Shown: piece after piece, positions 1 to 64,000 of the stretch
Numbering within the stretch: position 1 is the stretch's first letter
Layout of the letters: every line of letters begins with the position of its first letter
Translations under genes and position numbers: made by a program
Source: Candidatus Omnitrophota bacterium
Lineage (GTDB): Bacteria; Omnitrophota; Gorgyraeia; Tantalellales; Tantalellaceae
Direction: 5' to 3'
Assembly (NCBI GenBank): GCA_035403965.1
Contig: DAONGE010000006.1
Span: 6,521-70,520, forward strand
DNA: 64,000 nucleotides
The notes under the pieces: model-generated
Seen by the model: the letters and a program-made list of their open reading frames with translations, nothing else
What the model was told of the DNA's origin: nothing
The model's database searches: none

Positions 1-86
1 TTCCGGCCGGTGAGTCTATAAGCAATATGCTGCATGGTTTGGCGTAAGCGTTCGGCGTGATGTGTTGTAAAAAATGGGAGTTAGAA

Positions 87-569
87 ATGCCAAAATTTGT
101 TCTGTCTGCGCTTGTTGAAAACAAGTTCGGTGTCCTGGCCAGGGTGTCCGGGCTTTTCAGCGCGCGAGGTTTTAATATCGATTCGCTCGCGGTAGGAGAG
201 ACCGAGGATCCGACCGTTTCCCGCATGACGATAGTTGTCGACGCGGACGACAGGATACTTGAGCAGATCAAAAAACAGCTTAACAAATTGATAGACGTTA
301 TCAAGGTGCTTGACCTTACGGGTAAGGATTTCGTCGGAAGGGAACTTATACTGATAAAGGTCAAAGCCGAGGATATGTCTAGCAGGGAAAAGATAGTCAA
401 AATCGTCGAAACCACTAAGGCCGAGGTCGTGGATATCGGGAAGAAAACGATAACGATCGAGGAATCAGGGGATGAACATAAAATAAAAGCTCTTGTCGAG
501 CTTTTGAGGCCGTACGGTATTGTTGAAATAGCGAGAACCGGTAAAATAGCGTTACCGGCCGATAAGTAA
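87..569 (+). CDS. ilvH: Acetolactate synthase small (regulatory) subunit, ACT domain
   Basis: N-terminal ACT motif (VENKFGVLARVSGLFSARGFNIDSLAVGETED). GGGAG RBS 7 nt before the ATG at 87, so the ORF-track start at 57 is probably too far upstream. Followed directly by ilvC. Confidence 0.88.
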   Translation: MPKFVLSALVENKFGVLARVSGLFSARGFNIDSLAVGETEDPTVSRMTIVVDADDRILEQIKKQLNKLIDVIKVLDLTGKDFVGRELILIKVKAEDMSSREKIVKIVETTKAEVVDIGKKTITIEESGDEHKIKALVELLRPYGIVEIARTGKIALPADK

Positions 570-611
570 ATTAGTTGGAAAGCGGTTCTAAAAAATAATC
601 AAGGAGGAGCA

Positions 612-1598
612 ATGGCTAAGATTTACTATGACAAAGATGCGGACATGAAAGTGATCAAAGGACAAACGGTGGCGATACTGGGTTACGGGATACAGGGCCG
701 TGGCCAGGCGCTTAACCTGAGGGATAGCGGCGTTAAGGTTGTCGTCAGCGAACTCAAAGGGACGCCGAATTACAAACAGGCCATAAAAGACGGTTTCAAG
801 GTTGTGACGGCCGAGGAAGCGTCGAAAGTGTCGGATATCATACAGATACTGACGCAGGACCACGTTCAGGCGTCGGTCTACAATACGGCGATCAAAAAGC
901 ACCTGACAGCCGGGAAATCTCTGGTTTTCTCACATGGGTTCAATATACATTTCAAACAGATCGTTCCGCCTAAAAATGTGGACGTTTTTATGGTGGCTCC
1001 GAAAGGGCCGGGTGCTCTTGTCCGTAGAATGTACGACGAGGGTAAAGGCGTTCCGTGTCTTATCGCGGTATTCCAGGATTATACGAAACAGGCTAAGAAA
1101 AAAGCTCTCGCGTACGCGAAGGCTATCGGCGGTACAAGAGCCGGTGTTATCGAGACGACTTTCAAGGAAGAGACCGAGACGGATCTTTTCGGCGAACAGG
1201 TCGTTCTTTGCGGAGGCGCTTCGGAATTGATCAATGCCGGTTTTGAGACCTTGGTTCAGGCCGGGTATCAGCCGGAGATCGCGTATTTCGAATGTCTTCA
1301 CGAACTGAAGCTGATAACGGATCTTATATATCAGTACGGTATCTACGGGATGAGAAAACGCGTATCCGATACGGCTGAATACGGTGATATAACAAGAGGG
1401 CCGAGGATAGTGAACGCGAAGACCCGTCAGGAGATGAAGACGATACTGAAGGAGATCCAGACAGGAAAGTTCGCGAAGGAATGGATTAACGAGAACAAAA
1501 AAGGCAGACCTCGGTATACAAAACTTACCGAAGGACAGAAGAAACATACGATAGAGAAGGTTGGAGAACATCTCAGGAACATGATGCCTTGGATGTAA
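612..1598 (+). CDS. ilvC: Ketol-acid reductoisomerase
   Basis: Strong AAGGAGG RBS. Rossmann motif [19 protein letters not shown]. Full-length class I KARI (328 aa). Confidence 0.95.
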
Positions 1599-1610
1599 TT
1601 CCGGACAAGG

Positions 1611-3161
1611 GTGGATATGAAGAAGAACGATATAATTATTTTTGACACGACACTGAGAGACGGAGAACAAACGCCGGGGGCGAGTCTTAACGTCGACAAA
1701 AAGATACAGATCGCTACCCAGCTTGAGATGCTGGGTGTCGACGCGATAGAAGCCGGATTTCCGAGATCGAGCCCGGGGGATCTTGAAGCCGTCAAGGCAG
1801 TGGCTAAACGTGTGAAAAAACCTGTTATATGCGGACTTGCCAGAGCGACGCAGGCGGATATAGATGCCGCCTACGCCGCTCTTAAGCATGCCGTCAGACC
1901 GCGGATACATGTTTTTCTCGCGACGTCAAAGATACACAGACAGTTCAAACTTAAGAAGGCCAAGGACGAGATCTTGAAACTTGCAGAGGAGGCCGTGCGG
2001 TATGCGCGAAAGAAAGTGGCCGACATCGAGTTTTCGCCGGAAGACGCGTCCAGAACCGAACCGGATTTTCTCGCGGAAGTCGTGGAGACAGTAATAGCCG
2101 CGGGAGCGACGACGGTCAATATCCCTGACACGGTGGGATATTCCGCTCCGCAGGAATTCGGCGGCGTAATAAAATATCTTAAAGATCATGTTCGCAATAT
2201 CGACGAGGCTGTTATCAGCGTTCATTGCCATAACGATCTGGGCCTGGCCGTGAGTAATTCTCTTGCGGCTATTGTTAACGGGGCGCGGCAGATCGAATGC
2301 ACGATAAACGGTCTTGGCGAGAGGGCCGGAAACGCTTCGCTTGAAGAAGTAATAATGGCGCTTAACGTAAGAAAAGATCTTTTCGGAGGTTTGAAATCCG
2401 GAATTAAGACGAAGGAACTTTATAGGACCAGCCGGTTGGTGAGTAAGCTCACCGGAGTGATCATACAGCCGAACAAAGCTATAGTCGGAGACAATGCTTT
2501 CAGCCATGAGTCCGGTATACATCAGGACGGTGTGTTGAAAAAACGTGTTACATACGAGATAATCCGGCCGCAGGATGTCGGGTTCAAGGGGACGAATCTT
2601 GTGCTGGGAAAACTTTCCGGGAGGCATGCTTTTTCAGCCAGACTGAAAGAACTTGGATATTCGCTCGGAGAAGAAGCCCTTAACAATGCGTTCGTCAGGT
2701 TTAAACTTCTGGCGGACAAGAAAAACATAATTTATGACGAGGATATAGCGACTATAGTCGAGGACAATCTCGAGACGTTCAAAGAGCAGTATAAACTTGT
2801 GAATTACCAGGTTACTAGCGGAAATAAAGTGAAGCCTTTCGCTTCGGTGGAACTGGAATTCGCCGGAAAAAGAACCGAGGCGACGATGTCAGGCGATGGG
2901 CCTGTGGACGCTTGCTTTAAAACCATTGATAAAGCTGCGGGGTTGAAAGGCAAACTTATAGATTACAAAGTAAGTGCCGTGACCAGCGGGAAGGATGCGC
3001 TGGGCGAGGTGAGCGTTAAGGTGCTTTTTAAAAACGATTCTGTAATAGGCAGGGCTTCAAGTACCGATATAATCGAGGCCAGCGTTTTGTCGTATATTAA
3101 CGCGATAAATCGTTTTGTACAGCGCAAGGGTGTAGTACCGAAAAAGGAATATCACATTTGA
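1611..3161 (+). CDS. leuA: 2-isopropylmalate synthase / citramalate synthase family (LeuA-type, with C-terminal regulatory domain)
   Basis: N-terminal HMGL-like motif IFDTTLRDGEQTPGASL. HxH metal site (VHCHNDLGLAV). 516 aa including a LeuA-dimer-type C-terminus. Cannot distinguish LeuA from CimA by eye. Confidence 0.85.
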   Translation: MDMKKNDIIIFDTTLRDGEQTPGASLNVDKKIQIATQLEMLGVDAIEAGFPRSSPGDLEAVKAVAKRVKKPVICGLARATQADIDAAYAALKHAVRPRIHVFLATSKIHRQFKLKKAKDEILKLAEEAVRYARKKVADIEFSPEDASRTEPDFLAEVVETVIAAGATTVNIPDTVGYSAPQEFGGVIKYLKDHVRNIDEAVISVHCHNDLGLAVSNSLAAIVNGARQIECTINGLGERAGNASLEEVIMALNVRKDLFGGLKSGIKTKELYRTSRLVSKLTGVIIQPNKAIVGDNAFSHESGIHQDGVLKKRVTYEIIRPQDVGFKGTNLVLGKLSGRHAFSARLKELGYSLGEEALNNAFVRFKLLADKKNIIYDEDIATIVEDNLETFKEQYKLVNYQVTSGNKVKPFASVELEFAGKRTEATMSGDGPVDACFKTIDKAAGLKGKLIDYKVSAVTSGKDALGEVSVKVLFKNDSVIGRASSTDIIEASVLSYINAINRFVQRKGVVPKKEYHI

Positions 3162-3168
3162 TATGATG

Positions 3169-3199
3169 CGGGGGATCCTTTGGATCCCCCGTTGATTTT
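3169..3199 (+). terminator. Rho-independent terminator after the ilvH-ilvC-leuA operon
   Basis: Perfect 10-bp GC-rich inverted repeat CGGGGGATCC-ttt-GGATCCCCCG followed by a T-rich tract (gttgatttta). Confidence 0.65.
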
Positions 3200-3264
3200 A
3201 TACAGGGACAGGGATCCGGTCTTTCTGTTCAGTATCTCCAGTTAAAATAATATCGGGGTGCGCC

Positions 3265-4152
3265 ATGCTGATGAAAAAGAAAGAAACAAAAAAGTACGGA
3301 CTTCTCGGGAAAAATATAAGTTATTCGTTATCCCCGGCCATGCATAACGCGGCCTTCAGGTATTTCGGCATTCCCGCCGAATATCGTATATTCGACGTAA
3401 ATGAACAGGACATCCCGGATTTTATCGAAAAGAACGCGGGTGGAAAATCGCTTTCCGGCTTCAACGTGACTGTGCCGTACAAGATCATGGTGAAGGATAT
3501 GATATCCAGCATCGAAGGATGCAGTATAGATAAATCTGGCGGCGTGATCGGATCGATCAATACCGTTAAGGTTGAAGGTGCGCGTCTCATCGCTTTTAAT
3601 ACCGACGGTCAGGGTTTCTATGAATCGTTAAAGGACGACGCGGGGTTCGATCCTAAGGGAAAAAATATTTTTATCTGCGGGGCCGGTGGAGCTGGGCGCG
3701 CGGTATCCCTCTATCTGGCTTCACTTGGGCATGACGCCCCGTCGGTGATAAATGTTTTTGACGTGGACCGTGAGAAGATAAGTTCGATATTGTCCGCATC
3801 GGAGGCTTTCGCCGAGAAAAATATTCTTAAAGAATGCTTGTCAGGGGACGTTGAAAAAAAGATCGCCGAGAGCGACCTTATTGTGAACGCTACGCCGATA
3901 GGGACAAAGGACGACGGGGTTCTCCCGTGTCCGGTCCGGACGCTGAAAAAGTCGTCGGTCGTGTATGATCTGGTCTATTGCAGGGAGACCGAGCTTGTTA
4001 AACGCGCAAAGAAGATCGGTTGTGTCGCAGTTAACGGTCTTGGGATGCTTGTGAACCAGGGGGCGCTGGCATTCGGTATATGGACAGGCAAGCAACTTCA
4101 TGAAACAAAAAAAATAATGCGCGACGCGCTGAAGAACAGGGTGAAACAATAA
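3265..4152 (+). CDS. aroE: Shikimate dehydrogenase
   Basis: N-terminal YGLLGKNISYSLSPAMHNAAF shikimate-binding motif and NADP Rossmann GAGGAGRAV. Confidence 0.85.
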   Translation: MLMKKKETKKYGLLGKNISYSLSPAMHNAAFRYFGIPAEYRIFDVNEQDIPDFIEKNAGGKSLSGFNVTVPYKIMVKDMISSIEGCSIDKSGGVIGSINTVKVEGARLIAFNTDGQGFYESLKDDAGFDPKGKNIFICGAGGAGRAVSLYLASLGHDAPSVINVFDVDREKISSILSASEAFAEKNILKECLSGDVEKKIAESDLIVNATPIGTKDDGVLPCPVRTLKKSSVVYDLVYCRETELVKRAKKIGCVAVNGLGMLVNQGALAFGIWTGKQLHETKKIMRDALKNRVKQ

Positions 4153-4155
4153 AAT

Positions 4156-4932
4156 ATGGTGGGAGCCGTTCTCGTTTTCATATTTGGCGTGGTGATCGGG
4201 AGCTTTCTGAATGTTTGTATCCACCGTATCCCCCGCAATGAATCTATCGTATGGCCGTCGTCGCATTGTCCGAAATGCGGGAAGGCCATAAGCCCGGTGG
4301 ATAATATACCGCTTTTAAGCTTTCTGATCCTAAAAGGGAAGTGCCGCGCATGCGGGGAGAAAATAAGCGTGCGTTATTTTCTCGTTGAATTGTTAACAGC
4401 CATTTTAGGGGTAGGATTGTTCTTTGTTTTTCCGGATCTTGCGGCTTTCGGCGTATACTGGCTGTTCGCCTGCATCCTACTTGTGATTGTTTTCATAGAT
4501 ATTGAACATAGGATTGTGCCGGATGTGCTGAGCTTGCCGGGAATAATACTGGGTTTTGTTCTTTCGGTCATGTCGGTTCCTGAGGGGAGGATTGTTTTTT
4601 CGCTGAATAATGGCGTCGATTCTCTGCTTGGTATGATCGCGGGAGCGGGATGCATATTCATCATGGGAACGGTCGGAGAGATGATCTTTCATAAAGAGGC
4701 CGTAGGCGGCGGAGACTTGAAACTTATGGGAATGATAGGGGCTTTTCTTGGATGGAAGATGGCGCTTCTTACTTTTTTTATGGCGCCGATCATAGGGTCG
4801 GTTTGTTCTATAAATATCCTGATACAAAAAAAGGATAGTGTCATCCCGTATGCGCCGTATCTATGTGCGTCGGCGATGATCAGTCTTTTGTTCGGAGAAA
4901 AAATAATCGGATTTTTATTCCCGGTATTTTAA
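4156..4932 (+). CDS. pilD: Prepilin leader peptidase / N-methyltransferase (peptidase A24)
   Basis: N-terminal tetracysteine DiS-P-DiS motif (CPKCGKAI...CRACGEKI) followed by a polytopic membrane A24 domain. Confidence 0.85.
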   Translation: MVGAVLVFIFGVVIGSFLNVCIHRIPRNESIVWPSSHCPKCGKAISPVDNIPLLSFLILKGKCRACGEKISVRYFLVELLTAILGVGLFFVFPDLAAFGVYWLFACILLVIVFIDIEHRIVPDVLSLPGIILGFVLSVMSVPEGRIVFSLNNGVDSLLGMIAGAGCIFIMGTVGEMIFHKEAVGGGDLKLMGMIGAFLGWKMALLTFFMAPIIGSVCSINILIQKKDSVIPYAPYLCASAMISLLFGEKIIGFLFPVF

Positions 4933-4948
4933 CGGAAAGGGGTGCGGT

Positions 4949-6076
4949 ATGTTGCGATATATGACAGCTGGAGAATCTCACGGAAAAGCGCTGATCGCGG
5001 TGATAGACGGTATCCCGGCCGGGTTAGAAATAGACAAAGAGTTCATAGATACTGAACTTTCCAGAAGAATGACCGGATACGGCAGGGGAAAAAGGATGTC
5101 TATCGAAAAAGATAAGGTCGATATCCTTTCCGGTTGCAGAAAAGGGATAACGATCGGGAGTCCCGTATGTCTGATGATCCCGAACGTAGATCACAAAATA
5201 GACGATTTAGCGGACGTCATTAATCCTAGGCCGGGGCATGCGGATCTGGCCGGGGTTCAAAAATACGGTTTTCAGGATGCGCGGGATGTTCTTGAACGCG
5301 CCAGTGCCAGGGAGACAGCGGCGCGTGTGGCGGCCGGCAGCGTCGCTAAGATCTTTCTTAAAGAGTTTGGGATAAGGATAATCAGTCATGTGACGGCTAT
5401 AGGCGGTGTTACAGCCGCGCTTAAAAAATATTCGTTCGACGAATTGCTTGTCATGACGGAAGGATCGGATCTTAGGTGTGCCGACCGTGAAGCGGAAAAA
5501 GCGATGAAAGAGGAAATAGACAAGGCCGCGAAGAACGGGGATACTCTAGGCGGCGTGTTTCGGGTGGTAGTGAATGGTGTTCCGCCTGGGCTGGGATCAC
5601 ACGTTCAATGGGACAGAAAACTTGACGGTATTATAGCGCAGGCCGTTATGTCGATACAGGCTGTTAAGGCTGTTTCGATCGGGGAAGGAATAGAGAATGC
5701 GGCCAGGAGCGGTTCGGAAGTACATGACTCGATCTATTACAATAACGGCGAACGGGCGTATTACCGTCTTACGAATAATGCTGGTGGGATAGAGGGCGGG
5801 ATAACGAACGGTGAAGATATCATTGTGCACGGTTTTATGAAGCCGATAGCGACACTGACGTCTCCGCTGAAGTCAGTGAATATCAATACGAAAGAAGATG
5901 CTTTCGCCTCGACGGAGCGATCCGATGTTACCGCCGTGGCGGCATGCGGAGTTGTCGCCGAAGCGATGCTGGCGGTTACGATCGCGGCGGCATTTGTCGA
6001 GAAATTTGGGAACGATTCGGTGAAGGAAATAAAACGGAATTTTGAGGCGTATATAAACGAACTTAAAAAAAGATAA
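4949..6076 (+). CDS. aroC: Chorismate synthase
   Basis: Full-length (375 aa) with motifs MLRYMTAGESHGKAL and GRHADLAG-like (RPGHADLAG). Confidence 0.95.
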   Translation: MLRYMTAGESHGKALIAVIDGIPAGLEIDKEFIDTELSRRMTGYGRGKRMSIEKDKVDILSGCRKGITIGSPVCLMIPNVDHKIDDLADVINPRPGHADLAGVQKYGFQDARDVLERASARETAARVAAGSVAKIFLKEFGIRIISHVTAIGGVTAALKKYSFDELLVMTEGSDLRCADREAEKAMKEEIDKAAKNGDTLGGVFRVVVNGVPPGLGSHVQWDRKLDGIIAQAVMSIQAVKAVSIGEGIENAARSGSEVHDSIYYNNGERAYYRLTNNAGGIEGGITNGEDIIVHGFMKPIATLTSPLKSVNINTKEDAFASTERSDVTAVAACGVVAEAMLAVTIAAAFVEKFGNDSVKEIKRNFEAYINELKKR

Positions 6077-6090
6077 CAGACTGGAAGAAT

Positions 6091-7569
6091 GTGAAATATC
6101 CTAATAAGAATATTGTTCTTGTCGGATTTATGGGCACAGGTAAAACCTCGATAGGGAAACTGCTGGCAAAGAAACTTAATTTTAAATATGTCAGTACTGA
6201 CGGTCTTATTGTGGAAAAAGAAGGTCGAGAGATAAACGATATTTTTCTGCGTGATGGAGAGGCGTATTTCAGGACAATCGAGAAGAAAGTAGTAAAGGAT
6301 GTTAGCGCGAAGGACGGAGTGGTCATCGATACGGGGGGTGGCGTAGTCCTTAACGGTGAAAATATAAAAAATCTGAAACGTAAAGGCACCGTGATATGTC
6401 TCTGGTCGGATGCTGAGACTATACTTAACCGTACTAAAGGGTTCGGCCATAGGCCCCTTCTTAACTGTAAAGATCCCTTAAGAAAAATAAATAAACTATT
6501 GAAAGCCAGGCAGCCGTTCTATCGGAAAGCCGACGTGCATATAGACGCCGGGAACGGGGACCCTGACGTGGTCGCGCGGCGCATATGCGCCATCGTGAAA
6601 AATATCCGGGTGCGGGAAAAAGCCATAGCCGGAGAGAAGAGCAATATCGCCAAGTTGTTCGATAAGCTTCTGAATCACGCGATGATGCCGGTTTTCATAG
6701 CGGATAAGAATGGAACGATAAAATATCACAACCGAGCGTTTCTGGACGCGGTCGGGGAACGGATGAACGGCAAAAATTGGATAACGGAGATAGTGAAAAG
6801 GTCGCATCACGCGAAAGCATATGAGATACTAGATAGTATCAGTGAGAGCGGATCTCTGCACGATATAAGGTTTTTTGAGCTTTCGCGCAGAAAAGACCGT
6901 TGTATCTCAAAATGGATATCATGCGGGATCGTTACTCCGGGTGGCAGGAAGGGAATGATCTTTGTCGCGGATGAGCATAAACAGGGAGAACACGATTATT
7001 TGTCTCTTGGGGCCTCGGCTAGTGAAATAGTGATGACCAACATGATATTTTCCGGTGAAAGCCGTACGGATCTTTTTACGGCCAGTCATTCTTCCGGTGT
7101 GACAAAATATGCTCTGTCTCTCGGCAAACGGATGGGGCTTGATAAAAATGAGCTGAGGGTTCTCACTATGGCGGCTCTTTTACATGATATCGGGAAACTT
7201 GCAGTTGACGAGAAAATAACGTTTAAACGCGGCGCTCTGAACGTGAATGAATACAGACAGATGAAAAATCATCCGCTTTTTGGTGTGGAACTTTTGAGAC
7301 CGTTTGTGTATCTTTGGGAAGCTTTGCCGATCATTTTATTTCATCATGAGAGCTTCGATGGAACGGGTTATCCGTACGGGATAAAGGGCACAGATATCCC
7401 GCTTGGCGCGAGGATACTGAGTGTGGCCGATGTATATGAGGCGTTAACTGCCGATCGTCCGTACCGGAGCGCGTTCTCGAAAAAAGAAGCCCTAAAGATA
7501 ATGAAAAAAGGGCGCGGGGAGAAACTGGATCCCGCTATAACGAATGAATTTATTAAGATGATCAAATGA
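6091..7569 (+). CDS. aroK: Shikimate kinase fused to a PAS-like region and an HD-GYP c-di-GMP phosphodiesterase domain
   Basis: Residues 1-170 are a canonical AroK (Walker A GFMGTGKTSIG; DGGVVLNGEN). Residues ~330-492 carry the HD (LLHDIGK), HHE (FHHESFDGTG) and GYP (GYPYG) signatures of HD-GYP. The linker in between looks PAS-like. One continuous 492-aa ORF. Confidence 0.8.
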   Translation: MKYPNKNIVLVGFMGTGKTSIGKLLAKKLNFKYVSTDGLIVEKEGREINDIFLRDGEAYFRTIEKKVVKDVSAKDGVVIDTGGGVVLNGENIKNLKRKGTVICLWSDAETILNRTKGFGHRPLLNCKDPLRKINKLLKARQPFYRKADVHIDAGNGDPDVVARRICAIVKNIRVREKAIAGEKSNIAKLFDKLLNHAMMPVFIADKNGTIKYHNRAFLDAVGERMNGKNWITEIVKRSHHAKAYEILDSISESGSLHDIRFFELSRRKDRCISKWISCGIVTPGGRKGMIFVADEHKQGEHDYLSLGASASEIVMTNMIFSGESRTDLFTASHSSGVTKYALSLGKRMGLDKNELRVLTMAALLHDIGKLAVDEKITFKRGALNVNEYRQMKNHPLFGVELLRPFVYLWEALPIILFHHESFDGTGYPYGIKGTDIPLGARILSVADVYEALTADRPYRSAFSKKEALKIMKKGRGEKLDPAITNEFIKMIK

Positions 7570-8723
7570 GGGTACGAGAAACACGGATGGAAAAACTTTG
7601 CGGGGACATGATCAGAATGACGCTATTGCCCGGTTTTACTCCGGCCAAGGCGGTTAATTTTGTGGAGAGGATAAGAAACTCGGGAGATCTGTTCACGCCC
7701 GCATCGGGCGGCGCGGAAAAAATGGTGGAGGAAATACTTTTCTCGGCCGAAAAAAGCGCTTTATCCCTGGCGACAAAAAGATATGAGAAGGAAATAGAAT
7801 ATATCGCTAAGAACGGCATAAAGACCGTGTCGATCTTTGATGAAGCGTATCCCGCCTCGCTCAGGGAGATCTATGACCCGCCGCTTGTTCTTTATTTTAA
7901 GGGCGATCTCGCCGTGGAAGACGTCGACGCGGTAGGTGTTGTCGGTGCTCGCCACGCTTCGGAATACGGACTGCGTATGGCCGAGGAGATATCCGCCGGA
8001 TTGTGTAACGCGGGGGTGACCGTGGTTAGCGGTATGGCCAAAGGCATAGACACGGCGGCGCATCGCGGGGCGATAAAATCTTTCGGGCGGACCATCGCGG
8101 TAATGGGTAGCGGTTTCGCCAATCTGTATCCGGACGACGCGCAGGAAATGGTCTTGCGTATCGCCGAGAACGGAGCCGTGTTGACGGAGAATAGTTCGGA
8201 TATTTTACCTTTAAAATGGAATTTCCCGCGCCGGAACAGGATAATAAGCGGGTTGTCTAAAGGTATTGTGGTGGTGGAAGCCGCCAAGGATAGTGGTTCT
8301 CTTATAACCGCGGAGTTCGCGCTTGAGCAGGGTAAGGAAGTTTTCGCTGTTCCCGGCAGGATAGACACGCATATGTCGGACGGTACGAATCATCTTATTC
8401 AGCAGGGGGCCAAACTGGTGACGAGGGCCGAGGATATCCTGGAAGAACTGAACCTGGAGTACGGAGAGAGCCCCGGACGAAAGACGGCAAAAAAGACGGT
8501 GAATATGGAGAAAATTAAAAAAGGCCTTTCACCCGATCAGGTCAAGATCGTGGACCGGCTTGCGTCGGAAGAGGCTGTTCATATAAACGATCTGTGCGAC
8601 GCGACAGGGATAGATATGCCGCTTCTCAATAAGGAATTATTGCGGCTTGAGATAAATAGATTGATCAGGTTCGTTCCGGGGCAGTGTTTCGCGCTCAGGG
8701 ACCAAAATGAGATGAACATTTAA
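7566..8723 (+). CDS. dprA: DNA processing protein A (Smf)
   Basis: Rossmann-like DprA core (VGVVGARHASEYGLRMAEEISAGLCNAGVTVVSGMAKGIDTAAHRGA) plus a C-terminal winged-helix region. Precedes topA, as in many bacteria. Confidence 0.8.
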   Translation: MRVRETRMEKLCGDMIRMTLLPGFTPAKAVNFVERIRNSGDLFTPASGGAEKMVEEILFSAEKSALSLATKRYEKEIEYIAKNGIKTVSIFDEAYPASLREIYDPPLVLYFKGDLAVEDVDAVGVVGARHASEYGLRMAEEISAGLCNAGVTVVSGMAKGIDTAAHRGAIKSFGRTIAVMGSGFANLYPDDAQEMVLRIAENGAVLTENSSDILPLKWNFPRRNRIISGLSKGIVVVEAAKDSGSLITAEFALEQGKEVFAVPGRIDTHMSDGTNHLIQQGAKLVTRAEDILEELNLEYGESPGRKTAKKTVNMEKIKKGLSPDQVKIVDRLASEEAVHINDLCDATGIDMPLLNKELLRLEINRLIRFVPGQCFALRDQNEMNI

Positions 8724-8740
8724 ACCCATGAGGATATAAA

Positions 8741-10834
8741 ATGGCTGTCAAAAAAACAAAAAGTACCGCGAAGAAAAGCGGCGGCGACAAAGAAAAATAT
8801 CTGGTAGTTGTGGAGTCTCCCGCCAAGTCAAAAACCATCAACAAGATACTTGGCAAGAACTTCAAAGTGATCGCCAGTATGGGGCACATTGTGGATCTGC
8901 CGGCCGATAGGATGGGGATAGATTTTGAACATGATTTTACCCCTGAATATCAGGTGATGAAGGGCCGGGCCAAATACATGAAGGATATAAAAAAAGAGGC
9001 AAAAGAGGCAAAAACCGTGTTTCTGGCGGCCGACCCTGACCGTGAGGGAGAAGCTATCTGCTGGCATCTCAAAAATCAACTTGAGAGCTGTTGTTCTGAG
9101 TTTTTCAGAGTAAGGTTCGAGGAAATAACCGAACGCGCAGTGAAAGAGGCTTTTGAGAAAAAAGGCGAGATCGACATGAATAAAGTGAATGCCCAGCAGG
9201 CTCGCCGTGTTTTCGACAGGATAGTTGGATATTCGCTGAGTCCGCTGCTTTGGGGAAAGATCACTCGAGGTTTAAGCGCCGGCAGGGTACAGTCGGTCGC
9301 CGTGAGGCTCATCGTGGAAAGGGAAGAGGAAATAAAAAAATTCAAGCCCGAGGAATACTGGAGCCTTGACGCGATACTGCGCAAAGTGGCGGGAAAAGTG
9401 GATAAAGGGATCAGCGATTTCCGCGCGAAGCTTATAAAGTTCAAGGGCGAAAAAGTGCATATCGGAACTAAGATCACTTCGGACCAGATGATGTCTGGTC
9501 TTTCCGGGGCGAAATTCATAGTGGCCGATGTGGGCCGTAAGGAGAAAAAGAGTTATCCGCGTTCGCCGTACACCACCAGTGTTATGCAGCAGGACGCCTT
9601 CAATAAACTTAATTTTTCGGCCAGCAAGACCATGAGGATCGCGCAGAAACTTTATGAAGGCGTGGATCTCGGGGAGGCGGGAACTGTAGGTCTTATAACC
9701 TATATGCGTACCGATTCCGTGCGCATATCGGACGACGCGATGAAAGAACTGCAAAAATTTATTTTGGATAAATACGGCGCGAAATACGCCCCGCCGGTGC
9801 CTTTTGTTTACAAGGCCAAGAAAAGCGCCCAGGAAGCGCATGAAGCTATACGTCCGGCACTTCCGCTCAGGGAACCGAATAGCCTCGCGGCGTATCTAAC
9901 TCCTGATGAAATGAAGCTCTATACTCTGATCTGGAAAAGATTCGTGTCCAGCCAGATGCAGACGGCCGTGTACTCAGTGCTTACCGTTCATATCAACGCG
10001 GGAGAGTACACTTTCAGGGCCGGCGGATCGGATCTTATCTTTGACGGGTTTTTGCGTGTTTATAAAGAATACGGGGCGTTGGATGAGGAAGAAGTCCCGC
10101 CTGAGATGCCGCCCTTGGAGACGGGCGAGGAAGTGAAACTTGTGGAACTTATCCCGGAGCAGCATTTTACAAAACCGCCGGCCAGATATTCGGACGCGTC
10201 ACTTGTAAAAGTGCTGGAGGAAAAAGGGATAGGAAGGCCGTCCACATACGCGCCCATCATACGGACGATAATCGACAGGAACTATGTGAAACGCGTTAAC
10301 AGGTATTTTCAGCCCACGGAGTTAGGTCAGCTGGTCAACGACCTTCTTGTGAAAAATTTTCCGGATATAGTCGATTATGACTTTACGGCAAAGCTGGAAG
10401 GCGAACTGGACGATATCGAAGAAGGTAAAATGAACTGGGTAAAGGCCGTCAAAGAATTTTACGAGCCGTTCACCGGGAAATTGGCCGAAGCGAAAGAAAA
10501 AATGAAGAACGTCAATAAACAGGAAGTTAAAACCGATCAGGTCTGTGAAAAATGCGGCAGACCGATGATAATAAAATGGGGGAAGAAAGGCCGGTTCCTG
10601 AGTTGTTCCGGATTCCCGGAGTGCAGGAATGCGAAATCCATAAGCACCGGCGTGAAATGCCCCGCGGAGGGATGCGGCGGCGAACTTGTGGAACGCAGGT
10701 CTTTCCGCGGTTCTTTCTATGGATGCACGAATTACCCGAAATGTACGTATACGTCGCGAACGTTAAACCAGCCCGGGCAGGCGGCCGAAGGCGCGGCGGA
10801 CGGCGCCGCCGAGGCGAAAGTTGAAGACGAATGA
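8741..10834 (+). CDS. topA: DNA topoisomerase I
   Basis: TOPRIM N-terminus (YLVVVESPAKSKTINKILG). 697 aa. C-terminal Cys4 zinc ribbons (CEKCGRPM...CSGFPEC; CPAEGCGG...CTNYPKC). Confidence 0.95.
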   Translation: MAVKKTKSTAKKSGGDKEKYLVVVESPAKSKTINKILGKNFKVIASMGHIVDLPADRMGIDFEHDFTPEYQVMKGRAKYMKDIKKEAKEAKTVFLAADPDREGEAICWHLKNQLESCCSEFFRVRFEEITERAVKEAFEKKGEIDMNKVNAQQARRVFDRIVGYSLSPLLWGKITRGLSAGRVQSVAVRLIVEREEEIKKFKPEEYWSLDAILRKVAGKVDKGISDFRAKLIKFKGEKVHIGTKITSDQMMSGLSGAKFIVADVGRKEKKSYPRSPYTTSVMQQDAFNKLNFSASKTMRIAQKLYEGVDLGEAGTVGLITYMRTDSVRISDDAMKELQKFILDKYGAKYAPPVPFVYKAKKSAQEAHEAIRPALPLREPNSLAAYLTPDEMKLYTLIWKRFVSSQMQTAVYSVLTVHINAGEYTFRAGGSDLIFDGFLRVYKEYGALDEEEVPPEMPPLETGEEVKLVELIPEQHFTKPPARYSDASLVKVLEEKGIGRPSTYAPIIRTIIDRNYVKRVNRYFQPTELGQLVNDLLVKNFPDIVDYDFTAKLEGELDDIEEGKMNWVKAVKEFYEPFTGKLAEAKEKMKNVNKQEVKTDQVCEKCGRPMIIKWGKKGRFLSCSGFPECRNAKSISTGVKCPAEGCGGELVERRSFRGSFYGCTNYPKCTYTSRTLNQPGQAAEGAADGAAEAKVEDE

Positions 10835-11709
10835 CGATAGAGGCGGATCTTAATAAATTTCTTAAGTATCTCGAGGTGGAGAAGAATTATTCGGAGCATA
10901 CGCTTCGTAGCTATGCCGCGGATATCAGGGAGCTTATTGCGTCCGTTCCGGGTCAGAACGCGGAGGATGTCACGCATCTGGATATAAGAAAATTTCTCGC
11001 TGAGCTCAAGGAGAAAGGTTCTTCTAAACGGACCGTTGTTCGAAAACTAGCGGCGCTGAGATCGTTTTACAGATATCTTTTCAGGACTAACGCGGTCAGG
11101 ACAAATCCGGCCGCCGGAGTGTTTACCCCGAAACTTGATAAAAAATTGCCGGTTTTTCTGGATCCTGAAAGAACGGCGAAGCTGATAATGGCCCCGGCGG
11201 GGGACAGCTTTCAATGTAAACGCGACCATGCGATGCTGGAAGTGCTTTATTCCGGCGGGATCCGTGTTGGCGAACTTGTCGGGCTTAATCGGGACGATCT
11301 GGACATGATCGCCGGGGTAATAAAGGTCCGCGGAAAAGGAAAAAAAGAACGTATCGCCATGCTCGGATCAAAAGCCCAGCAGGCCGTTAAAGAATATCTG
11401 GATAAATGCAGGGAGATTGGGCGCGACGCGAACGGGCCTTTGTTCATGAATAAACTCGGGACACGGATAACAGACAGGAGCGTAAGGCGGTTTCTTGACA
11501 AATATGTTAAACAGTGCGGCATAGAGGAGAAGGTGTCCCCGCATGCGATCAGGCATTCGTTCGCTACGCATATGCTTAATAACGGAGCGGATCTCAGGAG
11601 CGTGCAGGAATTATTGGGGCATAAAAATCTTTCGACGACACAGATATATACTCATCTTGGGACACAGAAAATAAAAGAAATGTATTTGAAAGCTCATCCG
11701 AGGGCATAA
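10831..11709 (+). CDS. xerC: Tyrosine site-specific recombinase XerC/XerD
   Basis: ATGA overlap with the topA stop. N-terminal SAM-like domain (YSEHTLRSYAADIRE). C-terminal R..HxxR..Y catalytic region (HAIRHSFATHML...LGH...IYTH). Confidence 0.85.
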   Translation: MTIEADLNKFLKYLEVEKNYSEHTLRSYAADIRELIASVPGQNAEDVTHLDIRKFLAELKEKGSSKRTVVRKLAALRSFYRYLFRTNAVRTNPAAGVFTPKLDKKLPVFLDPERTAKLIMAPAGDSFQCKRDHAMLEVLYSGGIRVGELVGLNRDDLDMIAGVIKVRGKGKKERIAMLGSKAQQAVKEYLDKCREIGRDANGPLFMNKLGTRITDRSVRRFLDKYVKQCGIEEKVSPHAIRHSFATHMLNNGADLRSVQELLGHKNLSTTQIYTHLGTQKIKEMYLKAHPRA

Positions 11710-11742
11710 ATGCACTGAATCGGAAGACGGCTGGAAGGGAAT

Positions 11743-13020
11743 ATGAGATTTTTATTTGACGTATTTTTTATGATGTTTTCGGTGGTATATCTGCCGTATC
11801 TTTTTCTCGGCAGACGTATGCACAAGGATTTCAAACAGCGTTTTGGGTATTTGCCGGCGGAAGCGACGAGTTTTAAAAAGCCCGTGTGGATACACGCGGT
11901 AAGCGTCGGGGAGGCACAAGTGGCGCTGGAACTGGCGGCAAAACTCAAAAAAGAAATGAAGGATGTTCCCGTGGTGGTTTCGGTCACAACAAAGACCGGA
12001 TACGCACTTCTGAGCCAATGGGCGGGGAAAACGGTGGACGCTGTTTTTTACTCGCCGATAGATATCTCATGGATAGTCGCCCGTGTTATACGAAAAATAG
12101 ATCCACGTGTTTATGTCATGATCGAGACCGAGATATGGCCGAATATTCTTACGGCTCTGAGAAGAAATAAGGTCCCGATAGTGCTCGCCAACGGGCGTAT
12201 TTCGGATTTTTCGTTCAATAATTACCGCACGATAAGGTTTCTTATAAAAGGTGTTTTTGAAAACATTAATGTTGCATGTATGCAGTCGCAGAAAGACGTG
12301 GAAAGGATAATTGCGCTGGGTATTCCGGAGAAAAGATGTTTTGTGACCGGTAATATGAAATTTGATATGGCCGGAGGCGGAATGGGCGAAGGGATCTCGA
12401 AAAAAGACATAGGATTTGAGGACGGCGACGAAGTGCTGGTAGCCGGAAGCACGCACAGCCCCGAAGAAAAATATCTGACCGATATTTACCGGGAGATTCG
12501 TGTCGGCAACAAAAAAGTAAAATTTATCGTCGCTCCGCGGCACATAGAAAGGGCCGATTCCGTTCAGGAATATATAGAGGGCACAGGGCTTGTCGTTCAG
12601 CGGTTTTCCGAGATCTATCGTAATCCCGGACTTAAGCGTCGAGACCTGGATGTCGTGATCGTTGATACGATAGGGCATCTTAAAAATATTTATAACGCCG
12701 CTACCGTTATCTTTATAGGCAAAAGCCTTGTCGAGAACGGAGGCGGACAGAATCCGATAGAGGCGGCCAGGTGGGGGAAACCCGTTGTTTTCGGGAAATA
12801 TATGTCTAATTTCAGAGAGATCGCTGATCTTTTTCTTGAAAACGGCGCCGCGCTGGAAGTGTCCGACAAAGAAAACCTGGCGATTGTACTGGACCGGTTG
12901 TTCGAGAACGGGGAGGAACGTTCCCGTTTAGGGACAAACGCGTTGAAGGTCATAGAAAGGAATACGGGCGCGACAGCACGGACTGCGGAAAAGATAAAAT
13001 ATATTGTTGTATACGCGTGA
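11743..13020 (+). CDS. waaA: 3-deoxy-D-manno-octulosonic acid (Kdo) transferase
   Basis: Membrane anchor followed by the KdtA motif KPVWIHAVSVGEAQVALELAAKL. 425 aa GT30 fold. Confidence 0.85.
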   Translation: MRFLFDVFFMMFSVVYLPYLFLGRRMHKDFKQRFGYLPAEATSFKKPVWIHAVSVGEAQVALELAAKLKKEMKDVPVVVSVTTKTGYALLSQWAGKTVDAVFYSPIDISWIVARVIRKIDPRVYVMIETEIWPNILTALRRNKVPIVLANGRISDFSFNNYRTIRFLIKGVFENINVACMQSQKDVERIIALGIPEKRCFVTGNMKFDMAGGGMGEGISKKDIGFEDGDEVLVAGSTHSPEEKYLTDIYREIRVGNKKVKFIVAPRHIERADSVQEYIEGTGLVVQRFSEIYRNPGLKRRDLDVVIVDTIGHLKNIYNAATVIFIGKSLVENGGGQNPIEAARWGKPVVFGKYMSNFREIADLFLENGAALEVSDKENLAIVLDRLFENGEERSRLGTNALKVIERNTGATARTAEKIKYIVVYA

Positions 13021-13029
13021 CGGATATTT

Positions 13030-14085
13030 ATGGCGAGATATAGTATGAAAGAATATTTTTTTCTTGTTATGACAGACCGTAAAACCGGGCCTGGTGACCG
13101 CGTTGCGGCTGGGGTCCTTTATTTCGTATCGATTCTTTATGCCATGGTGATGCGGTTCAGAGGCCGGATGTACAAAAGAGGTTTTTTTAAGGTAAGGAAG
13201 GCTGCGGTTCCGGTCATAAGTGTGGGGAATATTACACTTGGTGGTACCGGGAAAACGCCCTTTGTGGCCTTTCTCGCCGATAGATTGACGGCATTAGGCA
13301 TGAAACCGGCCGTTCTTACCAGAGGGTACGGCGACGATGAACACCGTATGCTGAGGGATGATATCCCCGATGTCCCGGTAGTAGTCGGCAGTAACCGTGT
13401 ACGAAACGCGGAAAAAGCCGTTCGTCTTGGGGCGAATATACTGATAATGGACGATGGCTTTCAACACAGACGTCTCGGGCGTGATCTTGATATCGTTCTT
13501 TTGGACAGTGCAAAGCCGTTCGGGAACGGATATGTATTTCCGCGGGGTACATTGCGTGAACCGCAGGACGCGATCCGCCGCGCGGATGTTGTTGTTCTTT
13601 CAAAATGCGATAAAATCCCGGAAGGTACGGATCTGAAAAAGATAGCCGGAAATTTGGATATCCGCCAGGGCGTGCCGGTCATCGCGATAAAATATAAAGC
13701 AAAATTTTTATCCGATGTAACGGGCGCGGTTTATCCGGCGGAAAACTTCAAAGGTAAAAAGGTGTGCATTGTTTCCGGGATAGCCGATCCTGAATATTTC
13801 GGATCGATGGTCGGGAAAACGGGTGCGATCATAGAGTCCGAAAGATATTTTATGGACCATCATGCGTATACACAGAACGATGTAAACGAGATATTGAGGA
13901 TGTGTGTGCGTAATGAGGCCGACGCCGTGATAGTAACGGCTAAAGATTATGTAAAACTCAGGAAGTTGGATCTTTCCGAGTTGGAAAGTAAATTGTTCGT
14001 TCTTAAAATCTCGGTAGACATAACACAGGGAGAGGAAGTATTCAGTGCTGGACTTAATAGCCTCATACATGCTTCGCGGTCTTAG
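13030..14085 (+). CDS. lpxK: Tetraacyldisaccharide 4'-kinase
   Basis: P-loop in the LpxK context (ISVGNITLGGTGKTPFVAFLADRL). 351 aa. Confidence 0.85.
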   Translation: MARYSMKEYFFLVMTDRKTGPGDRVAAGVLYFVSILYAMVMRFRGRMYKRGFFKVRKAAVPVISVGNITLGGTGKTPFVAFLADRLTALGMKPAVLTRGYGDDEHRMLRDDIPDVPVVVGSNRVRNAEKAVRLGANILIMDDGFQHRRLGRDLDIVLLDSAKPFGNGYVFPRGTLREPQDAIRRADVVVLSKCDKIPEGTDLKKIAGNLDIRQGVPVIAIKYKAKFLSDVTGAVYPAENFKGKKVCIVSGIADPEYFGSMVGKTGAIIESERYFMDHHAYTQNDVNEILRMCVRNEADAVIVTAKDYVKLRKLDLSELESKLFVLKISVDITQGEEVFSAGLNSLIHASRS

Positions 14086-15979
14086 TATATTGTTCTGTTA
14101 TATACCGATCCGCGCTGTTTTGGCGTATGGAAGGTTTTGCGGAAAGATCGCGTATTTGTTAAGTGGTAAGCGGTGCTGCGTGACGTATTCTAATCTTAAG
14201 GCTGCTTTTCACGGCGAAAAGTCCCCGGAGGAGATATCCGAGATAGCGAAAAAGGCGTATCTTTCGGTCGGAGAGGTCTTCGCGGAGCTTGTGGCAGTTC
14301 CACGTGTAGACGCACGGTATGTGGAGAAATATATAAAGATCAATAATTTTGAGCGCATACAGAAAGCAGCGTCGAACCCGAAAGGGATGATACTGGTCTC
14401 GGCGCATTTCGGGAACTGGGAGCTTAGCACAGTTGCGAGTGCGATCAAAGGATATCCGTTGTATATGCTCGCGCGTGATCAGAAAATGAAAAGGCTTAAC
14501 GAGCTACTGAACCTTCTTCGCGAAACCAAAGGCAATATGGTCGTTCGTAAAGGCGTGGATATAAAAAACATTTTCAGGCTCCTGAGGTCGGGGAAAAGCC
14601 TGGGTTTATTGGCCGATCAGAACGCGGGGGCTTCGGGTGAGTTAGTAGACTTTTTCGGCAGGCCCGCTTCAACTGCTACGGGGCCTTACCGTTTCGCCCA
14701 AAAGACGGGCGCGGTAGTGTTGCCGGCCTTTATACATCGCAAGAACGGTCCGTATCAGGAACTGTATCTGGAAGAGATAATGGAGATAAAAGAGGACGAA
14801 AGCATTATCCCATATATGGAACGGTACAACGCGCTTTTGGAAAAACACATAAGACAGTCGCCCTCTCAGTGGTTCTGGATGCATAAACGCTGGAAAAAGA
14901 CATCTGTTAAAAAAGTTATGGTCCTGGATGACGGGAAGAAAGGGCATTTAAAAGAATCGTTAGCGATACTTAAACAGATAGAGATATATCGCAAAGATGA
15001 AGGCTTCCAAGACAAGGACCTTGAGGTTCAGATAGTGAGTATCCGTTTTCGCGATAAGTTTAGGAAAGCCGTATTTAACGCTTTTTGCCCGCTGCTTACG
15101 TGGCGATTGGGGATGCATCGTAAAATGCTAGCCTGGGCGATGACGGCGGAAACGTACAAAGACGCTATCAATAGATACGCCGATGTCATCGTAAGCTGTG
15201 GTTCGGGGCTTTATGGCGTGAGTACCGCGCTAAAAATAGAGAATTATGCCAAGAATATAGCCGTACTGGATCCCGGAAAGATCAATTACGGGAAATTTAA
15301 CGTGATCGTGATGCCGAGGCATGACGTGAAGTCTTCTAAGGTCGCGGACAATATAGTTGTGACGGAACTCGCGCCTAACCTTATTGTGCCGTCAGAATTA
15401 TTGTCTTTACGCGTGTCGCTTGCGGGGAAAATGGTCTCCGGTAAGGTTAACGTGGGCGTTCTTATCGGCGGGGACAACGGTTTTTACGCGTTCACAGAAG
15501 ATATGGTTAGAAATATTATGGGTGGTATTGTGGATTTTTGCAGAAAAAAAGACGGTAAAATATTCGCGACGACATCACGTCGTACTCCGGAAAGTGCGGA
15601 AAATGCCGCGGCGGAGATGCTTTTAAAGGATAGTACCTGCGGTTTTTTCGTTTACGGTAAGAATGATACCGATGATAAAACCGTGGATAAGATATTGGCG
15701 CTTTCGGATATAGTGGTAGTATCGGGTGAAAGTATTTCCATGGTATCCGAAGCGGTTTCGTCCGGTAAACCGGTTGTCGTGTTCATGCCGGTCAAGAAGC
15801 ATGCAAAAACCAATAAGTACGAGGCGTACGTGAAACGGCTCGAAAATGAAGGTTATCTGACGCTTTTCTCCGGCGGCGACCTGACTGTGGTGCTGGATCG
15901 GGTGTCTGCTTCCGACGTGAAACGTAAGGCGATAGAGGATAACCGCAGAATATACGAAAAGATACATAAACTATTTTAG
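14045..15979 (+). CDS. lpxL: Lipid A late acyltransferase (LpxL/HtrB family) fused to a C-terminal ELM1/DUF1022-like domain
   Basis: The N-terminal ~290 aa carry LpxL-family motifs (HFGNWELS; LLADQNAG; FWMHKRWK). The C-terminal ~340 aa begin VMVLDDGKKGHLKESLAIL and end VVVSGESISMVSEAVSSGKPVVVF, which I recognise as the ELM1/DUF1022 pattern. Family assignment is from memory, not a search. The likely start is the internal Met at 14069. Confidence 0.7.
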   Translation: MLDLIASYMLRGLSILFCYIPIRAVLAYGRFCGKIAYLLSGKRCCVTYSNLKAAFHGEKSPEEISEIAKKAYLSVGEVFAELVAVPRVDARYVEKYIKINNFERIQKAASNPKGMILVSAHFGNWELSTVASAIKGYPLYMLARDQKMKRLNELLNLLRETKGNMVVRKGVDIKNIFRLLRSGKSLGLLADQNAGASGELVDFFGRPASTATGPYRFAQKTGAVVLPAFIHRKNGPYQELYLEEIMEIKEDESIIPYMERYNALLEKHIRQSPSQWFWMHKRWKKTSVKKVMVLDDGKKGHLKESLAILKQIEIYRKDEGFQDKDLEVQIVSIRFRDKFRKAVFNAFCPLLTWRLGMHRKMLAWAMTAETYKDAINRYADVIVSCGSGLYGVSTALKIENYAKNIAVLDPGKINYGKFNVIVMPRHDVKSSKVADNIVVTELAPNLIVPSELLSLRVSLAGKMVSGKVNVGVLIGGDNGFYAFTEDMVRNIMGGIVDFCRKKDGKIFATTSRRTPESAENAAAEMLLKDSTCGFFVYGKNDTDDKTVDKILALSDIVVVSGESISMVSEAVSSGKPVVVFMPVKKHAKTNKYEAYVKRLENEGYLTLFSGGDLTVVLDRVSASDVKRKAIEDNRRIYEKIHKLF

Positions 15980-15992
15980 ACAGGATGACGAT

Positions 15993-18074
15993 ATGAACGT
16001 ATTGCAGCTTTTACCTAAACTTGAACTTGGCGGCGTAGAACGGGGCACTATAGAAATGTCGCGTTACCTTACAATGAAAGGGCATAAAGCCGTGGTCGTC
16101 TCCGGTGGCGGCAGACTGGAAAAAAGCCTTACAGCGGCCGGTGCCAAGCATTATATGCTGCCTGTAGGCAAAAAGAACCCTCTTATCATGGTGTACTGTT
16201 ATTTCAAAATAAGGGCGATAATTAAAAAAGAAAATATTCATCTTGTGCACGGAAGAAGCCGGGTGCCTGCGCTTATCGGCTATTTCGCCGCGCGTGCCGA
16301 GAAAAGAACATTTATAACCACGGCGCACGGACATTATAAAAAACATCTTATCAGTAAAGTGATGGGGTGGGGGAAGATAGTGATCGTTGCCAGTAACTTT
16401 ATGGCACAGTACATGAAAGAGAATTTCGGGGTGCTTCCGGGGAAGATAGTAGTGATACCGAGAGGAGTGGATCTTGAAAGGTTTTCTTTTATACGTCCGG
16501 CCAAACGTGCGGATAAAGTGTTCCGCGTCGGAATGATAGCCAGGTTTACTCCGCTCAAGGGACACATGGATTTTCTGAAGGCGGTCGCGTATGTTTCCAG
16601 AAAGATGCCGAATCTGGAAGTTGTTCTGATGGGCGATAGGAATGAGGCCCGTCCGGATTATATTAAAAAAATGGATCTGGCGATAAAACGATATCTGATA
16701 GATAAAATTGTTAGATTTGTCGGTCCGGGTGAAAGCGTGCCAGAAGTATTACGCGGGCTGGATGTTCTTGTGTCAGCCTCACGCGAACAGGAGGCTTTTG
16801 GACGATCGATTATAGAGGCGCAGGCGCGAGGGGTTCCGGTAGTGGCGACACGTGTCGGCGGAGTTGTGGAAACAGTTGAGGACGGGGTCACGGGACTGTT
16901 GTGCGAAGCGTCGGATCCTTCGGATATGGCGAACAAAATAATGAAATACGCTTCCAGTCTGGAGTTTAGGCAGGAAATAGCCGAGAAAGCCCGGAAGAAT
17001 GTTGAAGAGCTTTATTCCGTGGAACGGTGTATGAGCCTTGAACTTGAGGCGTATCGCCGTGCATGTGAAATAAAGAAGATTCTGGTGTTTAAGATCAGTT
17101 CACTGGGAGACGTGATACTTTCAGTCCCGTCTTTACGTGCGATAAGGAGCCGTTTTGCAGACGCTTCAATAAAGGTACTGGTGGACGTTAAATTCAGGAA
17201 AGTCCTCGAGGGCTGTCCTTATGTCGACGAGATCATTACCTGCGATTTCAATGAAAGGGACGCCGGGGCCGGATTTTTTAAACTGGCAGATCGCTTGCGA
17301 GCCGAGGATTTTGATTTTTCGGTGGATCTTCAAAATAGCACGAAAAGCCATCTGCTCGCGTTTTTAGGTATGATACCGGAAAGGTTCGGATATAATAACG
17401 GCAAAATGAGTTTTCTTCTGAACCATAAAGCTGTTCTTCCCAAAAAAGCCATGGGACCGGTCGATCATCAGGCACAGTTATTATCGATCCTCGGGATAAA
17501 TATGGTGGAAAAATCTCTTGAACTTTGGCCCGGAGAAGAACATAAAAAATGGGCAAAGAATTTTCTTCAAGTGAACTGGCTGAACGAGGGACAGAAACTG
17601 GTAGGTATAAGTCTTTCGGCCAGTGCCAGATGGGGAACTAAAAATTGGGGGATGTCGCAGATACAGTCGCTTGCGGATATGCTGGGGAAAGACGATATAC
17701 GTGTGGTTTTTATCGGTACTCCGAGCGATATCCCTGCCGCTGAAAAACTTACAAAGAAGAACAATCTTAAAGCTATTAACGCCGTGGGGAAAACAAATAT
17801 ATCACAGCTTATCGCGCTTATTGCGGAATGTTCCGTTGTTGTGAGCGGCGATTCGTCGCCTATGCATATCGCCGCCGGTGTCGGGGTGCCGTTCGTAGGT
17901 CTTTTCGGTCCGACCGATCCTGACAGACACGCTCCGCCTGCTGTGAAATGCAGGATAATCGGGAAAAAGGCGAAATGTTCGCCATGTTACAAAGGAGAAT
18001 GCAATAACGGCCATAGATGTATGTCGGGTATCCGGCCACAGGAAGTTTATAACGCGGTGAAAGATCTGATGTGA
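15993..18074 (+). CDS. Bidomain glycosyltransferase: N-terminal GT4 (GT-B, WaaG-like) fused to a C-terminal GT9 heptosyltransferase
   Basis: N-terminus has GGVERGTIEMSRYL and an EX7E-like region (GRSIIEAQARGVPVV) typical of GT4. From ~aa 350 comes KKILVFKISSLGDVILSVPSLRAIRSRF (the GT9 N-terminus), and the protein ends with a Cys-rich GT9 C-terminus. Confidence 0.75.
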   Translation: MNVLQLLPKLELGGVERGTIEMSRYLTMKGHKAVVVSGGGRLEKSLTAAGAKHYMLPVGKKNPLIMVYCYFKIRAIIKKENIHLVHGRSRVPALIGYFAARAEKRTFITTAHGHYKKHLISKVMGWGKIVIVASNFMAQYMKENFGVLPGKIVVIPRGVDLERFSFIRPAKRADKVFRVGMIARFTPLKGHMDFLKAVAYVSRKMPNLEVVLMGDRNEARPDYIKKMDLAIKRYLIDKIVRFVGPGESVPEVLRGLDVLVSASREQEAFGRSIIEAQARGVPVVATRVGGVVETVEDGVTGLLCEASDPSDMANKIMKYASSLEFRQEIAEKARKNVEELYSVERCMSLELEAYRRACEIKKILVFKISSLGDVILSVPSLRAIRSRFADASIKVLVDVKFRKVLEGCPYVDEIITCDFNERDAGAGFFKLADRLRAEDFDFSVDLQNSTKSHLLAFLGMIPERFGYNNGKMSFLLNHKAVLPKKAMGPVDHQAQLLSILGINMVEKSLELWPGEEHKKWAKNFLQVNWLNEGQKLVGISLSASARWGTKNWGMSQIQSLADMLGKDDIRVVFIGTPSDIPAAEKLTKKNNLKAINAVGKTNISQLIALIAECSVVVSGDSSPMHIAAGVGVPFVGLFGPTDPDRHAPPAVKCRIIGKKAKCSPCYKGECNNGHRCMSGIRPQEVYNAVKDLM

Positions 18075-19210
18075 AAGCTCTGATCATAACGACACATTTA
18101 AATATCGGCGGGATAGGCCTGTATACGGTTAATCTCGCTAAATATCTCGGGCCACTGGGCGTCGAATGCTCGGTGCTGTCGTCGGGAGGGGATCTAGAGC
18201 CAGTTCTGGGAGATATAGGGATAAAACATTATAAGTTCGATATAAAGACTAAATCTGAATTCGGCGTAAAAATGTTCCGATCCCTGCCGGGGATAATTGA
18301 TCTGATCAAAAAGGAGAAATTCGATCTGGTGCATGCTCAGACAAGAGTCTCGCAGATCATCGCATGTATGTCGGGGGTGTTTACCGGTGTTCCGGTCATA
18401 TGTACCTGTCACGGTTTTTTTAACAGCAGAAGGTTGTCCAGAAAATTATTTCCATGCTGGGGAAAAAGGACGATAGCTATCAGTAACGGTGTTAAAGAAC
18501 ATCTGATGAGAGATTTCCGTGTGCCGGAAGAAAAAATCGACATGATATTGAACGGTATTGAGACCGACAACTTTTTAAATATAAGTGCGGAAAAGGATCA
18601 TGCGCTTATGAAAGAACTTGATATTCCATCTGACGCGTTGGTGGTCGGAACCGTGGGAAGACTTTCGGAAGTAAAAGGGCAGAAATATCTGATCAAAGCG
18701 TTCAAGGGGATCATCGGACAATTCCCCAAGGCGAGGCTTCTCCTTGTTGGCGAGGGTCCGGAAGAAAAGGAACTGCGATGTCTGGTGGATGACCTTTCGA
18801 TCTCTGAATATGTGATCTTCGAGGGGCGCATGAGAAAAAAACTTCCGGTATATCTCAGACTGATGGATGTTTTTTGTCTTCCTTCGGTGATGGAAGGCGT
18901 GGGGTTGGCGCTTATGGAGGCGATGGCTTCTGGATGCGCGTGTCTGGCGTCAAAGACAGGTGGGATCCCGGAAGTCGTTGATGATGGCGATAACGGCATA
19001 CTTGTTACGCCCGAAGATGAAACCGCGATCCAAAAAGCATTGGTATGTCTCTTGGCTGATCCTAAATTACGCGCGACGCTTGGCGAGAGGGCGCGGGAAA
19101 AAGCTATGGAAGAGTTCTCTATAAAGGACAACATAGAAAAAACTCGGTCTTCGTACGAGAAATTACTCGCTGAAAACAAAAAAAAGAACGGATGTGTGCA
19201 TGGCGAATAA
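18071..19210 (+). CDS. Glycosyltransferase family 4 (GT-B)
   Basis: Motifs KALIITTHLNIGGIGLY and EGVGLALMEAMASGCACLASKTGGIPEVV (EX7E). Start overlaps the upstream stop. Confidence 0.8.
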   Translation: MKALIITTHLNIGGIGLYTVNLAKYLGPLGVECSVLSSGGDLEPVLGDIGIKHYKFDIKTKSEFGVKMFRSLPGIIDLIKKEKFDLVHAQTRVSQIIACMSGVFTGVPVICTCHGFFNSRRLSRKLFPCWGKRTIAISNGVKEHLMRDFRVPEEKIDMILNGIETDNFLNISAEKDHALMKELDIPSDALVVGTVGRLSEVKGQKYLIKAFKGIIGQFPKARLLLVGEGPEEKELRCLVDDLSISEYVIFEGRMRKKLPVYLRLMDVFCLPSVMEGVGLALMEAMASGCACLASKTGGIPEVVDDGDNGILVTPEDETAIQKALVCLLADPKLRATLGERAREKAMEEFSIKDNIEKTRSSYEKLLAENKKKNGCVHGE

Positions 19211-20234
19211 AATTTCCGAACCGAAAAAAATATTGATATTCGAACTCAACTGGATGGGAGATATACTTTTTTCGGAACCGCTCATAAGGGCGATAAAGGA
19301 GACGTATCCGGAATCGTACATAACGTGCGCTATGGTGCCTAGATACGTCGATCTTTTGGCGAATAATCCGTGGGTGGACGAAATAATTGAACTTTCTGAT
19401 AACAGGTCTTTTTTGTCTTTTTTTGAAAAAATAGGTTTTTTGAACGTGATCAGGAAAAAACATTTTGATACCTGTATTTTTCTTAAACCTTCTCGGACAA
19501 AGGTCATTATGGCCATGCTGTCCGGAATAAAAGACAGGATCGGGTTTATCTCCAGCAAAAGAACGTTCTTTACGCGGGTCGTTATGGCGGATGATAGCTG
19601 TCACCGAGTGGAACAGATATTGTCTCTGGCGGGAGCGATGGACGCCCCTTTTCCGCGCAGTCATCATTATGAATATTTTGTCACGGACGAGGACATGAAA
19701 AAAATGGAAGTTACGCTGGCTTCTTCTGGCTATAAAGGCGGGGATATTATCGTGCTGAACCCGGGTGGGAATTGGGGCGCTAAACGATGGCCTCAGAAGT
19801 ATTTCGCGGAACTGGCGGAGATGCTGATAAAAAAATATCCCGGCGCGGAGATAGTGATATCCGGCGCAAAAAAAGACATTGGTCTTGCGGGGGCTATACT
19901 AAAGGACACCGGATGTGCCAGGTGTATGTCCCTGGCGGGAAAGACACATATAAAAGAACTCGCCGCACTTTTTAAAAAGGCAAAACTTGTGATAAGTTCC
20001 GATTCCGGCCCGATGCATCTGGCGTCGGCGGTGGGATCTCCTACGCTCGCGATATTCGGCCCGACGTCGGCTAAGTTGACGGGACCGTATGGCAAGGGAA
20101 AGAACAAGGTCTTGCAGCGTTATGTTGAATGCGCCGTGCCGTGTTATAAAGAAAAATGTGACAAGGATTATGTGTGCATAAAACAGATCTCCGCGCGTGA
20201 GGTTTTTAACGCGGCGTGCGAGATGATGGAGTGA
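19194..20234 (+). CDS. ADP-heptose:LPS heptosyltransferase (GT9), paralog 1
   Basis: ILIFELNWMGDILFSEPLIRAIKETYP N-terminus. GPMHLASAVGSPTLAIFGPT. C-terminal Cys cluster. Confidence 0.8.
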   Translation: MCMANKISEPKKILIFELNWMGDILFSEPLIRAIKETYPESYITCAMVPRYVDLLANNPWVDEIIELSDNRSFLSFFEKIGFLNVIRKKHFDTCIFLKPSRTKVIMAMLSGIKDRIGFISSKRTFFTRVVMADDSCHRVEQILSLAGAMDAPFPRSHHYEYFVTDEDMKKMEVTLASSGYKGGDIIVLNPGGNWGAKRWPQKYFAELAEMLIKKYPGAEIVISGAKKDIGLAGAILKDTGCARCMSLAGKTHIKELAALFKKAKLVISSDSGPMHLASAVGSPTLAIFGPTSAKLTGPYGKGKNKVLQRYVECAVPCYKEKCDKDYVCIKQISAREVFNAACEMME

Positions 20235-20440
20235 GTTAGGAGTTGGGAATAGATTGAAAAAGTAAATGATGTCATTCCCGCATGTATTAAGCGGGAATCT
20301 ATACGATTAAAGTAGATTGTTTTGATGTTATGGATGCCCGATAAAAGCGTTCGGGCATGACAGGGATGAGAAATTCGAGATTCGATGATAACGTAGGGGC
20401 GGGGTCTCCCCGCCCAAAACGGACAGAGATTCGATGATAA
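20235..20440 (+). promoter_or_regulatory. Structured ~200-nt leader: three hairpins and a duplicated 15-nt start region
   Basis: Hairpin 1: ATTCCCGC-N10-GCGGGAAT. Hairpin 2: ATGCCCG-N11-CGGGCAT. Hairpin 3: GGGGCGGGG-TCT-CCCCGCCC. The 15-mer GAGATTCGATGATAA occurs twice, flanking hairpin 3. The first copy gives ATG-ATA-ACG-TAG (a 3-codon ORF); the second contains the real ATG of the next GT9 gene. Confidence 0.35.
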
Positions 20441-21450
20441 TGGAAAAAATGATAGACAGGACAAAAATAAGATCCATTCTGCTGGTATCGCTCGCCAATC
20501 TGGGCGATATCGTGCTTACCACCCCGGTTCTGGATAAACTAATATTTGAATTCCCGGGTGCCGCGATCGACGTTATGTGCGGCCCGGCGGGGGAAGAAGT
20601 ATTTGCCAAAAATCCTCGTGTCAGAGAAGTTATTATAAATCGTAAACATCTTCCGATAGCCGAACGGATGAAGCTTACCGCGTATTTAAGACGTAAAAAA
20701 TATGATATGGCGATCGATCTAAAAAATACGGCATTGCCTTTTCTTGCCGGTGCGAGGTATAGAACCGGTATTTTTAAACCCAAGATGCCATCCCGTACTC
20801 ATAAGATGGACGAACATCTTGTTGCTCTTCAATGTTTCGGAATAAGTGGCGCAGGCGCGTCTTTTTGTGTTACAGCGTCGGCAGACGATAAAAGATTGGT
20901 TGATGCCATGCTGTCGGCCTGCAAAGGCAAAAAAGTAGCGGTGATAAGCCCCGGATCGAAAAGCCATCTAAAAAGATGGAGTGCTGAAAAATTTGCGGAG
21001 TTGTCTGACCTGTTGATAAAAGAACACGGTTGCGAGGTTTTTGTGATCGGCGACGCCGCTGACAAAGAAGTCGTGAAAAGAATGAAAACTTTTGCGCGTT
21101 ATCCTGTGCAGGATCTTTGTTGTGGCACGAATATCGGCATGGTATATGAATTGATGAGGCAGGCGGATATCGTTGTTACAAATGATAGCGCGCCGCTTCA
21201 CATAGCCAGCGCCGCGAACGCGCCGGTTGTGGCGATATTCGGTCCGTCAGACGAGAAAAAATACGGGCCGGTATCTGAGTCGTGCGCTGTCGTTGCGCCG
21301 GATCGCTCCTGCCGTCCGTGTTGTAACGCATTGTGCAAAAAAGGTCCGGCCGAAGGTTGTATCCCGGACGTGACCGTCGAGGATGTCTATAAAACGGCGA
21401 AAGAACTGTTAGGGAGAGCTTGTGGGGAAAATAACCATAAAAATAGGTGA
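20434..21450 (+). CDS. ADP-heptose:LPS heptosyltransferase (GT9), paralog 2
   Basis: [26 protein letters not shown]-terminus. [21 protein letters not shown]-terminal Cys cluster. Confidence 0.8.
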
Positions 21451-21943
21451 CATCACGCAGGAAAGCGTTGATGTAATAGTGAACGCTGCGAATGCCTCAT
21501 TGCTGGGAGGCGGCGGAGTCGATGGCGCGATACATCGTGCGGCAGGGCCTGCCGTTCTTAATGAGTGCAGAAAGTTCGGTGGGTGTAAAACCGGCGAGGC
21601 TGTTATGACCGGTGCCGGAAAACTGAAGGCAAAACGGATTGTGCATACACCTGGTCCCGTCTGGACCGGTGGAGAACACGGCGAACCGTTTCTTCTTGAT
21701 TGCTGTTACAAGAATAGTTTTCTTTTGGCCCGCAAAGCGGGATTCAAGACTATAGCGTTTCCCGCGATAAGTACCGGTGTATACGGCTATCCTGTGGACA
21801 AAGCTGCTAAAATAGCTATTTCCGTCGGGATGAAACAAATTGAACATTTTGACGAGATAATATATGTCTGTTTTTCCGAGGATGTTCTAGAGGGGTATCA
21901 AAAGGTATATGCGAAATTATCTACCCCGAGGAAAAAGAAATGA
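21422..21943 (+). CDS. Macro domain protein (MacroD/YmdB-like ADP-ribose-binding / O-acetyl-ADP-ribose deacetylase family)
   Basis: GTG start 5 nt after an AGGGAGAG RBS. Motifs [28 protein letters not shown] and [14 protein letters not shown] are diagnostic of Macro domains. 173 aa. Overlaps the upstream GT9 by 29 nt and shares an ATGA junction with the downstream GT9. Confidence 0.8.
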
Positions 21944-22980
21944 CGCCGATCCCCAGACGGATATTAATAGCCAGGACAGACCGCATAGGTGACGTCGTTC
22001 TTTCCACGCCGGTGATCCGGTTTTTGCGCAAAAAATATCCCGAGGCTTTTATTGCGTTCATGTTAAGACCGTACACGGCTGATATAGTGAGGAACGATCC
22101 GAATCTCAACGATGTCGTGATCTATGACAAAGACAAGGAACAGAAAAGCTTTTTTTCGACCATACGGTTCGCTTTAAAACTCAGAAAATACCGGTTTGAT
22201 ATGGCGATAGCCCTGCATCCTAACTTTCGCACACATATTATTTTTTTTATGGCTGGGATACCAGTGCGGATCGGATATGATAAAAAATGCGGATGGCTTT
22301 TGACGCAAAAGATACCGCATAAAAAGCAGGAGGGGGACCGGCATGAGAGCGAATATAATTTTGATCTTTTGTCCGGAGCTGGTATAGATGTTTCCGGAGC
22401 TGATATGAAACCGTATCTTTACAGAAGCCGGGAAAACGGTCTTATGGTGGACAAGATACTTAAGGAGAGTGGTGTTTCGGCTAGCATGATCGCCGTTCAT
22501 GCCGGAGCGAGTTGTCCGTCAAAACGGTGGCCGGCCGAAAGATTCCGCGAAGTTTGTGAACTATTGATAAAAAAAACGGGTAGTGATATAGTGCTTATCG
22601 GAGGGCCTGATGCCGTGCGATATTCCGATATCATAACTGAGTCCGGGAACGCAAGGATATTTGATCTTACCGATACCTTGCGCCTTGGAGAAGTCACTGA
22701 GCTGTTATCGCGTGCCAAAGTCTTGATCTCCAATGATTCCGGTCCGGTGCATATCGCCGCGGCCGTGAATACCCCGGTAGTGTCTATTTTTGGACGTAAA
22801 TCTCCCGGTCTTTCGCCTAAAAGATGGGGACCGGTCGGTGAGAAAAATATAATACTGCACAAGGATGTCGGGTGTGTGAAGTGCCTTGCACATGAGTGTG
22901 AGAAAAATTTTCAATGTCTTTTGGCTATCAGCGCGGATGATGTCGTATCCGCTACGGAGCGCTTGATATCTGAACTGTAG
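21940..22980 (+). CDS. ADP-heptose:LPS heptosyltransferase (GT9), paralog 3
   Basis: [29 protein letters not shown]-terminus. [19 protein letters not shown]-terminal [15 protein letters not shown]. Confidence 0.8.
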
Positions 22981-23021
22981 AGAAAAGGTTTAGATGGTAA
23001 AAACAAAAACAAGGAGGACAT

Positions 23022-23777
23022 ATGAAAAAAGTGATATGTTGTATTCTCGCATTATTTCTTGCAGCCGCGCCGTGTTTCGCGGAAGGGGCACAGGAAACCG
23101 CTCAAACCCAGATCCCTCTTATAGGACAAGTGGCTCCGGCGTTTACAGCGGAAACTACCCAGGGAACCATAAACTTTCCGGACGATTTTAAAGGCAGTTG
23201 GGTGATATTATTCAGTCATCCCGCAGATTTTACGCCTGTTTGTACCACTGAATTTATGACATTCGCCACAATGAAACCGGAGTTCGAAGCGTTGAATTGT
23301 AAATTGGTCGGACTTTCTATCGACAGCATTTACAGCCATATTGCGTGGCTCCGGACTATACAGGAAAAAATTAAATACAAAGGTATGGAGAATGTCAAAG
23401 TCGATTTTCCGCTCATCGCCGACATAAAAATGGAGGTTGCGAAAAAATACGGAATGTTACAGGCCAGCGCCAGCGACACTAAAGCCGTGCGCGCGGTGTT
23501 CTTTATCGATCCGGAATCGAAAATACGCGCGATAATCTATTATCCGCTTTCCAACGGAAGAAATTTCCAGGAAATAAAACGATTGCTTATCGCGATGCAG
23601 ACCAGTGATGCCGAAAAGGTGGCGACTCCCGCCGACTGGCAACCCGGCGACGATGTGATCGTCCCACCTCCGGGAAGCTGTGGTACCGCGAAAGACAGGG
23701 TCGATAACGCCGAAAAAGAAGGCTATAAATGCCTCGACTGGTTCATATGTTTTAAATCGCTGAAAGCGAAAGAATAA
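23022..23777 (+). CDS. Secreted 1-Cys/Prx6-type peroxiredoxin with a C-terminal Cys-containing extension
   Basis: Signal peptide MKKVICCILALFLAAAPCFA. Peroxidatic motif HPADFTPVCTTE. ~40 extra C-terminal residues containing CGTAK...C...C. Confidence 0.85.
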   Translation: MKKVICCILALFLAAAPCFAEGAQETAQTQIPLIGQVAPAFTAETTQGTINFPDDFKGSWVILFSHPADFTPVCTTEFMTFATMKPEFEALNCKLVGLSIDSIYSHIAWLRTIQEKIKYKGMENVKVDFPLIADIKMEVAKKYGMLQASASDTKAVRAVFFIDPESKIRAIIYYPLSNGRNFQEIKRLLIAMQTSDAEKVATPADWQPGDDVIVPPPGSCGTAKDRVDNAEKEGYKCLDWFICFKSLKAKE

Positions 23778-23801
23778 TCTGTTTTACACATAGTACGGAT
23801 A

Positions 23802-23848
23802 AATGGGCCGTTTCCGAGGAGCGATTGGAGCGGCCCATTTTTTATTAT
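23802..23848 (+). terminator. Rho-independent terminator after the peroxiredoxin gene
   Basis: AATGGGCCG ... CGGCCCATT stem followed by TTTTTTATTATTT. Confidence 0.55.
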
Positions 23849-23941
23849 TTTCGCAGGCCAATAGTTAAACTATAAAAAGCTTGAAAAAGACAGAAAATAT
23901 GCTAATTTCGTATAAAAATTAGAACAGTGAATAACATTATG

Positions 23942-23950
23942 TGGTATAAT
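23942..23950 (+). promoter_or_regulatory. Extended -10 promoter element (TGgTATAAT) upstream of trxA
   Basis: TGGTATAAT lies 47 nt before the trxA ATG. A GGGAG RBS follows. The -35 is weak (gaacag). Confidence 0.4.
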
Positions 23951-23996
23951 TATCGGGCTGTTAGACTATCAAAAATAACAGTAAGGGAGAAAGGCC

Positions 23997-24317
23997 ATGG
24001 AAATTACGGTAAATGACGGGAATTTTGATAGCGAAGTCATCAAAGAAAGTAAATTGCCGGTACTTGTCGATTTCTGGGCCGAATGGTGCGGGCCGTGCAG
24101 GATGATAGCGCCGATGATCGAAGAGATCGCCCGTGAATATCAGGGGAAGGTCAAGGTTTGCAAGATAAACGTGGATGAGGCTCCGAAAACCGCTTCTGAA
24201 CTGGGAGTTATGAGTATTCCTACCATCGCGATATTCAAGAACGGCAAGGTCGTTAACAAGATAGTCGGGGCTGTTCCCAAACAGGAGATTGTTTCCAGGA
24301 TAAATACGTCGATCTGA
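23997..24317 (+). CDS. trxA: Thioredoxin
   Basis: WCGPC active site ([13 protein letters not shown]). 106 aa. Confidence 0.92.
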
Positions 24318-24357
24318 AAATAATAAAGAGCGCGTTGTTTTAAAGAGGGGGAAAGAA

Positions 24358-25365
24358 TTGGACAAGTATAAGTTTTCGACATTTGAAAAATATGTAAATA
24401 AGTTTTCAAAAAGAAAAATACTCGTCGTCGGGGATCTTTTACTGGATCAATATATTTGGGGCGAAGTATCGCGAATATCTCCGGAGGCTCCTGTGCCGGT
24501 TGTTTGGGTAAAGCGCGAAGATTACATGCCGGGCGGGGCCAGCAACGTTGCGAACAATCTCGCGAAACTTGGAGCGGATGTCACCCTTGTCGGAGTGGTA
24601 GGGAATGACGAACGCGGGGAGCTCCTGAAAAGCAAGTTGGAAGAGCGCGGTATAGATATTTCGGGTGTGTTCACGGACGATACACGTCCTACAAGCCTAA
24701 AGACACGTGTGATAGCGCATCATCAGCAGGTGGTAAGAATAGACCGAGAAAGCGTGGATACGGTCAATCACAGCCTGTCCGCGAAGATCGCCGAGTTCAT
24801 AACTAACCGCGTTAAAGAAACGGACGGCGTTATAGTTGAGGATTATGACAAGGGCGTTATAACTCCGGTTCTTTTACAGGAGATCGTACCGGCCGCTAGG
24901 AAACATTGCAGGATTATTTCCGTCGACCCGAAAGAAAGCCATTTCCCGTATTACAAGAATGTGACGGTCATCACGCCGAACAACCACGAAGCCTCAAGGG
25001 CTGTCGGGTTTGAATTGAAGACCGAGGAAGATATAATACGTGCAGGTCAGAAAATAATAAATAAACTCAAAACGGATCATATGCTGATTACGCTCGGGGA
25101 GCGAGGTATGATGCTGTGCGAAAAGAACGGGGTATCTCACAGAATCCCTACTATTGCTCAGGAAGTGTTCGATGTGTCCGGAGCGGGTGATACCGTTATC
25201 TCGGTCTATACTCTGGCGTACAGTTCCGGAGCCACGCCGATCATATCGGCGCATATAGCCAACTGCGCCGCCGGAATAGTCGTAGGAAAGGTTGGAGCCG
25301 CCGTTGTGAGTCAAGACGAGCTCCTTGAAAGACTTAAACTAGAGATCGGGAGGGCTAAACGGTGA
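24358..25365 (+). CDS. hldE: D-glycero-beta-D-manno-heptose-7-phosphate kinase (RfaE domain I only, PfkB family)
   Basis: TTG start. ILVVGDLLLDQYIWGEVSRISPEAPVPVV matches HldE domain I. PfkB motifs GAGD and DTxGAGD-like. 335 aa; no adenylyltransferase domain II is attached. Confidence 0.8.
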   Translation: MDKYKFSTFEKYVNKFSKRKILVVGDLLLDQYIWGEVSRISPEAPVPVVWVKREDYMPGGASNVANNLAKLGADVTLVGVVGNDERGELLKSKLEERGIDISGVFTDDTRPTSLKTRVIAHHQQVVRIDRESVDTVNHSLSAKIAEFITNRVKETDGVIVEDYDKGVITPVLLQEIVPAARKHCRIISVDPKESHFPYYKNVTVITPNNHEASRAVGFELKTEEDIIRAGQKIINKLKTDHMLITLGERGMMLCEKNGVSHRIPTIAQEVFDVSGAGDTVISVYTLAYSSGATPIISAHIANCAAGIVVGKVGAAVVSQDELLERLKLEIGRAKR

Positions 25366-26129
25366 AATGCGTAGCTGTTATACCTGCCAGATGGCAGTCA
25401 TCGCGTTTTAAGGGAAAAGTTCTCGCCGAGATAAACGGCAAACCGATCATACAGCATGTGTGGGAAAGAATAAAAAAATGCCAGCGCGTGGACGATGTGC
25501 TGGTAGCGGTGGATAAGGAGAAAGTTTTTAAAGCCGTCGAATCTTTCGGCGGTAAAGCGGTATATACCTCTCCCGAACACGCTTCGGGGAGCGACCGTAT
25601 CGCCGAAGTAATGAAGTCCGTCAGCGCCGATATCGTCGTGAACGTTCAGGGGGACGAACCGCTCGTGCAACCGTCGATGATAGACGACCTTGTGCGTGTG
25701 TTCGAATACGAAAAGAATATACAAATGGCTACCGTGATAAAAAGAGTGAACAAAAAATCGGATATCGACGATCCTAACGTTGTGAAGGTCGTTGTGGATT
25801 GTCGAGGATTCGCTCTATATTTTTCACGAAGTCCTATACCGCACATACGTGCGGACGTAAGGAGCGCGATCACAAGCGAGGAAGAGTTGTGCGGACGTTA
25901 TTTTAAACATATAGGCCTATATGCGTATACAAGGGATTTTTTGTTGACGTTTACCAATCTTCCAAAGTCGTCGATCGAGCAGGATGAAAAGCTGGAACAG
26001 CTGCGAGCGTTAGCACATGGGTTTAAAATAAAAACGGTGGAAACAAGGTTCGATACGGTAGGGGTAGATACCCCAGAAGATCTTGAGAACGTGCGCGTGC
26101 TTATGACAGCCGCCAATAATAACGGGTAA
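25362..26129 (+). CDS. kdsB: 3-deoxy-manno-octulosonate cytidylyltransferase (CMP-Kdo synthetase)
   Basis: Typical KdsB N-terminus (VIPARWQSSRFKGKVLAEINGKPIIQHV). 255 aa. Confidence 0.9.
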   Translation: MKCVAVIPARWQSSRFKGKVLAEINGKPIIQHVWERIKKCQRVDDVLVAVDKEKVFKAVESFGGKAVYTSPEHASGSDRIAEVMKSVSADIVVNVQGDEPLVQPSMIDDLVRVFEYEKNIQMATVIKRVNKKSDIDDPNVVKVVVDCRGFALYFSRSPIPHIRADVRSAITSEEELCGRYFKHIGLYAYTRDFLLTFTNLPKSSIEQDEKLEQLRALAHGFKIKTVETRFDTVGVDTPEDLENVRVLMTAANNNG

Positions 26130-26133
26130 AACT

Positions 26134-26955
26134 ATGAAGACAAAAAAAATATCGGTGGATAAATTTTATATCGGAGGCGGTTCTCCGATAGCCCTGATCG
26201 CCGGGCCGTGTGTTATTGAATCCGAGAAAAACGCTTATTATCACGCGAAGGAAATAAAAAAAATCGCTGCTAAAGTGGGTTTTCGTTATATCTTTAAGGC
26301 GAGCTACGACAAAGCTAATAGAAGCTCGATAGCATCGTTCAGAGGACCGGGATTGGCAGAGGGGCTTGAAATCCTGGGGAAAATACGCAAAGACCTGAAA
26401 GTTCCCGTGCTTAGCGATGTCCACGCGGAGGATCAGGTCGACGCGGCAGCGGAAGTTCTTGACGTTATTCAGATCCCGGCGTTTTTGTGCCGTCAGACCG
26501 ATATACTTGTCAAAGCCGCGCGGAGTGGCCGGGTCGTGAACGTGAAGAAGGGGCAATTCATGGCGCCCCATGAAATGGGGAATGTCGTATCCAAGATAGA
26601 ATCCGCCGGATGCCGTAAGATACTGCTTACCGAAAGAGGTACATCTTTCGGGTACAATACGTTGATAAACGATTTTAAATGTATACCGATAATGAAAAAA
26701 ACCGGCTATCCGGTAGTATATGACGCGACGCATTCAGTGCAGCGTCCGGCTGGCAAAGGCACTTCAAGCGGCGGGGATTCCGAATTCATCGTTCCGCTCT
26801 CTATGGCGGCGGTGGCATGCGGCGCGGACGCGCTGTTCCTGGAAGTGCATGAAAACCCGGCTAAAGCTTTGAGCGACGGGCCAAATATGCTTAAACTGTC
26901 AGATCTGTATAAATTCTTGAAACTTATACAAAAAATAGAGAAGGCGGTAAAGTGA
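26134..26955 (+). CDS. kdsA: 2-dehydro-3-deoxyphosphooctonate aldolase (Kdo-8-P synthase)
   Basis: DAHP-synthase-I family motifs (LIAGPCVIES; KASYDKANRSS). 273 aa. Confidence 0.9.
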   Translation: MKTKKISVDKFYIGGGSPIALIAGPCVIESEKNAYYHAKEIKKIAAKVGFRYIFKASYDKANRSSIASFRGPGLAEGLEILGKIRKDLKVPVLSDVHAEDQVDAAAEVLDVIQIPAFLCRQTDILVKAARSGRVVNVKKGQFMAPHEMGNVVSKIESAGCRKILLTERGTSFGYNTLINDFKCIPIMKKTGYPVVYDATHSVQRPAGKGTSSGGDSEFIVPLSMAAVACGADALFLEVHENPAKALSDGPNMLKLSDLYKFLKLIQKIEKAVK

Positions 26956-26956
26956 A

Positions 26957-27916
26957 ATGAGTTTTTCCAGCGCGAAAAAAGTTTTGATGAACGAAGGCAA
27001 GGCGATATTAAAGATCGCCGAAAAAATGGACAAAGATTTTGACCGCATGATAGCGCTTTTGTCCGGGACAAAGGGCCGTGTTGTCGTCACAGGTATGGGT
27101 AAGCCCGGTTTTATAGCGCAAAAAGTATCCGCGACGCTTTCGTCCACGGGTACTCCCTCGCTTTATCTCCATCCGGCAGAAGCTCTGCACGGAGACCTCG
27201 GCAGGGTCACGCGTGATGATGTGATAATAGCGTTTTCTAACAGCGGAGAGACGGAAGAGATAGTAAGGCTGCTCCCGATAATAAAGAAGATCGGTGCGAG
27301 AATAATATCTATCACCGGCAATAAAAAATCCACGCTAGCTAAAAACAGCGATTTTGTCATCGACAGCGCCGTGGACCGTGAGGCGTGCCCTTTGAACCTG
27401 GCACCGACTACTTCCACTACGGTGATGCTTGCCATCGGCGACGCGATCAGCGTTGCTCTTCTTGAAAAAAAGAATTTTCAGCCGAAGGATTTTGCGCTTT
27501 TTCATCCGGGCGGGGCGCTCGGGAAAAGACTGCTTCTTCGCGCCGGTGACATTATGCGTCCGCTGGCTAAAACGGCGGTGGTGTCTTCGGACGAGTTGGT
27601 CAAGGATGTTCTTCTTAAGATTACAAAGGTACGCGCCGGAAGCGCGAGCATCGTTGATAAAAAAGGAAAACTGATCGGTATCTTCACTGACGGAGATCTG
27701 CGGCGTCATTTTGAAAAAGGGGAAAAACTTTTAGGACTGACGGTAGGCGTGGTCATGACGAAAGGGCCATGTACGATAATGGCCGATAAACTTGCGGCTG
27801 ACGCGTTCGATATGCTTCGCAATAAAAAGATCGACGAGATCCCGGTCGTGGATGAAAAAGGAAAACTTGTAGGGGTCCTGGACGTCCAGGATATCCTGAA
27901 CGAAGGGCTTGTGTAA
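26957..27916 (+). CDS. kdsD: Arabinose-5-phosphate isomerase (SIS + tandem CBS)
   Basis: SIS domain (VVVTGMGKPGFIAQKVSATLSSTGTPS) followed by two CBS domains. 319 aa. Confidence 0.88.
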   Translation: MSFSSAKKVLMNEGKAILKIAEKMDKDFDRMIALLSGTKGRVVVTGMGKPGFIAQKVSATLSSTGTPSLYLHPAEALHGDLGRVTRDDVIIAFSNSGETEEIVRLLPIIKKIGARIISITGNKKSTLAKNSDFVIDSAVDREACPLNLAPTTSTTVMLAIGDAISVALLEKKNFQPKDFALFHPGGALGKRLLLRAGDIMRPLAKTAVVSSDELVKDVLLKITKVRAGSASIVDKKGKLIGIFTDGDLRRHFEKGEKLLGLTVGVVMTKGPCTIMADKLAADAFDMLRNKKIDEIPVVDEKGKLVGVLDVQDILNEGLV

Positions 27917-27921
27917 AGAAT

Positions 27922-28470
27922 ATGAAAGATCCGTTAAAGAAATATACCAAAGAGATAGTAAGAAAAGCCGCGGCCATTAAGCTGCTTCTCTTAGACGTGG
28001 ACGGTGTTTTGACCGACGGACGCTTGATATACGGCAATAGCGGCGAGGAAATGAAGAATTTTGACGTCAATGACGGGCTCGGGATCTTTATGCTGAAAAA
28101 GGCGGGGATAAAACGCGCGCTTCTTACGGCGAAGGCGACGAAGGCCGTGAAGATACGGGCGAAAGAGCTTCAGATAGAAAAGGTGTACGGCGGATTTCAC
28201 TATAAACTGGAAGTATTTGAAAAAGTTCAGAAGGATTTTAAAGTTAAACCTTCTGAAATATGTTTTGTCGGAGACGATCTTATCGATGTGCCGGTTCTGA
28301 AAAGATGCGGGCTCGCGGTATGCCCGCCGAACGCTGCTCGCGAAGTGAAAGAATACGCCGATCTTATCACGGATAAAAAAGGCGGGCGCGGCGCGGTGCG
28401 CGAACTGTGCGACCTGATATTGCGCGCGACCGGAAAATGGGAAGAAGCCACGGAAAGATATTTTGAGTAA
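27922..28470 (+). CDS. kdsC: Kdo-8-phosphate phosphatase (HAD family)
   Basis: HAD motif I (LLLLDVDGVLTDGRLIY) and later GDDLIDV. 182 aa. Confidence 0.8.
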   Translation: MKDPLKKYTKEIVRKAAAIKLLLLDVDGVLTDGRLIYGNSGEEMKNFDVNDGLGIFMLKKAGIKRALLTAKATKAVKIRAKELQIEKVYGGFHYKLEVFEKVQKDFKVKPSEICFVGDDLIDVPVLKRCGLAVCPPNAAREVKEYADLITDKKGGRGAVRELCDLILRATGKWEEATERYFE

Positions 28471-28478
28471 AGGAAAAC

Positions 28479-28853
28479 ATGTACAGGATAAAGATCAGAT
28501 CAGATTTCAGCGGCGCGCATAATCTCAGAGGGTACAAGGGGAAATGCGAGGCCCTGCACGGTCATAACTGGTATGTGGAGGTCGAAGCTGAATCCACGGA
28601 TCTGGACGAGATTGGCATGGTCGTGGATTTCGGGGATCTCAGGAGAATGCTTAACGATATATTGTCCGACCTGGACCATAAATACGTTAATGAACATGAA
28701 TATTTTAAAAAAGTGAACCCGACTTCGGAGAATATAGCGAGGTACCTGTTCGAGGAGATCTCACGCAGGAATCCTAAAGTACGGTTCACCGCCGTTACGG
28801 TTTGGGAGACCAATAACGCATCGGCCACATATTCACCGGATAGCGGGAGGTAG
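28479..28853 (+). CDS. queD: 6-carboxy-5,6,7,8-tetrahydropterin synthase
   Basis: CxxxHGH zinc motif (CEALHGHNW). 124 aa, PTPS fold size. Confidence 0.85.
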   Translation: MYRIKIRSDFSGAHNLRGYKGKCEALHGHNWYVEVEAESTDLDEIGMVVDFGDLRRMLNDILSDLDHKYVNEHEYFKKVNPTSENIARYLFEEISRRNPKVRFTAVTVWETNNASATYSPDSGR

Positions 28854-28856
28854 AAA

Positions 28857-29546
28857 ATGCCGAAGGCGGTTGTTCTTTTGTCCGGAGGTATGGATTCGGC
28901 GGTTACGCTTTATACGGCCGCCAGAGAGAATGAGTGTTACGCGCTGAGTTTTGATTACGGTCAGAAAGCGGAACGTGAATTGGATTTTGCCAGCCGGATC
29001 GCTAAAAGCGCCGGCGCCCGGCATATTGTGGTCAAGATCGCTATGCCGTGGAAAGGGAGCGCTCTTTTAGACAGCAAGATGAGGATACCGGAACATCGTT
29101 TGAGCAAGGGGAACAAGATCCCTTCGACATATGTTCCGGCGAGGAATATCATTTTTTTAAGTTTCGCGGTATCCTGCGCGGAGGCGGTCGGGGCTGATAA
29201 GGTTTATATCGGGGCGCATCAGCTTGATTTTTCGAATTATCCGGATTGCCGCGACACTTTTTTCAGGAGTTTTCAGGACGCTGTTAACAAAGGGACAAAG
29301 ACCGGCGCGGAAAAACACGGAGTGCGTATCGTCACGCCGATAATAAATATGACGAAACGGGAAATTATCCTCGCGGGGATCAGGCTCGGAGTGCCGTTCG
29401 AGAATACCTGGTCATGTTACGGTCAGGGGAAAACACCGTGCGGTAAATGTGAATCGTGCATGTTGAGGGCAAAAGGTTTCAGGGACGCGGGGTTAGATGA
29501 TCCCTTGATCAATAAAAAACGAGCGAAAAAACGGAGACAAGGTTAA
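28857..29546 (+). CDS. queC: 7-cyano-7-deazaguanine synthase
   Basis: PP-loop (VVLLSGGMDSAV). C-terminal zinc cysteines (CYGQGKTPCGKCESC). Confidence 0.9.
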   Translation: MPKAVVLLSGGMDSAVTLYTAARENECYALSFDYGQKAERELDFASRIAKSAGARHIVVKIAMPWKGSALLDSKMRIPEHRLSKGNKIPSTYVPARNIIFLSFAVSCAEAVGADKVYIGAHQLDFSNYPDCRDTFFRSFQDAVNKGTKTGAEKHGVRIVTPIINMTKREIILAGIRLGVPFENTWSCYGQGKTPCGKCESCMLRAKGFRDAGLDDPLINKKRAKKRRQG

Positions 29547-29548
29547 AC

Positions 29549-30268
29549 ATGAATCTTTTAAAAGGTGAAAGCGCGCTGGTCGCGGCCAAGATATCCGAGA
29601 TGTTCATGTCATTTCAGGGCGAAGGTCCGTACGCGGGGAGCCGCCAGCTTTTCATAAGATTTTACGGATGTAATAAATCGTGCGTGTATTGCGATACTCC
29701 GCAGAAAAGTTATAAGACGTTCACTAAAGACGGCCTGATGGGGAAGATCCTTGATTTTGAGGGCAATTATAATGAACTAGTCCTTACCGGCGGAGAACCG
29801 CTTTTGTACGCCGATTTTCTTTCGATGTTCCTATCTCTCTATAAAAGGCATAGAAAGAATCGTATATATCTTGAAACGAACGGCACTTTAGTGACGGGGC
29901 TTAAGAAAGTGATCGAATATGTGGATATCGTGGCAATGGATATTAAACTTCCCTCGTCCACGCAGGAGCCGGGCGATGTATGGGAGTCCCATGCGGAATT
30001 CGCGAAAATATCCTCCGGGAAAGAATTGTTCATAAAAATGGTGATAACCGGGAACACAAAAACGGACGATATCGTGAGGGCGGCTGAGGTGATCAAGGGC
30101 GTAAAATCGAAGATCTCGGTCGTGTTGCAGCCTGTTACGCCGCCGAACGATAGCATAAAAGAACCGGACAAAGAAATGCTTCTGTATTTTACCAAATACC
30201 TGGAGCAGAAGACCGGACAGGATATCATCGTTCTCGGGCAATTACACAAAAAACTTGGTATCCGATAA
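29549..30268 (+). CDS. queE: 7-carboxy-7-deazaguanine synthase (radical SAM)
   Basis: FQGEGPYAGSRQLFIRFYGCNKSCVYCDT contains the Cx3Cx2C radical-SAM cluster motif. Confidence 0.85.
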   Translation: MNLLKGESALVAAKISEMFMSFQGEGPYAGSRQLFIRFYGCNKSCVYCDTPQKSYKTFTKDGLMGKILDFEGNYNELVLTGGEPLLYADFLSMFLSLYKRHRKNRIYLETNGTLVTGLKKVIEYVDIVAMDIKLPSSTQEPGDVWESHAEFAKISSGKELFIKMVITGNTKTDDIVRAAEVIKGVKSKISVVLQPVTPPNDSIKEPDKEMLLYFTKYLEQKTGQDIIVLGQLHKKLGIR

Positions 30269-30287
30269 AGCCGGGTAGGAGATAAAA

Positions 30288-30689
30288 ATGGCGAAGAGCA
30301 AGGATTATGACGGTTTGCAGGAAAAGGTGCGGGGACTTAAACTTCCTGAGATAGAAACATGGGGAAATAAATATACCGATAAGGAATATGTTGTCAGATT
30401 CGATACTCCGGAATTCACATGCGTATGTCCGAAGACCGGATTGCCTGATTTTGCGCACATTTTCATAGAATATTCTCCGGCGCGGTCGTGTGTTGAACTT
30501 AAATCTTTCAAAGAATATCTGATGGCCTATCGTGATATCGGGATATTCCACGAACATGTGGTGAACCGCATACTTGAGGATCTTGTAAAAAGTGTTTCAC
30601 CCAGGTGGATGACGGTGAGGGGTGTTTTCAATACCCGTGGCGGGATAACCACGACAGTTGAGTCAGGTTACAAAAAGAACGGTAAATGA
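30288..30689 (+). CDS. queF: NADPH-dependent 7-cyano-7-deazaguanine reductase (unimodular type)
   Basis: Thioimide cysteine and QueF motif context (FTCVCPKTGLPDFAHIFIEY). 133 aa. Confidence 0.85.
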   Translation: MAKSKDYDGLQEKVRGLKLPEIETWGNKYTDKEYVVRFDTPEFTCVCPKTGLPDFAHIFIEYSPARSCVELKSFKEYLMAYRDIGIFHEHVVNRILEDLVKSVSPRWMTVRGVFNTRGGITTTVESGYKKNGK

Positions 30690-31582
30690 AGATAAAAACA
30701 CGGCGTTATCACATATATTATTGGTTCAGGGTATTGTTCTTTATCATGAGATTCGTGCCGCTTAAAGCGGCGTTGCGGGTGGCAGAGATTGGCGGGAAGC
30801 TGGCATTCAGGCTTCTCCCAAAATACAGAAATATAGCCGTCGGAAATTTAGACGACGTATTCGGGAAAAACGTCGCGAATGAGGAAATAACCCGGAATGT
30901 ATTCGTCAACCTGGCGAAAAACGGGGCGGAATGGATCAAACTTATGACTTCGCCGAATTCTTTGGTAAAGAGGCTCGTTACGGAGGCCGAAGGATTCGAT
31001 CGTCTTGACGCTGTACTTGCAAAAGGGAAAGGGGTTCTTGTTATTACGGGGCATTTTGGGAACTGGGAGTTGTTGACGGCATATGTTCGTTCCCGAGGAT
31101 ATAAGGGAGCCGTGATAGGGAAAAGAATATATTTCCACAAATACAACGAGTTTATAATGAAAATGCGGTACAAAACCGGCGATCGGGTTATTTATCGTGA
31201 TGAATCGCCCAAAAAAATATTAAAGGTCCTGAGGGATGGAGAGGTTATAGGCATCCTCGCGGATCAGGATATGGATTCGCTGGATGGAGTGTTTGTTGAT
31301 TTTTTTGGAAAACCGGCTTATACGGCGGTTGCGCCGGTGAAACTAAGCGCGGCCAGCGGAGCCAACTTGCTTCCGGCTTTTTTGATAAGAAAAGCGGACG
31401 GGACACATAGATTGATATTTGACGAGCCGATCGATGTGCCTTGCGGCAAAATATCGGATGACGACGTAAAAAAATATACGCAAATGTGGACAAATGCTCT
31501 TGAGAAATATGTAAGGGAATATCCTGATCACTGGACCTGGATACACAGACGGTGGAAAACAAAAGAAGGTGTGACGAAATGA
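30686..31582 (+). CDS. Lipid A biosynthesis acyltransferase, second LpxL/LpxM-family paralog
   Basis: Membrane anchor plus VITGHFGNWELL, ILADQD and WTWIHRRWK, the motifs shared with the N-terminal domain of the 14045-15979 gene. Confidence 0.75.
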   Translation: MKIKTRRYHIYYWFRVLFFIMRFVPLKAALRVAEIGGKLAFRLLPKYRNIAVGNLDDVFGKNVANEEITRNVFVNLAKNGAEWIKLMTSPNSLVKRLVTEAEGFDRLDAVLAKGKGVLVITGHFGNWELLTAYVRSRGYKGAVIGKRIYFHKYNEFIMKMRYKTGDRVIYRDESPKKILKVLRDGEVIGILADQDMDSLDGVFVDFFGKPAYTAVAPVKLSAASGANLLPAFLIRKADGTHRLIFDEPIDVPCGKISDDDVKKYTQMWTNALEKYVREYPDHWTWIHRRWKTKEGVTK

Positions 31583-32457
31583 AAAATATTTTCATGTTAA
31601 TTCTCACTATCGCGCTTGTGATAGTCGGGTATTTAGGTTATCAGCGTTTTATGAACACATCGTCGCAGGACAAAAATAAAAAATCTTCCGCGCCTCAGGT
31701 TGAACAGAAGATGTATACGTTCTCGATTGATGGTAAGACCGCTAAGGGCGTGAAACAGTGGCATCTTGAGGGGCAGGCCGCTGAGATGGTGGATGACGGG
31801 ATACATCTTGAAGACCTTAATGCCGTCGCTTTCAACGAGCAGGTCACGGTGAACCTCGAGTCCGATAAAGGGATATACAATAAAGATAAAGGCGAGGTCG
31901 AACTGATCGGAAATGTAAAAGTAACTACCGAGGACGGCGGGGTATTGACTACCGATCACGCTAAATGGTCGCAGGTCACGAAAGAAATAGAAACCGATGC
32001 TATTGTAAATATAAAACGCGAGAATATGATAGCCACGGGTAAGGGCGCAAAGGCTAACTCCGATGAAAAACGCGCTACGCTTCTTTCGGATGTGAACGTC
32101 AAACTCGAGCCGCAGACCGATATTCACTGCGATGGGGAACTTCTGATTCTTTTTGGGGAAAATAAAGCTACGTTCAATAAGAACGTGAAAGTAAAAGATA
32201 AAGACGGTGAGCTTTTCGCTGACACGCTTACGGTCTTCATAGATCCGGCATCGAAAAAAATAGCGCAGGTCGTGGCCGAAGGGAATGTGAAACTTGTAAG
32301 AGGAAAAAGCTATACGTTATGCGGTAAAGCGACGTATACCGACGGAACAAGAAGCGTACAGTTCGTGGGTAAACCCAGAATAGTGATCGCCCCGGAAGAA
32401 ATTCAGCAGGCCGGTCTTATGCCTGGCGCCGAGGCGTTAAAAGAAGGATCAAAGTAG
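31579..32457 (+). CDS. LPS transport periplasmic bridge protein, LptC/LptA-like (OstA_N fold), single gene
   Basis: ATGA overlap with the upstream stop. N-terminal TM anchor (IFMLILTIALVIVGY). Then a long beta-jellyroll-like sequence with repeated GNVK...D motifs (LIGNVKVTT; EGNVKLVRGK). Lies directly upstream of lptB. 293 aa, which is longer than LptC alone. Confidence 0.6.
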   Translation: MKNIFMLILTIALVIVGYLGYQRFMNTSSQDKNKKSSAPQVEQKMYTFSIDGKTAKGVKQWHLEGQAAEMVDDGIHLEDLNAVAFNEQVTVNLESDKGIYNKDKGEVELIGNVKVTTEDGGVLTTDHAKWSQVTKEIETDAIVNIKRENMIATGKGAKANSDEKRATLLSDVNVKLEPQTDIHCDGELLILFGENKATFNKNVKVKDKDGELFADTLTVFIDPASKKIAQVVAEGNVKLVRGKSYTLCGKATYTDGTRSVQFVGKPRIVIAPEEIQQAGLMPGAEALKEGSK

Positions 32458-32472
32458 CTTAAAAGGAGAAAC

Positions 32473-33195
32473 ATGCATTTACTGGAGACGAAGGATCTGG
32501 TAAAGACTTACGGTGGACGGACTGTGGTAAGGGGCGTAAGTATAAATGTTCATCGCGGTGAAGTGGTAGGGCTTCTTGGTCCGAACGGGGCCGGGAAAAC
32601 CACGACTTTTTATATGGTTACAGGTATAATCCGTCCTGATAGAGGGAATATAATTTTTGACCAAAAGGATATAACAAAACTTTCGATACACAAGAGGGCG
32701 CGTGCCGGTATAGGATATTTGTCGCAGGAACCTTCGATATTCCGTAAACTGACCGTAGAGGAAAATATAATGGCCGTTATGGAAACGCTTGGTTTCCCGC
32801 GTAAGGAGCGGTCACGGCAGCTGGATATACTTTTGGATCAGCTTAAGATATCACATCTGCGCCACAATAAAGCGTACACGCTTTCGGGCGGGGAGCGCAG
32901 ACGTTTGGAGATCACGCGAACGCTTGTGACTAATCCGATGTTCATTCTTCTAGATGAGCCATTCAGCGGTATCGATCCTATCGCTGTGTTCGATTGCCAG
33001 GAAGTTATAAAGGAACTCAAAGAAATGGGACTTGGAATACTTCTGACCGATCATAATGTCCGTGAAACGCTTACGATAACCGACAGGTCGTACATCATGT
33101 ACGAAGGGCAGATCCTTATTGCCGGGACAAAGGAAAAGCTGATAAACGATCCGAAGGCGAGAGAGATATATCTGGGGGAGAGATTTAGTATGTAG
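32473..33195 (+). CDS. lptB: LPS export ABC transporter ATP-binding protein
   Basis: Walker A (GPNGAGKTT), ABC signature (LSGGERRRLEI), Walker B (ILLDEP). 240 aa. Confidence 0.9.
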   Translation: MHLLETKDLVKTYGGRTVVRGVSINVHRGEVVGLLGPNGAGKTTTFYMVTGIIRPDRGNIIFDQKDITKLSIHKRARAGIGYLSQEPSIFRKLTVEENIMAVMETLGFPRKERSRQLDILLDQLKISHLRHNKAYTLSGGERRRLEITRTLVTNPMFILLDEPFSGIDPIAVFDCQEVIKELKEMGLGILLTDHNVRETLTITDRSYIMYEGQILIAGTKEKLINDPKAREIYLGERFSM

Positions 33196-33214
33196 AGTGG
33201 CATGGGGGCATGGA

Positions 33215-33249
33215 TCATGTGTCATGTATCAGGTGTCATGTGTCAGGGG
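33215..33249. repeat. Five degenerate tandem copies of the heptamer TCATGTG
   Basis: TCATGTG TCATGTA TCAGGTG TCATGTG TCAGGGG, preceded by related CATGG elements. Lies between lptB and the hpf promoter. Confidence 0.5.
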
Positions 33250-33292
33250 ATAAATAGAAGGGGATTTCGGCGAGTTTGAGCTAATTAATTTG

Positions 33293-33321
33293 TTGAAAAA
33301 GAAAACACGTAATGGTATAGT
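33293..33321 (+). promoter_or_regulatory. Sigma-70-type promoter for hpf (TTGAAA-17-TATAGT)
   Basis: -35 TTGAAA at 33293-33298, a 17-nt spacer, -10 TATAGT at 33316-33321. An A-rich leader and GGGG RBS precede the ATG at 33363. Confidence 0.55.
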
Positions 33322-33362
33322 GATACTCTTAAAAAATTGAATCAAAAAAAGGGGTAAAGAAC

Positions 33363-33911
33363 ATGGAAATCAGTATTACCGGACGTAATTGTGATCTTAA
33401 TGAATCGATACGCAGATATATACAGAAAAAGGTAGGGAAATTGGACAGATCCTTTCCTTTTGTTACCCGTGCGGACGTCGTTCTTGAAGAACGCAAAGAG
33501 GATAGGATAGTTGAGATTATCTTCCATATGAAAGGGCATAGCGTCATAGCGAAAGAAACGTCCATAGACATGTATGCGGCGGTCGATCAGGCGCATGACA
33601 GTCTCAGAAAACAGCTCAGCCGTATGACGGATAAGATCCATACTAAAAAAAGACGCAGGATGGTCCTAAAAAATTTCATAAGACCGATGTTCCGTTTTGG
33701 CAGAGGTCCGGAAGAACTCCCGGCCGGAGAAGCGATGATACTCAAATCCGAGGCTTTTTCTGAAAAGCCGATGCTTCCCGAAGAGGCTAAGATGGAGCTT
33801 GATATGAGCGAGAAGACGTTCATTGTTTTCAGGAATTCTGATACAGGGCTTGTGAACGTGCTGTACAAGAGAAACGATGGTAATTACGGTCTTATAGAAC
33901 CAAAATTTTAA
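33363..33911 (+). CDS. hpf: Ribosome hibernation promoting factor (long form)
   Basis: N-terminal domain MEISITGRNCDLNESIRRYIQKKVGKL matches the RaiA/HPF family. A C-terminal dimerisation domain brings it to 182 aa. Confidence 0.85.
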   Translation: MEISITGRNCDLNESIRRYIQKKVGKLDRSFPFVTRADVVLEERKEDRIVEIIFHMKGHSVIAKETSIDMYAAVDQAHDSLRKQLSRMTDKIHTKKRRRMVLKNFIRPMFRFGRGPEELPAGEAMILKSEAFSEKPMLPEEAKMELDMSEKTFIVFRNSDTGLVNVLYKRNDGNYGLIEPKF

Positions 33912-33951
33912 TGTCAGTCTAAAATAAACATTCGAAAGTAGGAAGAATATA

Positions 33952-35223
33952 ATGAAGAGTAAATTGAAAAAGTTGAACGGTACGTCACGGCAGTTCGATA
34001 TAACTTTATCAAAGGACCGTGTGAAAGAGGAAGCTGCAAAGGTATTGTCCGATATAGCTAAGGAAGTTACCATCCCCGGGTTCAGAAAAGGAAAAGCGCC
34101 TGAGGATCTGGTATACAAAAATTATAAAGATGACGTCTATGACGAAGTGAAGAAGCGGATTATCCCGTTGGCGTATCAGAACGCGCTTGAGGAACATAAG
34201 ATAGATCCGATAAGTTATCCTGAACTTTCCGATGTGGCTATGGATAAAGACGGAGGGATGTCTTTTGTGGCCAAAGTAGATGTCTATCCGGAATTCAAAA
34301 TTGCGAAATACGAAGGGATTAAGATAAACAGCGAAAAAACGGATGTGTCGGAAAAAGAAGTGACTGAAGCGATCGAGCGTATACAGAACGTCTATGCGGA
34401 ATTCGAGACAGTGGATCGTCCGGTAAAAAAGGGTGATTTCAGCGTTTGCAGTATTGAGGCTTTCGTCGGCGATAAAGTTATCAGCAAAAAACGTGATAAG
34501 GTCTGGATAGAGGCAAATAAGGAAAGTTCCATGCTCGGTCTCGGGGAAGAAATAGTGGGACTTAAGGTTGGTGAGGCAAAAGATATCGAAGTTGATTTGC
34601 CGGCGGATTATCCGGATAAAAATTATGCCGGGAAAAAAGCCATGTTCAAGGTAGAGGTCAAAGAGGTCCGTGAGAAGAAACTTCCGCAGGCCAATGACGA
34701 ATTGGCGCAGAAACTTAATGTGGAAAGCCTTGAGAAACTGAAAGAGCAGATGAAAAATCAGATCCTAGAGACAAAAAAGAACGGTAATCAAAATAAAATG
34801 AAAGCTCAGGTCGCGAAATATCTGATCGATAAACATTCGTTCGATCTTCCCGAAACCATGGTGCGGAGGCAGCTTGAGGTTCTTGTACGTAACGCTGAGG
34901 AAGAATTGATGCGCAAGGGTGTTGACGAAAAGACGATCATGGCCCATAAGGATAAACTGAAGGAACAGTTGCAGAAAGAAGCGGAAAACAAGGTAAAACT
35001 TTATTTTGTGCTGGAGCAGATATCAAAAGAGGAAAAAATAGAGATCTCGGACGATGACGTTGATAACTGGCTTAAGTCCGTAGCCGAGCATTATAATAAG
35101 CCGGTAGATGAAGTGAAAAAGTATTACGAAGAGAACGATCTTTTAGGCGGCGTACGCGAGCAGTTGCGCGAAGAGAAGGCTCTGGATCGTCTTATTGAAA
35201 AGGCTGCGGTTACGACTAAATAA
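33952..35223 (+). CDS. tig: Trigger factor
   Basis: N-terminal ribosome-binding domain with GFRKGKAP. 423 aa. Followed by clpP. Confidence 0.9.
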
Positions 35224-35243
35224 AAGCAAAGAACGGAGGGGTT

Positions 35244-35846
35244 ATGAGCGGTGTTATCCCGATGGTGATTGAAAAAGACGGGCGTTCGGAACGGGCGTAT
35301 GATATATACTCGCGGCTTCTTAAAGATCGCGTTATTTTTATCGGTTCGCCGATAGATGACAACGTGGCTAACATAATCATAGCGGAGCTTTTGTTTCTTC
35401 AGAACGAAGATGCTGAAAAAGATATACATGTTTATGTGAACACTCCGGGTGGAAGCGTGACAAGCGGGTTGGCGATATATGACACGATGCAGTTCGTTAA
35501 GCCGGATGTAAATACCTACTGTGTTGGGCAGGCTGCAAGTATGGGCGCGGTTTTATTGGCGGCTGGTACGGCAGGGAAACGTTATGCGTTGCCGCATGCG
35601 AGGATAATGCTTCATCAGCCATGGGGAGGTATGGAGGGGACGGCTACCGATATTCACATCCATGCTAAAGAAATACTCAGGATGAAGGACGAACTGGAGC
35701 ATATACTAGTTCATCATACGGGACGTACTGCGGAGCAGATAACAAAAGATACTGACAGAGATTTCTTTATGTCGGCAGCCGAGGCGAAAGCGTACGGTGT
35801 GGTCGATCATGTTATAACGAATATCAAAGAGGCAAAAGCGGAATGA
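35244..35846 (+). CDS. clpP: ATP-dependent Clp protease proteolytic subunit
   Basis: Catalytic Ser (GQAASMGA), His (MLHQP) and Asp. 200 aa. No clpX follows in this window. Confidence 0.95.
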
Positions 35847-35890
35847 TGTCGGTTCCGGATAAAAATATTTAAACACGGGAGGCAGTAGAA

Positions 35891-37021
35891 ATGAGAAAGT
35901 ACAGATTGATGTCGCCGGGGCCAACACCGGTACCGGAAAAAGTTCTTTTAAAGATGGCCGATACGATCATTCATCACAGGACGCCGCAGTTCCAGGCCGT
36001 GCTTAAATCGGTCAACGTGAAATTGAAACAAGCTTTTCTTACAAATAATCCAGTCCTTATGCTTTCGTCAAGTGGTACGGGGGCAATGGAAACGTCGGTT
36101 GTAAATCTCCTTTCGAAAGGCGACAAAGCGCTGATCATCCGCGGTGGAAAATTTGGAGAACGGTTCGGAGAGATATGCAAGGCATACGGGGTTGAGACCG
36201 TGGATTATAACGTCACGTACGGTGACGCTCCGGACGCTAACGTTGTCGCTGATCTTTTGAATAAAAATCCTGAGATAAAGGTTGTTTTTTCGACGCTGTG
36301 TGAGACTTCCACTGGTGTTGTGGCGGACATCAAAGCGATCGGGCAGGTGGTTTCGGCCACTAAAGCCGTGCTGGTAGTTGACGCGATCAGCGGTATTCTT
36401 GCGGATGAATTCAGACCGGACGATTGGGGTGTAGATGTTGTGGTAAGCGGTTCTCAGAAGGGGATAATGCTTCCACCGGGGCTGGCTTTTCTGAGCGTAA
36501 GCGCGAAGGCTAAAGAACTTGCGTCCAAGTCGACGCTTCCTAAATTTTATTTTGATCTTAAACCGGCGCTTAAGTCATATGAGAAGGATGATACGCCATG
36601 GACACCTCCGGTATCGCTTATAAACGGTCTGGACAGTGTGCTTGATATGATCTTGAAAGAAGGTTTGGATAATATACTGAAAAGACACGCGCGTTTGGCT
36701 CATGCCACCAGAGAATCAATGAAAGCCATTGGCCTAGAGCTTTTCTCCAAACGGCCGTCTAACGCCGTCACTGCGGTAAAAGTTCCGCAGGGTGTTGATG
36801 GGAGCGGTATCGTAAAAAAGATGAGAGACGAACAGGGAATAACTATAGCCGGCGGACAGTCAGAGATGAAGGGTAAAATATTCCGCGTTGCGCATCTCGG
36901 ATACATGGATGAGTATGATACTATCACGGCGATAGCGGGTCTTGAGGTTGTTCTTAAACAGCTTGGATATAATGTGAAACTTGGAGCGGCTGTGGCAAAA
37001 GCTGAGGAGCTTTTGTTCTAA
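35891..37021 (+). CDS. Class V aminotransferase (AGXT/phosphoserine aminotransferase-like); likely phosphoserine aminotransferase given the serA neighbour
   Basis: PLP class V fold. Lys in SGSQKGIMLPPG. Directly upstream of serA. Confidence 0.7.
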   Translation: MRKYRLMSPGPTPVPEKVLLKMADTIIHHRTPQFQAVLKSVNVKLKQAFLTNNPVLMLSSSGTGAMETSVVNLLSKGDKALIIRGGKFGERFGEICKAYGVETVDYNVTYGDAPDANVVADLLNKNPEIKVVFSTLCETSTGVVADIKAIGQVVSATKAVLVVDAISGILADEFRPDDWGVDVVVSGSQKGIMLPPGLAFLSVSAKAKELASKSTLPKFYFDLKPALKSYEKDDTPWTPPVSLINGLDSVLDMILKEGLDNILKRHARLAHATRESMKAIGLELFSKRPSNAVTAVKVPQGVDGSGIVKKMRDEQGITIAGGQSEMKGKIFRVAHLGYMDEYDTITAIAGLEVVLKQLGYNVKLGAAVAKAEELLF

Positions 37022-37073
37022 ATCGCTTGTTCCGGTTTCGTTAATTTGACATTGAAATAAAAGGAAGGGCATT

Positions 37074-38672
37074 ATGGCGATCAAAATTCTTGTCAGCGAT
37101 CCATTGGCGAAAGAAGGAGTCGAGATACTAAAAAGTCATAAAGGCTTTGAGGTAGATGAGGTCTCCAAACTAAGCGAAGAAGATCTTGTGAAGAAGATCA
37201 AAGGGTATGACGCCCTTATTGTGCGCAGTGAAACCACGGTCACTGCCAAGATCATTAATGCTTCCGATAAACTTAAACTTATAGGACGTGCGGGTGTAGG
37301 TGTTGACAATGTGGATGTTACTGCGGCTTCGAAAAAAGGCATAGTCGTCATGAACGCGCCGACAGGGAATACCATATCGACCGCGGAACACGCGTTCGCG
37401 CTTATGATGTCGCTTTCAAGAAATATCCCGGTTGCCAGTGAATCAGTGCGCCAAGGGAAATGGGACAGGAAAAAGTTCGTGGGAGTGGAATTGTATGGAA
37501 AAGTTCTCGGTGTGGTTGGTCTCGGAAGGATAGGCGCGGAGTTCTCGAAACGTGCGCAGAGTTTCGGCATGAAGGTCCTTGCCTTCGATCCTTTTCTTTC
37601 TGTGGAAAGAGCCAAGGCCATCAATGTTGAATCGGTCGATCTTGATACGCTTTTTAGGAACGCCGATTTTATAACGATTCATACTCCTCTTACCGAGGAA
37701 ACTAAACATCTTTTGGATGACGCCGCTTTTGAAAAGATGAAAAAGGGTGTAAGGATAATCAACGCCGCTCGCGGCGGTATAGTTGATGAAAAAGCGCTGG
37801 CTAAAAATTTGAAGTCAGGCAAGGTCGCCGGAGCCGCTCTTGATGTCTATGAGTCGAAGTTGAAGCCGCCTGCGGACAGCCCGATAATGGGTATGGACAA
37901 TGTTGTGACCACTCCGCATCTCGGGGCGTCTACGGAAGAAGCCCAGCTTAATGTTTCGATCGATATGGCAAGATGCGTCGCGGATGCTCTTTTAGGAAAA
38001 GGTTTCCGAAATGCGGTAAATGTTCCGACTGTCGAAGGGGATCAGATAGAGGTTTTACGGCCGTATGTTAATCTTGCTGAAAGACTAGGGACGATACAGA
38101 CCCAGCTGGTAGACGAACCGATAAAATCGGTTTCTATAAAATATACCGGTGAACTCGCGAAAATGGATGTTAGCATGCTTACACGTGCTGTTATTAAAGG
38201 GGTTTTAAGCCCGATACTTGAGGAACAAATAAATTATGTGAACTCCGTTGTGGTCGCTAAGGAGCGTGGCATAGCGATAACCGAAAAGAAAACGGCTGAG
38301 ATCATGGATTTCGCTAACCTTATTTGCGTCGAGCTCGAGACTGCGAAGAGAAAGTATTTCATAATGGGAACGCTTTTCGCGAATAAAGATCCGCGCATAG
38401 TGAAGATTGATAACTTCTATCTTGAGGCTGTTCCAGATGGGAATATGCTCGTTATAGCCAACAACGATGTCCCTGGTATAGTAGGAAAGATAGGGACCAC
38501 GCTCGGCAAAGAGGGGATCAATATCGCTTCAATAAGTCTAGGACGCGATAAAAAAGCGGCCAAGGCCATCAGCCTTCTTAATGTCGACAGCGAGATCACG
38601 AAGCCTGTTATCAAGAAGCTTAAGGCTATAAAAGATATTACGGATGTAAAATCCGTTAAGGTCATTCTATAA
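37074..38672 (+). CDS. serA: D-3-phosphoglycerate dehydrogenase (with ASB and ACT domains)
   Basis: NAD Rossmann motif (GVVGLGRIGAEF). Catalytic His/Glu region. 532 aa with a C-terminal ACT domain. Confidence 0.9.
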   Translation: MAIKILVSDPLAKEGVEILKSHKGFEVDEVSKLSEEDLVKKIKGYDALIVRSETTVTAKIINASDKLKLIGRAGVGVDNVDVTAASKKGIVVMNAPTGNTISTAEHAFALMMSLSRNIPVASESVRQGKWDRKKFVGVELYGKVLGVVGLGRIGAEFSKRAQSFGMKVLAFDPFLSVERAKAINVESVDLDTLFRNADFITIHTPLTEETKHLLDDAAFEKMKKGVRIINAARGGIVDEKALAKNLKSGKVAGAALDVYESKLKPPADSPIMGMDNVVTTPHLGASTEEAQLNVSIDMARCVADALLGKGFRNAVNVPTVEGDQIEVLRPYVNLAERLGTIQTQLVDEPIKSVSIKYTGELAKMDVSMLTRAVIKGVLSPILEEQINYVNSVVVAKERGIAITEKKTAEIMDFANLICVELETAKRKYFIMGTLFANKDPRIVKIDNFYLEAVPDGNMLVIANNDVPGIVGKIGTTLGKEGINIASISLGRDKKAAKAISLLNVDSEITKPVIKKLKAIKDITDVKSVKVIL

Positions 38673-38686
38673 AACCGGGTGGTAAT

Positions 38687-39481
38687 ATGACTAAAAAAAT
38701 AGGGGTGTTTCTGTGCCTGTACGCGGTTTGTGCGTATTTTGCCCTTCCATCTGTATGTCCGGCCGAAGAAAAAGGTGCGCTGGTGAAAGCCTGGGAAAAG
38801 ATATCCTCAAAAGACAAGAAGACAGTTTCGGAGAAAAAGAATACCCAAAAGCCCGCAGCTGCGAAATCTTCCGTGAAGACGTCCGTTGATCAGACAAAAG
38901 CGGGTTCGGAAAAACCGACAGCAAAAAAAGAAAAAACTGACGCATCGAAGAAGGAAGATGCCGGTAAAAAGAAAAAACGTCCTATTCCGGAAGATCTTAC
39001 GAATGAGGAAATGATAAAAGTAATAAACATGCGTGTCGAAACTTTTGGTGAGATCGCGTATATGATCCCGGGTTTTTCAAAAAGAACCGGCCCTGACGAT
39101 AAAATTTCGTACTACTATGCCGCAGATGGGGGAATAGCCAGTCCGATAGAGGATCTTGACCGTGAAACGTTATATGCCTTATTTGTAATGATAAATAACG
39201 AAGCCACGCGTCTTCAAACAGAACGGTTAATGAAGCAGATTGAACAACAAAGCAGACTTGTGCAACAGATACAGTCGCAACAAAAACAATTGCAGGCGGC
39301 CAATAACCAGACGTCGAATACGATGGGGCAGCAACAGCAGATATCGAATATTATACAGCAGCAGGCGATGGCTCAGCAGCAAAGGAATTTGCAGAGCCAA
39401 ACCCAGACAGGTGGTCAGGTGCCGCGGGTATATCAGCCGCCGACACCACCGCCGGCTCAACCGAAAACAAATAATAAATAG
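38687..39481 (+). CDS. Secreted hypothetical protein with Lys-rich and Gln-rich low-complexity regions
   Basis: Signal peptide (MTKKIGVFLCLYAVCAYFALPSVCPA), then a K/E-rich segment, a ~70-aa globular core, and a Q-rich tail (QQSRLVQQIQSQQKQLQAANNQ...QQQISNIIQQQAMAQQQRNLQSQTQ) ending PPTPPPAQP. Confidence 0.55.
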   Translation: MTKKIGVFLCLYAVCAYFALPSVCPAEEKGALVKAWEKISSKDKKTVSEKKNTQKPAAAKSSVKTSVDQTKAGSEKPTAKKEKTDASKKEDAGKKKKRPIPEDLTNEEMIKVINMRVETFGEIAYMIPGFSKRTGPDDKISYYYAADGGIASPIEDLDRETLYALFVMINNEATRLQTERLMKQIEQQSRLVQQIQSQQKQLQAANNQTSNTMGQQQQISNIIQQQAMAQQQRNLQSQTQTGGQVPRVYQPPTPPPAQPKTNNK

Positions 39482-39489
39482 GAGAAGGC

Positions 39490-40794
39490 ATGCGTAAACA
39501 AACCCGAAAATCCCTTGGAAAAACTACCGTTCTGGTCGGAGCCCAGTGGGGCGACGAAGGTAAAGGAAAAGTAATAGATGTCCTTACGAAGGATGTAAAT
39601 TATGTTGTCCGATATCAGGGGGGGAACAACGCGGGACATACCGTTGTTATCGGGAAAAATAAGTATGTTTTGCATTTGATCCCGTCAGGTATACTTCACA
39701 ACGGGAAAGTTTGTGTTATAGGGCACGGAGTGGTTGTCGATCCGAAGGCTCTTATTGACGAGATAAAATTCGTAAAATCCAAGGGGATAAAGGTAGACGG
39801 ACGCTTAATGATAAGCGACAGAGCTCATGTTATTTTTCCGTATCACCAAAAACTTGACGAACTCCGGGAATTGCGGGCAAAAGGACGTATAGGTACCACA
39901 CGGAAAGGCATCGGTCCTTGTTACTCGGACAAAGTCGCCCGTGTCGGGATTAGGATGGGTGACCTTTTTGACGAGCAGTATTTAAGGAGTCGTATAGAGA
40001 TCAATGTCAAGGAGAAGAATACCTCGCTGAAAGAGCTCGGGCGTGGCGCCGAATTTGATGCGGATGCGATATATAACGAATATCTCGGATATGCGAAAAC
40101 ACTGCGCGGCTATGTATGCGATACGATACAGCTGTTGAATGACGCACTAAAAAAAGGTAAATCCATATTGTTTGAAGGCGCGCAGGGAACGTTTTTGGAT
40201 GTGGACTATGGAACTTATCCGTTCGTTACATCGTCGAACGCCACCGCCGGAGGGGCTTGTACCGGTGCCGGTATAGGTCCGTCGAAGATAGATAAAGTGC
40301 TGGGTGTGGTGAAAGCATATACTACACGTGTCGGCGAAGGCCCGTTCCCTACTGAATTCTCAGATGAATTAATGGACATAATACGCCAAAAGGGTGGAGA
40401 ATTTGGAGCGACTACGGGCAGGGCCAGAAGGTGCGGATGGTTCGACGCGGTTCTTGTGAAAAATTCGGTTGATATAAACGGCATAGACAGCGTTGTTATT
40501 ACAAAACTTGATGTTCTGGACGATCTTGAAAATATCAAAATCTGTGTTGCATACAAATATAAAGGAAAAACCTACAGGAATATTCCCGGGATCCCGGGTT
40601 TTCTTGAAGATTGTGAGCCTGTCTATGAAACGCAAGCCGGTTGGCAATGTGATACATCGAATGTGACGTCGTGTTCTAAACTGCCAAAGAATGCCAAAAA
40701 ATACATATCACGGATAAAAGAACTTATCGGGACGGAGATCATGCTGGTCTCGGTAGGAAAAAGTCGTAAGCAGACCTTTGCGTATGATAAATGA
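39490..40794 (+). CDS. purA: Adenylosuccinate synthetase
   Basis: GAQWGDEGKGK P-loop. 434 aa. Confidence 0.95.
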   Translation: MRKQTRKSLGKTTVLVGAQWGDEGKGKVIDVLTKDVNYVVRYQGGNNAGHTVVIGKNKYVLHLIPSGILHNGKVCVIGHGVVVDPKALIDEIKFVKSKGIKVDGRLMISDRAHVIFPYHQKLDELRELRAKGRIGTTRKGIGPCYSDKVARVGIRMGDLFDEQYLRSRIEINVKEKNTSLKELGRGAEFDADAIYNEYLGYAKTLRGYVCDTIQLLNDALKKGKSILFEGAQGTFLDVDYGTYPFVTSSNATAGGACTGAGIGPSKIDKVLGVVKAYTTRVGEGPFPTEFSDELMDIIRQKGGEFGATTGRARRCGWFDAVLVKNSVDINGIDSVVITKLDVLDDLENIKICVAYKYKGKTYRNIPGIPGFLEDCEPVYETQAGWQCDTSNVTSCSKLPKNAKKYISRIKELIGTEIMLVSVGKSRKQTFAYDK

Positions 40795-40838
40795 ACGGAT
40801 CGAGTGGTAAGTGATATGGATGAAATGGGCAGGAAAAT

Positions 40839-41534
40839 ATGAGTTTACCCCAGCATGTCGGAATTATAATGGATGGGAACGGCAGATGGGCAAAACAGCG
40901 AAATTTGCCGAAGATCATGGGGCATCGTAACGGTGTAAAGACAGCGGGCGATATTGTAAAGGCCTGTGCAGAACGTGGAGTCAAAGCCCTCACCATGTAT
41001 ACCTTCTCTTCCGAGAATTGGAAGCGGCCAAAAGAAGAAGTTGACGCGTTGATGGCGCTTCTAGAGGAAAACCTGAAAAAAGGGATAAATGAACTGCATG
41101 CCAATAACGTTCGTTTTAACGTGATCGGCAGAAGGAAAGGATTACCGCTCTCTCTTATAAATGAATTTGATCGTGCGATGGCGTTAACGTCCGTCAATAC
41201 GGGGATAGTGCTTTCTTTGGCCATAAATTATGGGGGCAGACAGGAGATCTTTGACGCCGCTTGTGAATTAGCCGCTCGTGTGTCTGACGGCCGGGTTAAG
41301 ATAGATGAGATAGATGAAAAGAAATTCGGGGATCTTATGTATACGAAAGGTCTCCCGGAATTAGATCTTTTGATCCGTACCAGTGGGGAGATGCGCATAA
41401 GTAATTTTCTTTTGTGGCAGTCCGCATATACGGAGATATATGTTACCGACACTCTTTGGCCGGATTTTACTTCAGCTGAACTAGATAAAGCGTTAGCAGA
41501 ATTCGAAAAACGAGAGAGAAGATACGGTGGATAA
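40839..41534 (+). CDS. uppS: Ditrans,polycis-undecaprenyl-diphosphate synthase
   Basis: HVGIIMDGNGRWA motif. 231 aa. Confidence 0.9.
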   Translation: MSLPQHVGIIMDGNGRWAKQRNLPKIMGHRNGVKTAGDIVKACAERGVKALTMYTFSSENWKRPKEEVDALMALLEENLKKGINELHANNVRFNVIGRRKGLPLSLINEFDRAMALTSVNTGIVLSLAINYGGRQEIFDAACELAARVSDGRVKIDEIDEKKFGDLMYTKGLPELDLLIRTSGEMRISNFLLWQSAYTEIYVTDTLWPDFTSAELDKALAEFEKRERRYGG

Positions 41535-42339
41535 ACTGATACGGCGTACACTTGTCAGCTGCATACTTATTCCGCTTGTAGGGGCGATCGTATATCTATC
41601 TCCGCAGTGGCTGTTCTGTGCAGTTGTCGCAACGTTTGTGGGGTTCGGCCAGTTCGAGTTTTTCAAGATGGTCGAACACCGAGGCGTGTTTGTGTATAAA
41701 TATTTCGGTACGGTTGTCGGTACGTTGGTTCCGCTGGTTATATATCTGGGGTATGCGTTCCCCGATGTGACGGATCTAGAGCCTTTGCTGATAATATTAG
41801 CCAGTCTTTTCGTTTTTGTGCTACAACTGATCAGGAAGGACAACAATAAAGACCACTTGGTATCTATGGCGGTCACGCTTTTTTCGATGTTCTATATCAG
41901 CTGGTTTTTTTCGTTTTTGATAAAATTTCGATTTTTGGCTAACGGTGCTAATCTTATAACTTTTCTAATCATGGTCACAAAAGGGGCCGATATCGGCGCG
42001 TACCTTGGTGGGAGCTATTTTGGTAAGAATGAGCTTATCCCGCGGATAAGTCCTAAAAAGACGAAAGAAGGGACTCTGTCAGGTATAATATTCAGCATGA
42101 TGCTTGCGATGCTGTTCGGACCGTTCCTGACAGGATTTGGAATGATACATGCCGCTGTTATAGGTGCTGTTCTTGCCGTTATCGGACAGGTAGGGGATCT
42201 GGCGGAAAGTCTTATAAAACGTGATTGTGGCGTCAAAGATTCAGGCGGATATTTCGCGGATATCGGCGGAGTGCTTGATCTGATCGACAGCCTGTTGTTT
42301 ACCGTGCCGGTGTTCTATCTTTATATTAAAACTTTATAA
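41527..42339 (+). CDS. cdsA: Phosphatidate cytidylyltransferase
   Basis: Polytopic membrane protein with the CTP_transf_1 C-terminal signature (SxxKRxxGxKDxGxxxPGHGGxxDR-like: SLIKRDCGVKDSGGYFADIGGVLDLID). Confidence 0.85.
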   Translation: MDKLIRRTLVSCILIPLVGAIVYLSPQWLFCAVVATFVGFGQFEFFKMVEHRGVFVYKYFGTVVGTLVPLVIYLGYAFPDVTDLEPLLIILASLFVFVLQLIRKDNNKDHLVSMAVTLFSMFYISWFFSFLIKFRFLANGANLITFLIMVTKGADIGAYLGGSYFGKNELIPRISPKKTKEGTLSGIIFSMMLAMLFGPFLTGFGMIHAAVIGAVLAVIGQVGDLAESLIKRDCGVKDSGGYFADIGGVLDLIDSLLFTVPVFYLYIKTL

Positions 42340-42375
42340 TGTGGGTCCAGAATATCGCTGAAAGAGAAGAGAAAG

Positions 42376-43521
42376 ATGTCGATCAAAAAAATCGTGGTAC
42401 TTGGTTCAACGGGATCTATCGGTAAGAGTACGCTGGATATTGCCGGAAGATATCCGGATAAATTTAGGGTGATTGCGATATCGTCCAACAGCAATGCGGA
42501 TCTTCTGATAGAGCAGGCGTCGAAATTCAGGCCCAAATATGTGGCGGTTAATAAAACGGCATGTATCGGAAAAATTAAAGATAATGTCCCTGCCGGGATC
42601 AAAGTAGGCGGTCCTGATTTTACAGAACAGTTGGCGGCGTTAAAAGAGGCGGATCTGATCGTTATGGCGATCGCCGGTACGGCGGCGCTTAAACCCCTGA
42701 TGGCCGCGATAGAGGCGGGAAAGACCATAGCGTTGGCTAGCAAGGAGCCGATAGTGTCCGCAGGTGAGATCGTAATGAGGTTATGCAAAAAAAAATCAGC
42801 TAAGTTGCTGCCTGTGGATTCAGAACATAGCGCGCTTTTTCAGTGTCTTGCCGGGAAAACAGCGCAGGATGTGGGGAAATTATATATAACTGGCAGCGGC
42901 GGTACGCTTTGGAACAAAAAGGACAGGGACCTAGACTCTTTCTCTCTTGAGGAAGTTCTGTCTCATCCTAAATGGAGCATGGGAAAAAAAATAACCGTTG
43001 ATTCGGCGACGTTAATGAACAAGGGGCTTGAGGTTATCGAGGCGCGTTGGCTCTTTGATGTGAAACCGAATAAAATAGATGTTGTTATACATCCTGAAGC
43101 AATAATACACGCGATGGTTGAGTTCGCGGACGGGACTATAAATGCGTGTCTATTTAATCCCGATATGCGTTTTCCCATACTTAGGGCGCTTTCTTATCCG
43201 GAAATATTGAAAAGCAGTTTAGAAAAAATTGATTTCTGCAAATTGGGAAACATCTCGTTCCATGCTCCGGACTATAAAAGGTTTCCGGCGCTGGATTTGG
43301 CGCGTACAAGTCTAAAAAAAGGCGGGACAGTTCCGGCTGTGCTTAATAGTGCGAACGAAGCGGCCGTGAATTTGTTCCTTGAGAATAAGATTAAGTTTAC
43401 TCAGATAATAAAGATCGTCGAAAAGGTTCTGTCACGGCATCGTTCAAAATCTAAACCAGTACTTTCGGATATTTTTGAATCCGAAAAATGGGCACTTGAG
43501 GAGGTGCATCGGGTTTGTTAA
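42376..43521 (+). CDS. dxr: 1-deoxy-D-xylulose 5-phosphate reductoisomerase
   Basis: KIVVLGSTGSIGKSTLDI NADPH motif. 381 aa. Confidence 0.9.
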   Translation: MSIKKIVVLGSTGSIGKSTLDIAGRYPDKFRVIAISSNSNADLLIEQASKFRPKYVAVNKTACIGKIKDNVPAGIKVGGPDFTEQLAALKEADLIVMAIAGTAALKPLMAAIEAGKTIALASKEPIVSAGEIVMRLCKKKSAKLLPVDSEHSALFQCLAGKTAQDVGKLYITGSGGTLWNKKDRDLDSFSLEEVLSHPKWSMGKKITVDSATLMNKGLEVIEARWLFDVKPNKIDVVIHPEAIIHAMVEFADGTINACLFNPDMRFPILRALSYPEILKSSLEKIDFCKLGNISFHAPDYKRFPALDLARTSLKKGGTVPAVLNSANEAAVNLFLENKIKFTQIIKIVEKVLSRHRSKSKPVLSDIFESEKWALEEVHRVC

Positions 43522-44654
43522 CTATCATTGCGGTTCTAGTGGTATTCAGCGTTCTTATCCTGATACATGAAATGGGGCATTTGTTCGTGGCTAAAAAGGC
43601 CGGGATAAAGGTCGAGGCTTTTTCGCTTGGGATGGGAAAACGTCTTTGTGGGATAAAAATCGGCGATACCGATTACAGACTTTGTCTTTTCCCGTTCGGG
43701 GGATATTGTAAGATGGCCGGGGAAGATCCTTCCGAAGCTAAGGGGTCGCAGGATGAATTCGGGGCAAAACCGGTCGGCTATAGGTTTTGGGTCGTAGTGG
43801 CAGGTTCGCTGACAAACTATATTTTTGCCTTCATATTGTTCAGCGCGATCTTTATGATGGGTGTCCCCACATTGACAAGCAAGGTCGGGCAGGTGCTTAA
43901 CGGATATCCCGCCGAAAAAGCAGGCATAAAATCCGGCGATAAAATTGTTTCCATAAACGGCAAGCCCGTAGTTTATTGGGATGATGTTCTGGCCGCGATA
44001 AAGGAATTTTCTGTTTCCGGCAACGAACTTGACGTTAAGGTTAAACGGAATGACCAGGATGTCGCGCTTAAAATAAAACCCGAACTTTCAAAGGTGACTA
44101 ATATCTTTGGTCAGACGATTACGCGGCCGATGCTCGGCGTAGCTCCCCAGAACGAGTTTTTACCGGTTTCATATGATCCGTTTACGGCGGTGAAAAACGC
44201 TTGGGGTCAGCTTGTTACGATTACTGCAATGACATATAAAATGATATGGCTGCTACTTACCGGAGGGATGCCTCTAAAGGGGACGCTTTCCGGGCCGATC
44301 GGTATAGCATATTTCATAAAAGATGCAGCGCATATGGGTATAGTCCCGCTTATGCTGATCACTGCGCATATTAGCCTTGCACTGGCGATATTTAACCTTC
44401 TTCCGTTCCCTGTCCTTGATGGTGGACATGTTGTTTTTCTGCTTATCGAAAAACTGCGGGGAAAACCGGTCAGTGTGAAAGCGCAGGAAATGGTCTCTCA
44501 GGTTGCGGTCATACTGCTGATCACGTTTGCAGTGTTTGTCAGCTGGCAGGATGTTCTAAGATTTACGCCGGTTGGAAAACTGAAGATGTTTAAACAAGAC
44601 AATTCCGCGTCTATTCAATCAGGGACGTCGGAAAAAGTGGAAACTAAAAAATAA
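43515..44654 (+). CDS. rseP: RIP metalloprotease RseP (site-2 protease, PDZ-containing)
   Basis: HEMGH zinc motif in TM1. A PDZ domain in the middle. LDG motif (NLLPFPVLDGGH). Confidence 0.85.
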   Translation: MLTIIAVLVVFSVLILIHEMGHLFVAKKAGIKVEAFSLGMGKRLCGIKIGDTDYRLCLFPFGGYCKMAGEDPSEAKGSQDEFGAKPVGYRFWVVVAGSLTNYIFAFILFSAIFMMGVPTLTSKVGQVLNGYPAEKAGIKSGDKIVSINGKPVVYWDDVLAAIKEFSVSGNELDVKVKRNDQDVALKIKPELSKVTNIFGQTITRPMLGVAPQNEFLPVSYDPFTAVKNAWGQLVTITAMTYKMIWLLLTGGMPLKGTLSGPIGIAYFIKDAAHMGIVPLMLITAHISLALAIFNLLPFPVLDGGHVVFLLIEKLRGKPVSVKAQEMVSQVAVILLITFAVFVSWQDVLRFTPVGKLKMFKQDNSASIQSGTSEKVETKK

Positions 44655-44659
44655 TAAAC

Positions 44660-45754
44660 ATGATAAAAAGAAAAAAAACGCGTATTGTTTCTGTTGGTAA
44701 GGTTAAGATAGGTGCCGGGTATCCCGTTGCGATCCAGTCTATGGCCAAGACCGATACGCGCGATGTGGACGCGACCGTAAGACAAATACTATCTTTGGAA
44801 AAAGCCGGATGCGAGATTATTCGTGTCGCTGTCAAAGATGCCGATGCCGCGGCCGCTATCAAAAAAATTATAAACAAGATAAATATCCCTCTTGTCGCGG
44901 ATATGCATTTTGACAGTAAACTTGCGCTTAAGGCGATAGAAAACGGCGCCGCAAAGATAAGGATCAATCCCGGGAATATGGCTAAGAACGGAGAACTTGA
45001 CCGTGTGATAGATGCCGCGGCAGAAAAACATATTCCTATCCGCATCGGTGTTAACTCAGGATCGTTTTCGAAAAGTATTGTAGACCCTGACAAGATCGCA
45101 GGAGAAATGGTTAAGCTTTGTCTCAAATATATTGAGTATTTCGAAAGAAAGAAATTCAGAGATCTTGTTGTTTCCCTAAAAGCGTCCGACGTGCCTACTA
45201 CGATCGCCGCATATGAAAAAATGTCGGCAAAGACGGATCTTCCTTTGCATCTTGGGATAACCGCGGCCGGAGTTCCGGCTGACGGGATAGTCCGGTCAAG
45301 TGTGGGTATAGGAGCGCTTTTAATGAAAGGGATCGGAGATACGATACGTGTTTCTTTGACCGGGGATCCGGTTGAAGAGGTTAGGGCCGGGAAACGGATA
45401 CTGTCGGCTGTTGGTATCCGGAAATTCGGTCCGGAAGTGATAGCATGCCCGACATGTGGGAGATGTGGTGTGGATCTTGTGGCTATTGCGGATAAGCTTG
45501 ATAACAAGATCAAGGATTTTTTGGCGGGACACGATGTCCCAGTTAACGATACATTTATTGTGGCTGTTATGGGATGCGAAGTGAACGGGCCCGGCGAGGC
45601 GCGTGGAGCAGATCTCGGCATTGCTTTTGGAAAGAATCGTGGTGCGATATTCAGTAGGGGCAATATAATCAGGACCGTGAAGGCTTCCCAGGCGGTCGAC
45701 GAGTTGTTTGAGATGATAGTTGATAATTATAGAAAAAAAGAGAAAAATATTTAG
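44660..45754 (+). CDS. ispG: 4-hydroxy-3-methylbut-2-en-1-yl diphosphate synthase
   Basis: GcpE family. C-terminal [4Fe-4S] cysteines (CPTCGRC...GCEVNGPGE). 364 aa. Confidence 0.9.
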   Translation: MIKRKKTRIVSVGKVKIGAGYPVAIQSMAKTDTRDVDATVRQILSLEKAGCEIIRVAVKDADAAAAIKKIINKINIPLVADMHFDSKLALKAIENGAAKIRINPGNMAKNGELDRVIDAAAEKHIPIRIGVNSGSFSKSIVDPDKIAGEMVKLCLKYIEYFERKKFRDLVVSLKASDVPTTIAAYEKMSAKTDLPLHLGITAAGVPADGIVRSSVGIGALLMKGIGDTIRVSLTGDPVEEVRAGKRILSAVGIRKFGPEVIACPTCGRCGVDLVAIADKLDNKIKDFLAGHDVPVNDTFIVAVMGCEVNGPGEARGADLGIAFGKNRGAIFSRGNIIRTVKASQAVDELFEMIVDNYRKKEKNI

Positions 45755-45767
45755 AACGGAGAAAAAG

Positions 45768-47480
45768 ATGAGATGGTCACGGTATTTTATCCCAACGTTA
45801 AAAGAGAATCCGCAGGAAGCGGAAGCGGCAAGCCATAAATTGATGGTGCGTGCCGGGCTTATCCGCAGATTGTCGGCCGGTGCCTATACGTATTTGCCGC
45901 TGGGTTGCAAAGTGTTGAAGAAAGCTGAAAATATAGTGCGGGAGGAAATGACCAAGGCTGGCGCTATTGAAATATTGATGCCTGCGCTTCAGCCAGTGGA
46001 ACTTTGGAAAAAGACCGGGAGATACGATGTGATAGGCGAGGTAATGATTAAATTCAAGGATCGACACGGGAAAGAGATTGCCTTGGGGCCGACACATGAG
46101 GAGATCGTGACTAATCTTGTTGCCGGTGAAGTCAGATCGTATAAGGAACTTCCGGTAACGTTGTATCAGATACAGAATAAGTTCAGGGATGAGGCGCGTC
46201 CCAGGTTTGGAGTGGTGAGGAGCTGTGAATTTATAATGAAAGACGCGTATAGCTTTGATCGAGATGTTAAAGGACTAGAAGAAAGCTATAAAAAAATGTA
46301 TGACGCGTATTGCCGCATATTTTCAAGGTGCGGTCTGCCGTATATCCCGGTCGAAGCCGATCCCGGGCTTATGGGTGGCGCGGTTTCGCATGAATTTATG
46401 GTGCCGTCCGCTATCGGAGAGGATCACATAATTGTTTGTAGCGCATGTAAATACGCTGCCAGCACCGAGGTTGCCGCGGTGAGGCCTGTTGAAAATATTG
46501 TTGCGGTACAAAGGGAAGAGATGAAGGAAGTCGAGACCCCGGGAAGAAGTACGGTTGCGGATGTGGCGGATTTTTTGAAAGTGTCTTCCGACAAAATAGT
46601 AAAAACGCTGTTATATAAAGCGGACGGAAAACTTGTTGCCGTTCTGATACGCGGAGATCACGACGCGAACGAGGCGAAGATAAAGAGCAAACTGAAGGCT
46701 TCTAAACTCGAGCTTGCGTCGGAACAGGAAATTATCAACGCTACAGGCGGTGCAATGGGGTTTTCCGGACCGGTCGGGATAAAAGTTCCTATATACGCCG
46801 ACAACTCTATCCGGCAGGTGCAGAATGCTGTAATGGGCGCTAATTCCAGGGATAAGCATCTGATTAATGTTAACTATGACAGAGATTTTAAAGTTGATTT
46901 CTGGATCGACGCGCGTTCGATAACAGAAAAAGATGTTTGTCCGAAATGCGGTGGTGCGATTGAGATAAAGACGTCAATAGAAGTCGGGCATACGTTTAAG
47001 CTCGGGACAAAATACTCCGATGCGTTGAGAGCCGTATTCCTCGGCGAAGACGGAAAAGAAAAAGTAATTATCATGGGGTGCTATGGTATAGGTGTTAATC
47101 GCATACTTGCATCGCTTATAGAAGTCAGTAACGATGAGAACGGAATCGTGTGGCCACTGAGCCTTGCTCCGTTCGAAGTTGTTGTGATCCCTGTGAACAA
47201 GGATGACAAAGATGTGATCGCTGAGGCCGATAATATTTATCAGTCTCTTTTAAATGATGGGCTCGATGTTGTGATCGATGATCGGGACTATAAATCTCCG
47301 GGAGTGAAATTTAAGGATGCCGATCTTATTGGTTTCCCTTTTCAGATTGTAGTCGGCAAAAAGAATCTTGATAACGGAAATGTGGAAATCAAGATTCGTA
47401 AAAAGAATGAAACTATTTTAGTTCCCAAAATAGATGTGCATAAAAAGATCAAAGATCTTATTAATTTAAGCCGATATTAA
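45768..47480 (+). CDS. proS: Proline--tRNA ligase (class II)
   Basis: The start was moved to the Met preceded by a GGAG RBS (MRWSRYFIPTLKE). Class II motifs are present. A zinc-binding CPKCGG lies in the C-terminal part. Confidence 0.9.
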   Translation: MRWSRYFIPTLKENPQEAEAASHKLMVRAGLIRRLSAGAYTYLPLGCKVLKKAENIVREEMTKAGAIEILMPALQPVELWKKTGRYDVIGEVMIKFKDRHGKEIALGPTHEEIVTNLVAGEVRSYKELPVTLYQIQNKFRDEARPRFGVVRSCEFIMKDAYSFDRDVKGLEESYKKMYDAYCRIFSRCGLPYIPVEADPGLMGGAVSHEFMVPSAIGEDHIIVCSACKYAASTEVAAVRPVENIVAVQREEMKEVETPGRSTVADVADFLKVSSDKIVKTLLYKADGKLVAVLIRGDHDANEAKIKSKLKASKLELASEQEIINATGGAMGFSGPVGIKVPIYADNSIRQVQNAVMGANSRDKHLINVNYDRDFKVDFWIDARSITEKDVCPKCGGAIEIKTSIEVGHTFKLGTKYSDALRAVFLGEDGKEKVIIMGCYGIGVNRILASLIEVSNDENGIVWPLSLAPFEVVVIPVNKDDKDVIAEADNIYQSLLNDGLDVVIDDRDYKSPGVKFKDADLIGFPFQIVVGKKNLDNGNVEIKIRKKNETILVPKIDVHKKIKDLINLSRY

Positions 47481-47530
47481 GCGAGTTGTTTTCCAAAATA
47501 TGTTTATTAGTGCGTTAGTCTGCGAAATAG

Positions 47531-47559
47531 TTGGATAAACTTGTTTTTTTTTGTATAAT
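47531..47559 (+). promoter_or_regulatory. Sigma-70-type promoter (TTGGAT-17-TATAAT with an extended -10 TGtTATAAT) for the PilZ gene
   Basis: -35 at 47531-47536 and -10 at 47554-47559, with TG at -15/-14. Confidence 0.5.
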
Positions 47560-47598
47560 AAGGGTGCGTGAAAAACAACCGAACAAATGGAGGCTGAA

Positions 47599-47943
47599 AT
47601 GGTTGAACGGAGAAAATATCCGCGCTTTAAAATCGCTCATGATGTGTGCTTTGGCGATGCCTCGGTAGTTTCAAAGATTCGAAGTGAGGGACGCACTCAG
47701 ACCGAAGATGTGTCTCGCGGTGGCGTTAGAATGAAAATTAACGCGCCGGTGGAATCAGGTAAGGTTTTGAGTTTGAAGATTTACAATAAATCTTATGCTG
47801 ATCCGATTAATGCCGATGCGACCGTTATTTGGGCAAAAAAGCTGATGGATAATACTTCGATGTTGGGCCTGTCTTTTGTGCGTATCGGCTGGATAGAAAG
47901 TGATAAACTTTTTACTCCGCAGATGGTCAAAGAAGTGGCCTGA
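47599..47943 (+). CDS. Stand-alone PilZ-domain c-di-GMP receptor
   Basis: GGAGG RBS 5 nt before the ATG at 47599. RxxxR motif (RRKYPR) and DxSxGG motif (DVSRGG), which are the two c-di-GMP binding signatures of PilZ. ~114 aa. Confidence 0.75.
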   Translation: MVERRKYPRFKIAHDVCFGDASVVSKIRSEGRTQTEDVSRGGVRMKINAPVESGKVLSLKIYNKSYADPINADATVIWAKKLMDNTSMLGLSFVRIGWIESDKLFTPQMVKEVA

Positions 47944-47975
47944 AATTACGTATCAAATACGCCGAGAGCAGCTGG

Positions 47976-48012
47976 GAGCACGATTCGTATAACTCGTGCT
48001 TTATCCTTTCTC
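47976..48012 (+). terminator. Putative terminator after the PilZ gene
   Basis: AGCACGA-N11-TCGTGCT followed by TTTATCCTTTCTC. Confidence 0.4.
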
Positions 48013-48119
48013 AAAACACATATCCTCATAAGGACTTAATTCTTCGGTAAATAAAAAAATTAATAAACTTCGTTTTTATTGTGTTCCCTTCGTATAATTA
48101 AGTATAAGGAGCATGAGAT

Positions 48120-48350
48120 ATGAGGATTCCATTATTAATTCTTGTAGGTATGGGCATCATTATGTGCCATGGATCGGTATCTTGTGTTGCTGTGGACGAT
48201 GCCCGTGTTGAAAACAGTTTAAAAGAAGTGAATGAGTCACGGTATGAAAAGGTTAGGAAGCATTTGGAAGATTTTCCGGATAGAAGTAAGCCGTGGATAT
48301 CTGGGGTATATACAACCGATGGAAAAGGAAAGACGGGAGAACGAAATTAA
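48120..48350 (+). CDS. Small secreted hypothetical protein (76 aa)
   Basis: AAGGAG RBS 8 nt upstream. TATAAT at 48093-48098. Hydrophobic N-terminus (MRIPLLILVGMGIIMCHGSVSC). Sits in an AT-rich spacer. No recognisable family. Confidence 0.4.
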   Translation: MRIPLLILVGMGIIMCHGSVSCVAVDDARVENSLKEVNESRYEKVRKHLEDFPDRSKPWISGVYTTDGKGKTGERN

Positions 48351-48490
48351 GAGAATAAAATCCAAACATTGTATGGCAGTGACTACGCGGTACTTAATAT
48401 AATACATAATACTGGCTTTTTAAATCAGCTTGACATATGAATTGCTGTGTAGTAGCATACTAGTACAAGTTTACGCATTCTATGAGATAA

Positions 48491-48520
48491 GTGGGCCAGT
48501 GCCCGCTTATTTTTTTATAT
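48491..48520 (+). terminator. Rho-independent terminator / attenuator immediately upstream of rimP
   Basis: GTGGGCcagtGCCCGC stem (one G-U pair) followed by TTATTTTTTTAT. About 35 nt upstream of the rimP GTG start. Confidence 0.5.
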
Positions 48521-48552
48521 GCGCAAGTTTTTTAAAATAAAGGGGTTTTGAC

Positions 48553-49020
48553 GTGAGTGGCAGGAATGTTCCGGAAGAATTTATGCAATATGTCAGCGGA
48601 GAAGCCCGCAGATTAGGGTATATAATTGTTGATGTGATTGTAAAAAGCGGCCGGGATACTATGATAGAGATCGAGATAGATAAAAACGGCGGAATAACGC
48701 TTGATGAGTGTGCTGAGTTTAACCGAAACCTTACAAACTGGATCGATTCGACGGGCATTTTTGGTGGTAATTATATGATTGATGTCGAATCGCCGGGGCT
48801 AGACAAGGTTCTTGTCACTGACGAACATTTTATATGGGCTGTTGGGAAAGATATATGGGCGTCAACGTATGAGCCTGTAGACGGTAAACGGGAATTGACA
48901 GGGCGATTGGCCGAGTATAATAAAGATACAAATTGCATCACTGTTGAAAAAAAAGACGGTAAACGTATTGAGATAGAAAGAAAAAAAATCGCCAGGGCGA
49001 GACTTGCTCCGGCGATATGA
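48553..49020 (+). CDS. rimP: Ribosome maturation factor RimP
   Basis: GTG start after an AAGGGG RBS. Matches the RimP family (IVDVIVKSGRDTMIEIEIDKNGGITLDECAEFNRNL). Precedes nusA. Confidence 0.8.
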   Translation: MSGRNVPEEFMQYVSGEARRLGYIIVDVIVKSGRDTMIEIEIDKNGGITLDECAEFNRNLTNWIDSTGIFGGNYMIDVESPGLDKVLVTDEHFIWAVGKDIWASTYEPVDGKRELTGRLAEYNKDTNCITVEKKDGKRIEIERKKIARARLAPAI

Positions 49021-49048
49021 TGACAAAGGACAAAGATCGGAGAGATTT

Positions 49049-50308
49049 ATGAATGGAGAATTATTAACAGCATTGGAAAGATTAGAACGGGAAAAGGGAA
49101 TAAAAAAAGAGGTCCTTTTTGCCGCTATCGAAAGCGCGCTTACCAGCGCGGCATATAAAATTATCGACGGGAATGCGACTGCTAAAGACGAGATCACGGT
49201 CAAGATGAACGAAGAGACTGGCGAGATAAAAGTTTACAAGGGCAAACAGGAAGTTAAAAGTGACCAGTTCGGGCGGATCGCCGCGCAGACGGCGAAACAG
49301 GTAATGATACAAAAAATACGCGAAGCCGAGCGCGATGTCGTTTACAATAAATACCTTCAGATGGAAGGAACTATCATCAGCGGATCTGTGCATAGATTCG
49401 AAAAGGGGAATATCGTTGTAGAGCTTGACGATACTGAGGGTGTTTTGCTGAAGTCCGGGCAGATCCCGCGCGAACGTTTTAGACAAGGCCAGCCTATAAG
49501 GGCGTTCCTTCAGAAAGTAGAGAGAAAAACGGGCGGGCTAGAGATAATCCTTTCCCGCGCGAACTGCGGTTTTGTGCAGCGCCTTTTCGAAATGGAAGTT
49601 CCGGAAATAACGCAGGGTATAGTGGAGATCAAGGCCATAGCCCGAGAAGCCGGAGAAAGAACGAAGATCGCGGTGGAGTCTACCGAGGATAAGATCGATG
49701 CCGTTGGAGCTTGTGTAGGGATGCGGGGCTCAAGGGTAAAAGAAATAGTCAAAGAACTGTCCGGTGAACGTATCGATATCGTAAGATGGAGTGATGATAT
49801 TGAAGAGTATATCAAATCGGCAGTGAGTCCCGCCGAGATATACAGTATGGAGATAGACAGCGAAAATAAAACCATAAAACTTATATTCCCTAAGGATCAA
49901 TTGTCGGCGCTTATCGGAAAACGTGGCCGGAATATACGTCTTATTTCAAAATTGGTGGGATGGGAGATACAGGCCGAGGCGAAAGAAGAAAAAATAATAT
50001 TATCTTTGTCAGAAGTCCCGGGGATTAACGAAGAAGTCTTACATATACTTGAAAAGGCTGGGTATAATAATACATCCGAGGTTGTCGAAACCGATGTGGA
50101 AAATATTTCGGTAGTGGAAGGTATGGATGCTGAGAAAGCGGCATCTGTTATGTTGGCATGTAACGCTGCTATTGAGCTTGTGAGAAAGACCCGCGAAGAC
50201 GCTTTGGTAGAACACAAAGACGTTGCCGAAGATAATGTTGTGGAGAATAAACCCGAAGATGCGGAAAATAGTTCCGGAGATGCGGGAAATGATAACGAAA
50301 CAAAATAA
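49049..50308 (+). CDS. nusA: Transcription termination/antitermination factor NusA
   Basis: The start was moved to the Met after a GGAGAG RBS. N-terminal domain (ALERLEREKGIKKEVLFAAIESAL), S1 domain, two KH domains, and a C-terminal acidic repeat. Confidence 0.9.
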   Translation: MNGELLTALERLEREKGIKKEVLFAAIESALTSAAYKIIDGNATAKDEITVKMNEETGEIKVYKGKQEVKSDQFGRIAAQTAKQVMIQKIREAERDVVYNKYLQMEGTIISGSVHRFEKGNIVVELDDTEGVLLKSGQIPRERFRQGQPIRAFLQKVERKTGGLEIILSRANCGFVQRLFEMEVPEITQGIVEIKAIAREAGERTKIAVESTEDKIDAVGACVGMRGSRVKEIVKELSGERIDIVRWSDDIEEYIKSAVSPAEIYSMEIDSENKTIKLIFPKDQLSALIGKRGRNIRLISKLVGWEIQAEAKEEKIILSLSEVPGINEEVLHILEKAGYNNTSEVVETDVENISVVEGMDAEKAASVMLACNAAIELVRKTREDALVEHKDVAEDNVVENKPEDAENSSGDAGNDNETK

Positions 50309-50325
50309 AGGAAGAACAGGTTACC

Positions 50326-52908
50326 ATGTCCATTAAAGTGAGCGAACTGGCGTTGGAACTCGGTGTAAAGTGTGACGATCTTATGGAGTCCTTGCGGAAA
50401 CTTTATGTTGAGGTAGAGGATGAGTCCAGCAGCGTTGACGAAAAGATAGCCGCGCTTATGAGAGTTAAAATGGGCGTTGCCAAACCCAAAAAAGAGAAAA
50501 AGAAATCATCGAAGTCTGAAAAAGCGACGCCTGAAACAGCAACAGAATCCGGGGAAGAAGGCGCGGCCGTGAAACCAGCTAAAACCCGGGCGAAAAAAAC
50601 TAAAAAAACACAGGTTGAATCTGAAGGAATAGAGTCGCAAGACGAAAACACTGCGGCTTTGTCCGAAGCCCATCAAGAAGTGCATGCCTCTGCGGAAACC
50701 GCCGATATTGCGGAAAAAGAAAAATCGGAAGAGAAAATTGATCATGTTTCTGATACGGGGAAGACACTTCCTCCTAAACCACGCGGGGTTATTGTCGTTA
50801 AGCGTGCTTCGGAAGAGGAGAAAAAAGCCACAAAAGATGCTGTGCAGTCGGGTGTTCTTCCTCCGGCCGCAGCAAAAGAGCAGCCTGGCAAGATTGTTGC
50901 TGGCCCGGAATTGTTAAAGGAGACACATGAAAAGGATGTCGATGCGAAACGATTTGGCGAATCGACTTACAAAAAGGACAAAATACATAAGATAGATAGA
51001 TTTGAAGGAAAGAAAATAATAAAAACAATGATGGATGATCAGCATCCGTACGAAAGAAGATTCAAAAAACACACTAAAATTGTTAAGGCTGAGAAGAAAG
51101 TCGAGATTGCTTCGGAAGTTATAAAACCTTATGATGGGGCGGATTTCAAAATTATGCAGCTTCAGATCCCGTCAAGCATACGTGCAATTGCGGTTAAAGC
51201 TGAAAAACGACCGAACGATCTGATTCAGTATATGATGCGTAGGGGGATGCTGGTCAATATTAATCAGGATCTTGATGAAAAAACTACGCGTGATCTTTTG
51301 AAAGATCTGGGGTATGAATTAGAGATACCGAAAACCATTGAAGAAGATCTGATGGCTGAACATCATGAGGAAGAAGATATTGAAGCATCCGAGAAACGCG
51401 CGCCGGTTGTAACTTTTATGGGACATGTTGATCATGGTAAAACATCTTTGCTGGATTATATCAGAAATACGATGGTGGCGAAAAAGGAAAAAGGCGGGAT
51501 AACTCAGCATATTGGGGCCTATCGCGTCGAAACTCCGAAAGGTGCCGTGACGTTCCTTGATACTCCGGGTCATGAAGCTTTTACTTCTATGAGGGCCAGG
51601 GGAGCGAATGTAACGGACGTTGTTGTACTTGTTGTCGCTGCGGATGACGGTGTAATGCCTCAGACCAAAGAGGCGATCGATCATGCGAATGCGGCTAATG
51701 TTCCGATAGTGGTTGCGATAAATAAATGTGATGTACCGGGGGCTAAACCAGAACGTGTTAGGATAGAACTGCAGCAGCTCGGGCTTGCGCCGGAAGCTTA
51801 CGGTGGAAAGACCGTAATGGTCGAAGTTTCAGCCAAGACCGGTGAGGGTGTTGATGATCTGGTAGACATGCTTATGCTCGAGTCAGAATTATTGGAGCTA
51901 AAAGCTAATCCCGCACTTCGCGCCAGAGGTGTTGTTTTGGAAAGCCGGAAGACCTCAGAACATGGTGTGGTAGCTAGTGTTCTTGTTCAAAACGGGACAT
52001 TACATTTAGGGGATGTGATACTTGCGGGTATATACTACGGTAAAGTTAAGGCACTGATAAATGACAGGGGTGACCGTGTTGAGAAAGTTCTGCCTTCAAT
52101 GCCCGTTGAGGTCCTTGGCTTGCAGGGTGTTCCAGAGGCGGGAGATGATTTCTTTGTTGTGAAAGACGAGAAAAAAGCTAAAACGTTGTCTGAACTTAAA
52201 CAAAGTGAGCAGAGAAGAAAGCATATGGTTGGTAGTCAGCGTATAACTCTTGAGGATTTTCATGCGATGGTTGAGGACGGTGCAGCGAAAGAACTGAGAA
52301 TAATACTTAAGGCTGATGTTCAGGGCTCCACTGAGGCACTTGTGCGTTCGTTGGATATTCTTTCCAATAATGAGGTGAAAATAATATTCGCACATACGAT
52401 GGTCGGCGACATAAACGAATCTGACGTAATGCTTGCCGTCGTATCGAATGCCGTTATTATCGGATTTAACGTAAAGATCGATCCAAAAGCGGCAGATGTC
52501 GCAAAAAGCGAAAATATCGAGATAAAGGTATATGGCATAATTTATGAAGCCGTGAACGATGTGAAGGCCGCGCTAGAAGGACTTTTGGAACCGATCGAGA
52601 ATGAGGTTATGCAGGGGATAGTGCAGATAAAACAGGTGTTCACGTCAAAGAATTCGAAAGCGGCTGGATGTATAGTCGCAAAAGGTACCATACACCGAAA
52701 AGATAAAGTCAGGATCAAACGGGCGGGAGAGGTTATCTATACTGGTAATATCTCGAATCTCAGAAGGTTCAAGGATGATGTCCGTGACGTGAAGGAAGGC
52801 ATGGAATGTGGTATAACCATAGACGGTTTTAATAATATCGCCCCCGGTGATGTTATGGAGTTTTATGTGATCGAAAAGGTCGCGAGACGTCTGGATAGCA
52901 GGAATTAA
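50326..52908 (+). CDS. infB: Translation initiation factor IF-2
   Basis: G domain (GHVDHGKTSLLD; DTPGHEAF; NKCD). 860 aa with a charged N-terminal extension. Confidence 0.95.
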   Translation: MSIKVSELALELGVKCDDLMESLRKLYVEVEDESSSVDEKIAALMRVKMGVAKPKKEKKKSSKSEKATPETATESGEEGAAVKPAKTRAKKTKKTQVESEGIESQDENTAALSEAHQEVHASAETADIAEKEKSEEKIDHVSDTGKTLPPKPRGVIVVKRASEEEKKATKDAVQSGVLPPAAAKEQPGKIVAGPELLKETHEKDVDAKRFGESTYKKDKIHKIDRFEGKKIIKTMMDDQHPYERRFKKHTKIVKAEKKVEIASEVIKPYDGADFKIMQLQIPSSIRAIAVKAEKRPNDLIQYMMRRGMLVNINQDLDEKTTRDLLKDLGYELEIPKTIEEDLMAEHHEEEDIEASEKRAPVVTFMGHVDHGKTSLLDYIRNTMVAKKEKGGITQHIGAYRVETPKGAVTFLDTPGHEAFTSMRARGANVTDVVVLVVAADDGVMPQTKEAIDHANAANVPIVVAINKCDVPGAKPERVRIELQQLGLAPEAYGGKTVMVEVSAKTGEGVDDLVDMLMLESELLELKANPALRARGVVLESRKTSEHGVVASVLVQNGTLHLGDVILAGIYYGKVKALINDRGDRVEKVLPSMPVEVLGLQGVPEAGDDFFVVKDEKKAKTLSELKQSEQRRKHMVGSQRITLEDFHAMVEDGAAKELRIILKADVQGSTEALVRSLDILSNNEVKIIFAHTMVGDINESDVMLAVVSNAVIIGFNVKIDPKAADVAKSENIEIKVYGIIYEAVNDVKAALEGLLEPIENEVMQGIVQIKQVFTSKNSKAAGCIVAKGTIHRKDKVRIKRAGEVIYTGNISNLRRFKDDVRDVKEGMECGITIDGFNNIAPGDVMEFYVIEKVARRLDSRN

Positions 52909-52923
52909 TAGACAGGAAAGGAT

Positions 52924-53913
52924 ATGCGTAAAAATATTTTGAGCGGTATGAGGCCTACCGGAAGACTTCATTTGGGACATTGGGTCGGGGCTCTTCGTAA
53001 CTGGGCAGAACTTCAGAATGAATATAATTGTTTTTTCATGATCGCGGATTGGCATGCGCTTATGAGCGAATATGAGAATCCGTCCAATATCAAGGAAAAC
53101 AGCATAGAGATAGCCAAGGATTGGATCGCATGCGGGATAGATCCTGAAAAGAGTACAATATTTATACAGAATATGGTTCCGGAACATCTTGAACTTGCGA
53201 TGGTATTTGGGCTTTTTACGCCGTTAGGGTGGCTCGAACGTTGCACTACATACAAGGAACAACTTCGGGAGCTTAAGGGAAGAATGCTGGCTACCTACGG
53301 ATTTTTGGGGTATCCGGTTTTACAAGCCGCGGATATCGCCCTTTACAAGGCGCATTGTGTTCCTGTCGGAGTTGATCAACTGCCGCATCTCGAACTGACA
53401 CGCGAGATAGTGAGAAGGTTCGTTTCGTTGTATAAAAAAGAAATTTTCCCCGAACCTGAGCCTCTTTTGACCGAAGTTCCAAAACTTGTCGGCCTAGATA
53501 ATAGAAAGATGTCGAAAAGTTATGGGAATTTTATCGCGCTTTCCGATACGGCCGATGTCGTGAAAAAGAAAGTAAGCGGTATGTACACTGATCCGAACAG
53601 GGTTAGGGCGGATGTGCCTGGTAATGTTGAAGGGAATCCGGTTTTTATGTATCACGATATATTCAACCCTGATAAAAAGGAAGTGGAAAGTCTTAAAGAA
53701 AGATATCGCAGCGGAACGGTTGGGGATGTGGAAGTAAAAAGAAAACTGACCGACGCATTGAATAATTTTTTGGATCCTATACGAAAAAAACGTGACGGGC
53801 TTTCAGATCAAGAGGTGCGTGATGTGCTTATGAAAGGTTCGGAAAAGGCGCGTTCCGCCGCACGGGCAACGATGTCCGAAGTTAAAGAATGCATGCACCA
53901 AATGATAGGATGA
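52924..53913 (+). CDS. trpS: Tryptophan--tRNA ligase
   Basis: HIGH-type motif (GRLHLGHWVG) and KMSKS. 329 aa. Confidence 0.9.
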   Translation: MRKNILSGMRPTGRLHLGHWVGALRNWAELQNEYNCFFMIADWHALMSEYENPSNIKENSIEIAKDWIACGIDPEKSTIFIQNMVPEHLELAMVFGLFTPLGWLERCTTYKEQLRELKGRMLATYGFLGYPVLQAADIALYKAHCVPVGVDQLPHLELTREIVRRFVSLYKKEIFPEPEPLLTEVPKLVGLDNRKMSKSYGNFIALSDTADVVKKKVSGMYTDPNRVRADVPGNVEGNPVFMYHDIFNPDKKEVESLKERYRSGTVGDVEVKRKLTDALNNFLDPIRKKRDGLSDQEVRDVLMKGSEKARSAARATMSEVKECMHQMIG

Positions 53914-53920
53914 TCGGCGT

Positions 53921-54706
53921 ATGACATATAAAGTTAAACTGAATTTTTTTGAAGGACCGCTTGACCTTTTGCTCTTTCTTATAAAAAAAGAACGTATAGA
54001 TATTTATGATATTCCGATATCCAGAATAACAGAACAGTATCTTGAATATCTTGAGCTTATGAAATTGCTGGATCTGAGTATCGCCGGAGATTTTCTTGTG
54101 ATGGCCGCGACCCTTATGCATATCAAGAGTAAAATGCTTCTGCCGCCGGACGAGAACGCGACCGAAGAAGAACTGGAAGATCCGAGGGAAGAGCTGGTCC
54201 GCAGGCTTCTTGAATATAAGAAATACAAAGAAGCTGCGATGGAACTGAATGAGATGCGGGACAAGAACAAAGAGCTGTTTTACCGGACCGGTACAGGCGA
54301 ACGCGAAGCTTTGTTTGTTGATGAAAACGGCGAATATTTTGAAGCGAGCCTTTTTGATTTGATCAACGCGTTTAGGAAGGTTCTTGGCAGAATTCCGAAA
54401 GAGACGTTTCATGAGGTGGTACGGGATAAATTTACTGTCAGCGATAAGATAAAATATATTTGTAGCCTTTTGCCGGCAAAGTCTAAACTTCTGTTCTCTG
54501 AGCTGTTCGTTAATATGCGCAGTAAGGATGAGGTTATAGCTACCTTTCTGGCGGTTTTGGAATTGATGAAAATGAGAGAGATCCTTGTGGTGCAAAGGGC
54601 TTATTTTTCCGAGATAGAGATAGTCCGGCATCCGGAGCCGGCCAATGTGTACAGAGATCAAAATGGCGTGCCCCCCGCAACAGGTGCGGAAGGCGAAAAT
54701 AAATAA
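53921..54706 (+). CDS. scpA: Segregation and condensation protein A
   Basis: N-terminus FEGPLDLLLFLIKKERIDIYDIPISRITEQYLEYL is typical of ScpA. Confidence 0.85.
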   Translation: MTYKVKLNFFEGPLDLLLFLIKKERIDIYDIPISRITEQYLEYLELMKLLDLSIAGDFLVMAATLMHIKSKMLLPPDENATEEELEDPREELVRRLLEYKKYKEAAMELNEMRDKNKELFYRTGTGEREALFVDENGEYFEASLFDLINAFRKVLGRIPKETFHEVVRDKFTVSDKIKYICSLLPAKSKLLFSELFVNMRSKDEVIATFLAVLELMKMREILVVQRAYFSEIEIVRHPEPANVYRDQNGVPPATGAEGENK

Positions 54707-54726
54707 CCACAACGAGACTGATTATC

Positions 54727-55518
54727 ATGGAAACAGGTAAAAGAATAAAAAATATTATTGAGGCACTGTTGATCGTATCTGAGTCGGGCTTGAGTCGCGA
54801 AGAAATTAAACAGGTGATAGGCGAAGTAGAACCGCAGGACATAGATGTTGCGATACAGATGCTTAAGGATGAATACAGTTCGGATGAACGCGCATTTACT
54901 TTGAACGAGGTGGCCGGGAAATGTCGCATTGTCACAAAACCGGCATATATGCCGTGGATAAATAATCTGTACCAGCCGGAACCGGAGAGACTTACGATGC
55001 CGGCATTGGAAACGCTTTCTATTATCGCCTATAAACAACCTCTCACGCGCGCTGAAGTGGAAAGTATACGCGGCGTTAACGTCGGCGGTGTCATAGATAC
55101 TTTGTTGAGTAAAGAACTGATTGCCGTAAAAGGACGTAAGGACGTGATCGGTAAGCCGCTTATTTACGGAACTACGGAAAAATTTCTGGAACTTTTTGGG
55201 TTGAATTCGCTTGATGACCTGCCGCAACTGCGAGAATTTACCGAGCAGGACCTGGATTATGGAAAGACTGATGAAAATGATATAGTAGCGAATCCAGAGG
55301 CTACCGCTGAGGGCGCCGAAACCGCTGACGAAAATGCAGCAAAGGATTCTGAGAATAATAATGAGATTGCGGAAAATTCCGGTAGTATCGATGGTGACTA
55401 TGTCGGTAGTGAAGAAACTTTTCCCGAAACGAGCGATTCGAGCGACAGATTGAACGAATCTTTCGACGATGTCGGTGAAGGGGAAATGGTGAACGATGAT
55501 AAAGAAAAAACTGAATAA
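54727..55518 (+). CDS. scpB: Segregation and condensation protein B (with an acidic C-terminal tail)
   Basis: Tandem winged-helix region (IIEALLIVSESGLSREEI ... LETLSIIAYKQPLTRAEVESIRGV). About 80 acidic C-terminal residues. Confidence 0.85.
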   Translation: METGKRIKNIIEALLIVSESGLSREEIKQVIGEVEPQDIDVAIQMLKDEYSSDERAFTLNEVAGKCRIVTKPAYMPWINNLYQPEPERLTMPALETLSIIAYKQPLTRAEVESIRGVNVGGVIDTLLSKELIAVKGRKDVIGKPLIYGTTEKFLELFGLNSLDDLPQLREFTEQDLDYGKTDENDIVANPEATAEGAETADENAAKDSENNNEIAENSGSIDGDYVGSEETFPETSDSSDRLNESFDDVGEGEMVNDDKEKTE

Positions 55519-56566
55519 GATCCGCAGGGGAATAGACTGTATTGATTCGTCGATAGTTAAACTTCTTAATCGCCGCGGTCGGTTAAGTTCCGAGATCGGC
55601 GTAATAAAGAAAATCAGGAATTATCCGGTATATTCACCTGACAGAGAAAGTGTTATCTATAACTCCGTGGCAAGCAAAGGGAAGGGGCCCTTGTCTACGG
55701 ATTCTCTTAAGGCGATATATCGAGAAATAATGTCGGCATGTCTTTCTCTGGAACAGCCGATAGTTGTGGCGTATTTCGGGCCGGAACTTACATATACTCA
55801 TCAGGCTTCGATGCGTAAGTTCGGATCCAGTGTTACGTATCTTCCGTGCGACAATATCCCAGAGGTTTTTCGCGAAGTGGAAAAGGGAAATGCGGATTAT
55901 GGAGTTGTTCCGGTTGAGAATTCTATAGAAGGTGCGGTCAATCATACGGCGGATATGTTTGTAGATTCTCCGTTACTGATATGTTCTGAGGCTTATTTGC
56001 GTGTTCGCCACAGTTTGCTTAGCAAGGCGCAGGATATAAAGTCCGTAAAACGCATATATTCGCATCCGCAGGTTTTTGGCCAATGCCGCATGTGGATCGA
56101 AAAGAATGCGCCATGGGCTAAATTGGTTGAGACGTCTTCCACATCAAGGGCCGCGGAGATCGTATCTAAGATGCGCGATTCCGCTTGCATCGCGAGTTCA
56201 TTGGCGGCGGAACGTTATCAACTGCAGGTACTGAAAAGATCTATCGAAGATTCTGCGAATAATGTGACGCGGTTCCTTATCATAGGAAAACAGATGGCTG
56301 GAGTGACCGGGCATGATAAAACGTCGATTTTGTTTTCTGTCAAGGACAAACCGGGGGTTCTGCATGATACGCTTGCAGCGTTCAAAGCGGCACATATCAA
56401 TATGTCAAAAATAGAATCGCGTCCGTCACGCGTGCAGGCGTGGAAATATTATTTTTTTGTGGATATAGAAGGCCATTGCGAAGACAAAAAGGTTAAACGC
56501 GCGTTGGAACAGCTGGCGGATAAATGCAATTTTGTTAAAGTGTTGGGGTCATACCCGAAAGTGTGA
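55496..56566 (+). CDS. pheA: Bifunctional chorismate mutase / prephenate dehydratase (P-protein) with ACT domain
   Basis: CM domain (IDCIDSSIVKLLNRRGRLSSEIGVIK). PDT domain (TRF motif context ESRPS). C-terminal ACT domain. Confidence 0.85.
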   Translation: MIKKKLNKIRRGIDCIDSSIVKLLNRRGRLSSEIGVIKKIRNYPVYSPDRESVIYNSVASKGKGPLSTDSLKAIYREIMSACLSLEQPIVVAYFGPELTYTHQASMRKFGSSVTYLPCDNIPEVFREVEKGNADYGVVPVENSIEGAVNHTADMFVDSPLLICSEAYLRVRHSLLSKAQDIKSVKRIYSHPQVFGQCRMWIEKNAPWAKLVETSSTSRAAEIVSKMRDSACIASSLAAERYQLQVLKRSIEDSANNVTRFLIIGKQMAGVTGHDKTSILFSVKDKPGVLHDTLAAFKAAHINMSKIESRPSRVQAWKYYFFVDIEGHCEDKKVKRALEQLADKCNFVKVLGSYPKV

Positions 56567-56573
56567 GGAAAAA

Positions 56574-57698
56574 ATGAGACAATTGTATAAACAGGTATTG
56601 GATAAAGTCTCTCCGTATATACCGGGTAAGCCTATATCCGAGGTTAAACGTGAACTGGGGCTTAAGGATGTGGTTAAACTTGCTTCTAACGAGAATCCGT
56701 TAGGGCCTTCTAAAAAAGTGGTTTCGGCGATAGTAAAAGCCGCAAAGGATGTACATAGATATCCGGATGGCAGTTGCCATGAACTCCGCAAAGTATTGTC
56801 TGACAAGATCGGGATCCCGGGTGAGAATATTGTTTTCGGGAACGGTTCCGACGAATTGATAGTGCTTATATTAAGGGCATTTCTCGAGGCTGGAGACGAA
56901 GTAATTATTTCTAAACCTACTTTTTTGGTTTACAGTATAGCGTCTACTGTTGAAGGAGCTTGTATACGTTTTGTTCCGATGAAAGATTTTAAATATGACA
57001 TCGACGGGATGTTGTCCTGTATAAACGAACGGACGAAGATTGTTTTTATCGCCAATCCGGATAATCCGACCGGTTCTTATGTAACTAAAAAAGAACTGGA
57101 TCGGTTTCTCGCCAATGTTCCGCAACATGTGATTGTTGTGATGGATGAAGCATATTATGAGTTTGCCGTAGGGGGAGATTATCCTGAAACCTTTCCTTTC
57201 ATAAAGGAAGCCAATAAGAATGTCGTGATATTGCGGACTTTCTCTAAAATATACGCGATGGCTGGACTTCGTGTTGGCTATGCGATAGCGAGAAAAGACC
57301 TTGCGGTTGCGATGGATAAAGTAAGGGAACCGTTCAATATTAATTCTATCGCTCAGGCGGCGGGGATCGCGGCGCTCGGGGACGGACAGTATCTGAAAAA
57401 GGCCACAGCATTGGTGCGTACCGAAAAGAAACGTTATTGTGATTTTCTTAAGAAACTTAAGATCCAATTCATTCCGAGCCGTACTAATTTCATACTGATA
57501 AACACCGAAAGAGATTCTACGAAGATATTTGAATTTCTGCTTAGAAAAGGTGTCGTTGTCAGGAATATGAATTCGTGGGGGATTAACGGATATATTCGTG
57601 TGACTTTCGGTTTGAAAAAAGAAAACGATAAGTTCTTTAAGGCGTTCAAGGAAGCGCTCAAAGAGATACCGCGTGTCGAGTGTAATGATGAAATATAG
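56574..57698 (+). CDS. hisC: Histidinol-phosphate / aromatic aminotransferase (class II)
   Basis: The start was moved to the Met after a GAGGA RBS. NENPLGPS motif. PLP lysine in FSKIYAMAGLRVGY. Confidence 0.8.
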   Translation: MRQLYKQVLDKVSPYIPGKPISEVKRELGLKDVVKLASNENPLGPSKKVVSAIVKAAKDVHRYPDGSCHELRKVLSDKIGIPGENIVFGNGSDELIVLILRAFLEAGDEVIISKPTFLVYSIASTVEGACIRFVPMKDFKYDIDGMLSCINERTKIVFIANPDNPTGSYVTKKELDRFLANVPQHVIVVMDEAYYEFAVGGDYPETFPFIKEANKNVVILRTFSKIYAMAGLRVGYAIARKDLAVAMDKVREPFNINSIAQAAGIAALGDGQYLKKATALVRTEKKRYCDFLKKLKIQFIPSRTNFILINTERDSTKIFEFLLRKGVVVRNMNSWGINGYIRVTFGLKKENDKFFKAFKEALKEIPRVECNDEI

Positions 57699-57733
57699 CT
57701 GGCACTGACTGTGCCGATAAATCGGAGGAATAA

Positions 57734-58750
57734 ATGATAATAGTTGTAAACCCCAAAGCGTCAAAAAAAACTATTACCCACATAATGGACAAGATATCGA
57801 AGCTAGGTCTTAAACCTTGGATATCAAGGGGAGTAGAGCGTTCGATAATAGGAATCATAGGAAAAGAAGAGCTACTTAATGTTGAGGCTTTCAAGGGGAT
57901 GGACGGTGTCGAAGAAGTTCTGCCTATACTTAAACCGTATAAATTGGCTTCGCTCGAACATAGGTCCAAACCCAGCGAGATCCCGATAGGAAATGGGATA
58001 GTCGTAGGAGGCAAAAAGATCATAGTTATGGCAGGCCCGTGTTCCGTAGAGGGAAAAGCGATGATAATCGATGTGGCGAAAAGCGTAAAAAAATCCGGAG
58101 CCGTTGTTTTGCGAGGGGGTGCTTTTAAACCGCGTACGAACCCATACAGCTTTCAAGGGTTAGGGGCAGAGGGACTTGAGTATTTACTCGAGGCCAAGAA
58201 GAAAACCGGTCTTTTGATCGTCTCCGAAATAATGGATGTTCGCAATATGGATCTTATGACCAAATATGCGGATATTGTCCAGATAGGCGCCAGGAATATG
58301 CAGAATTTCGATCTTTTGAAGGAAGCCGGAAAGATCGATAAGCCCGTTCTTTTGAAGAGGGGGATGTCGAATACTATTAAGGAATTATTGATGAGTGCGG
58401 AGTATATTCTGGCCGGAGGGAATCCTAACGTCATGTTGTGCGAAAGAGGGGTCAGGACGTTTGAAGATTTTACGAGATTTACGCTAGATATAAACGCGGT
58501 GCCTGCGATTAAGTCGCTTAGCCATTTGCCGGTCATCGTGGATCCTTCACATGCTACCGGGCGGTGGGGTCTGGTAGAAAGTGTTTCACGTGCCGCTGTC
58601 GCCGCGGGTGCTGACGGGCTGATAATCGAGGTTCATCCAAAGCCGGAGGATGCGTTCTCGGACGGTAATCAGTCACTGCTTCCTAAAACCTTCGACTCTT
58701 TAATGAAAGGCCTTAAAAAAGTCGCTAAAGCCGTAGGTCGTGAGATATAA
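57734..58750 (+). CDS. aroF: 3-deoxy-7-phosphoheptulonate (DAHP) synthase, type I-beta with an N-terminal ferredoxin-like regulatory domain
   Basis: The first ~70 aa form a small regulatory domain, followed by the DAHP synthase I core (GPCSVEG; KPRTNPYSFQG; the same family as kdsA). Confidence 0.85.
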   Translation: MIIVVNPKASKKTITHIMDKISKLGLKPWISRGVERSIIGIIGKEELLNVEAFKGMDGVEEVLPILKPYKLASLEHRSKPSEIPIGNGIVVGGKKIIVMAGPCSVEGKAMIIDVAKSVKKSGAVVLRGGAFKPRTNPYSFQGLGAEGLEYLLEAKKKTGLLIVSEIMDVRNMDLMTKYADIVQIGARNMQNFDLLKEAGKIDKPVLLKRGMSNTIKELLMSAEYILAGGNPNVMLCERGVRTFEDFTRFTLDINAVPAIKSLSHLPVIVDPSHATGRWGLVESVSRAAVAAGADGLIIEVHPKPEDAFSDGNQSLLPKTFDSLMKGLKKVAKAVGREI

Positions 58751-58762
58751 AAAGACGGTGAT

Positions 58763-59611
58763 ATGAAATTTAAAAAAGTTGTTATCATAGGGGCGGGGTT
58801 AATAGGTGGGTCGATCGGAAAGGCCCTGCTCAGGAAACGTATAGCGGAAAATGTTACCGGGATTTTTCGCAGGAGAATATCTCTTCAGAAAGCACTGAAA
58901 GAAAAAGCAGTTACAGAAGCATGCCTTGGAATAAGTAAAAAAGCCCTCTCGAATGCGGAGATAGTTTTTATCGCTACTCCGGTTTCCTCAATAAGAAAAG
59001 TGATAGATGGAATAAAGCCCTACATAGGTAAGGAGACTATCGTTACGGATGCAGGAAGCATAAAAAAAGAAATTGTAGAATATGCTGATCGGTTCCACGA
59101 TAAGTTCAGGTTTGTTGGCGGGCATCCTCTTGCAGGGCTGGAGAAAACAGGTGTCGAAAGTTCCTCTGCTGATCTTTATAACGGCGCGATATGCGTGTTG
59201 ACCGGTACTAAATTCACGGATCCGTTGGCGCTTGCAGCAGTTAAAGAAGTATGGGAAAGGATGGGCGCCGCTGTTGATATCCTTTCGCCTGATAAACACG
59301 ATGAAATACTTGCATTCACAAGTCATCTGCCCCATGCTGTAGCATATGCGCTCGCCGGGGTGCAAAACGAGGATCATCGTCGATATGCAGCTTCCGGCTT
59401 TAGGGATACTACGCGCATAGCATCTTCTGATCCGGAATTGTGGGCCGATATATTTTCCGGTAATAGAAAAAATATGATCGCCGCTATAAAAACATTCAGG
59501 GTGGTTCTAAACGATATTGAAAAAAAGATTGTGCGTAATGATAAAAATGGGCTTAGAAAAAAATTGGGTTTTTGCAAAGGGGTACGCGATGGTATTTTTC
59601 AAAAATCTTGA
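58763..59611 (+). CDS. tyrA: Prephenate dehydrogenase
   Basis: Rossmann motif (KVVIIGAGLIGGSIGKAL). PDH_N/PDH_C layout. 282 aa. Confidence 0.8.
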   Translation: MKFKKVVIIGAGLIGGSIGKALLRKRIAENVTGIFRRRISLQKALKEKAVTEACLGISKKALSNAEIVFIATPVSSIRKVIDGIKPYIGKETIVTDAGSIKKEIVEYADRFHDKFRFVGGHPLAGLEKTGVESSSADLYNGAICVLTGTKFTDPLALAAVKEVWERMGAAVDILSPDKHDEILAFTSHLPHAVAYALAGVQNEDHRRYAASGFRDTTRIASSDPELWADIFSGNRKNMIAAIKTFRVVLNDIEKKIVRNDKNGLRKKLGFCKGVRDGIFQKS

Positions 59612-60287
59612 AGCAGTGGCGATAGATGGTCCAGCGGGAAGTGGAAAAAGCACAATTAGCAAACTTGTTGCCGAAAAGCTTGGATACGTTTACATCGATA
59701 CCGGCGCGATGTATCGCGCGTTGACATACAAGGTGATGAAGAATAATATCCCGTTTGCCGATACTGTTGCTATCGTAGGGTTATCTAAGGATTTAGATAT
59801 AACGCTTATGCCTTCGCAAAGCTCCGATATGAGCATTCAGGTGTTTTTGGATGGGGAAGATGTTAGTAAAGTTATCAGGACCCTGGAGGTCTCTGGTAAT
59901 GTGAAACATGTTGCCAGTGTGCCGGATGTTCGGGCAAATCTTGTTACACTTCAGCGTAAGTTGGTATCAGGTATGAATGGGGCGGTAATGGAGGGGCGCG
60001 ATATCGGTACGGTAGTTTTGCCGAACGCTAAATATAAAATATATCTTGATGCTGAGTTCGACGAAAGAGTTGAAAGACGAAGAAAAGAGCTTGTTCTCAA
60101 AGGGACGCCGGCTACGCGAGAAGAAGTCGCTGAGGATCTAAAACAGCGTGACCATGCCGATAAAACGCGCAAGGTAGGCCCTTTAAAAAAAGCAGATGAC
60201 GCGGTGCTTCTCGATACTACGGGGCTTTCGATCGAGCAGGTTGTAGACAGAATTGTGGGAATAGTAAGAGGTAGTGAGAGAAAATAA
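59601..60287 (+). CDS. cmk: Cytidylate kinase
   Basis: AIDGPAGSGKST P-loop and IDTGAMYRA. The start was moved to the internal Met, giving the typical ~228-aa length. Upstream of rpsA, as in many bacteria. Confidence 0.9.
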   Translation, partial: KNLEAVAIDGPAGSGKSTISKLVAEKLGYVYIDTGAMYRALTYKVMKNNIPFADTVAIVGLSKDLDITLMPSQSSDMSIQVFLDGEDVSKVIRTLEVSGNVKHVASVPDVRANLVTLQRKLVSGMNGAVMEGRDIGTVVLPNAKYKIYLDAEFDERVERRRKELVLKGTPATREEVAEDLKQRDHADKTRKVGPLKKADDAVLLDTTGLSIEQVVDRIVGIVRGSERK

Positions 60288-60916
60288 TGTTTAAAAATAT
60301 CGGATATTTTATATCCCGGACATGTTTTGAGATCTTCATACGTGTAAATTTTAAATTGCGGTTTCATGGTAAAGAAAATATCCCGAAGCCCCCGTTTATC
60401 GCTACGTCGAATCATGTCAGTTATCTTGACCCCCCCGCGGTAGGAATAGCCTGTGGAAAATACCCTTTGGATTTTATGGCAAAAAAGGAGCTGTTTGATT
60501 CTAAATTCGGCCGTTGGTGGTGCAACTGGGTGAACTGTATTGAAGTTAAGCGTGGGGAGAACAGCGTGAAAAGTTTGAAGGAGGCGCTGGAACGTCTTAA
60601 AAAAGGCCGGTCTGTCGGCATCTTCCCGGAAGGGACGCGTTCCGAAGACGGCAATTTACAGGAAGCCAAAAGGGGTGTCGGTTTTCTCATCGCTAAAGCG
60701 AAAGTCCCGGTCGTTCCGGCGTATGTATCCGGCACAGAGAAGGCCATGCCTAAGGGCGGTGGGATAAAAAGAGGGACGGAGATCAATGTGTATGTAGGGG
60801 AACCGATCCTGCCTGAGGAGTTTAACGCGCTTGTGAAAGAAAAAGATTATGGTGCTGTTGCAAATATGCTGATGGATAGGATCGCGGCGATCAAAGAAAA
60901 GGTGGATAAAAACTAA
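60287..60916 (+). CDS. plsC: 1-acyl-sn-glycerol-3-phosphate acyltransferase
   Basis: HxxxxD motif (SNHVSYLD) and FPEGTRS motif. Confidence 0.8.
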   Translation: MFKNIGYFISRTCFEIFIRVNFKLRFHGKENIPKPPFIATSNHVSYLDPPAVGIACGKYPLDFMAKKELFDSKFGRWWCNWVNCIEVKRGENSVKSLKEALERLKKGRSVGIFPEGTRSEDGNLQEAKRGVGFLIAKAKVPVVPAYVSGTEKAMPKGGGIKRGTEINVYVGEPILPEEFNALVKEKDYGAVANMLMDRIAAIKEKVDKN

Positions 60917-61014
60917 CGGCGTTAAGCGAATATCGTCGCATAAAAATATTGCATCTCTGGATAAAAAAAAGTATAATAATAAGCCTTAAATCTCAAAAAA
61001 AGGAGTTGGTTGAA

Positions 61015-62622
61015 GTGGAATTCGAAAACGAAAAAGCTGTAAACAGCGAGCTCGCGAGCTTGTACGAGCAAAGTATTTCTGATATAAAGGAGGGTGCGAT
61101 AATAGAGGGTACCGTCGTCCAGCTCGGCGACAAGGATATCCTGGTGGACATCGGATACAAATCCGAAGGTCTTGTTCATAAATCTGAGATTTTTGAACCT
61201 GAAAGCCTAAAGATAGGCAGCAAAATAGATGTCTACGTTGAAACCAAAGAAAATGATAACGGGATGGTAGTTCTTTCCCATGAAAAAGCCAGAAAACTTA
61301 AAGGCTGGCAGAACGTAATAGAGAACCATAAAGAAGGCGATACGCTTGAGGGTAAGGTTATTCGCAAGGTTCGTGGCGGTTTTATGGTCGATGTGGGAAT
61401 GGAAGCCTTTTTACCGGCAAGTCTTTCCGCTATGCAGGATGTAGGCGGTGCGGATAATCTGGTAGGCTATAAACTCGCTTTCAAGATAGTCAAAATCAAT
61501 GTTCCGAGAAAGAACATAGTTCTTTCCAGAAAAGAGATCGTCGATGAAAAGAAACGCGAAGAGAAAGAAGCCATACTTCAGACGCTGAATAAGGGTGACA
61601 TCGTTAAAGGTATCGTTCGTAATATCACCGATTTTGGGGCTTTTATCGATATTGGCGGCGGAATTACCGGACTTCTTCATATCACGGATATGAGCTGGGG
61701 GAGAGTATCCCGTCCGACTGAGATCATGAAAGTCGGAGATGAGGTCGAAGTGAAAATACTCGATTTCGACAAAACGAATATGAGAGTATCTCTCGGTCTT
61801 AAGCAGAAAACACAGAATCCATGGGAGACGATAGATTCAAAGTTTTCCGAAGGCAGCGTAGTATTGGGGAAAGTCGTGAATATTATGCCATACGGTGTTT
61901 TTGTCGAACTTGAGCAGGGAGTGGAAGGTTTGATACATATTTCCGAATTTTCGTGGGCAAAGAAATATGATCATCCGAGTGAAAGGTTCAATGTCGGCGA
62001 TAAAGTTAAGGCTATGGTCCTTAAAATAGATAAGGCCAACCAGAAGTTATCGCTCGGCCTTAAACAGCTTGAGGATGATCCATGGAAAGGCGTGGAACAG
62101 CGTTTCCATGTTGGAGATAAGGTTGCCGGGACGGTCAATACGTTAACCGATTACGGCGCGTTTGTCGAACTTGAACCTGGGATTGAAGGGCTTGCTCATG
62201 TTTCGGATCTTTCGTGGACAAAGAGGATAAACCATCCGAAGGAGCTTCTTAAAAAAGGCGATAAAGTCGACGCGATGATACTGAACGTGGATGAGCAGAA
62301 CAGAAGGATCGCGCTTGGCGTGAAACAGCTTATGAAGGATCCATGGGATGATATCGCGAAAAGGTATGAGGCTAATAAGATATGTGACGGTAAGGTGACC
62401 AATATAACCAATTTTGGTATGTTCGTAGAACTTGAAAAAGATCTCGAGGGGCTCCTGCATGTTTCGGAGATCCCGCTTGAAGCGAATAAGCGTATGGAAG
62501 ATACGTTCAAGATCAACGATAGTATCAGAGTGAAAGTTATACATATCGACGGGGTGCAGAAGAAGATCGCGTTGAGCTTAAAGAATGTGGATGGCTCGGC
62601 GAGTTCGGAAACTGTGGCCTAA
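61015..62622 (+). CDS. rpsA: 30S ribosomal protein S1
   Basis: Repeated S1 domains (GxV.G.V....FGAFV.L..G..GL.H.S). GTG start after an AAGGAG RBS; the ORF-track start at 60949 is probably too far upstream. Confidence 0.88.
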   Translation: MEFENEKAVNSELASLYEQSISDIKEGAIIEGTVVQLGDKDILVDIGYKSEGLVHKSEIFEPESLKIGSKIDVYVETKENDNGMVVLSHEKARKLKGWQNVIENHKEGDTLEGKVIRKVRGGFMVDVGMEAFLPASLSAMQDVGGADNLVGYKLAFKIVKINVPRKNIVLSRKEIVDEKKREEKEAILQTLNKGDIVKGIVRNITDFGAFIDIGGGITGLLHITDMSWGRVSRPTEIMKVGDEVEVKILDFDKTNMRVSLGLKQKTQNPWETIDSKFSEGSVVLGKVVNIMPYGVFVELEQGVEGLIHISEFSWAKKYDHPSERFNVGDKVKAMVLKIDKANQKLSLGLKQLEDDPWKGVEQRFHVGDKVAGTVNTLTDYGAFVELEPGIEGLAHVSDLSWTKRINHPKELLKKGDKVDAMILNVDEQNRRIALGVKQLMKDPWDDIAKRYEANKICDGKVTNITNFGMFVELEKDLEGLLHVSEIPLEANKRMEDTFKINDSIRVKVIHIDGVQKKIALSLKNVDGSASSETVA

Positions 62623-62650
62623 TACGCAGTATCTTGAAATAAAAATAAAA

Positions 62651-62680
62651 GTGCGGGGTTTTACCCCGCACTTTTATTTT
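62651..62680. terminator. Bidirectional rho-independent terminator between convergent rpsA and the minus-strand gene
   Basis: GTGCGGGGT-ttt-ACCCCGCAC, a perfect 9-bp stem, flanked by an A-tract upstream and a T-tract downstream. Confidence 0.7.
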
Positions 62681-62711
62681 TAGTAGTATCCTGGGTTTTT
62701 ACCTTTGAGAT

Positions 62712-63239
62712 TCATTTACGATCAAAAAATGGATTTTTCCCAGTTGCTGAAAGAGGTATACCTATGGCTTGAATGCAGTCGGGAGAGGTAAGCCCGCATT
62801 CTATTGCGGCTTTACCGATCGAGAACATAAGCCTATTATCCGCATGCGCGTGTGAGGCCAAAGCAGCCGCGGAGCCAAGGGCTATTCCCAGATCCATCGA
62901 ATTGAAGGCGCAGGCGCCGTTCGTGTCCTGAAGTTCTTTACATGTTCTATGTCCGCAAAAACCACAATTCAGTCCGACAGTTTGTTTTTTTGTCGATATC
63001 AGTACGATATGGTCGATATTCTCTATATTTGACGCGTCACGTACGAAGCTGGGGCGGTTGTCGCGCGTTGAGATCTCCTTCATTTTAGAAATGACGCTGA
63101 GCTTTTCCTGTTGAGATAATATAATAATCTCCAAATTATCGATACCGCGAGTTTTCGGCGCAGTGCGCGCGGCGATACACATTTTTTTTGCCGTGGACAA
63201 AAGAGCGTCTTTTTGTATTTCGTTATAATTGATGGGCAT
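62712..63239 (-). CDS. Hypothetical Cys-motif protein (possibly DUF2148 / ferredoxin-domain-containing family)
   Basis: The only convincing minus-strand gene. A GGAG-type RBS precedes the Met of MPINYNEIQKD. Contains a CGFCGHRTC...C motif. Family assignment is a weak recollection only. Confidence 0.45.
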   Translation of the reverse strand: MPINYNEIQKDALLSTAKKMCIAARTAPKTRGIDNLEIIILSQQEKLSVISKMKEISTRDNRPSFVRDASNIENIDHIVLISTKKQTVGLNCGFCGHRTCKELQDTNGACAFNSMDLGIALGSAAALASHAHADNRLMFSIGKAAIECGLTSPDCIQAIGIPLSATGKNPFFDRK

Positions 63240-63336
63240 GATCATCTCCTTTTTGAATAATATTATACATTTAACTTGGGCTTTTGTCGAAATCGAGCTT
63301 GAGGTAAACATTCTTCTGTGTTAAAATACCCGAACT

Positions 63337-64000
63337 ATGAAACCGGTTAACGAGCAAATAGAGCTGATAAAAAGAGGGGCTTCGGAGATCATTGAGATAT
63401 CTGAGCTCAAGGAGAAACTGTCTAAAGGTAAACCCCTTGTTATAAAGGCGGGGTTTGATCCTTCGGCGCCGGACCTCCATTTGGGGCATACGGTCCTTCT
63501 TCAGAAGCTGAAAAACTTTCAAGATTTAGGCCATGACGTCCATCTTCTTATAGGCGACTTTACCGGTCGTATAGGGGATCCGTCGGGGCGTTCTAAGACC
63601 AGGAAGCAATTGTCCCAGGAAGAGGTCGAAGTAAATGCGAAGTCGTATACAAGGCAAGCTTTTAAGATACTGGATGAAAAGAAGACCAAGGTCGTATTTA
63701 ACAGCGAATGGTGTTCTAAGCTGGGGACCGAAGGAATCTTTAACCTGGCTTCAAGATATACGGTTGCCCGTATGCTGGAAAGGGATGATTTTCTTAAAAG
63801 ATATAAGGGGAATGAGCCGATATCCGTACTTGAGTTTTTATACCCATTACTACAAGGGTATGATTCTGTTGTAATGAAAGCGGATGTGGAGCTCGGTGGT
63901 ACCGATCAAAAGTTCAATCTGCTTGTAGGTAGGGATCTACAGCGGAGTTTTGGGGTTGAGCCTCAGATCATATTGACCATGCCGATACTAGAAGGTTTGG
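63337..64000 (+). CDS. tyrS: Tyrosine--tRNA ligase (5' part; continues beyond the window)
   Basis: Translation from the ATG at 63337 gives ...[17 protein letters not shown]..., the class I HIGH region of TyrS. It is open to the window end. The ORF-track entry 63635-63874 is an out-of-frame artefact. Confidence 0.85.

Follow-up and report, generated by a model that had tools for sequence, protein, structure and literature searches.

An in-frame shikimate kinase-PAS-HD-GYP fusion in Omnitrophota, apparently a rare end state of a conserved coupled gene pair

Results

Gene neighbourhood and authenticity of the fusion

The fusion gene occupies positions 6091-7569 of the plus strand of the window, as we call the whole 64-kb stretch of DNA analysed. 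It starts with GTG, ends with TGA and encodes a single chain of 492 amino acids, in which shikimate kinase (SK), PAS and HD-GYP modules follow one another. The initial annotation had proposed this three-module ORF; its coordinates proved exact, and its composition is borne out by the predicted folds and by Pfam, which recovers SKI, PAS_8 (borderline) and HD_5. The placement inside an aro cluster, also claimed there, is correct. The gene lies between aroC (chorismate synthase; 4949-6076, plus strand), which ends 14 nt upstream, and dprA (7566-8723, plus strand), directly downstream; its stop codon and a possible ATG of dprA overlap within ATGA. aroE (shikimate dehydrogenase; 3265-4152) precedes it on the same strand in an operon-like block, with pilD, encoding a prepilin peptidase of the A24 family (4156-4932, plus strand), between aroE and aroC. 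After dprA come topA (8741-10834) and xerC (10831-11709). In syntenic loci, the aroE position carries Shikimate_dh_N/SDH_C, and all of them hold A24_N_bact/Peptidase_A24 at the position of pilD.

Terminators and promoters were called by consensus scan only. A strong terminator-like hairpin between leuA and aroE (3168-3192, plus strand; 11 pairs, 8 of them G-C) may mark the start of an aroE...xerC transcription unit, and the scan gave no terminator-like site at the borders of the fusion gene with aroC and dprA. Promoter matches around the operon were at chance level (14, with 14.1 expected). Further along, the window contains the stand-alone PilZ protein that had been noted earlier (118 aa; 47587-47943, plus strand; Pfam PilZ E=5e-10), with both c-di-GMP-binding motifs, RxxxR ('RRKYPR') and DxSxxG ('DVSRGG'). 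Judged from these motifs, this canonical PilZ indicates that the organism uses c-di-GMP. There is also a second aromatic-amino-acid block (55496-59611, plus strand) with pheA (CM-PDT-ACT), an aminotransferase, DAHP synthase and prephenate dehydrogenase, and thus the aromatic pathway is present in the organism. Searching the 64-kb window by phmmer with the retrieved multidomain proteins gave no GGDEF, REC or aroB.

The same 492-aa protein is encoded on at least six contigs of different, independent assemblies and samples, including Logan SRR5007244, ENA ERZ795026 and an NCBI record. About ten divergent full-length relatives share its architecture at 39-44 % identity, eight of them in one clade of a neighbour-joining (NJ) tree (75 % bootstrap), and the sequence across the SK-HD-GYP junction is continuous and homologous. 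The catalytic residues of both enzymes are all invariant across this ~40 %-identical family. The initial annotation had raised the concern that a frameshift at the junction artificially joined two genes. In split relatives the two genes overlap in such a way that a 1-nt indel would yield a fused ORF, so that a mis-call in an individual metagenome-assembled genome is conceivable; the identical contigs and the conserved architecture nonetheless exclude an assembly or sequencing artefact here, and we consider it practically impossible. By its architecture the protein is a genuine two-enzyme fusion, both activities being predicted from conserved residues.

The shikimate kinase module

AroK (EC 2.7.1.71) uses ATP to convert shikimate to shikimate-3-phosphate. 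The N-terminal module (6130-6591, plus strand) matches Pfam SKI over residues 14-167 (E=3.8e-41); the match scores 141.3 bits, where the cutoff is 22.1, and covers positions 1-156 of the 159 in the profile. The predicted fold of the module spans residues ~6-170 and has pLDDT of ~75-92. Foldseek comparison with the solved SKs 4y0a, 2iyq, 1l4u and 1kag gave target-normalised TM scores of 0.88-0.93 and rmsd of 1.3-1.6 Å. The Walker A motif is G12-F-M-G15-T-G17-K18-T19 (GFMGTGKT), with G15, G17, K18 and T19 invariant in the fusion family. These four residues, together with D37, R61, G82-84, the lid residue R121 and R140, are kept in 88/88 SKs; the latter set aligns to D34, R58, G79-81, R117 and R136 of the M. 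tuberculosis (Mtb) enzyme (1l4u). The profile match, the fold and the retained shikimate, ATP and lid residues agree with the earlier description of a complete AroK module.

The equivalent of Mtb D32 is Ser35, a position that varies across the 88 SKs (D52, S23, E10, C2, R1). Ser occupies it in 17/17 partnered SKs and in 8/71 partner-less aroKs. We considered Ser35 as a signature of partnership and dropped it as independent evidence, since the residue is characteristic of the lineage, partner-less sister kinases included.

Is this module the aroK of the pathway? The locus answers in large part. The slot aroC-[aroK]-dprA holds a plain aroK in 28 partner-less loci, and the partnered SKs group with these in the SK tree; by position as well as by sequence, the module is thus orthologous to the plain aroK found in related genomes. 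The 64-kb window contains no second SK, its sole other P-loop match (59517-60287) being a cytidylate kinase. These two observations led us to judge the SK module the pathway's housekeeping aroK, and the earlier proposal that it is not an accessory paralog is supported. The opposite reading, in which a non-catalytic or accessory paralog serves here to sense a ligand while the true aroK lies elsewhere in the genome, could appeal to the 64-kb reach of the second-SK search, to Ser35 and to the NCBIfam scores, which stay below the equivalog cutoffs for the best model (PRK13947, 176.5 bits against 204) as for the other SK models. SK models are nevertheless the top NCBIfam matches of the module. We also tried the SK-like homoserine kinase model (NF040667) and rejected it: it scores far lower (94.7 bits), and the shikimate-binding residues are kept. 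Moreover, each assembly is represented only once among the 80 closest SK loci of species-representative genomes. With all shikimate-, ATP- and lid-contacting residues retained, we regard the accessory-paralog reading as very improbable.

The linker, PAS and HD-GYP regions

The inter-module linker (6586-6645, plus strand; about residues 166-185) is poorly conserved and predicted to be disordered. It is the least conserved segment of the protein, with a majority-residue frequency of 0.37 against 0.70 for the SK and 0.72 for the HD-GYP module. In the predicted structure, modelled as a single chain from 12 sequences and with a whole-model pTM of 0.57, pLDDT falls below 50 at residues 173-183. Comparison of the junctions with split loci shows that the linker consists of the C-terminal tail of aroK and the N-terminus of a formerly separate PAS-HD-GYP protein. 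This variable linker, predicted to be disordered, is an observation beyond the initial annotation.

The PAS-like sensor domain (6643-7020, plus strand; about residues 185-310) is picked up by Pfam, NCBIfam, the structural model and Foldseek. Both profile matches are borderline: PAS_8 at residues 189-231 (E=5e-5; 23.4 bits against a cutoff of 21.8) and TIGR00229 (22.9 bits, cutoff 22.9). Precomputed matches of the relatives are stronger and include PAS, PAS_4 and PAS_9. In the model, helices accompany five strands (201-204, 209-213, 257-264, 270-281, 287-297), with pLDDT of ~58-87, and Foldseek aligned the PAS/HD-GYP structure of DvhD (9rc0) over 313 columns. Thus, the profile match is weak, and the predicted fold supports the presence of a PAS domain. 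Only G208, N214 and W275 are nearly invariant in it, and no LOV-type 'NCRFL' motif was seen on reading the fusion-protein sequence.

The HD-GYP domain (7081-7539, plus strand; residues 331-483) matches Pfam HD_5 (PF13487, an HD-GYP-type family) with E=3.8e-37 and 128.1 bits (cutoff 27.2), covering positions 15-170 of the 170 in the profile, and Pfam HD with 69.3 bits (cutoff 22). The motifs listed in the initial annotation are all present: beside the Walker A motif of the kinase, HD (H365-D366), HHE (418-420) and GYP (426-428) are invariant across the family. The metal-ligand set H333, H365-D366, H394, H418-H419 and D447 is invariant in 12/12 sequences and aligns to PmGH, the GAF-HD-GYP c-di-GMP phosphodiesterase of Persephonella marina. 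The signature HHExxDGxGYP reads H418-H-E-S-F-D423-G-T-G-Y427-P428, with H418, H419, E420, D423, G424, G426, Y427 and P428 invariant in the 12-sequence family; R456, Y458 and R459 are further key residues of the domain. The best solved relatives are PmGH (4mcw, E=7e-34), V-cGAP3 (5z7c, E=1e-27) and PA4781 (4r8z).

Four positions ahead of the first His, PmGH carries a Glu, which we take to be its third-metal ligand E185. The window protein has Phe there ('dlFtasH' versus 'dpEtqnH'), and across the family the position is D/E in 7/12 sequences and G, W, Y or F in the others. On sequence grounds the window protein is excluded from the tri-nuclear, PmGH-type subclass and still falls within the HD-GYP family. 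With Phe in place of Glu, the metal site of the window protein is probably binuclear, more likely resembling that of PA4781; by the same replacement, the metal site and the product (pGpG or GMP) may differ from those of PmGH.

A degenerate, receptor-type HD-GYP was also considered. DvhD, a c-di-GMP receptor of Desulfovibrio vulgaris, is a membrane protein with HD changed to SQ and HH to MN, and has no hydrolytic activity (PMC13090378). Both motifs being intact in the fusion, we ruled out degeneration of this kind and favour an enzyme over a receptor. The substrate is most probably c-di-GMP, as suggested by the best solved match, PmGH, an active c-di-GMP phosphodiesterase, by ligands and GYP motif that are invariant, unlike those of DvhD, and by the PilZ protein, which argues that c-di-GMP is the messenger of the organism. 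Another cyclic dinucleotide could serve instead, as the second-best solved relative, V-cGAP3, is a 3'3'-cGAMP phosphodiesterase. That the window encodes no GGDEF cyclase also weighs against the explanation favoured below. A module that degrades 3'3'-cGAMP or pGpG, or whose main role is that of a nucleotide receptor, would fit the variable PmGH Glu position and the fact that DvhD is the nearest solved PAS/HD-GYP architecture. Given the evidence for c-di-GMP hydrolysis, we find such a module quite improbable.

aroK alone, coupled pair and fusion across Omnitrophota

The gene order around the fusion, ilvBNC-leuA-aroE-pilD-aroC-[X]-dprA-topA-xerC, is conserved. X is a plain aroK of 166-200 aa in about 28 other genomes of Omnitrophota. 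In one Omnitrophota sub-lineage X is aroK followed by a separate PAS-HD-GYP gene, and in a few of its members the two are fused. The PAS-HD-GYP start of the split form falls inside the last 14-35 nt of aroK. In split loci L004, L005/L006, L010, L013, L017, L018, L024, L090 and L091, the two ORFs overlap and a Shine-Dalgarno sequence lies within aroK. By this geometry, the split-form pair is predicted to be translationally coupled. One locus (L011) has a single in-frame TAG between aroK and PAS-HD-GYP, and a fused one (L003) retains a relic AAGGAG-N7-ATG at the junction, in the +1 frame.

Fused and split states are intermingled. A PAS-less subfamily (L007-L009) exists in both states and keeps the pairing with aroK. 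Within this separate clade (100 % bootstrap), the fused P0012 pairs with the split L009 (99 %), and another fused protein, P0008, is nested among split genes (71 %). The NJ trees leave the deep order of fused and split forms unresolved, so we limit the claim to at least 2-3 inferred changes of state, of either direction.

The association is specific to this HD-GYP family. All orthologs with known context lie behind aroK or are fused to it. A metagenome scan seeded with PAS-HD-GYP gave two true orthologs, both (2/2) adjacent or fused to aroK, and 78 generic HD-GYP loci; these served as a negative control, and none of them (0/78) has this arrangement. On this comparative evidence, the fusion is a rare end state of a conserved coupled gene pair, one that appears to have been formed or broken several times; the initial annotation had not gone so far.

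Discussion

We describe a protein in which a housekeeping biosynthetic enzyme is covalently joined to a predicted c-di-GMP turnover enzyme. This is unusual, as c-di-GMP turnover enzymes are normally under the control of sensor domains. Each half has well-known counterparts. The SK module shares the fold of AroK (PF01202; Mtb 1l4u/2iyq, E. coli 1kag, Aquifex aeolicus 2pt5) and matches its Walker A motif, catalytic Asp, shikimate-binding Arg and GGG, and lid Arg, at the operon position of aroK in related genomes; it differs from plain AroK by a 320-residue C-terminal PAS-HD-GYP extension and from the Mtb enzyme by the lineage-specific Ser at the D32 position. Among solved structures, the C-terminal module is closest to PmGH (4mcw/4mdz) in both sequence and fold, and it aligns with PmGH at all HD, H, HH and D ligands and at the GYP motif. 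PmGH carries a GAF sensor where the fusion has PAS, lacks a kinase module and has the Glu that is Phe in the fusion. DvhD (9rc0, 9rbz) shares the tandem of PAS followed by HD-GYP, but the fusion protein is cytoplasmic, keeps its catalytic motifs intact and bears AroK at its N-terminus. It is probably dimeric, through its PAS and HD-GYP domains.

SK is likewise fused in frame to the enzyme of a neighbouring gene in AroK-AroB proteins (NCBIfam NF010556/NF010627), of which P0056 is an example among the relatives retrieved, and in the pentafunctional AROM (7tbv, 7u5s). In both cases, the joined enzymes act one after another in a single pathway, whereas the partner here is a predicted second-messenger phosphodiesterase without a role in chorismate synthesis. 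The regulators of NF006015 ('anaerobic benzoate catabolism transcriptional regulator') also combine an SK-like domain with a regulatory module, and this model gives 87 bits to the SK part of the fusion. In them, an SK-like domain with a presumed sensor role is attached to a DNA-binding domain; in the fusion, a housekeeping SK has an enzyme as partner. The initial annotation knew of no such architecture, and in the literature that we searched we found no description of SK combined with HD-GYP. Thus, a two-enzyme SK-HD-GYP protein is apparently undescribed.

The explanation that we favour, with moderate confidence, is a bifunctional enzyme arising from the easy and reversible fusion of co-translated genes, with modules that remain largely autonomous on a flexible tether. 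The N-terminal module would be the housekeeping AroK, acting with the products of aroE and aroC encoded just upstream, and the C-terminal part most probably a PAS-gated, metal-dependent HD-GYP phosphodiesterase hydrolysing c-di-GMP, with the PAS domain as regulator of the phosphodiesterase. The fusion would have originated in an Omnitrophota sub-lineage whose PAS-HD-GYP gene overlaps the end of aroK, where a 1-nt indel or the loss of a single stop codon would merge both frames, a step presumably repeated or reversed. In the split form AroK and PAS-HD-GYP would be co-translated, and in the fused form they would gain 1:1 stoichiometry and tethering. The link between the two activities that is demonstrated is obligatory co-expression; the two catalytic modules are probably largely autonomous.

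The initial annotation had also suggested that either process might regulate the other. Under such allosteric coupling, closure of the kinase on ATP, shikimate or shikimate-3-phosphate would switch HD-GYP through the linker and the PAS dimer, or c-di-GMP would modulate the kinase. Strict, family-specific adjacency to aroK, combined with repeated fusion, forms the 'Rosetta-stone' pattern classically associated with proteins that interact, strong purifying selection acts on both modules, and NF006015 provides a precedent for SK-like domains fused to regulators. On the other hand, the segment that would transmit the signal is the least conserved of the protein and predicted to be disordered, fused and split states swap freely, and the loss of PAS leaves the pairing intact. 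The overlap makes fusion mutationally trivial, so its recurrence needs no selection, and Ser35, the sole SK residue peculiar to partnered kinases, is also present in partner-less relatives. A rare end state of a coupled pair, joined by a variable linker predicted to be disordered, weakens the suggestion of cross-regulation, and we consider allosteric coupling unlikely. Its corollary, that c-di-GMP reports aromatic-pathway flux or energy charge and that the split proteins form a complex, is equally so. Still, constant adjacency and repeated fusion could reflect a real physical or functional interaction that is invisible to a single-chain model from 12 sequences. It is tempting to imagine a metabolic-to-second-messenger relay, in which c-di-GMP hydrolysis is controlled by the ligand state of the kinase, or the entry into chorismate synthesis by c-di-GMP, although we hold this to be rather improbable. 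If it were true, aromatic amino-acid flux would directly set surface, pilus or competence behaviour in the small-celled Omnitrophota, and the proteins of split genomes would form the equivalent complex non-covalently.

Gene context inspires a different reading, in which AroK is a bystander: PAS-HD-GYP would serve the pilus and competence genes of the block, its phosphodiesterase tuning how c-di-GMP controls type IV pili or the uptake of DNA, and the fusion would be a neutral accident of overlap. The HD-GYP gene lies exactly between aroK and dprA, with its stop overlapping the possible dprA start (ATGA), and the block also holds the prepilin peptidase, with PilZ within the window. In other bacteria, ComFB mediates the control that cyclic dinucleotides exert on natural competence and on pilus biogenesis, and Omnitrophota encode ComFB-domain proteins (PMC12448109), which would be in line with such a role. 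However, pilD and dprA hold the same positions in many Omnitrophota lacking HD-GYP, and thus the block does not need it. The bystander reading as a whole, the neutral origin of the fusion included, appears doubtful to us.

The pattern is worth more than the single fusion: one HD-GYP ortholog stands behind aroK wherever its context is known, is apparently coupled to it and has repeatedly been fused. It predicts that the shikimate pathway, or the operon that it shares with pilus and competence genes, is linked to c-di-GMP signalling in Omnitrophota, which can be tested. To our knowledge, this uncultured phylum has no cultured model. The loci also form a natural series for the evolution of a multidomain protein from an overlap, from aroK alone to the coupled pair, the fusion and the PAS-less fusion. 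If the modules are autonomous, the protein would be a neat, if modest, case of gene fusion. For annotation, the case is a warning: the identical protein at NCBI (P0001) is named 'shikimate kinase [Candidatus Omnitrophota bacterium]', and names such as 'shikimate kinase' or 'HD domain-containing protein' each hide half of the fusion.

Results

The fusion gene is a single ORF on the + strand (window 6091-7569, 492 aa), starting with GTG 14 nt after the aroC stop codon. Pfam recognizes in its product SKI (residues 14-167, E=3.8e-41), PAS_8 (residues 189-231, E=5e-5, barely over threshold) and HD_5, an HD-GYP-type family (residues 331-483, E=3.8e-37), as the initial annotation had claimed. The top NCBIfam matches are shikimate kinase (SK) models, at 176.5 bits (equivalog cutoff of 204 not reached); SK-like homoserine kinase was rejected as an identity, as its model scored only 94.7 bits. 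The AlphaFold model (mean pLDDT 80.8, pTM 0.57) contains a PAS-like five-stranded sheet at residues 185-310. The linker at about residues 166-185 is predicted to be disordered and shows the lowest conservation (0.37 vs 0.70 for SK and 0.72 for HD-GYP).

A frameshift or assembly artefact had to be considered. However, the identical protein (P0001, 'shikimate kinase [Candidatus Omnitrophota bacterium]' at NCBI) is encoded on at least six independently assembled contigs, among them Logan SRR5007244, ENA ERZ795026 and the NCBI record, and ten more full-length proteins (P0002-P0011, 492-511 aa) contain the same three modules at 39-44 % identity and 97-99 % query cover. The fusion is thus genuine. 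When 1.84 billion cluster representatives were searched with a profile, four clusters (50 % identity level) contained the full-length fusion, and at least eight others contained ~340-aa proteins matching the PAS-HD-GYP part only. Among 265 retrieved proteins, SK and HD-GYP occur together solely in the fusion family, which is restricted to one Omnitrophota sub-lineage.

Judging by their conserved residues, both enzymatic modules look catalytically competent. Across this ~40 %-identical family, the SK residues G15, G17, K18, T19, D37, R61, G82-84, R121-P-L-L124 and R140 are invariant, corresponding in the alignment to K15, S16, D34, R58, G79-81, R117 and R136 of M. tuberculosis SK, and the modelled module superposes on solved shikimate kinases with TM 0.88-0.93 and rmsd 1.3-1.6 A. 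The sole departure from the M. tuberculosis key residues is Ser35 (codon 6193-6195) in place of D32. Among 88 SKs this position is D in 52, S in 23, E in 10, C in 2 and R in 1, while the remaining key residues are kept in 88/88. Ser is found in 17/17 HD-GYP-partnered kinases, and since partner-less sister kinases carry it as well, we regard it as a lineage trait.

The HD-GYP module aligns best with PmGH (4mcw, E=7e-34), followed by V-cGAP3 and PA4781. Its invariant residues are H333, H365-D366, H394, H418-H419-E420, D423-G424, G426-Y427-P428, D447 and R456/Y458/R459. The PmGH Glu four residues ahead of the first His, which we take to be the third-metal ligand, is replaced by Phe in the window protein (D/E in 7/12 fusion-family members), and therefore a binuclear site is likelier in this protein. 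By structure comparison, the C-terminal part of the model resembles PmGH, PA4781 and the PAS/HD-GYP protein DvhD. In DvhD, SQ stands in place of HD and MN in place of HH, which leaves it a c-di-GMP receptor without catalysis (PMC13090378), whereas both motifs are intact in the fusion protein, which favours an enzyme over a receptor.

Around the SK gene, distant members of the family keep the order ilvB-ilvN-ilvC-leuA-aroE-prepilin peptidase-aroC-[X]-dprA-topA-xerC-waaA-lpxK. Species-representative genomes were scanned with an SK-only alignment and the 80 closest SK loci, no assembly occurring twice, were classified by the content of slot X. A plain aroK of 166-200 aa fills it in 62 loci, 28 of them with dprA-type synteny; aroK precedes a distinct HD-GYP gene in eight (L008-L011, L013, L017, L018, L024), and the fusion occupies it in one (L012). 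No second SK was found in the 64-kb window, which holds a second aromatic block of pheA, an aminotransferase, DAHP synthase and tyrA. Orthology of the slot bears out the view that this is the pathway's own kinase, so that the fusion protein appears to carry the housekeeping aroK. A weak P-loop match at 59517-60287 was discarded as a second SK, being cytidylate kinase (cmk). As listed, the ORFs of tyrA (58763-59611) and cmk share ~95 nt, and the TTG start given for cmk probably lies too far upstream. The aroA gene, which often adjoins cmk-rpsA in other bacteria, is absent from this tyrA/cmk block.

The aroK/HD-GYP pairing is strikingly specific and conserved. All orthologs of the fusion-type HD-GYP with known context (window, L001, L003, L004, L005/6, L007-L013, L017, L018 and L024) are fused to aroK or lie immediately 3' of it. 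To avoid the bias of kinase-seeded searches, metagenome contigs were also scanned with a PAS-HD-GYP-only alignment; the two true orthologs recovered (loci L090 and L091) have an overlapping upstream aroK and the same synteny, and no SK lies within 3.5 kb of any of 78 generic HD-GYP loci.

In split loci, the PAS-HD-GYP gene begins in the +1 frame within the final 14-35 nt of aroK, and its AAGG-type Shine-Dalgarno lies in the '...EKIKRI...' codons of the aroK C-terminus, an overlap that couples their translation. Loci L005 and L006, from two independent runs, show an identical split arrangement. A 1-nt indel would join the two frames. Such an event in a pair of overlapping genes would account for the relic AAGGAG-N7-ATG that the fused locus L003 (P0011) retains in its +1 frame where the two parts meet (about 10510-10530). 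L011 has both ORFs in one frame, separated by one TAG (6511-6513) with an ATG three codons on, and read-through would give a fusion protein. A PAS-less subfamily (separate clade, 100 % support) is split into aroK and a ~215-aa HD-GYP-only gene in L008 (6482-7132) and L009 (6477-7145; on the complete 1.43-Mb chromosome CP070780.1) and is a 372-aa fusion (P0012) in L007 (4646-5764), the L009 and P0012 proteins pairing at 99 %. Fused P0008 falls among split genes (71 %), while eight other fusions group together (75 %). These positions imply at least two or three changes between the fused and split states, counted without direction. The fusion is mutationally easy to make.

Discussion

Our analysis establishes a real bifunctional architecture whose SK module is orthologous to aroK. 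Each module belongs to a well-known family (AroK, PAS, and HD-GYP of the PmGH/PA4781 type). In the known SK fusions, AroK-AroB and AROM, the partners are enzymes of the SK's own pathway, and the partners known for HD-GYP are sensor or receiver domains. Searches of full-text literature yielded no description of an SK-HD-GYP protein, in line with the earlier impression that the architecture is undescribed; databases label family members 'shikimate kinase' or 'HD domain-containing protein'. With such a specific, conserved pairing, a connection of the shikimate operon with c-di-GMP can be put directly to the test.

Residue conservation shows purifying selection on both active sites, and the gene arrangements make the two activities necessarily co-expressed, through joint translation in split loci and 1:1 tethering in fused ones. 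The AroK module would phosphorylate shikimate for the pathway of the upstream aroE and aroC, and the HD-GYP module, controlled by the PAS domain, would hydrolyse c-di-GMP. No GGDEF was found in the 64-kb window. The canonical PilZ reported initially is indeed present (47587-47943, RxxxR and DxSxxG motifs), indicating that the organism uses c-di-GMP.

We lean towards a flexible tether between modules that act largely on their own, because the linker is the least conserved part and predicted disordered, fusion is freely reversible and the PAS domain can be lost. There are two main rivals. Allosteric cross-regulation between SK and HD-GYP would fit the Rosetta-stone pattern of the pairing, and SK-domain regulators exist (NF006015); given the same linker and reversibility, we consider it unlikely. 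Equally improbable, in our opinion, is that aroK is a bystander of a phosphodiesterase whose role lies with the block's pilus and competence genes (prepilin peptidase, dprA), even though cyclic dinucleotides act through ComFB on competence and pili and Omnitrophota have ComFB-domain proteins (PMC12448109).

Some features of the surroundings deserve mention. The prepilin peptidase (A24) gene at 4156-4932 sits between aroE and aroC, as in L001, L003, L005-L007, L088 and many of L008-L087, and dprA-topA-xerC follows aroK; this order is kept across Omnitrophota, HD-GYP present or not. Assemblies titled 'uncultured Planctomycetia/Planctomycetales bacterium' (L014, L016, L018, L021, L022, L024 and others) carry the Omnitrophota-type leuA-aroE-pilD-aroC-aroK-dprA-topA-xerC order and the closest aroKs, and their titles may reflect coarse automated taxonomy. 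A second fused/split pair lies nearby: a 644-aa protein (14045-15976) joins a lipid A acyltransferase domain to a Mito_fiss_Elm1-like domain, also in L001, L003 and L005, and in L004 (8849-10833) a gene of its own (198 aa) encodes some of the Elm1-like part. The large LPS-core/Kdo cluster (11743-28467) includes a 693-aa protein (15993-18071) with GT4/GT1 glycosyltransferase and GT9 heptosyltransferase domains, kept in L001, L003 and L004, and a Macro-domain protein (21422-21940). Between serA and purA, a 264-aa ORF (38687-39478) matched no Pfam family at E<=1e-6. By a greedy ORF call the + strand carries 59 of the 62 window ORFs. Starts and stops overlap in many places, which suggests long arrays of co-directional genes with coupled translation.

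Follow-up and report, generated by a model that had tools for sequence, protein, structure and literature searches.

The question raised by this locus is what an ELM1-type domain does on the same polypeptide chain as a lipid A acyltransferase. The window, the whole 64,000-nucleotide stretch of Candidatus Omnitrophota DNA that was analyzed, carries at 14045..15979 (+) a fused gene for an LpxL-type late acyltransferase followed by a predicted GT-B domain of the ELM1/GtrOC1/KdoT type, with matches to PF03279 and PF06258. An earlier note on this DNA regarded the second family as lacking an assigned biochemical function and used the fusion to tie it to Kdo2-lipid A maturation. The first of these claims no longer holds. 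The GtrOC1 of Acinetobacter baumannii was predicted in 2014 to be a glycosyltransferase joining the inner and outer core (PMC4172580), and deletion of its gene, A1S_2903, was found in 2024 to give a Kdo2-lipid A chemotype (PMC10936431). The enzyme, named KdoT, was purified, and in December 2025 it was reported to move Kdo from CMP-Kdo onto Kdo2-lipid IVA, by which a third Kdo sugar is added in Acinetobacter (PMC12856342). The second claim agrees with the KdoT experiments, but the link was already known. A literature search on 'DUF1022' found no papers. The Omnitrophota fusion proteins are named 'ELM1/GtrOC1 family putative glycosyltransferase' at NCBI. Because a function has been assigned to PF06258 and this naming is already in place, the fusion extends and corroborates a known link and reveals no new one.

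Architecture of the fused gene

The gene is a single open reading frame of 644 aa that starts at GTG and runs on without an internal stop. Both Pfam domains are matched within this continuous frame, which confirms the fusion described in the earlier note. The Shine-Dalgarno-like sequence GGGAGAGGAAG, about 6 nt 5' of the GTG, and the start codon itself (14028..14047, +) were read from the sequence within the 3' end of lpxK, which overlaps the fused frame by 41 nt. In the alignment, the N-terminus MLDLIAS is common to the fused protein and its homologs. The two domains meet at HKRWKKTSVKKVMVLDD (14882..14932, +), where the linker of about 8 residues is very short and conserved among homologs. 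A frameshift or stop near 14950 had been named as a possible flaw, and none was found; a three-frame reading of the junction gave one open frame and two stop-rich ones. The full-length AF2 model (pLDDT 89.1, pTM 0.84) suggests, from its full-chain pTM, a defined arrangement of the two predicted domains.

There is next to no chance that adjacent lpxL and stand-alone ELM1 genes were merged here through an error of sequencing or assembly or the loss of a stop codon: an in-frame stop does divide the two halves in a related locus (L008), but it sits within the ELM1 domain, away from the junction, so that L008 is likely an error or a pseudogene, and the continuous frame with its conserved short junction recurs in at least 240 independent clusters at 90% identity, as well as in 70 of the 80 species-level loci. 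The single open junction frame and the hundreds of independent fused sequences rule out the frameshift or artefact reading.

The N-terminal half (14090..14899, +; aa 16-285) matches PF03279, Lip_A_acyltrans, with an E-value of 2.6e-48 and a score of 165.2 bits (cut-off 22.3), in agreement with its earlier assignment to the LpxL/HtrB family. The best Foldseek matches of its model are to A. baumannii LpxM, 5KNK (E 8e-13) and 5KN7 (E 3e-12), with a target TM of 0.65, and PatA was also matched. Residues 4-22 (about 14054..14110, +) form the most hydrophobic 19-residue window of the protein (Kyte-Doolittle 1.66), and helices are modelled at aa 2-19 and aa 22-39. By analogy with the LpxL/LpxM family, this putative N-terminal helix probably anchors the protein in the membrane. 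The HFGNWE motif (14405..14422, +; aa 121-126), read from the sequence and the homolog alignment, contains the putative HX4E catalytic dyad. Neither H121 nor E126 varies among 26 homologs, and HxG[NSDA]WE is found in 65 of the 70 fused loci; the catalytic role of the pair would follow from the title of the 5KNK entry ('catalytic residue substitution (E127A)') rather than from a residue alignment to LpxM. The LADQN motif of the acyltransferase domain (14609..14623, +; aa 189-193) has invariant D191 and Q192.

The N-terminal half shares with LpxL and LpxM (HtrB and MsbB) the PF03279 domain, the putative HX4E dyad, an LpxM-like predicted fold (E about 1e-12) and a predicted N-terminal hydrophobic helix, whereas those enzymes lack the 350-aa C-terminal glycosyltransferase-type domain. 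All 17 of its NCBIfam matches fall under the curated equivalog cut-offs (best NF006270, 154 bits vs 248), so that no specific LpxL, LpxM or LpxP role, acyl chain or acyl position is assigned to it. The LpxL plus LpxM pair of Escherichia coli is paralleled by a second, unfused LpxL-family paralog in the same genome (30686..31582, +; PF03279 3.1e-52), which shares 29% identity with the fused N-domain.

The C-terminal half (14912..15976, +; aa about 290-644) has a PF06258 (Mito_fiss_Elm1) match over aa 300-612, scoring 145.5 bits where the cut-off is 27 (E 2.5e-42), which bears out its assignment to DUF1022/ELM1. These Pfam searches and the motifs agree: HFGNWE, LADQN, VLDDGKKGH...SLAIL (aa 293-309) and VSGESISMVSEAVSSGKPV (from about aa 559), which had been quoted from the translation, are all present. 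The model of the domain (pLDDT 92, pTM 0.90) has two Rossmann-like halves with alternating strand-helix topology. Foldseek gave 92 matches at E<=1e-3, and nearly every one of the best 50 of the 92 is a GT-B glycosyltransferase or a UDP-GlcNAc 2-epimerase. A GT-B fold, which the earlier note had anticipated, is therefore predicted with confidence. A sequence search of the PDB with the domain gave no match at E<=1, so no solved family member was found.

Four conserved motifs mark the domain. In DDGKKGH (14927..14947, +), D296 and H301 are invariant, with the D-x4-H spacing of KdoT D8/H13, to which they may correspond. In PRHD (15314..15325, +), the homolog alignment gives H426 and D427 as invariant, and these are probably the counterparts of KdoT H109/D110 (KdoT numbering from PMC12856342). 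TSRRT (15572..15586, +; aa 510-514) is invariant in 26 of 26 homologs; its SRRT core is exact in 77 of the 80 loci and conservatively varied in the other 3, and R513 is probably the equivalent of KdoT R180. These three correspondences are drawn from motif identity, spacing and order. The conserved GESISMVSEA (15725..15754, +) would form a loop and helix of the C-terminal, donor-binding Rossmann half, and S563, S565, M566, S568, E569 and A570 are invariant in the homolog alignment. TSRRT, GESISMVSEA and a GGDN loop are invariant in homologs down to about 41% identity and near-invariant across the 80 loci.

Locus context and spread in Omnitrophota

The genomic context is as the earlier note had described it. 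Upstream lie waaA, for the primary Kdo transferase of family GT30 (11743..13020, +; PF04413 3.8e-58), which is kept in this place across loci, and directly upstream the overlapping lpxK, for the lipid A 4'-kinase (13030..14085, +; PF02606 3.5e-79); the unfused lpxL lies further on. Downstream, a run of GT4 and GT9 core glycosyltransferase genes begins with a GT4-GT9 fusion gene (15993..18074, +; Pfam and NCBIfam), whose position directly behind the fused gene is conserved, and several GT9 heptosyltransferase-like genes are found within the cluster. Farther downstream are kdsB, kdsA, kdsD, kdsC, the second lpxL, lptC/A and lptB. Other fusions in the same cluster of these compact Omnitrophota genomes are GT4-GT9 and LptC-LptA.

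The LpxL-ELM1 architecture comprises at least 240 protein clusters at 90% identity (120 + 120 distinct clusters). The GESISMVSEA pattern retrieved 572 species-level genomes, and the loci kept from the scan of the genome collection were from Omnitrophota only. Among 80 species-representative Omnitrophota loci, the fusion is present in 70, and the gene order topA-xerC-waaA-lpxK-[lpxL-ELM1]-[GT4-GT9]-GT4-GT9n is held in nearly all. Six loci carry instead a second, independent fusion, LpxK-ELM1 (Pfam-confirmed in L023), and these form one clade nested inside the LpxL-ELM1 radiation. Among the named matches and the loci, the fusion was not found outside Omnitrophota: each is assigned to Omnitrophota, to an unclassified bacterium or to an 'uncultured Planctomycetia' MAG. 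The LpxL-ELM1 fusion is thus real and phylum-wide in Omnitrophota, and it is mostly explained.

The check for stand-alone members beside lpx genes in other phyla gave a mixed answer. In Pararhizobium, the stand-alone member is two genes from the CMP-Kdo synthetase gene (kdsB), with one GT92 gene between them, which is distant support for the use of CMP-Kdo, and on a Pseudomonas plasmid another adjoins lptG and an LpxO-like gene. The stand-alone copies of Tistrella and Methylobacterium, however, have unrelated neighbourhoods. A profile search from the proteobacterial members matched only Methylobacterium, Sinorhizobium and Ensifer proteins.

Proposed function of the ELM1-type domain

The architecture, motif conservation, synteny and phyletic spread observed in this analysis, together with the predicted folds, point to a bifunctional membrane-anchored enzyme in which late acylation is coupled to an additional glycosyl transfer, probably of Kdo, on a Kdo-lipid A intermediate, and we consider this reading probable. 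The N-terminal hydrophobic helix would be the anchor, probably at the cytoplasmic face of the membrane, a topology that we infer together with the order of the two reactions, the donor sugar and the acceptor position. The LpxL-type domain, via His121/Glu126, would probably add a secondary acyl chain to a Kdo-bearing lipid IVA intermediate, and the C-terminal GT-B domain would act as a glycosyltransferase on that same intermediate. Its donor would most probably be CMP-Kdo, by analogy with A. baumannii KdoT, the extra Kdo being added after the first Kdo residue(s) placed by WaaA. The Arg513 of SRRT would position the donor carboxylate. In KdoT, the SRRT motif is functionally important and invariant among homologs, the charge of R180 is required, and R180 is proposed to touch the Kdo carboxylate of CMP-Kdo (PMC12856342).

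The likeness to KdoT goes beyond this motif. The two share PF06258, the predicted GT-B fold and the order of the D-x4-H and HD motifs, and both are encoded amid lipid A and core genes. KdoT converts Kdo2-lipid IVA about twice as much as hexa-acylated Kdo2-lipid A (PMC12856342). Because this preferred tetra-acylated acceptor is also the substrate of LpxL, the fusion would place two substrate-sharing enzymes on one membrane-tethered chain. In the Acinetobacter pathway, KdoT is followed by the GT4 enzyme GnaT, and a GT4 gene is likewise next here, so that the GT4 half of 15993..18074 may, speculatively, be a candidate analogue of GnaT; no gna-like UDP-GlcNAc dehydrogenase gene was seen among the ORFs scanned in the window. 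The differences are that KdoT is a stand-alone protein of Proteobacteria, whereas in Omnitrophota the domain takes up the C-terminal half of a 644-aa chain that begins with LpxL or, in a subclade, belongs to an LpxK fusion, and that it seems, from residue numbering, about 30 residues longer than KdoT between the N-terminal and HD motifs. KdoT puts KdoIII on O5 of KdoI.

WaaA (KdtA, GT30), encoded two genes upstream, is the canonical Kdo transferase, a GT-B protein of the inner membrane that uses CMP-Kdo and acceptors derived from lipid IVA. The C-domain, in contrast, has no match in Pfam to PF04413 (Glycos_transf_N, the GT30 signature), WaaA is absent from the best 50 of its 92 Foldseek matches, and enzymes of the KdoT type are unable to start on lipid IVA (PMC12856342). 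Consecutive or co-localized LPS activities within one polypeptide are likewise found in the bifunctional HldE and in the GT4-GT9 and LptC-LptA fusions of the cluster. In the literature searched, no description was found of an acyltransferase and a glycosyltransferase paired at the Kdo2-lipid IVA node.

The most serious alternative keeps the same architecture and membrane logic and changes the sugar, for instance to the first inner-core residue that is not Kdo or to one placed directly on lipid A. The S-x-R-[TS] motif also occurs in distant stand-alone members outside LPS contexts and may therefore be a sign of family membership, not of specificity for Kdo, and the Foldseek similarity is generic to GT-B, with no donor-specific match. 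The A. baumannii PF06258 paralogs GtrOC14, 19 and 22 map to the variable outer-core region (PMC4172580); they are unlikely to be Kdo transferases and presumably transfer sugars other than that of KdoT, in which case the specificity of PF06258 is not uniform. The many GT9 genes of the cluster suggest a heptose core, which might fill the acceptor position used by KdoT. In many bacteria, as in the enterobacterial core structure, O5 of KdoI carries heptose. With several GT9 heptosyltransferase-like genes present, either the sugar or the position that accepts it may differ from that of KdoT. Set against this, the sole biochemically characterized member uses CMP-Kdo, a distant Rickettsia homolog complements the KdoT deletion (PMC12856342), the LpxL and LpxK fusions flank Kdo addition and so place the domain at the Kdo node, and the distant Pararhizobium member lies near kdsB. 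On balance, we regard another sugar as rather unlikely, though a real contender.

It is highly improbable that the ELM1 domain is non-catalytic, that is, a scaffold or regulatory module recruiting or gating LPS enzymes, as plant ELM1 does with a dynamin-related protein, with the LpxL half as the sole enzyme. Such a role was raised for A1S_2903 by the mBio 2024 authors, before the in vitro work, and an adaptor role is ascribed to eukaryotic ELM1 (PMC10936431); KdoT also stays active when each of four candidate base residues is replaced by alanine (PMC12856342). But KdoT by itself catalyzes Kdo transfer in vitro, and the invariance of the donor-side TSRRT, GESISMVSEA and GGDN loop is what an active site would be expected to show.

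With the bifunctional enzyme as the preferred reading, the LpxK-ELM1 clade bears on why the domains are joined. The LpxK is membrane-anchored and acts one step before WaaA. A nested LpxK fusion suggests that tethering or co-localization at the point where the Raetz pathway adds Kdo is the selected feature, and it argues against a specific catalytic interplay between LpxL and ELM1.

Meaning for lipid A maturation and for the ELM1/GtrOC1 family

The fusion describes no new kind of biology, and the role of the orphan domain has largely been answered by experiment already. It provides Rosetta-stone-type genomic support, from a distant uncultivated phylum, for ELM1/GtrOC1 at the Kdo2-lipid IVA node. 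The published KdoT homologs are from Acinetobacter and Rickettsia only (PMC12856342), and KdoT-type enzymes would be spread far more widely than this. For annotation, 'KDO2-lipid IV(A) lauroyltransferase' at JGI and 'ELM1/GtrOC1 family' at NCBI each cover half of a probably bifunctional enzyme.

The split Kdo-transfer pathway, with WaaA and a KdoT-type enzyme, is so far known only from Proteobacteria. We suggest tentatively that in Omnitrophota this split pathway may be ancestral and wired to lipid A maturation, with ELM1 in need of a membrane tether that LpxL supplies in most lineages and LpxK in one, such that acylation and the addition of an extra Kdo or other inner-core sugar would be obligatorily coupled and possibly channelled on one Kdo2-lipid IVA. 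If acylation and sugar addition are indeed coupled, the fused protein would offer a natural model, in a single polypeptide, for the engagement of the lipid substrate by KdoT-type enzymes, and the coupling would constitute a checkpoint that is absent from the E. coli paradigm.

The fused gene and its LPS cluster

The LpxL-ELM1 gene is a single ORF of 644 codons on the + strand (14045-15979) and contains no internal stops. The earlier note, made from the sequence alone, had described an LpxL/HtrB acyltransferase joined to a DUF1022/ELM1 domain, and both halves were recovered by Pfam well over the gathering thresholds, with Lip_A_acyltrans (PF03279, E 2.6e-48) spanning aa 16-285 and Mito_fiss_Elm1 (PF06258, E 2.5e-42) spanning aa 300-612. 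All of the motifs that it quoted are found in the ORF, and the frameshift or stop that it allowed for near the domain junction does not occur, as one frame is open there and the remaining two are stop-rich. The fusion is fully confirmed as it was observed. A Shine-Dalgarno-like ribosome-binding site, read from the sequence as GGGAGAGGAAG, lies 5' of the start codon, GTG at 14045 (+); homologs share the predicted N-terminus MLDLIAS..., and the 5' end of the ORF overlaps the 3' end of lpxK by 41 nt.

The gene lies in a long, co-oriented LPS cluster, outside of which the window holds ordinary housekeeping genes. As had been noted, waaA (11743-13020) and lpxK (13030-14085) are positioned upstream, and a second, unfused LpxL gene (lpxL2, 30686-31582) encodes a protein 29% identical to the fused N-domain. 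The cluster starts with topA, xerC, waaA, lpxK and lpxL-ELM1, followed by a GT4-GT9 fusion, GT4, GT9, GT9, a Macro-domain gene and GT9, then by genes for a peroxiredoxin and a PfkB-type sugar kinase, kdsB, kdsA, kdsD and a KdsC-like phosphatase gene, and in its 3' part by queC, a radical-SAM gene, lpxL2, an LptC-LptA-like fusion and lptB.

Directly 3' of LpxL-ELM1 is a 693-aa fusion of GT4 with a heptosyltransferase-II-like GT9 (15993-18074, +), a placement seen in most of the 80 related loci. The GT4 half of this fusion might correspond to Acinetobacter GnaT/LpsB, whose step comes immediately after that of KdoT. The Macro-domain gene (ADP-ribose-binding or hydrolase; 21422-21943, +) sits amid the GT9 heptosyltransferase-like genes of the LPS core cluster. 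Between lpxL2 and lptB, a single 301-aa ORF (31552-32457, +) pairs PF06835 (LptC) with PF03968 (the OstA-like LptA/LptD_N domain) and looks like an LptC-LptA fusion. Within an aromatic amino acid biosynthesis cluster, a single 492-aa fusion ORF (6091-7569, +) carries a shikimate kinase domain, a weak PAS match and HD_5/HD. Essentially all real genes of the 64-kb window are on the + strand, an unusually strict co-orientation, and GC skew is positive in all 2-kb windows (0.11-0.26; 1-64000).

Distribution in Omnitrophota and beyond

Searching with the window protein listed at least 120 clusters (90% identity), every one containing PF03279 plus PF06258 and all named ones belonging to Omnitrophota, and a second search, its query drawn from the most basal lineage, of high GC, added at least 120 further clusters of the same architecture. 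An exhaustive HMMER search with the C-domain (ELM1 half) returned 2278 cluster representatives (50% identity, E<=1e-3). Among the best 149 of these 2278, 92 matches were at least 600 aa long; HxG[NSD]WE is present near aa 120 in 86 of the 92 and S[RK]R[TS] near aa 515 in all of them. Among GTDB species representatives there were matches in 572 genomes, and the best 80 loci all came from Omnitrophota MAGs or from MAGs labelled 'uncultured Planctomycetia' or unclassified. The LpxL-ELM1 fusion is present in 70 of the 80, a contig end truncates three, and one is interrupted by an in-frame stop; the order topA-xerC-waaA-lpxK-[LpxL-ELM1]-[GT4-GT9]-GT4-GT9n is almost invariant across them. In the interrupted fusion (locus L008, 7125-9086) the single stop falls inside the ELM1 domain, 3' of the DDGKxGH motif rather than at the junction, and probably reflects either a sequencing error or pseudogenization. 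In another locus, L054, waaA and lpxK each appear as two adjacent ORFs by their BLAST labels, probably through frameshifts in that MAG.

The ELM1 domain also has a second partner. Six of the 80 loci (L019, L023, L035, L039, L042 and L048) encode LpxK-ELM1 fused in one ORF, about 715 aa long, as in L023 (6927-9062; Pfam PF02606 7e-77 and PF06258 3e-49), where genes for a CBS-domain protein and a Na+/H+ exchanger separate waaA from the fusion. In a neighbor-joining tree of ELM1 domains, built without bootstrap, the six form one clade nested inside the LpxL-ELM1 radiation, so LpxK-ELM1 is derived; since lpxK is the gene directly upstream, the variant most plausibly arose when the LpxL module was lost.

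Outside Omnitrophota, only stand-alone or differently extended members were found. The Pararhizobium qamdonense plasmid p2 carries a stand-alone 328-aa ELM1/GtrOC1 gene in a glycosyltransferase cluster (L081, 3835-6765), with a second kdsB (CMP-Kdo synthetase) two genes away, an arrangement that fits CMP-Kdo use in a remote member of the family. On pPNP1 of Pseudomonas sp. JS425, an IncP plasmid with a class 1 integron, the ELM1 domain of a 780-aa 'ELM1/GtrOC1 family' protein (L082, 4300-6642) spans aa 441-723, after an N-terminal stretch of 440 residues without any Pfam match; the gene adjoins lptG and genes for a DAGK-like kinase and an LpxO-like Asp/Asn beta-hydroxylase. On the proximity of stand-alone members to lpx genes in other phyla, which the earlier note proposed to survey, the picture is mixed: the Tistrella and Methylobacterium copies have unrelated neighborhoods. 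S-x-R-[TS] is kept in the members from all four genera, although the Pseudomonas protein reads SPRT instead of SRRT.

Conserved residues and kinship with KdoT

Across 26 aligned fused homologs that share 41-62% identity with the window protein, invariant residues occur in the N-half (H121 and E126 of HX4E, D191 and Q192) and in the C-half (D296 and H301 of DDGKxGH; H426 and D427 of PRHD; G475, G476 and N478 of GGDN; T510-S-R-R-T514; S563, S565, M566, S568, E569 and A570 of GESISMVSEA), together with a conserved linker of about 8 residues. Both halves look functional. The full-length AlphaFold2 model is confident (pLDDT 89.1, pTM 0.84), as is that of the C-domain alone (pLDDT 92, pTM 0.90). The modelled N-half resembles Acinetobacter baumannii LpxM (5KN7/5KNK) and PatA, and the C-half resembles GT-B enzymes, in line with the fold first suggested; for the C-domain modelled alone, the listed structural matches were nothing more specific than GT-B folds, with 10-14% identity, and no solved structure of the C-domain family was found.

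The C-domain family has lost its orphan status. In 2014 Kenyon and Hall assigned A. baumannii GtrOC1 to Mito_fiss_Elm1 (PMC4172580), and it was proposed to form the first linkage from inner to outer core (PMC4172580; cf. PMC10327509). Deletion of A1S_2903 (gtrOC1) gave a Kdo2-lipid A chemotype (VanOtterloo et al., mBio 2024; PMC10936431), and gtrOC1 clusters with lpt genes in a CRISPRi chemical-genomics study (PMC11975115). The protein was then purified, characterized and named KdoT (VanOtterloo, Voss and Trent, JBC, December 2025; PMC12856342). KdoT does not accept lipid IVA, shows an approximately two-fold preference for tetra-acylated Kdo2-lipid IVA compared with hexa-acylated Kdo2-lipid A, and requires the positive charge of R180 in its invariant SRRT motif, and a Rickettsia homolog complements the kdoT deletion (PMC12856342). 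The link to lipid A or Kdo2-lipid A maturation drawn in the earlier note was correct in direction and agrees with this work, while its premise that PF06258 has no assigned function had been overtaken by the publications of 2014-2025. The SRRT motif of KdoT has its likeness in TSRRT (aa 510-514) of the window protein, whose D-x4-H and HD motifs stand in the same order as D8/H13 and H109/D110 of KdoT and, by motif spacing and not alignment, would correspond to them.

A proposed role at the Kdo2-lipid IVA node

The window protein is most likely a membrane-anchored bifunctional enzyme at the Kdo2-lipid IVA node. In the scheme that we infer, including donor sugar, acceptor hydroxyl, reaction order and topology of the fused enzyme, WaaA would start by adding one or more Kdo residues to lipid IVA, which LpxK produces; the LpxL domain would then attach a secondary acyl chain via the H121/E126 dyad, and the ELM1 domain of the same protein a further sugar, most probably Kdo from CMP-Kdo, positioned by R513. 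Such a fusion is biochemically sensible, because the preferred acceptor of KdoT is the substrate of LpxL. The main rival is that the ELM1 domain transfers a sugar other than Kdo: Acinetobacter has outer-core paralogs within PF06258, the SRRT-like motif is found family-wide, and the many GT9 genes in the cluster suggest a heptose-containing core, possibly competing for O5 of KdoI.

Databases already annotate the domains, each source naming one half only. In the searchable literature we found no description of the covalent LpxL-KdoT-type architecture, its phylum-wide conservation in Omnitrophota or the derived LpxK-ELM1 variant, and as far as that literature shows, all three are new. LpxK and LpxL act before and after Kdo addition, respectively, and both are N-terminally anchored. 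The interchangeability of these two anchored partners, which flank Kdo addition, argues that the benefit of fusion is tethering and co-localization, not specific inter-domain chemistry.

Follow-up and report, generated by a model that had tools for sequence, protein, structure and literature searches.

A YmdB/MacroD-type macro domain gene in the LPS core operon of one Omnitrophota lineage

Known macro genes that are embedded in bacterial operons act as erasers of ADP-ribosylation. In E. coli the macro gene ymdB overlaps the gene clsC by 59 nt and sits among curli and osmoregulated-glucan genes. It is described that clsC clones with the adjacent ymdB give more ClsC, by an unknown mechanism (review, PMC8027125). 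No paper in the searched literature ties macro domains to ADP-heptose or to heptosyltransferases, and the Lipocone comparative-genomics paper, which mentions Omnitrophota and LPS, contains nothing on macro domains or ADP-ribose.

The macro gene reported here is encoded by a Candidatus Omnitrophota MAG, of which a stretch of 64 kb, called the window in the following, was analysed. It is located between two genes for family-9 glycosyltransferases (GT9) within a large cluster of LPS genes:

11743..33195, + strand: LPS supercluster holding the macro gene, about 21 kb (Pfam and NCBIfam assignments)
20434..21450, + strand: GT9b, upstream family-9 glycosyltransferase, 338 aa (PF01075, E=3.2e-34)
21412..21416, + strand: Shine-Dalgarno-like GGGAG, read off the sequence, 5 nt before the GTG start
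21422..21943, + strand: macro gene, YmdB/MacroD-type, 173 aa, GTG start
21422..21450, + strand: overlap of the macro 5' end with the GT9b 3' end, 29 nt (ORF coordinates)
21940..21943, + strand: ATGA stop/start junction from the macro gene to GT9c (ORF coordinates and sequence)
21940..22980, + strand: GT9c, downstream family-9 glycosyltransferase, 346 aa (PF01075, E=3.7e-41)

The position between two GT9 genes, the 29-nt overlap and the ATGA junction are thus as originally predicted, and both flanking proteins match PF01075. GT9c also passes the cutoff of the NCBIfam model TIGR02195 with 154 bits, while GT9b stays marginally below it (134.1 bits, cutoff 134.6). The GTG start of the macro gene is backed by the GGGAG motif and by an MGK(I) N-terminus which is kept in the orthologs.

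The supercluster begins with WaaA, LpxK, LpxL-ELM1, GT4-GT9, GT4, GT9a, GT9b, Macro and GT9c, and continues with Prx, Trx, HldE-kinase, KdsB, KdsA, KdsD, KdsC, QueC, QueE, LpxL2, LptC-A and LptB. Non-LPS genes, namely Prx, Trx, QueC, QueE and Macro, are scattered within it. The presumed heptose-pathway setting is indeed given, since the HldE kinase in the same cluster is a heptose-7-phosphate kinase domain (TIGR02198, 392 bits).

The macro gene is co-oriented with the LPS pathway genes, tightly joined to them (-29 nt and -4 nt), and probably co-transcribed with GT9b and GT9c. Co-translation in one operon had been deduced from these two junctions. The operon-type placement stands, but the junctions are uninformative with respect to a dedicated role, because 15 of the 53 same-strand neighbour pairs in the window overlap and because the spacing varies among the orthologs. 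A spacing of 20 nt or less is found for 36 of the 53 pairs, and pairs of unrelated genes are equally tight, among them TopA/XerC (-4), AroK-HD/DprA (-4), IspG/ProS (-35) and ScpB/PheA (-23).

In a scan of the region of 11-30 kb, promoter and terminator sites were as numerous as expected from shuffled sequence, with no site bracketing the macro gene, and the window contained neither a match to Rfam (gathering threshold) nor a tRNA. Several antisense ORFs at this locus (20328-20783, 20719-20967, 21497-21847, 22174-22500 and 22497-22862) do not match any Pfam family and were treated as spurious. The GC content of the macro gene (0.475, the same as that of the neighbour genes) and its GC3 match those of the neighbours, and recent acquisition by horizontal transfer was rejected on these grounds.

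The assignment of the 173-aa protein to the MacroD/YmdB-like proteins agrees with the profile matches. It matches the Pfam family Macro (PF01661) along the whole model (positions 1-118 of 118, E=5.3e-43), and scores 210.2 bits against the NCBIfam model NF001664 (O-acetyl-ADP-ribose deacetylase, cutoff 200), while it falls under the cutoffs of the sibling equivalog models. E. coli YmdB is 54% identical over the full length. The AlphaFold model (pLDDT 89.4) has the three-layer alpha/beta/alpha Macro fold; the leading Foldseek matches are YmdB and MacroD2 (TM 0.87-0.90), and the best PDB match is YmdB (1SPV/5CB3, TM 0.87, rmsd 1.9 A). Three ligand and catalytic motifs were located:

21446..21457, + strand: GDIT motif, aa 9-12, with the adenine-contacting Asp10 (motif search of the protein)
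21491..21523, + strand: catalytic MacroD signature N24-x6-GGVD34, aligned with N25...D35 of YmdB
21776..21787, + strand: GVYG loop, aa 119-122, the diphosphate/distal-ribose loop (alignment and motif)

Residues D10, I11 and T12 are unchanged in 26 homologs, across which the GVYG (G[VIA][YF]G) and GDIT positions as a whole are invariant or nearly so, and the N24-x6-GGVD34 signature (Nx6GG[VLI]D) is invariant among the homologs. Y121 of the GVYG loop aligns with a tyrosine of YmdB that is replaced by alanine in the 5CMS chain.

The order GT9b-Macro-GT9c (context A) is kept in eight diverged relatives besides the window, so that the adjacency is no isolated case but has been inherited. These relatives are so diverged that their synonymous sites are saturated. 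The spacing between GT9b and the macro gene ranges from -29 to +131 nt when the window is included and from -4 to +131 nt in the orthologs, so that the 29-nt overlap is not kept. Between the macro gene and GT9c the orthologs show -4 to +314 nt, and more than 2 kb at the extreme. At locus L011 three inserted genes part the macro gene from GT9c, with the macro gene still attached to GT9b. An exact 8-mer peptide pattern scan with the single macro protein revealed 7 loci, none of them a close Omnitrophota relative with context A.

Homologs that are just as close occur at other places as well. In four cases (context B, 62-71% identity) the macro gene is convergent with lpxB in the order lpxB-GFO/IDH-msbA; the genes upstream differ from case to case and lpxB is constant. 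A homolog with 67% identity, P0110, lies between genes for a phosphoglycerate mutase and a Na/H exchanger and overlaps the former by 20 nt (one case). The homologs from Lentisphaerae and Acidobacteriota have no LPS neighbours. With homologs beside lpxB and beside the phosphoglycerate mutase gene, the observation that was to refute the original prediction, a macro gene at unrelated loci in close relatives, has largely been made.

Seen from the partner gene, the arrangement is clade-limited. A metagenome scan anchored on GT9c gave 74 informative orthologous clusters, of which only four carry a macro gene between GT9b and GT9c. In the 70 clusters without it GT9b either abuts GT9c (34) or is fused to it in a single polypeptide of about 680 aa (36), and no macro remnants were found there by tblastn (E<=1). 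The macro gene is thus not a constant part of the orthologous operon. In the GT9c tree all macro-bearing loci form one clade, with the macro-less L020 nested within and L023 basal, so that the macro gene is restricted to a single clade, inside which it was lost at least once. The predicted neighbourhood of macro and GT9 genes is accordingly conserved among diverged relatives of this clade, but is absent from most of the orthologous clusters.

The sequences of the operon copies do not indicate any specialisation. Operon copies, non-operon homologs and E. coli YmdB have the same GDIT, Nx6GGVD, HTPGPVW and GVYGYP motifs, and a comparison of context A with context B, Lentisphaerae and E. coli copies revealed no operon-specific substitution in the ligand motifs. 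The sole difference seen between the copies of contexts A and B is the N-terminus (MGK vs. MIT). Identity among the homologs is 62-72% for the macro protein and 53-57% for the GT9c orthologs; the macro protein is better conserved than its GT9 neighbours, which indicates purifying selection on its canonical sequence.

The macro gene is hence an ordinary-looking member of a known family, whose placement in the LPS operon is limited to one Omnitrophota lineage. We regard it as rather probable that it encodes a housekeeping ADP-ribose hydrolase which was inserted into the LPS operon of one clade. Judged by homology, the protein would be a canonical YmdB/MacroD-type hydrolase acting on ADP-ribose derivatives. 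The predicted reactions are the deacetylation of O-acetyl-ADP-ribose and/or the removal of mono-ADP-ribose from acidic residues, with the putative Asn24/Asp34 dyad activating water and the GVYG loop contributing. The gene was presumably inserted, in the ancestor of the clade, between the adjoining GT9 genes of a far older LPS core operon. It has since been inherited in place, and its transcription together with the GT9 genes is probable. That start and stop codons overlap would then be due to the extreme packing of genes on one strand in this genome and not to a dedicated partnership. The macro gene would most likely be a housekeeping passenger of the operon, as would the thioredoxin, peroxiredoxin and queC/queE genes there, and we infer that it has no LPS-specific role.

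Several observations stand against such a passenger. The insertion has been retained despite wide divergence of the loci (53-57% identity of GT9c), including L011. By our own estimate the chance is a few percent for each of the two conserved LPS-adjacent placements of the one macro lineage, which makes them unlikely for a random gene. E. coli ymdB, too, overlaps an envelope-lipid gene. Finally, the 64-kb window lacks a sirtuin or ADP-ribosyltransferase that would supply the substrate of the hydrolase.

Alternatively, the YmdB-type protein might influence how abundant or how active the envelope-lipid or LPS enzymes encoded next to it are, without acting on ADP-heptose, be it by an ADP-ribose-directed activity or by protein-protein or RNase III-mediated regulation. 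Both conserved placements, between GT9b and GT9c and next to lpxB-GFO/IDH-msbA, adjoin LPS genes, and the constancy of lpxB among varying upstream genes in context B points in the same direction, as do the overlap of ymdB with clsC and the reported increase of ClsC by ymdB in E. coli (PMC8027125). By analogy, an envelope link like that of ymdB and clsC is possible. However, 70 of the 74 orthologous GT9 clusters do without a macro gene in their midst, and the homologs of P0110, L001 and the Acidobacteriota lack envelope neighbours. In context B co-transcription of the macro gene with lpxB is excluded by their convergent orientation, and the LPS cluster of the window also carries the clearly unrelated Trx, Prx and queC/E genes. 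The placement statistics are weak because just one placement is independent of ascertainment. Taken together, we consider a modulating role of this kind rather unlikely. The more general proposal appears more doubtful still. It holds that macrodomain proteins of the YmdB type repeatedly serve the assembly of envelope glycolipids or lipids as accessory factors, a function overlooked until now, and would tune the enzymes concerned, conceivably via an ADP-sugar or ADP-ribosyl intermediate.

By analogy to the operon-embedded erasers, the macro protein might also reverse the ADP-ribosylation of a specific target, for example of an LPS enzyme, or a modification set by the toxin of an invader. MacroD-type enzymes, with MacroD1/2 as relatives in the PDB, are established mono-ADP-ribosyl hydrolases. 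The surroundings of the gene do not fit: genes for ADP-ribosyltransferases, sirtuins or toxins neither adjoin the macro gene in three contexts nor occur within the 64-kb window, and the PADLOC defence models gave no match to the macro gene and its neighbours. A dedicated ADP-ribosylation circuit is therefore improbable here.

The YmdB-like proteins comprise roughly 23,600 clusters, and we also looked for fusion partners of the macro domain among the best 150 family representatives (local phmmer and Pfam). Ten long single-macro proteins were scanned with Pfam: four carry an ADP-ribosylglycohydrolase domain (one of them together with PARG), one carries ankyrin repeats, and one an integrase and an SseB domain. 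A GT9 or other LPS segment was found in none of the 150. No protein combining PF01075 and PF01661 was present among the best 120 matches to a chimera query, a weak result, as the macro-only proteins expected there were missing as well.

The least probable alternative is the one from which the study started, namely that ADP-heptose, which the GT9 heptosyltransferases on either side use as sugar donor, is bound, proofread or hydrolysed by the macro protein. The location between GT9 genes, the heptose-7-phosphate kinase domain encoded in the same operon, the retention of the arrangement inside one clade and the binding of ADP moieties by macro pockets are in its favour, and a direct exclusion was not found in the searched literature. 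In ADP-heptose the sugar is attached to the beta-phosphate via the anomeric C1, in ADP-ribose via C5''. Because of this linkage, the catalytic water of a MacroD enzyme would, as we infer, face no scissile bond. ADP-glucose, which shares the C1-phosphate linkage with ADP-heptose, binds poorly or without specificity to the MacroD-like Mac1 of SARS-CoV-2: it was bound like plain ADP, without the enthalpy specific for ADP-ribose (bioRxiv 10.1101/2020.03.31.014639), and in a second study its inhibition was undetectable and its steric bulk was judged unfavourable (PMC13408504). Together with an undiverged pocket whose motifs equal those of non-operon homologs and YmdB, macro-less heptosyltransferase clusters in the majority, the confinement of the gene to one clade inside which it was lost again, homologs at other loci, overlaps that are the genomic norm and the lack of GT9-Macro fusions among the proteins searched, this leaves ADP-heptose handling, as opposed to ADP-ribose chemistry, unsupported by the placement and very improbable.

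Were the macro protein really to participate in LPS core assembly, or to sense or hydrolyse ADP-heptose, the ligands of this much-studied domain would be extended by a new class, and the unexplained YmdB-ClsC effect in E. coli would become easier to approach. The evidence instead favours a standard ADP-ribose hydrolase gene in a permissive, tightly packed operon of one uncultivated lineage. In genomes of the Omnitrophota type, overlapping start and stop codons and same-strand adjacency say little about function, and conservation should be checked from the side of the partner gene too and not just from that of the gene of interest.

Compared with known systems, the Omnitrophota protein shares the subfamily signature (Nx6GG[VLI]D and G[VIA][YF]G) with human MacroD1 and MacroD2 and the MacroD of Oceanobacillus iheyensis, to which it is 42-47% identical in structural alignment (TM 0.83-0.90); it differs from them as a stand-alone protein of 173 aa without N-terminal extensions. 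In SirTM-macro (with GcvH-L) and DarT-DarG, too, a macro gene lies within an operon with a functional theme, but there the substrate is made by an ADP-ribosyltransferase or sirtuin from the operon itself, and no such gene is present here. The macro-less LPS operons of other Omnitrophota are collinear in LpxL-ELM1, GT4-GT9, GT4, GT9a, GT9b, GT9c, HldE-kinase and KdsB/A/D/C; besides the macro gene they mostly lack Trx, and GT9b and GT9c are fused in 36 of them. E. coli YmdB, with the same catalytic and ligand motifs, is the closest structural counterpart, and in ymdB-clsC a YmdB gene likewise overlaps the next gene, one for an envelope-lipid enzyme. The partner there is a cardiolipin synthase of the PLD type, whereas the gene downstream of the Omnitrophota macro gene encodes an LPS-core GT9 glycosyltransferase and no PLD family protein, and the macro gene has further LPS genes of a long operon on both sides.

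The original prediction placed a macro-domain gene between two genes for GT9 glycosyltransferases, and this observation is confirmed by the ORF coordinates together with the PF01661 and PF01075 assignments:

20434-21450, + strand, upstream GT9 gene (GT9b, PF01075)
21422-21943, + strand, macro gene, GTG start, 173 aa
21940-22980, + strand, downstream GT9 gene (GT9c, PF01075)

The Pfam Macro model is covered completely by the 173-aa protein (E=5.3e-43), which also scores 210.2 bits with NCBIfam NF001664 (O-acetyl-ADP-ribose deacetylase), above the curated cutoff of 200, and is 100% identical to one protein of a Candidatus Omnitrophota MAG. The GTG start is sound, because a Shine-Dalgarno sequence (GGGAG) lies 5 nt 5' of it and the N-terminus MGK(I) is common to the macro orthologs; the 29-nt overlap with GT9b and the ATGA junction with GT9c follow from that start. 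GT9c, as well as a third GT9 gene lying further upstream, scores above the cutoff of TIGR02195 (heptosyltransferase II). The antisense ORFs across the macro locus could be assigned to no family.

The macro protein adds a new member to the YmdB/MacroD family and carries the following motifs:

aa 9-12, GDIT
aa 24-34, MacroD signature N24-x6-GGVD34
aa 38, H38
aa 75-81, HTPGPVW
aa 119-122, GVYG

These positions are invariant or nearly so in 26 homologs from all contexts. An alignment of copies located between GT9b and GT9c (context A), copies convergent with lpxB (context B), Lentisphaerae and E. coli sequences revealed no ligand-motif residue peculiar to the copies in the operon, and the context A and B groups were seen to differ at the N-terminus only. 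The AlphaFold model (pLDDT 89.4) superposes on human MacroD2 with a TM score of 0.90. Among homologs the macro proteins are 62-72% identical versus 53-57% for their GT9 neighbours, and this higher conservation argues for purifying selection on the canonical sequence. Two operon-embedded macro proteins (L101 5001-5507, L024 220-723) depart from GVYGYP in the otherwise invariant catalytic loop, with GIYAYP and GIYRYP there, and in L101 RADIT replaces GDIT; these substitutions hint at relaxed constraint or possibly altered activity in some lineages.

The macro family comprises 23,617 clusters at 50% identity (E<=1e-3), and none of its best 150 representatives contains a GT9 or other LPS segment. 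Ten long single-macro representatives were assigned by Pfam: four carry an ADP-ribosylglycohydrolase domain (one of them also a PARG domain), one ankyrin repeats, one an integrase and an SseB domain, and four Macro alone. A chimera query returned no GT9-Macro fusion, which is a weak result, as its list oddly lacked known macro-only matches.

The macro gene is part of an LPS supercluster of about 21 kb with every gene on the + strand, in the order WaaA, LpxK, LpxL-ELM1 fusion, GT4-GT9 fusion, GT4, GT9a, GT9b, Macro, GT9c, peroxiredoxin, thioredoxin, HldE kinase domain, KdsB, KdsA, KdsD, KdsC, QueC, QueE, second LpxL, LptC-LptA fusion, LptB. The non-LPS genes scattered through this order mean that the cluster already has several genes without an LPS role. 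Further features of the window are:

6091-7569, + strand, shikimate kinase and HD-domain phosphohydrolase fusion, 492 aa, its stop overlapping the dprA start by 4 nt
14045-15979, + strand, lipid A late acyltransferase (PF03279) and ELM1-type (PF06258) domains in a single 644-aa protein, a fusion kept in related loci (L008, L011, L022 and others)
15993-18074, + strand, two-domain GT4-GT9 glycosyltransferase, 693 aa, conserved at the head of the cluster's glycosyltransferases in almost every related locus
23022-24317, + strand, peroxiredoxin and thioredoxin genes, with GT9c on one side and the HldE kinase gene on the other
24358-25365, + strand, HldE gene (335 aa, TTG start), heptose-7-phosphate kinase domain only (TIGR02198, 392 bits)
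28857-30268, + strand, queuosine genes queC and queE (radical SAM), separating kdsC from the block of second lpxL, lptC-lptA and lptB within the supercluster
31552-32457, + strand, 301-aa protein with LptC and LptA/LptD_N domains, an apparent LptC-LptA fusion
38687-39481, 264-aa ORF between serA and purA, no Pfam family at E<=1e-3
47480-48553, proS to rimP, about 1 kb, the sole long low-density stretch of the window, no Rfam and no tRNA match
47587-47943, 118-aa ORF in that stretch, PilZ-like motifs (RRKYPRF ... DVSRGG) seen by eye
62712-63311, DUF2148 gene, the sole family-assigned gene off the + strand

An adenylyltransferase domain, GmhA, GmhB and HldD were not found in the 64-kb window, and the remaining ADP-heptose pathway must therefore be encoded elsewhere. 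At their C-terminus the GT9 domains bear a motif of four cysteines, CxxC-x(2-6)-C-x(4-9)-C (GT9c C312-C326, 22873-22917; GT9b aa 293-309; GT4-GT9 aa 662-676), which may be a metal site. It is present in 85 of 86 GT9c orthologs, with C312, C315, H318, C320 and C326 invariant, and the thioredoxin and peroxiredoxin genes lie immediately 3' of it in the macro-bearing clade.

All but one of the approximately 57 family-assigned genes of the window are located on the + strand and very tightly packed, with 15 of 53 adjacent pairs overlapping and 36 of 53 spaced by 20 nt or less; this one-strand packing is extreme. Window 1-64000 contains neither a tRNA nor an Rfam match at the gathering threshold. The tight or overlapping pairs include the unrelated TopA/XerC, AroK-HD/DprA, IspG/ProS and ScpB/PheA, and overlapping start and stop codons are thus normal in this genome and no proof of a functional partnership.

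Contexts were retrieved for 15 distinct macro proteins, each at least 58% identical to the window protein; every relative compared is a metagenome contig. Nine (window, P0007, P0014, P0036, P0048, P0062, P0112, P0061, P0092) belong to context A and share the collinear operon with GT9b-Macro-GT9c. Since the GT9c orthologs beside them share only 53-57% identity, the adjacency reflects real, long-term retention. The upstream junction ranges from -29 to +131 nt and the downstream one from -4 to +314 nt, and in L011 three genes are inserted between macro and GT9c, so that the tight coupling itself is not conserved. The four context B proteins, P0003 (71%), P0069 (66%), P0068 (62%) and P0056 (67%; full-length MAFFT identity), are encoded convergently with lpxB, behind which come genes for a GFO/IDH oxidoreductase and an MsbA-like ABC transporter, with variable upstream genes (DUF362-Fer4, DUF2621):

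L006 (P0068), 6683-12455
L103, 7001-11665
L012
L099

In this placement rpsB-tsf is found beside the MsbA-like transporter; L006 is labelled Deltaproteobacteria, yet its arrangement is Omnitrophota-type. A further macro gene (P0110, 67%) shares 20 nt with the gene of an archaeal-type phosphoglycerate mutase and is located ahead of a Na/H exchanger gene; LPS genes are absent within 7 kb. A Lentisphaerae homolog (58%) sits after an XerC-like integrase, and beside the more distant homologs from Acidobacteriota and Aigarchaeota there are no LPS genes. Of the 120 closest homologs in the database, 76 are context-A-like, 28 context-B-like and 16 ambiguous. A general tie of macro to GT9 is largely contradicted by the homologs of 62-71% identity that adjoin lpxB or phosphoglycerate mutase instead.

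A search anchored on GT9c (query: alignment of seven orthologs) gave a sample without bias toward macro. The best 80 of at least 405 confirmed relatives, all metagenome loci, were annotated with the window's own proteins, and a tblastn search at E<=1 detected no macro remnants in the loci without the gene. Macro lies between GT9b and GT9c in four of these 80 loci, a GT9b-type gene directly abuts GT9c in 34, both are fused to a single ORF of about 680 aa in 36 (within L026-L098, e.g. L045 6987-9017 and L058 6912-9017, each with two GT9 domains by Pfam), and six are uninformative on macro. Thus the arrangement is retained in diverged relatives, but 70 of the 74 informative operons in this best-80 sample work without an embedded macro. 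Macro was inserted exactly at a boundary which in the fused sister lineages is a domain linker.

Neighbour joining of 88 GT9c sequences (without bootstrap) puts all macro-bearing loci into one clade. L020, which lacks macro, is nested inside this clade as the sister of L101, and L023, likewise without macro, is basal to it. The simplest history is one insertion into an older operon, then vertical inheritance with at least one loss. The thioredoxin gene 3' of GT9c is largely confined to this clade (sole outside case L068), which suggests that the operon gathered unrelated insertions in that lineage. A recent macro insertion is ruled out by GC and GC3 values equal to those of the neighbours.

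The main rival, that this YmdB-type macro protein is an envelope-accessory factor, is unlikely, though it draws on two different conserved placements adjoining LPS genes and on E. coli, where ymdB overlaps clsC by 59 nt and ClsC levels are reported to rise, by an unknown mechanism, when clsC clones include ymdB (review, PMC8027125). However, the lpxB placement alone does not depend on the way the finding was chosen, the genes there are convergent, and a third placement has nothing to do with the envelope; an envelope role is therefore a rival and not the leading explanation. ADP-ribosyltransferase, sirtuin or defence-system genes were beside macro in none of the contexts examined.

In ADP-heptose the anomeric carbon of the sugar carries the link to the beta-phosphate, while the distal ribose of ADP-ribose is joined through C5'' and the catalytic water of MacroD faces C1''/C2''; this linkage argument combines established chemistry with our own inference. 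The closest tested analogue, ADP-glucose, bound the SARS-CoV-2 macrodomain, a relative but a separate protein, about like ADP and without the ADP-ribose-specific enthalpy (bioRxiv 10.1101/2020.03.31.014639), and in a later study it gave no detectable inhibition and distal steric bulk was judged unfavourable (PMC13408504). This indirect evidence agrees with the unchanged pocket of the window protein. The literature search found no paper pairing macrodomains with ADP-heptose or heptosyltransferases. That macro binds, proofreads or hydrolyses ADP-heptose, as the original prediction read from its placement, is thus not supported and highly improbable, given a canonical pocket with ligand motifs unchanged between operon and other copies, and 70 of 74 informative operons (best 80 of at least 405) without macro.

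The best-supported mechanism is probably the usual hydrolysis of ADP-ribose esters, for which no LPS tie is demonstrated, the gene having presumably entered the LPS core operon by a lineage-specific insertion and then passed down within one Omnitrophota clade. The protein here is like E. coli YmdB both in sequence, with 54% identity over the full length, and in fold (1SPV/5CB3; TM 0.87, rmsd 1.9 A).
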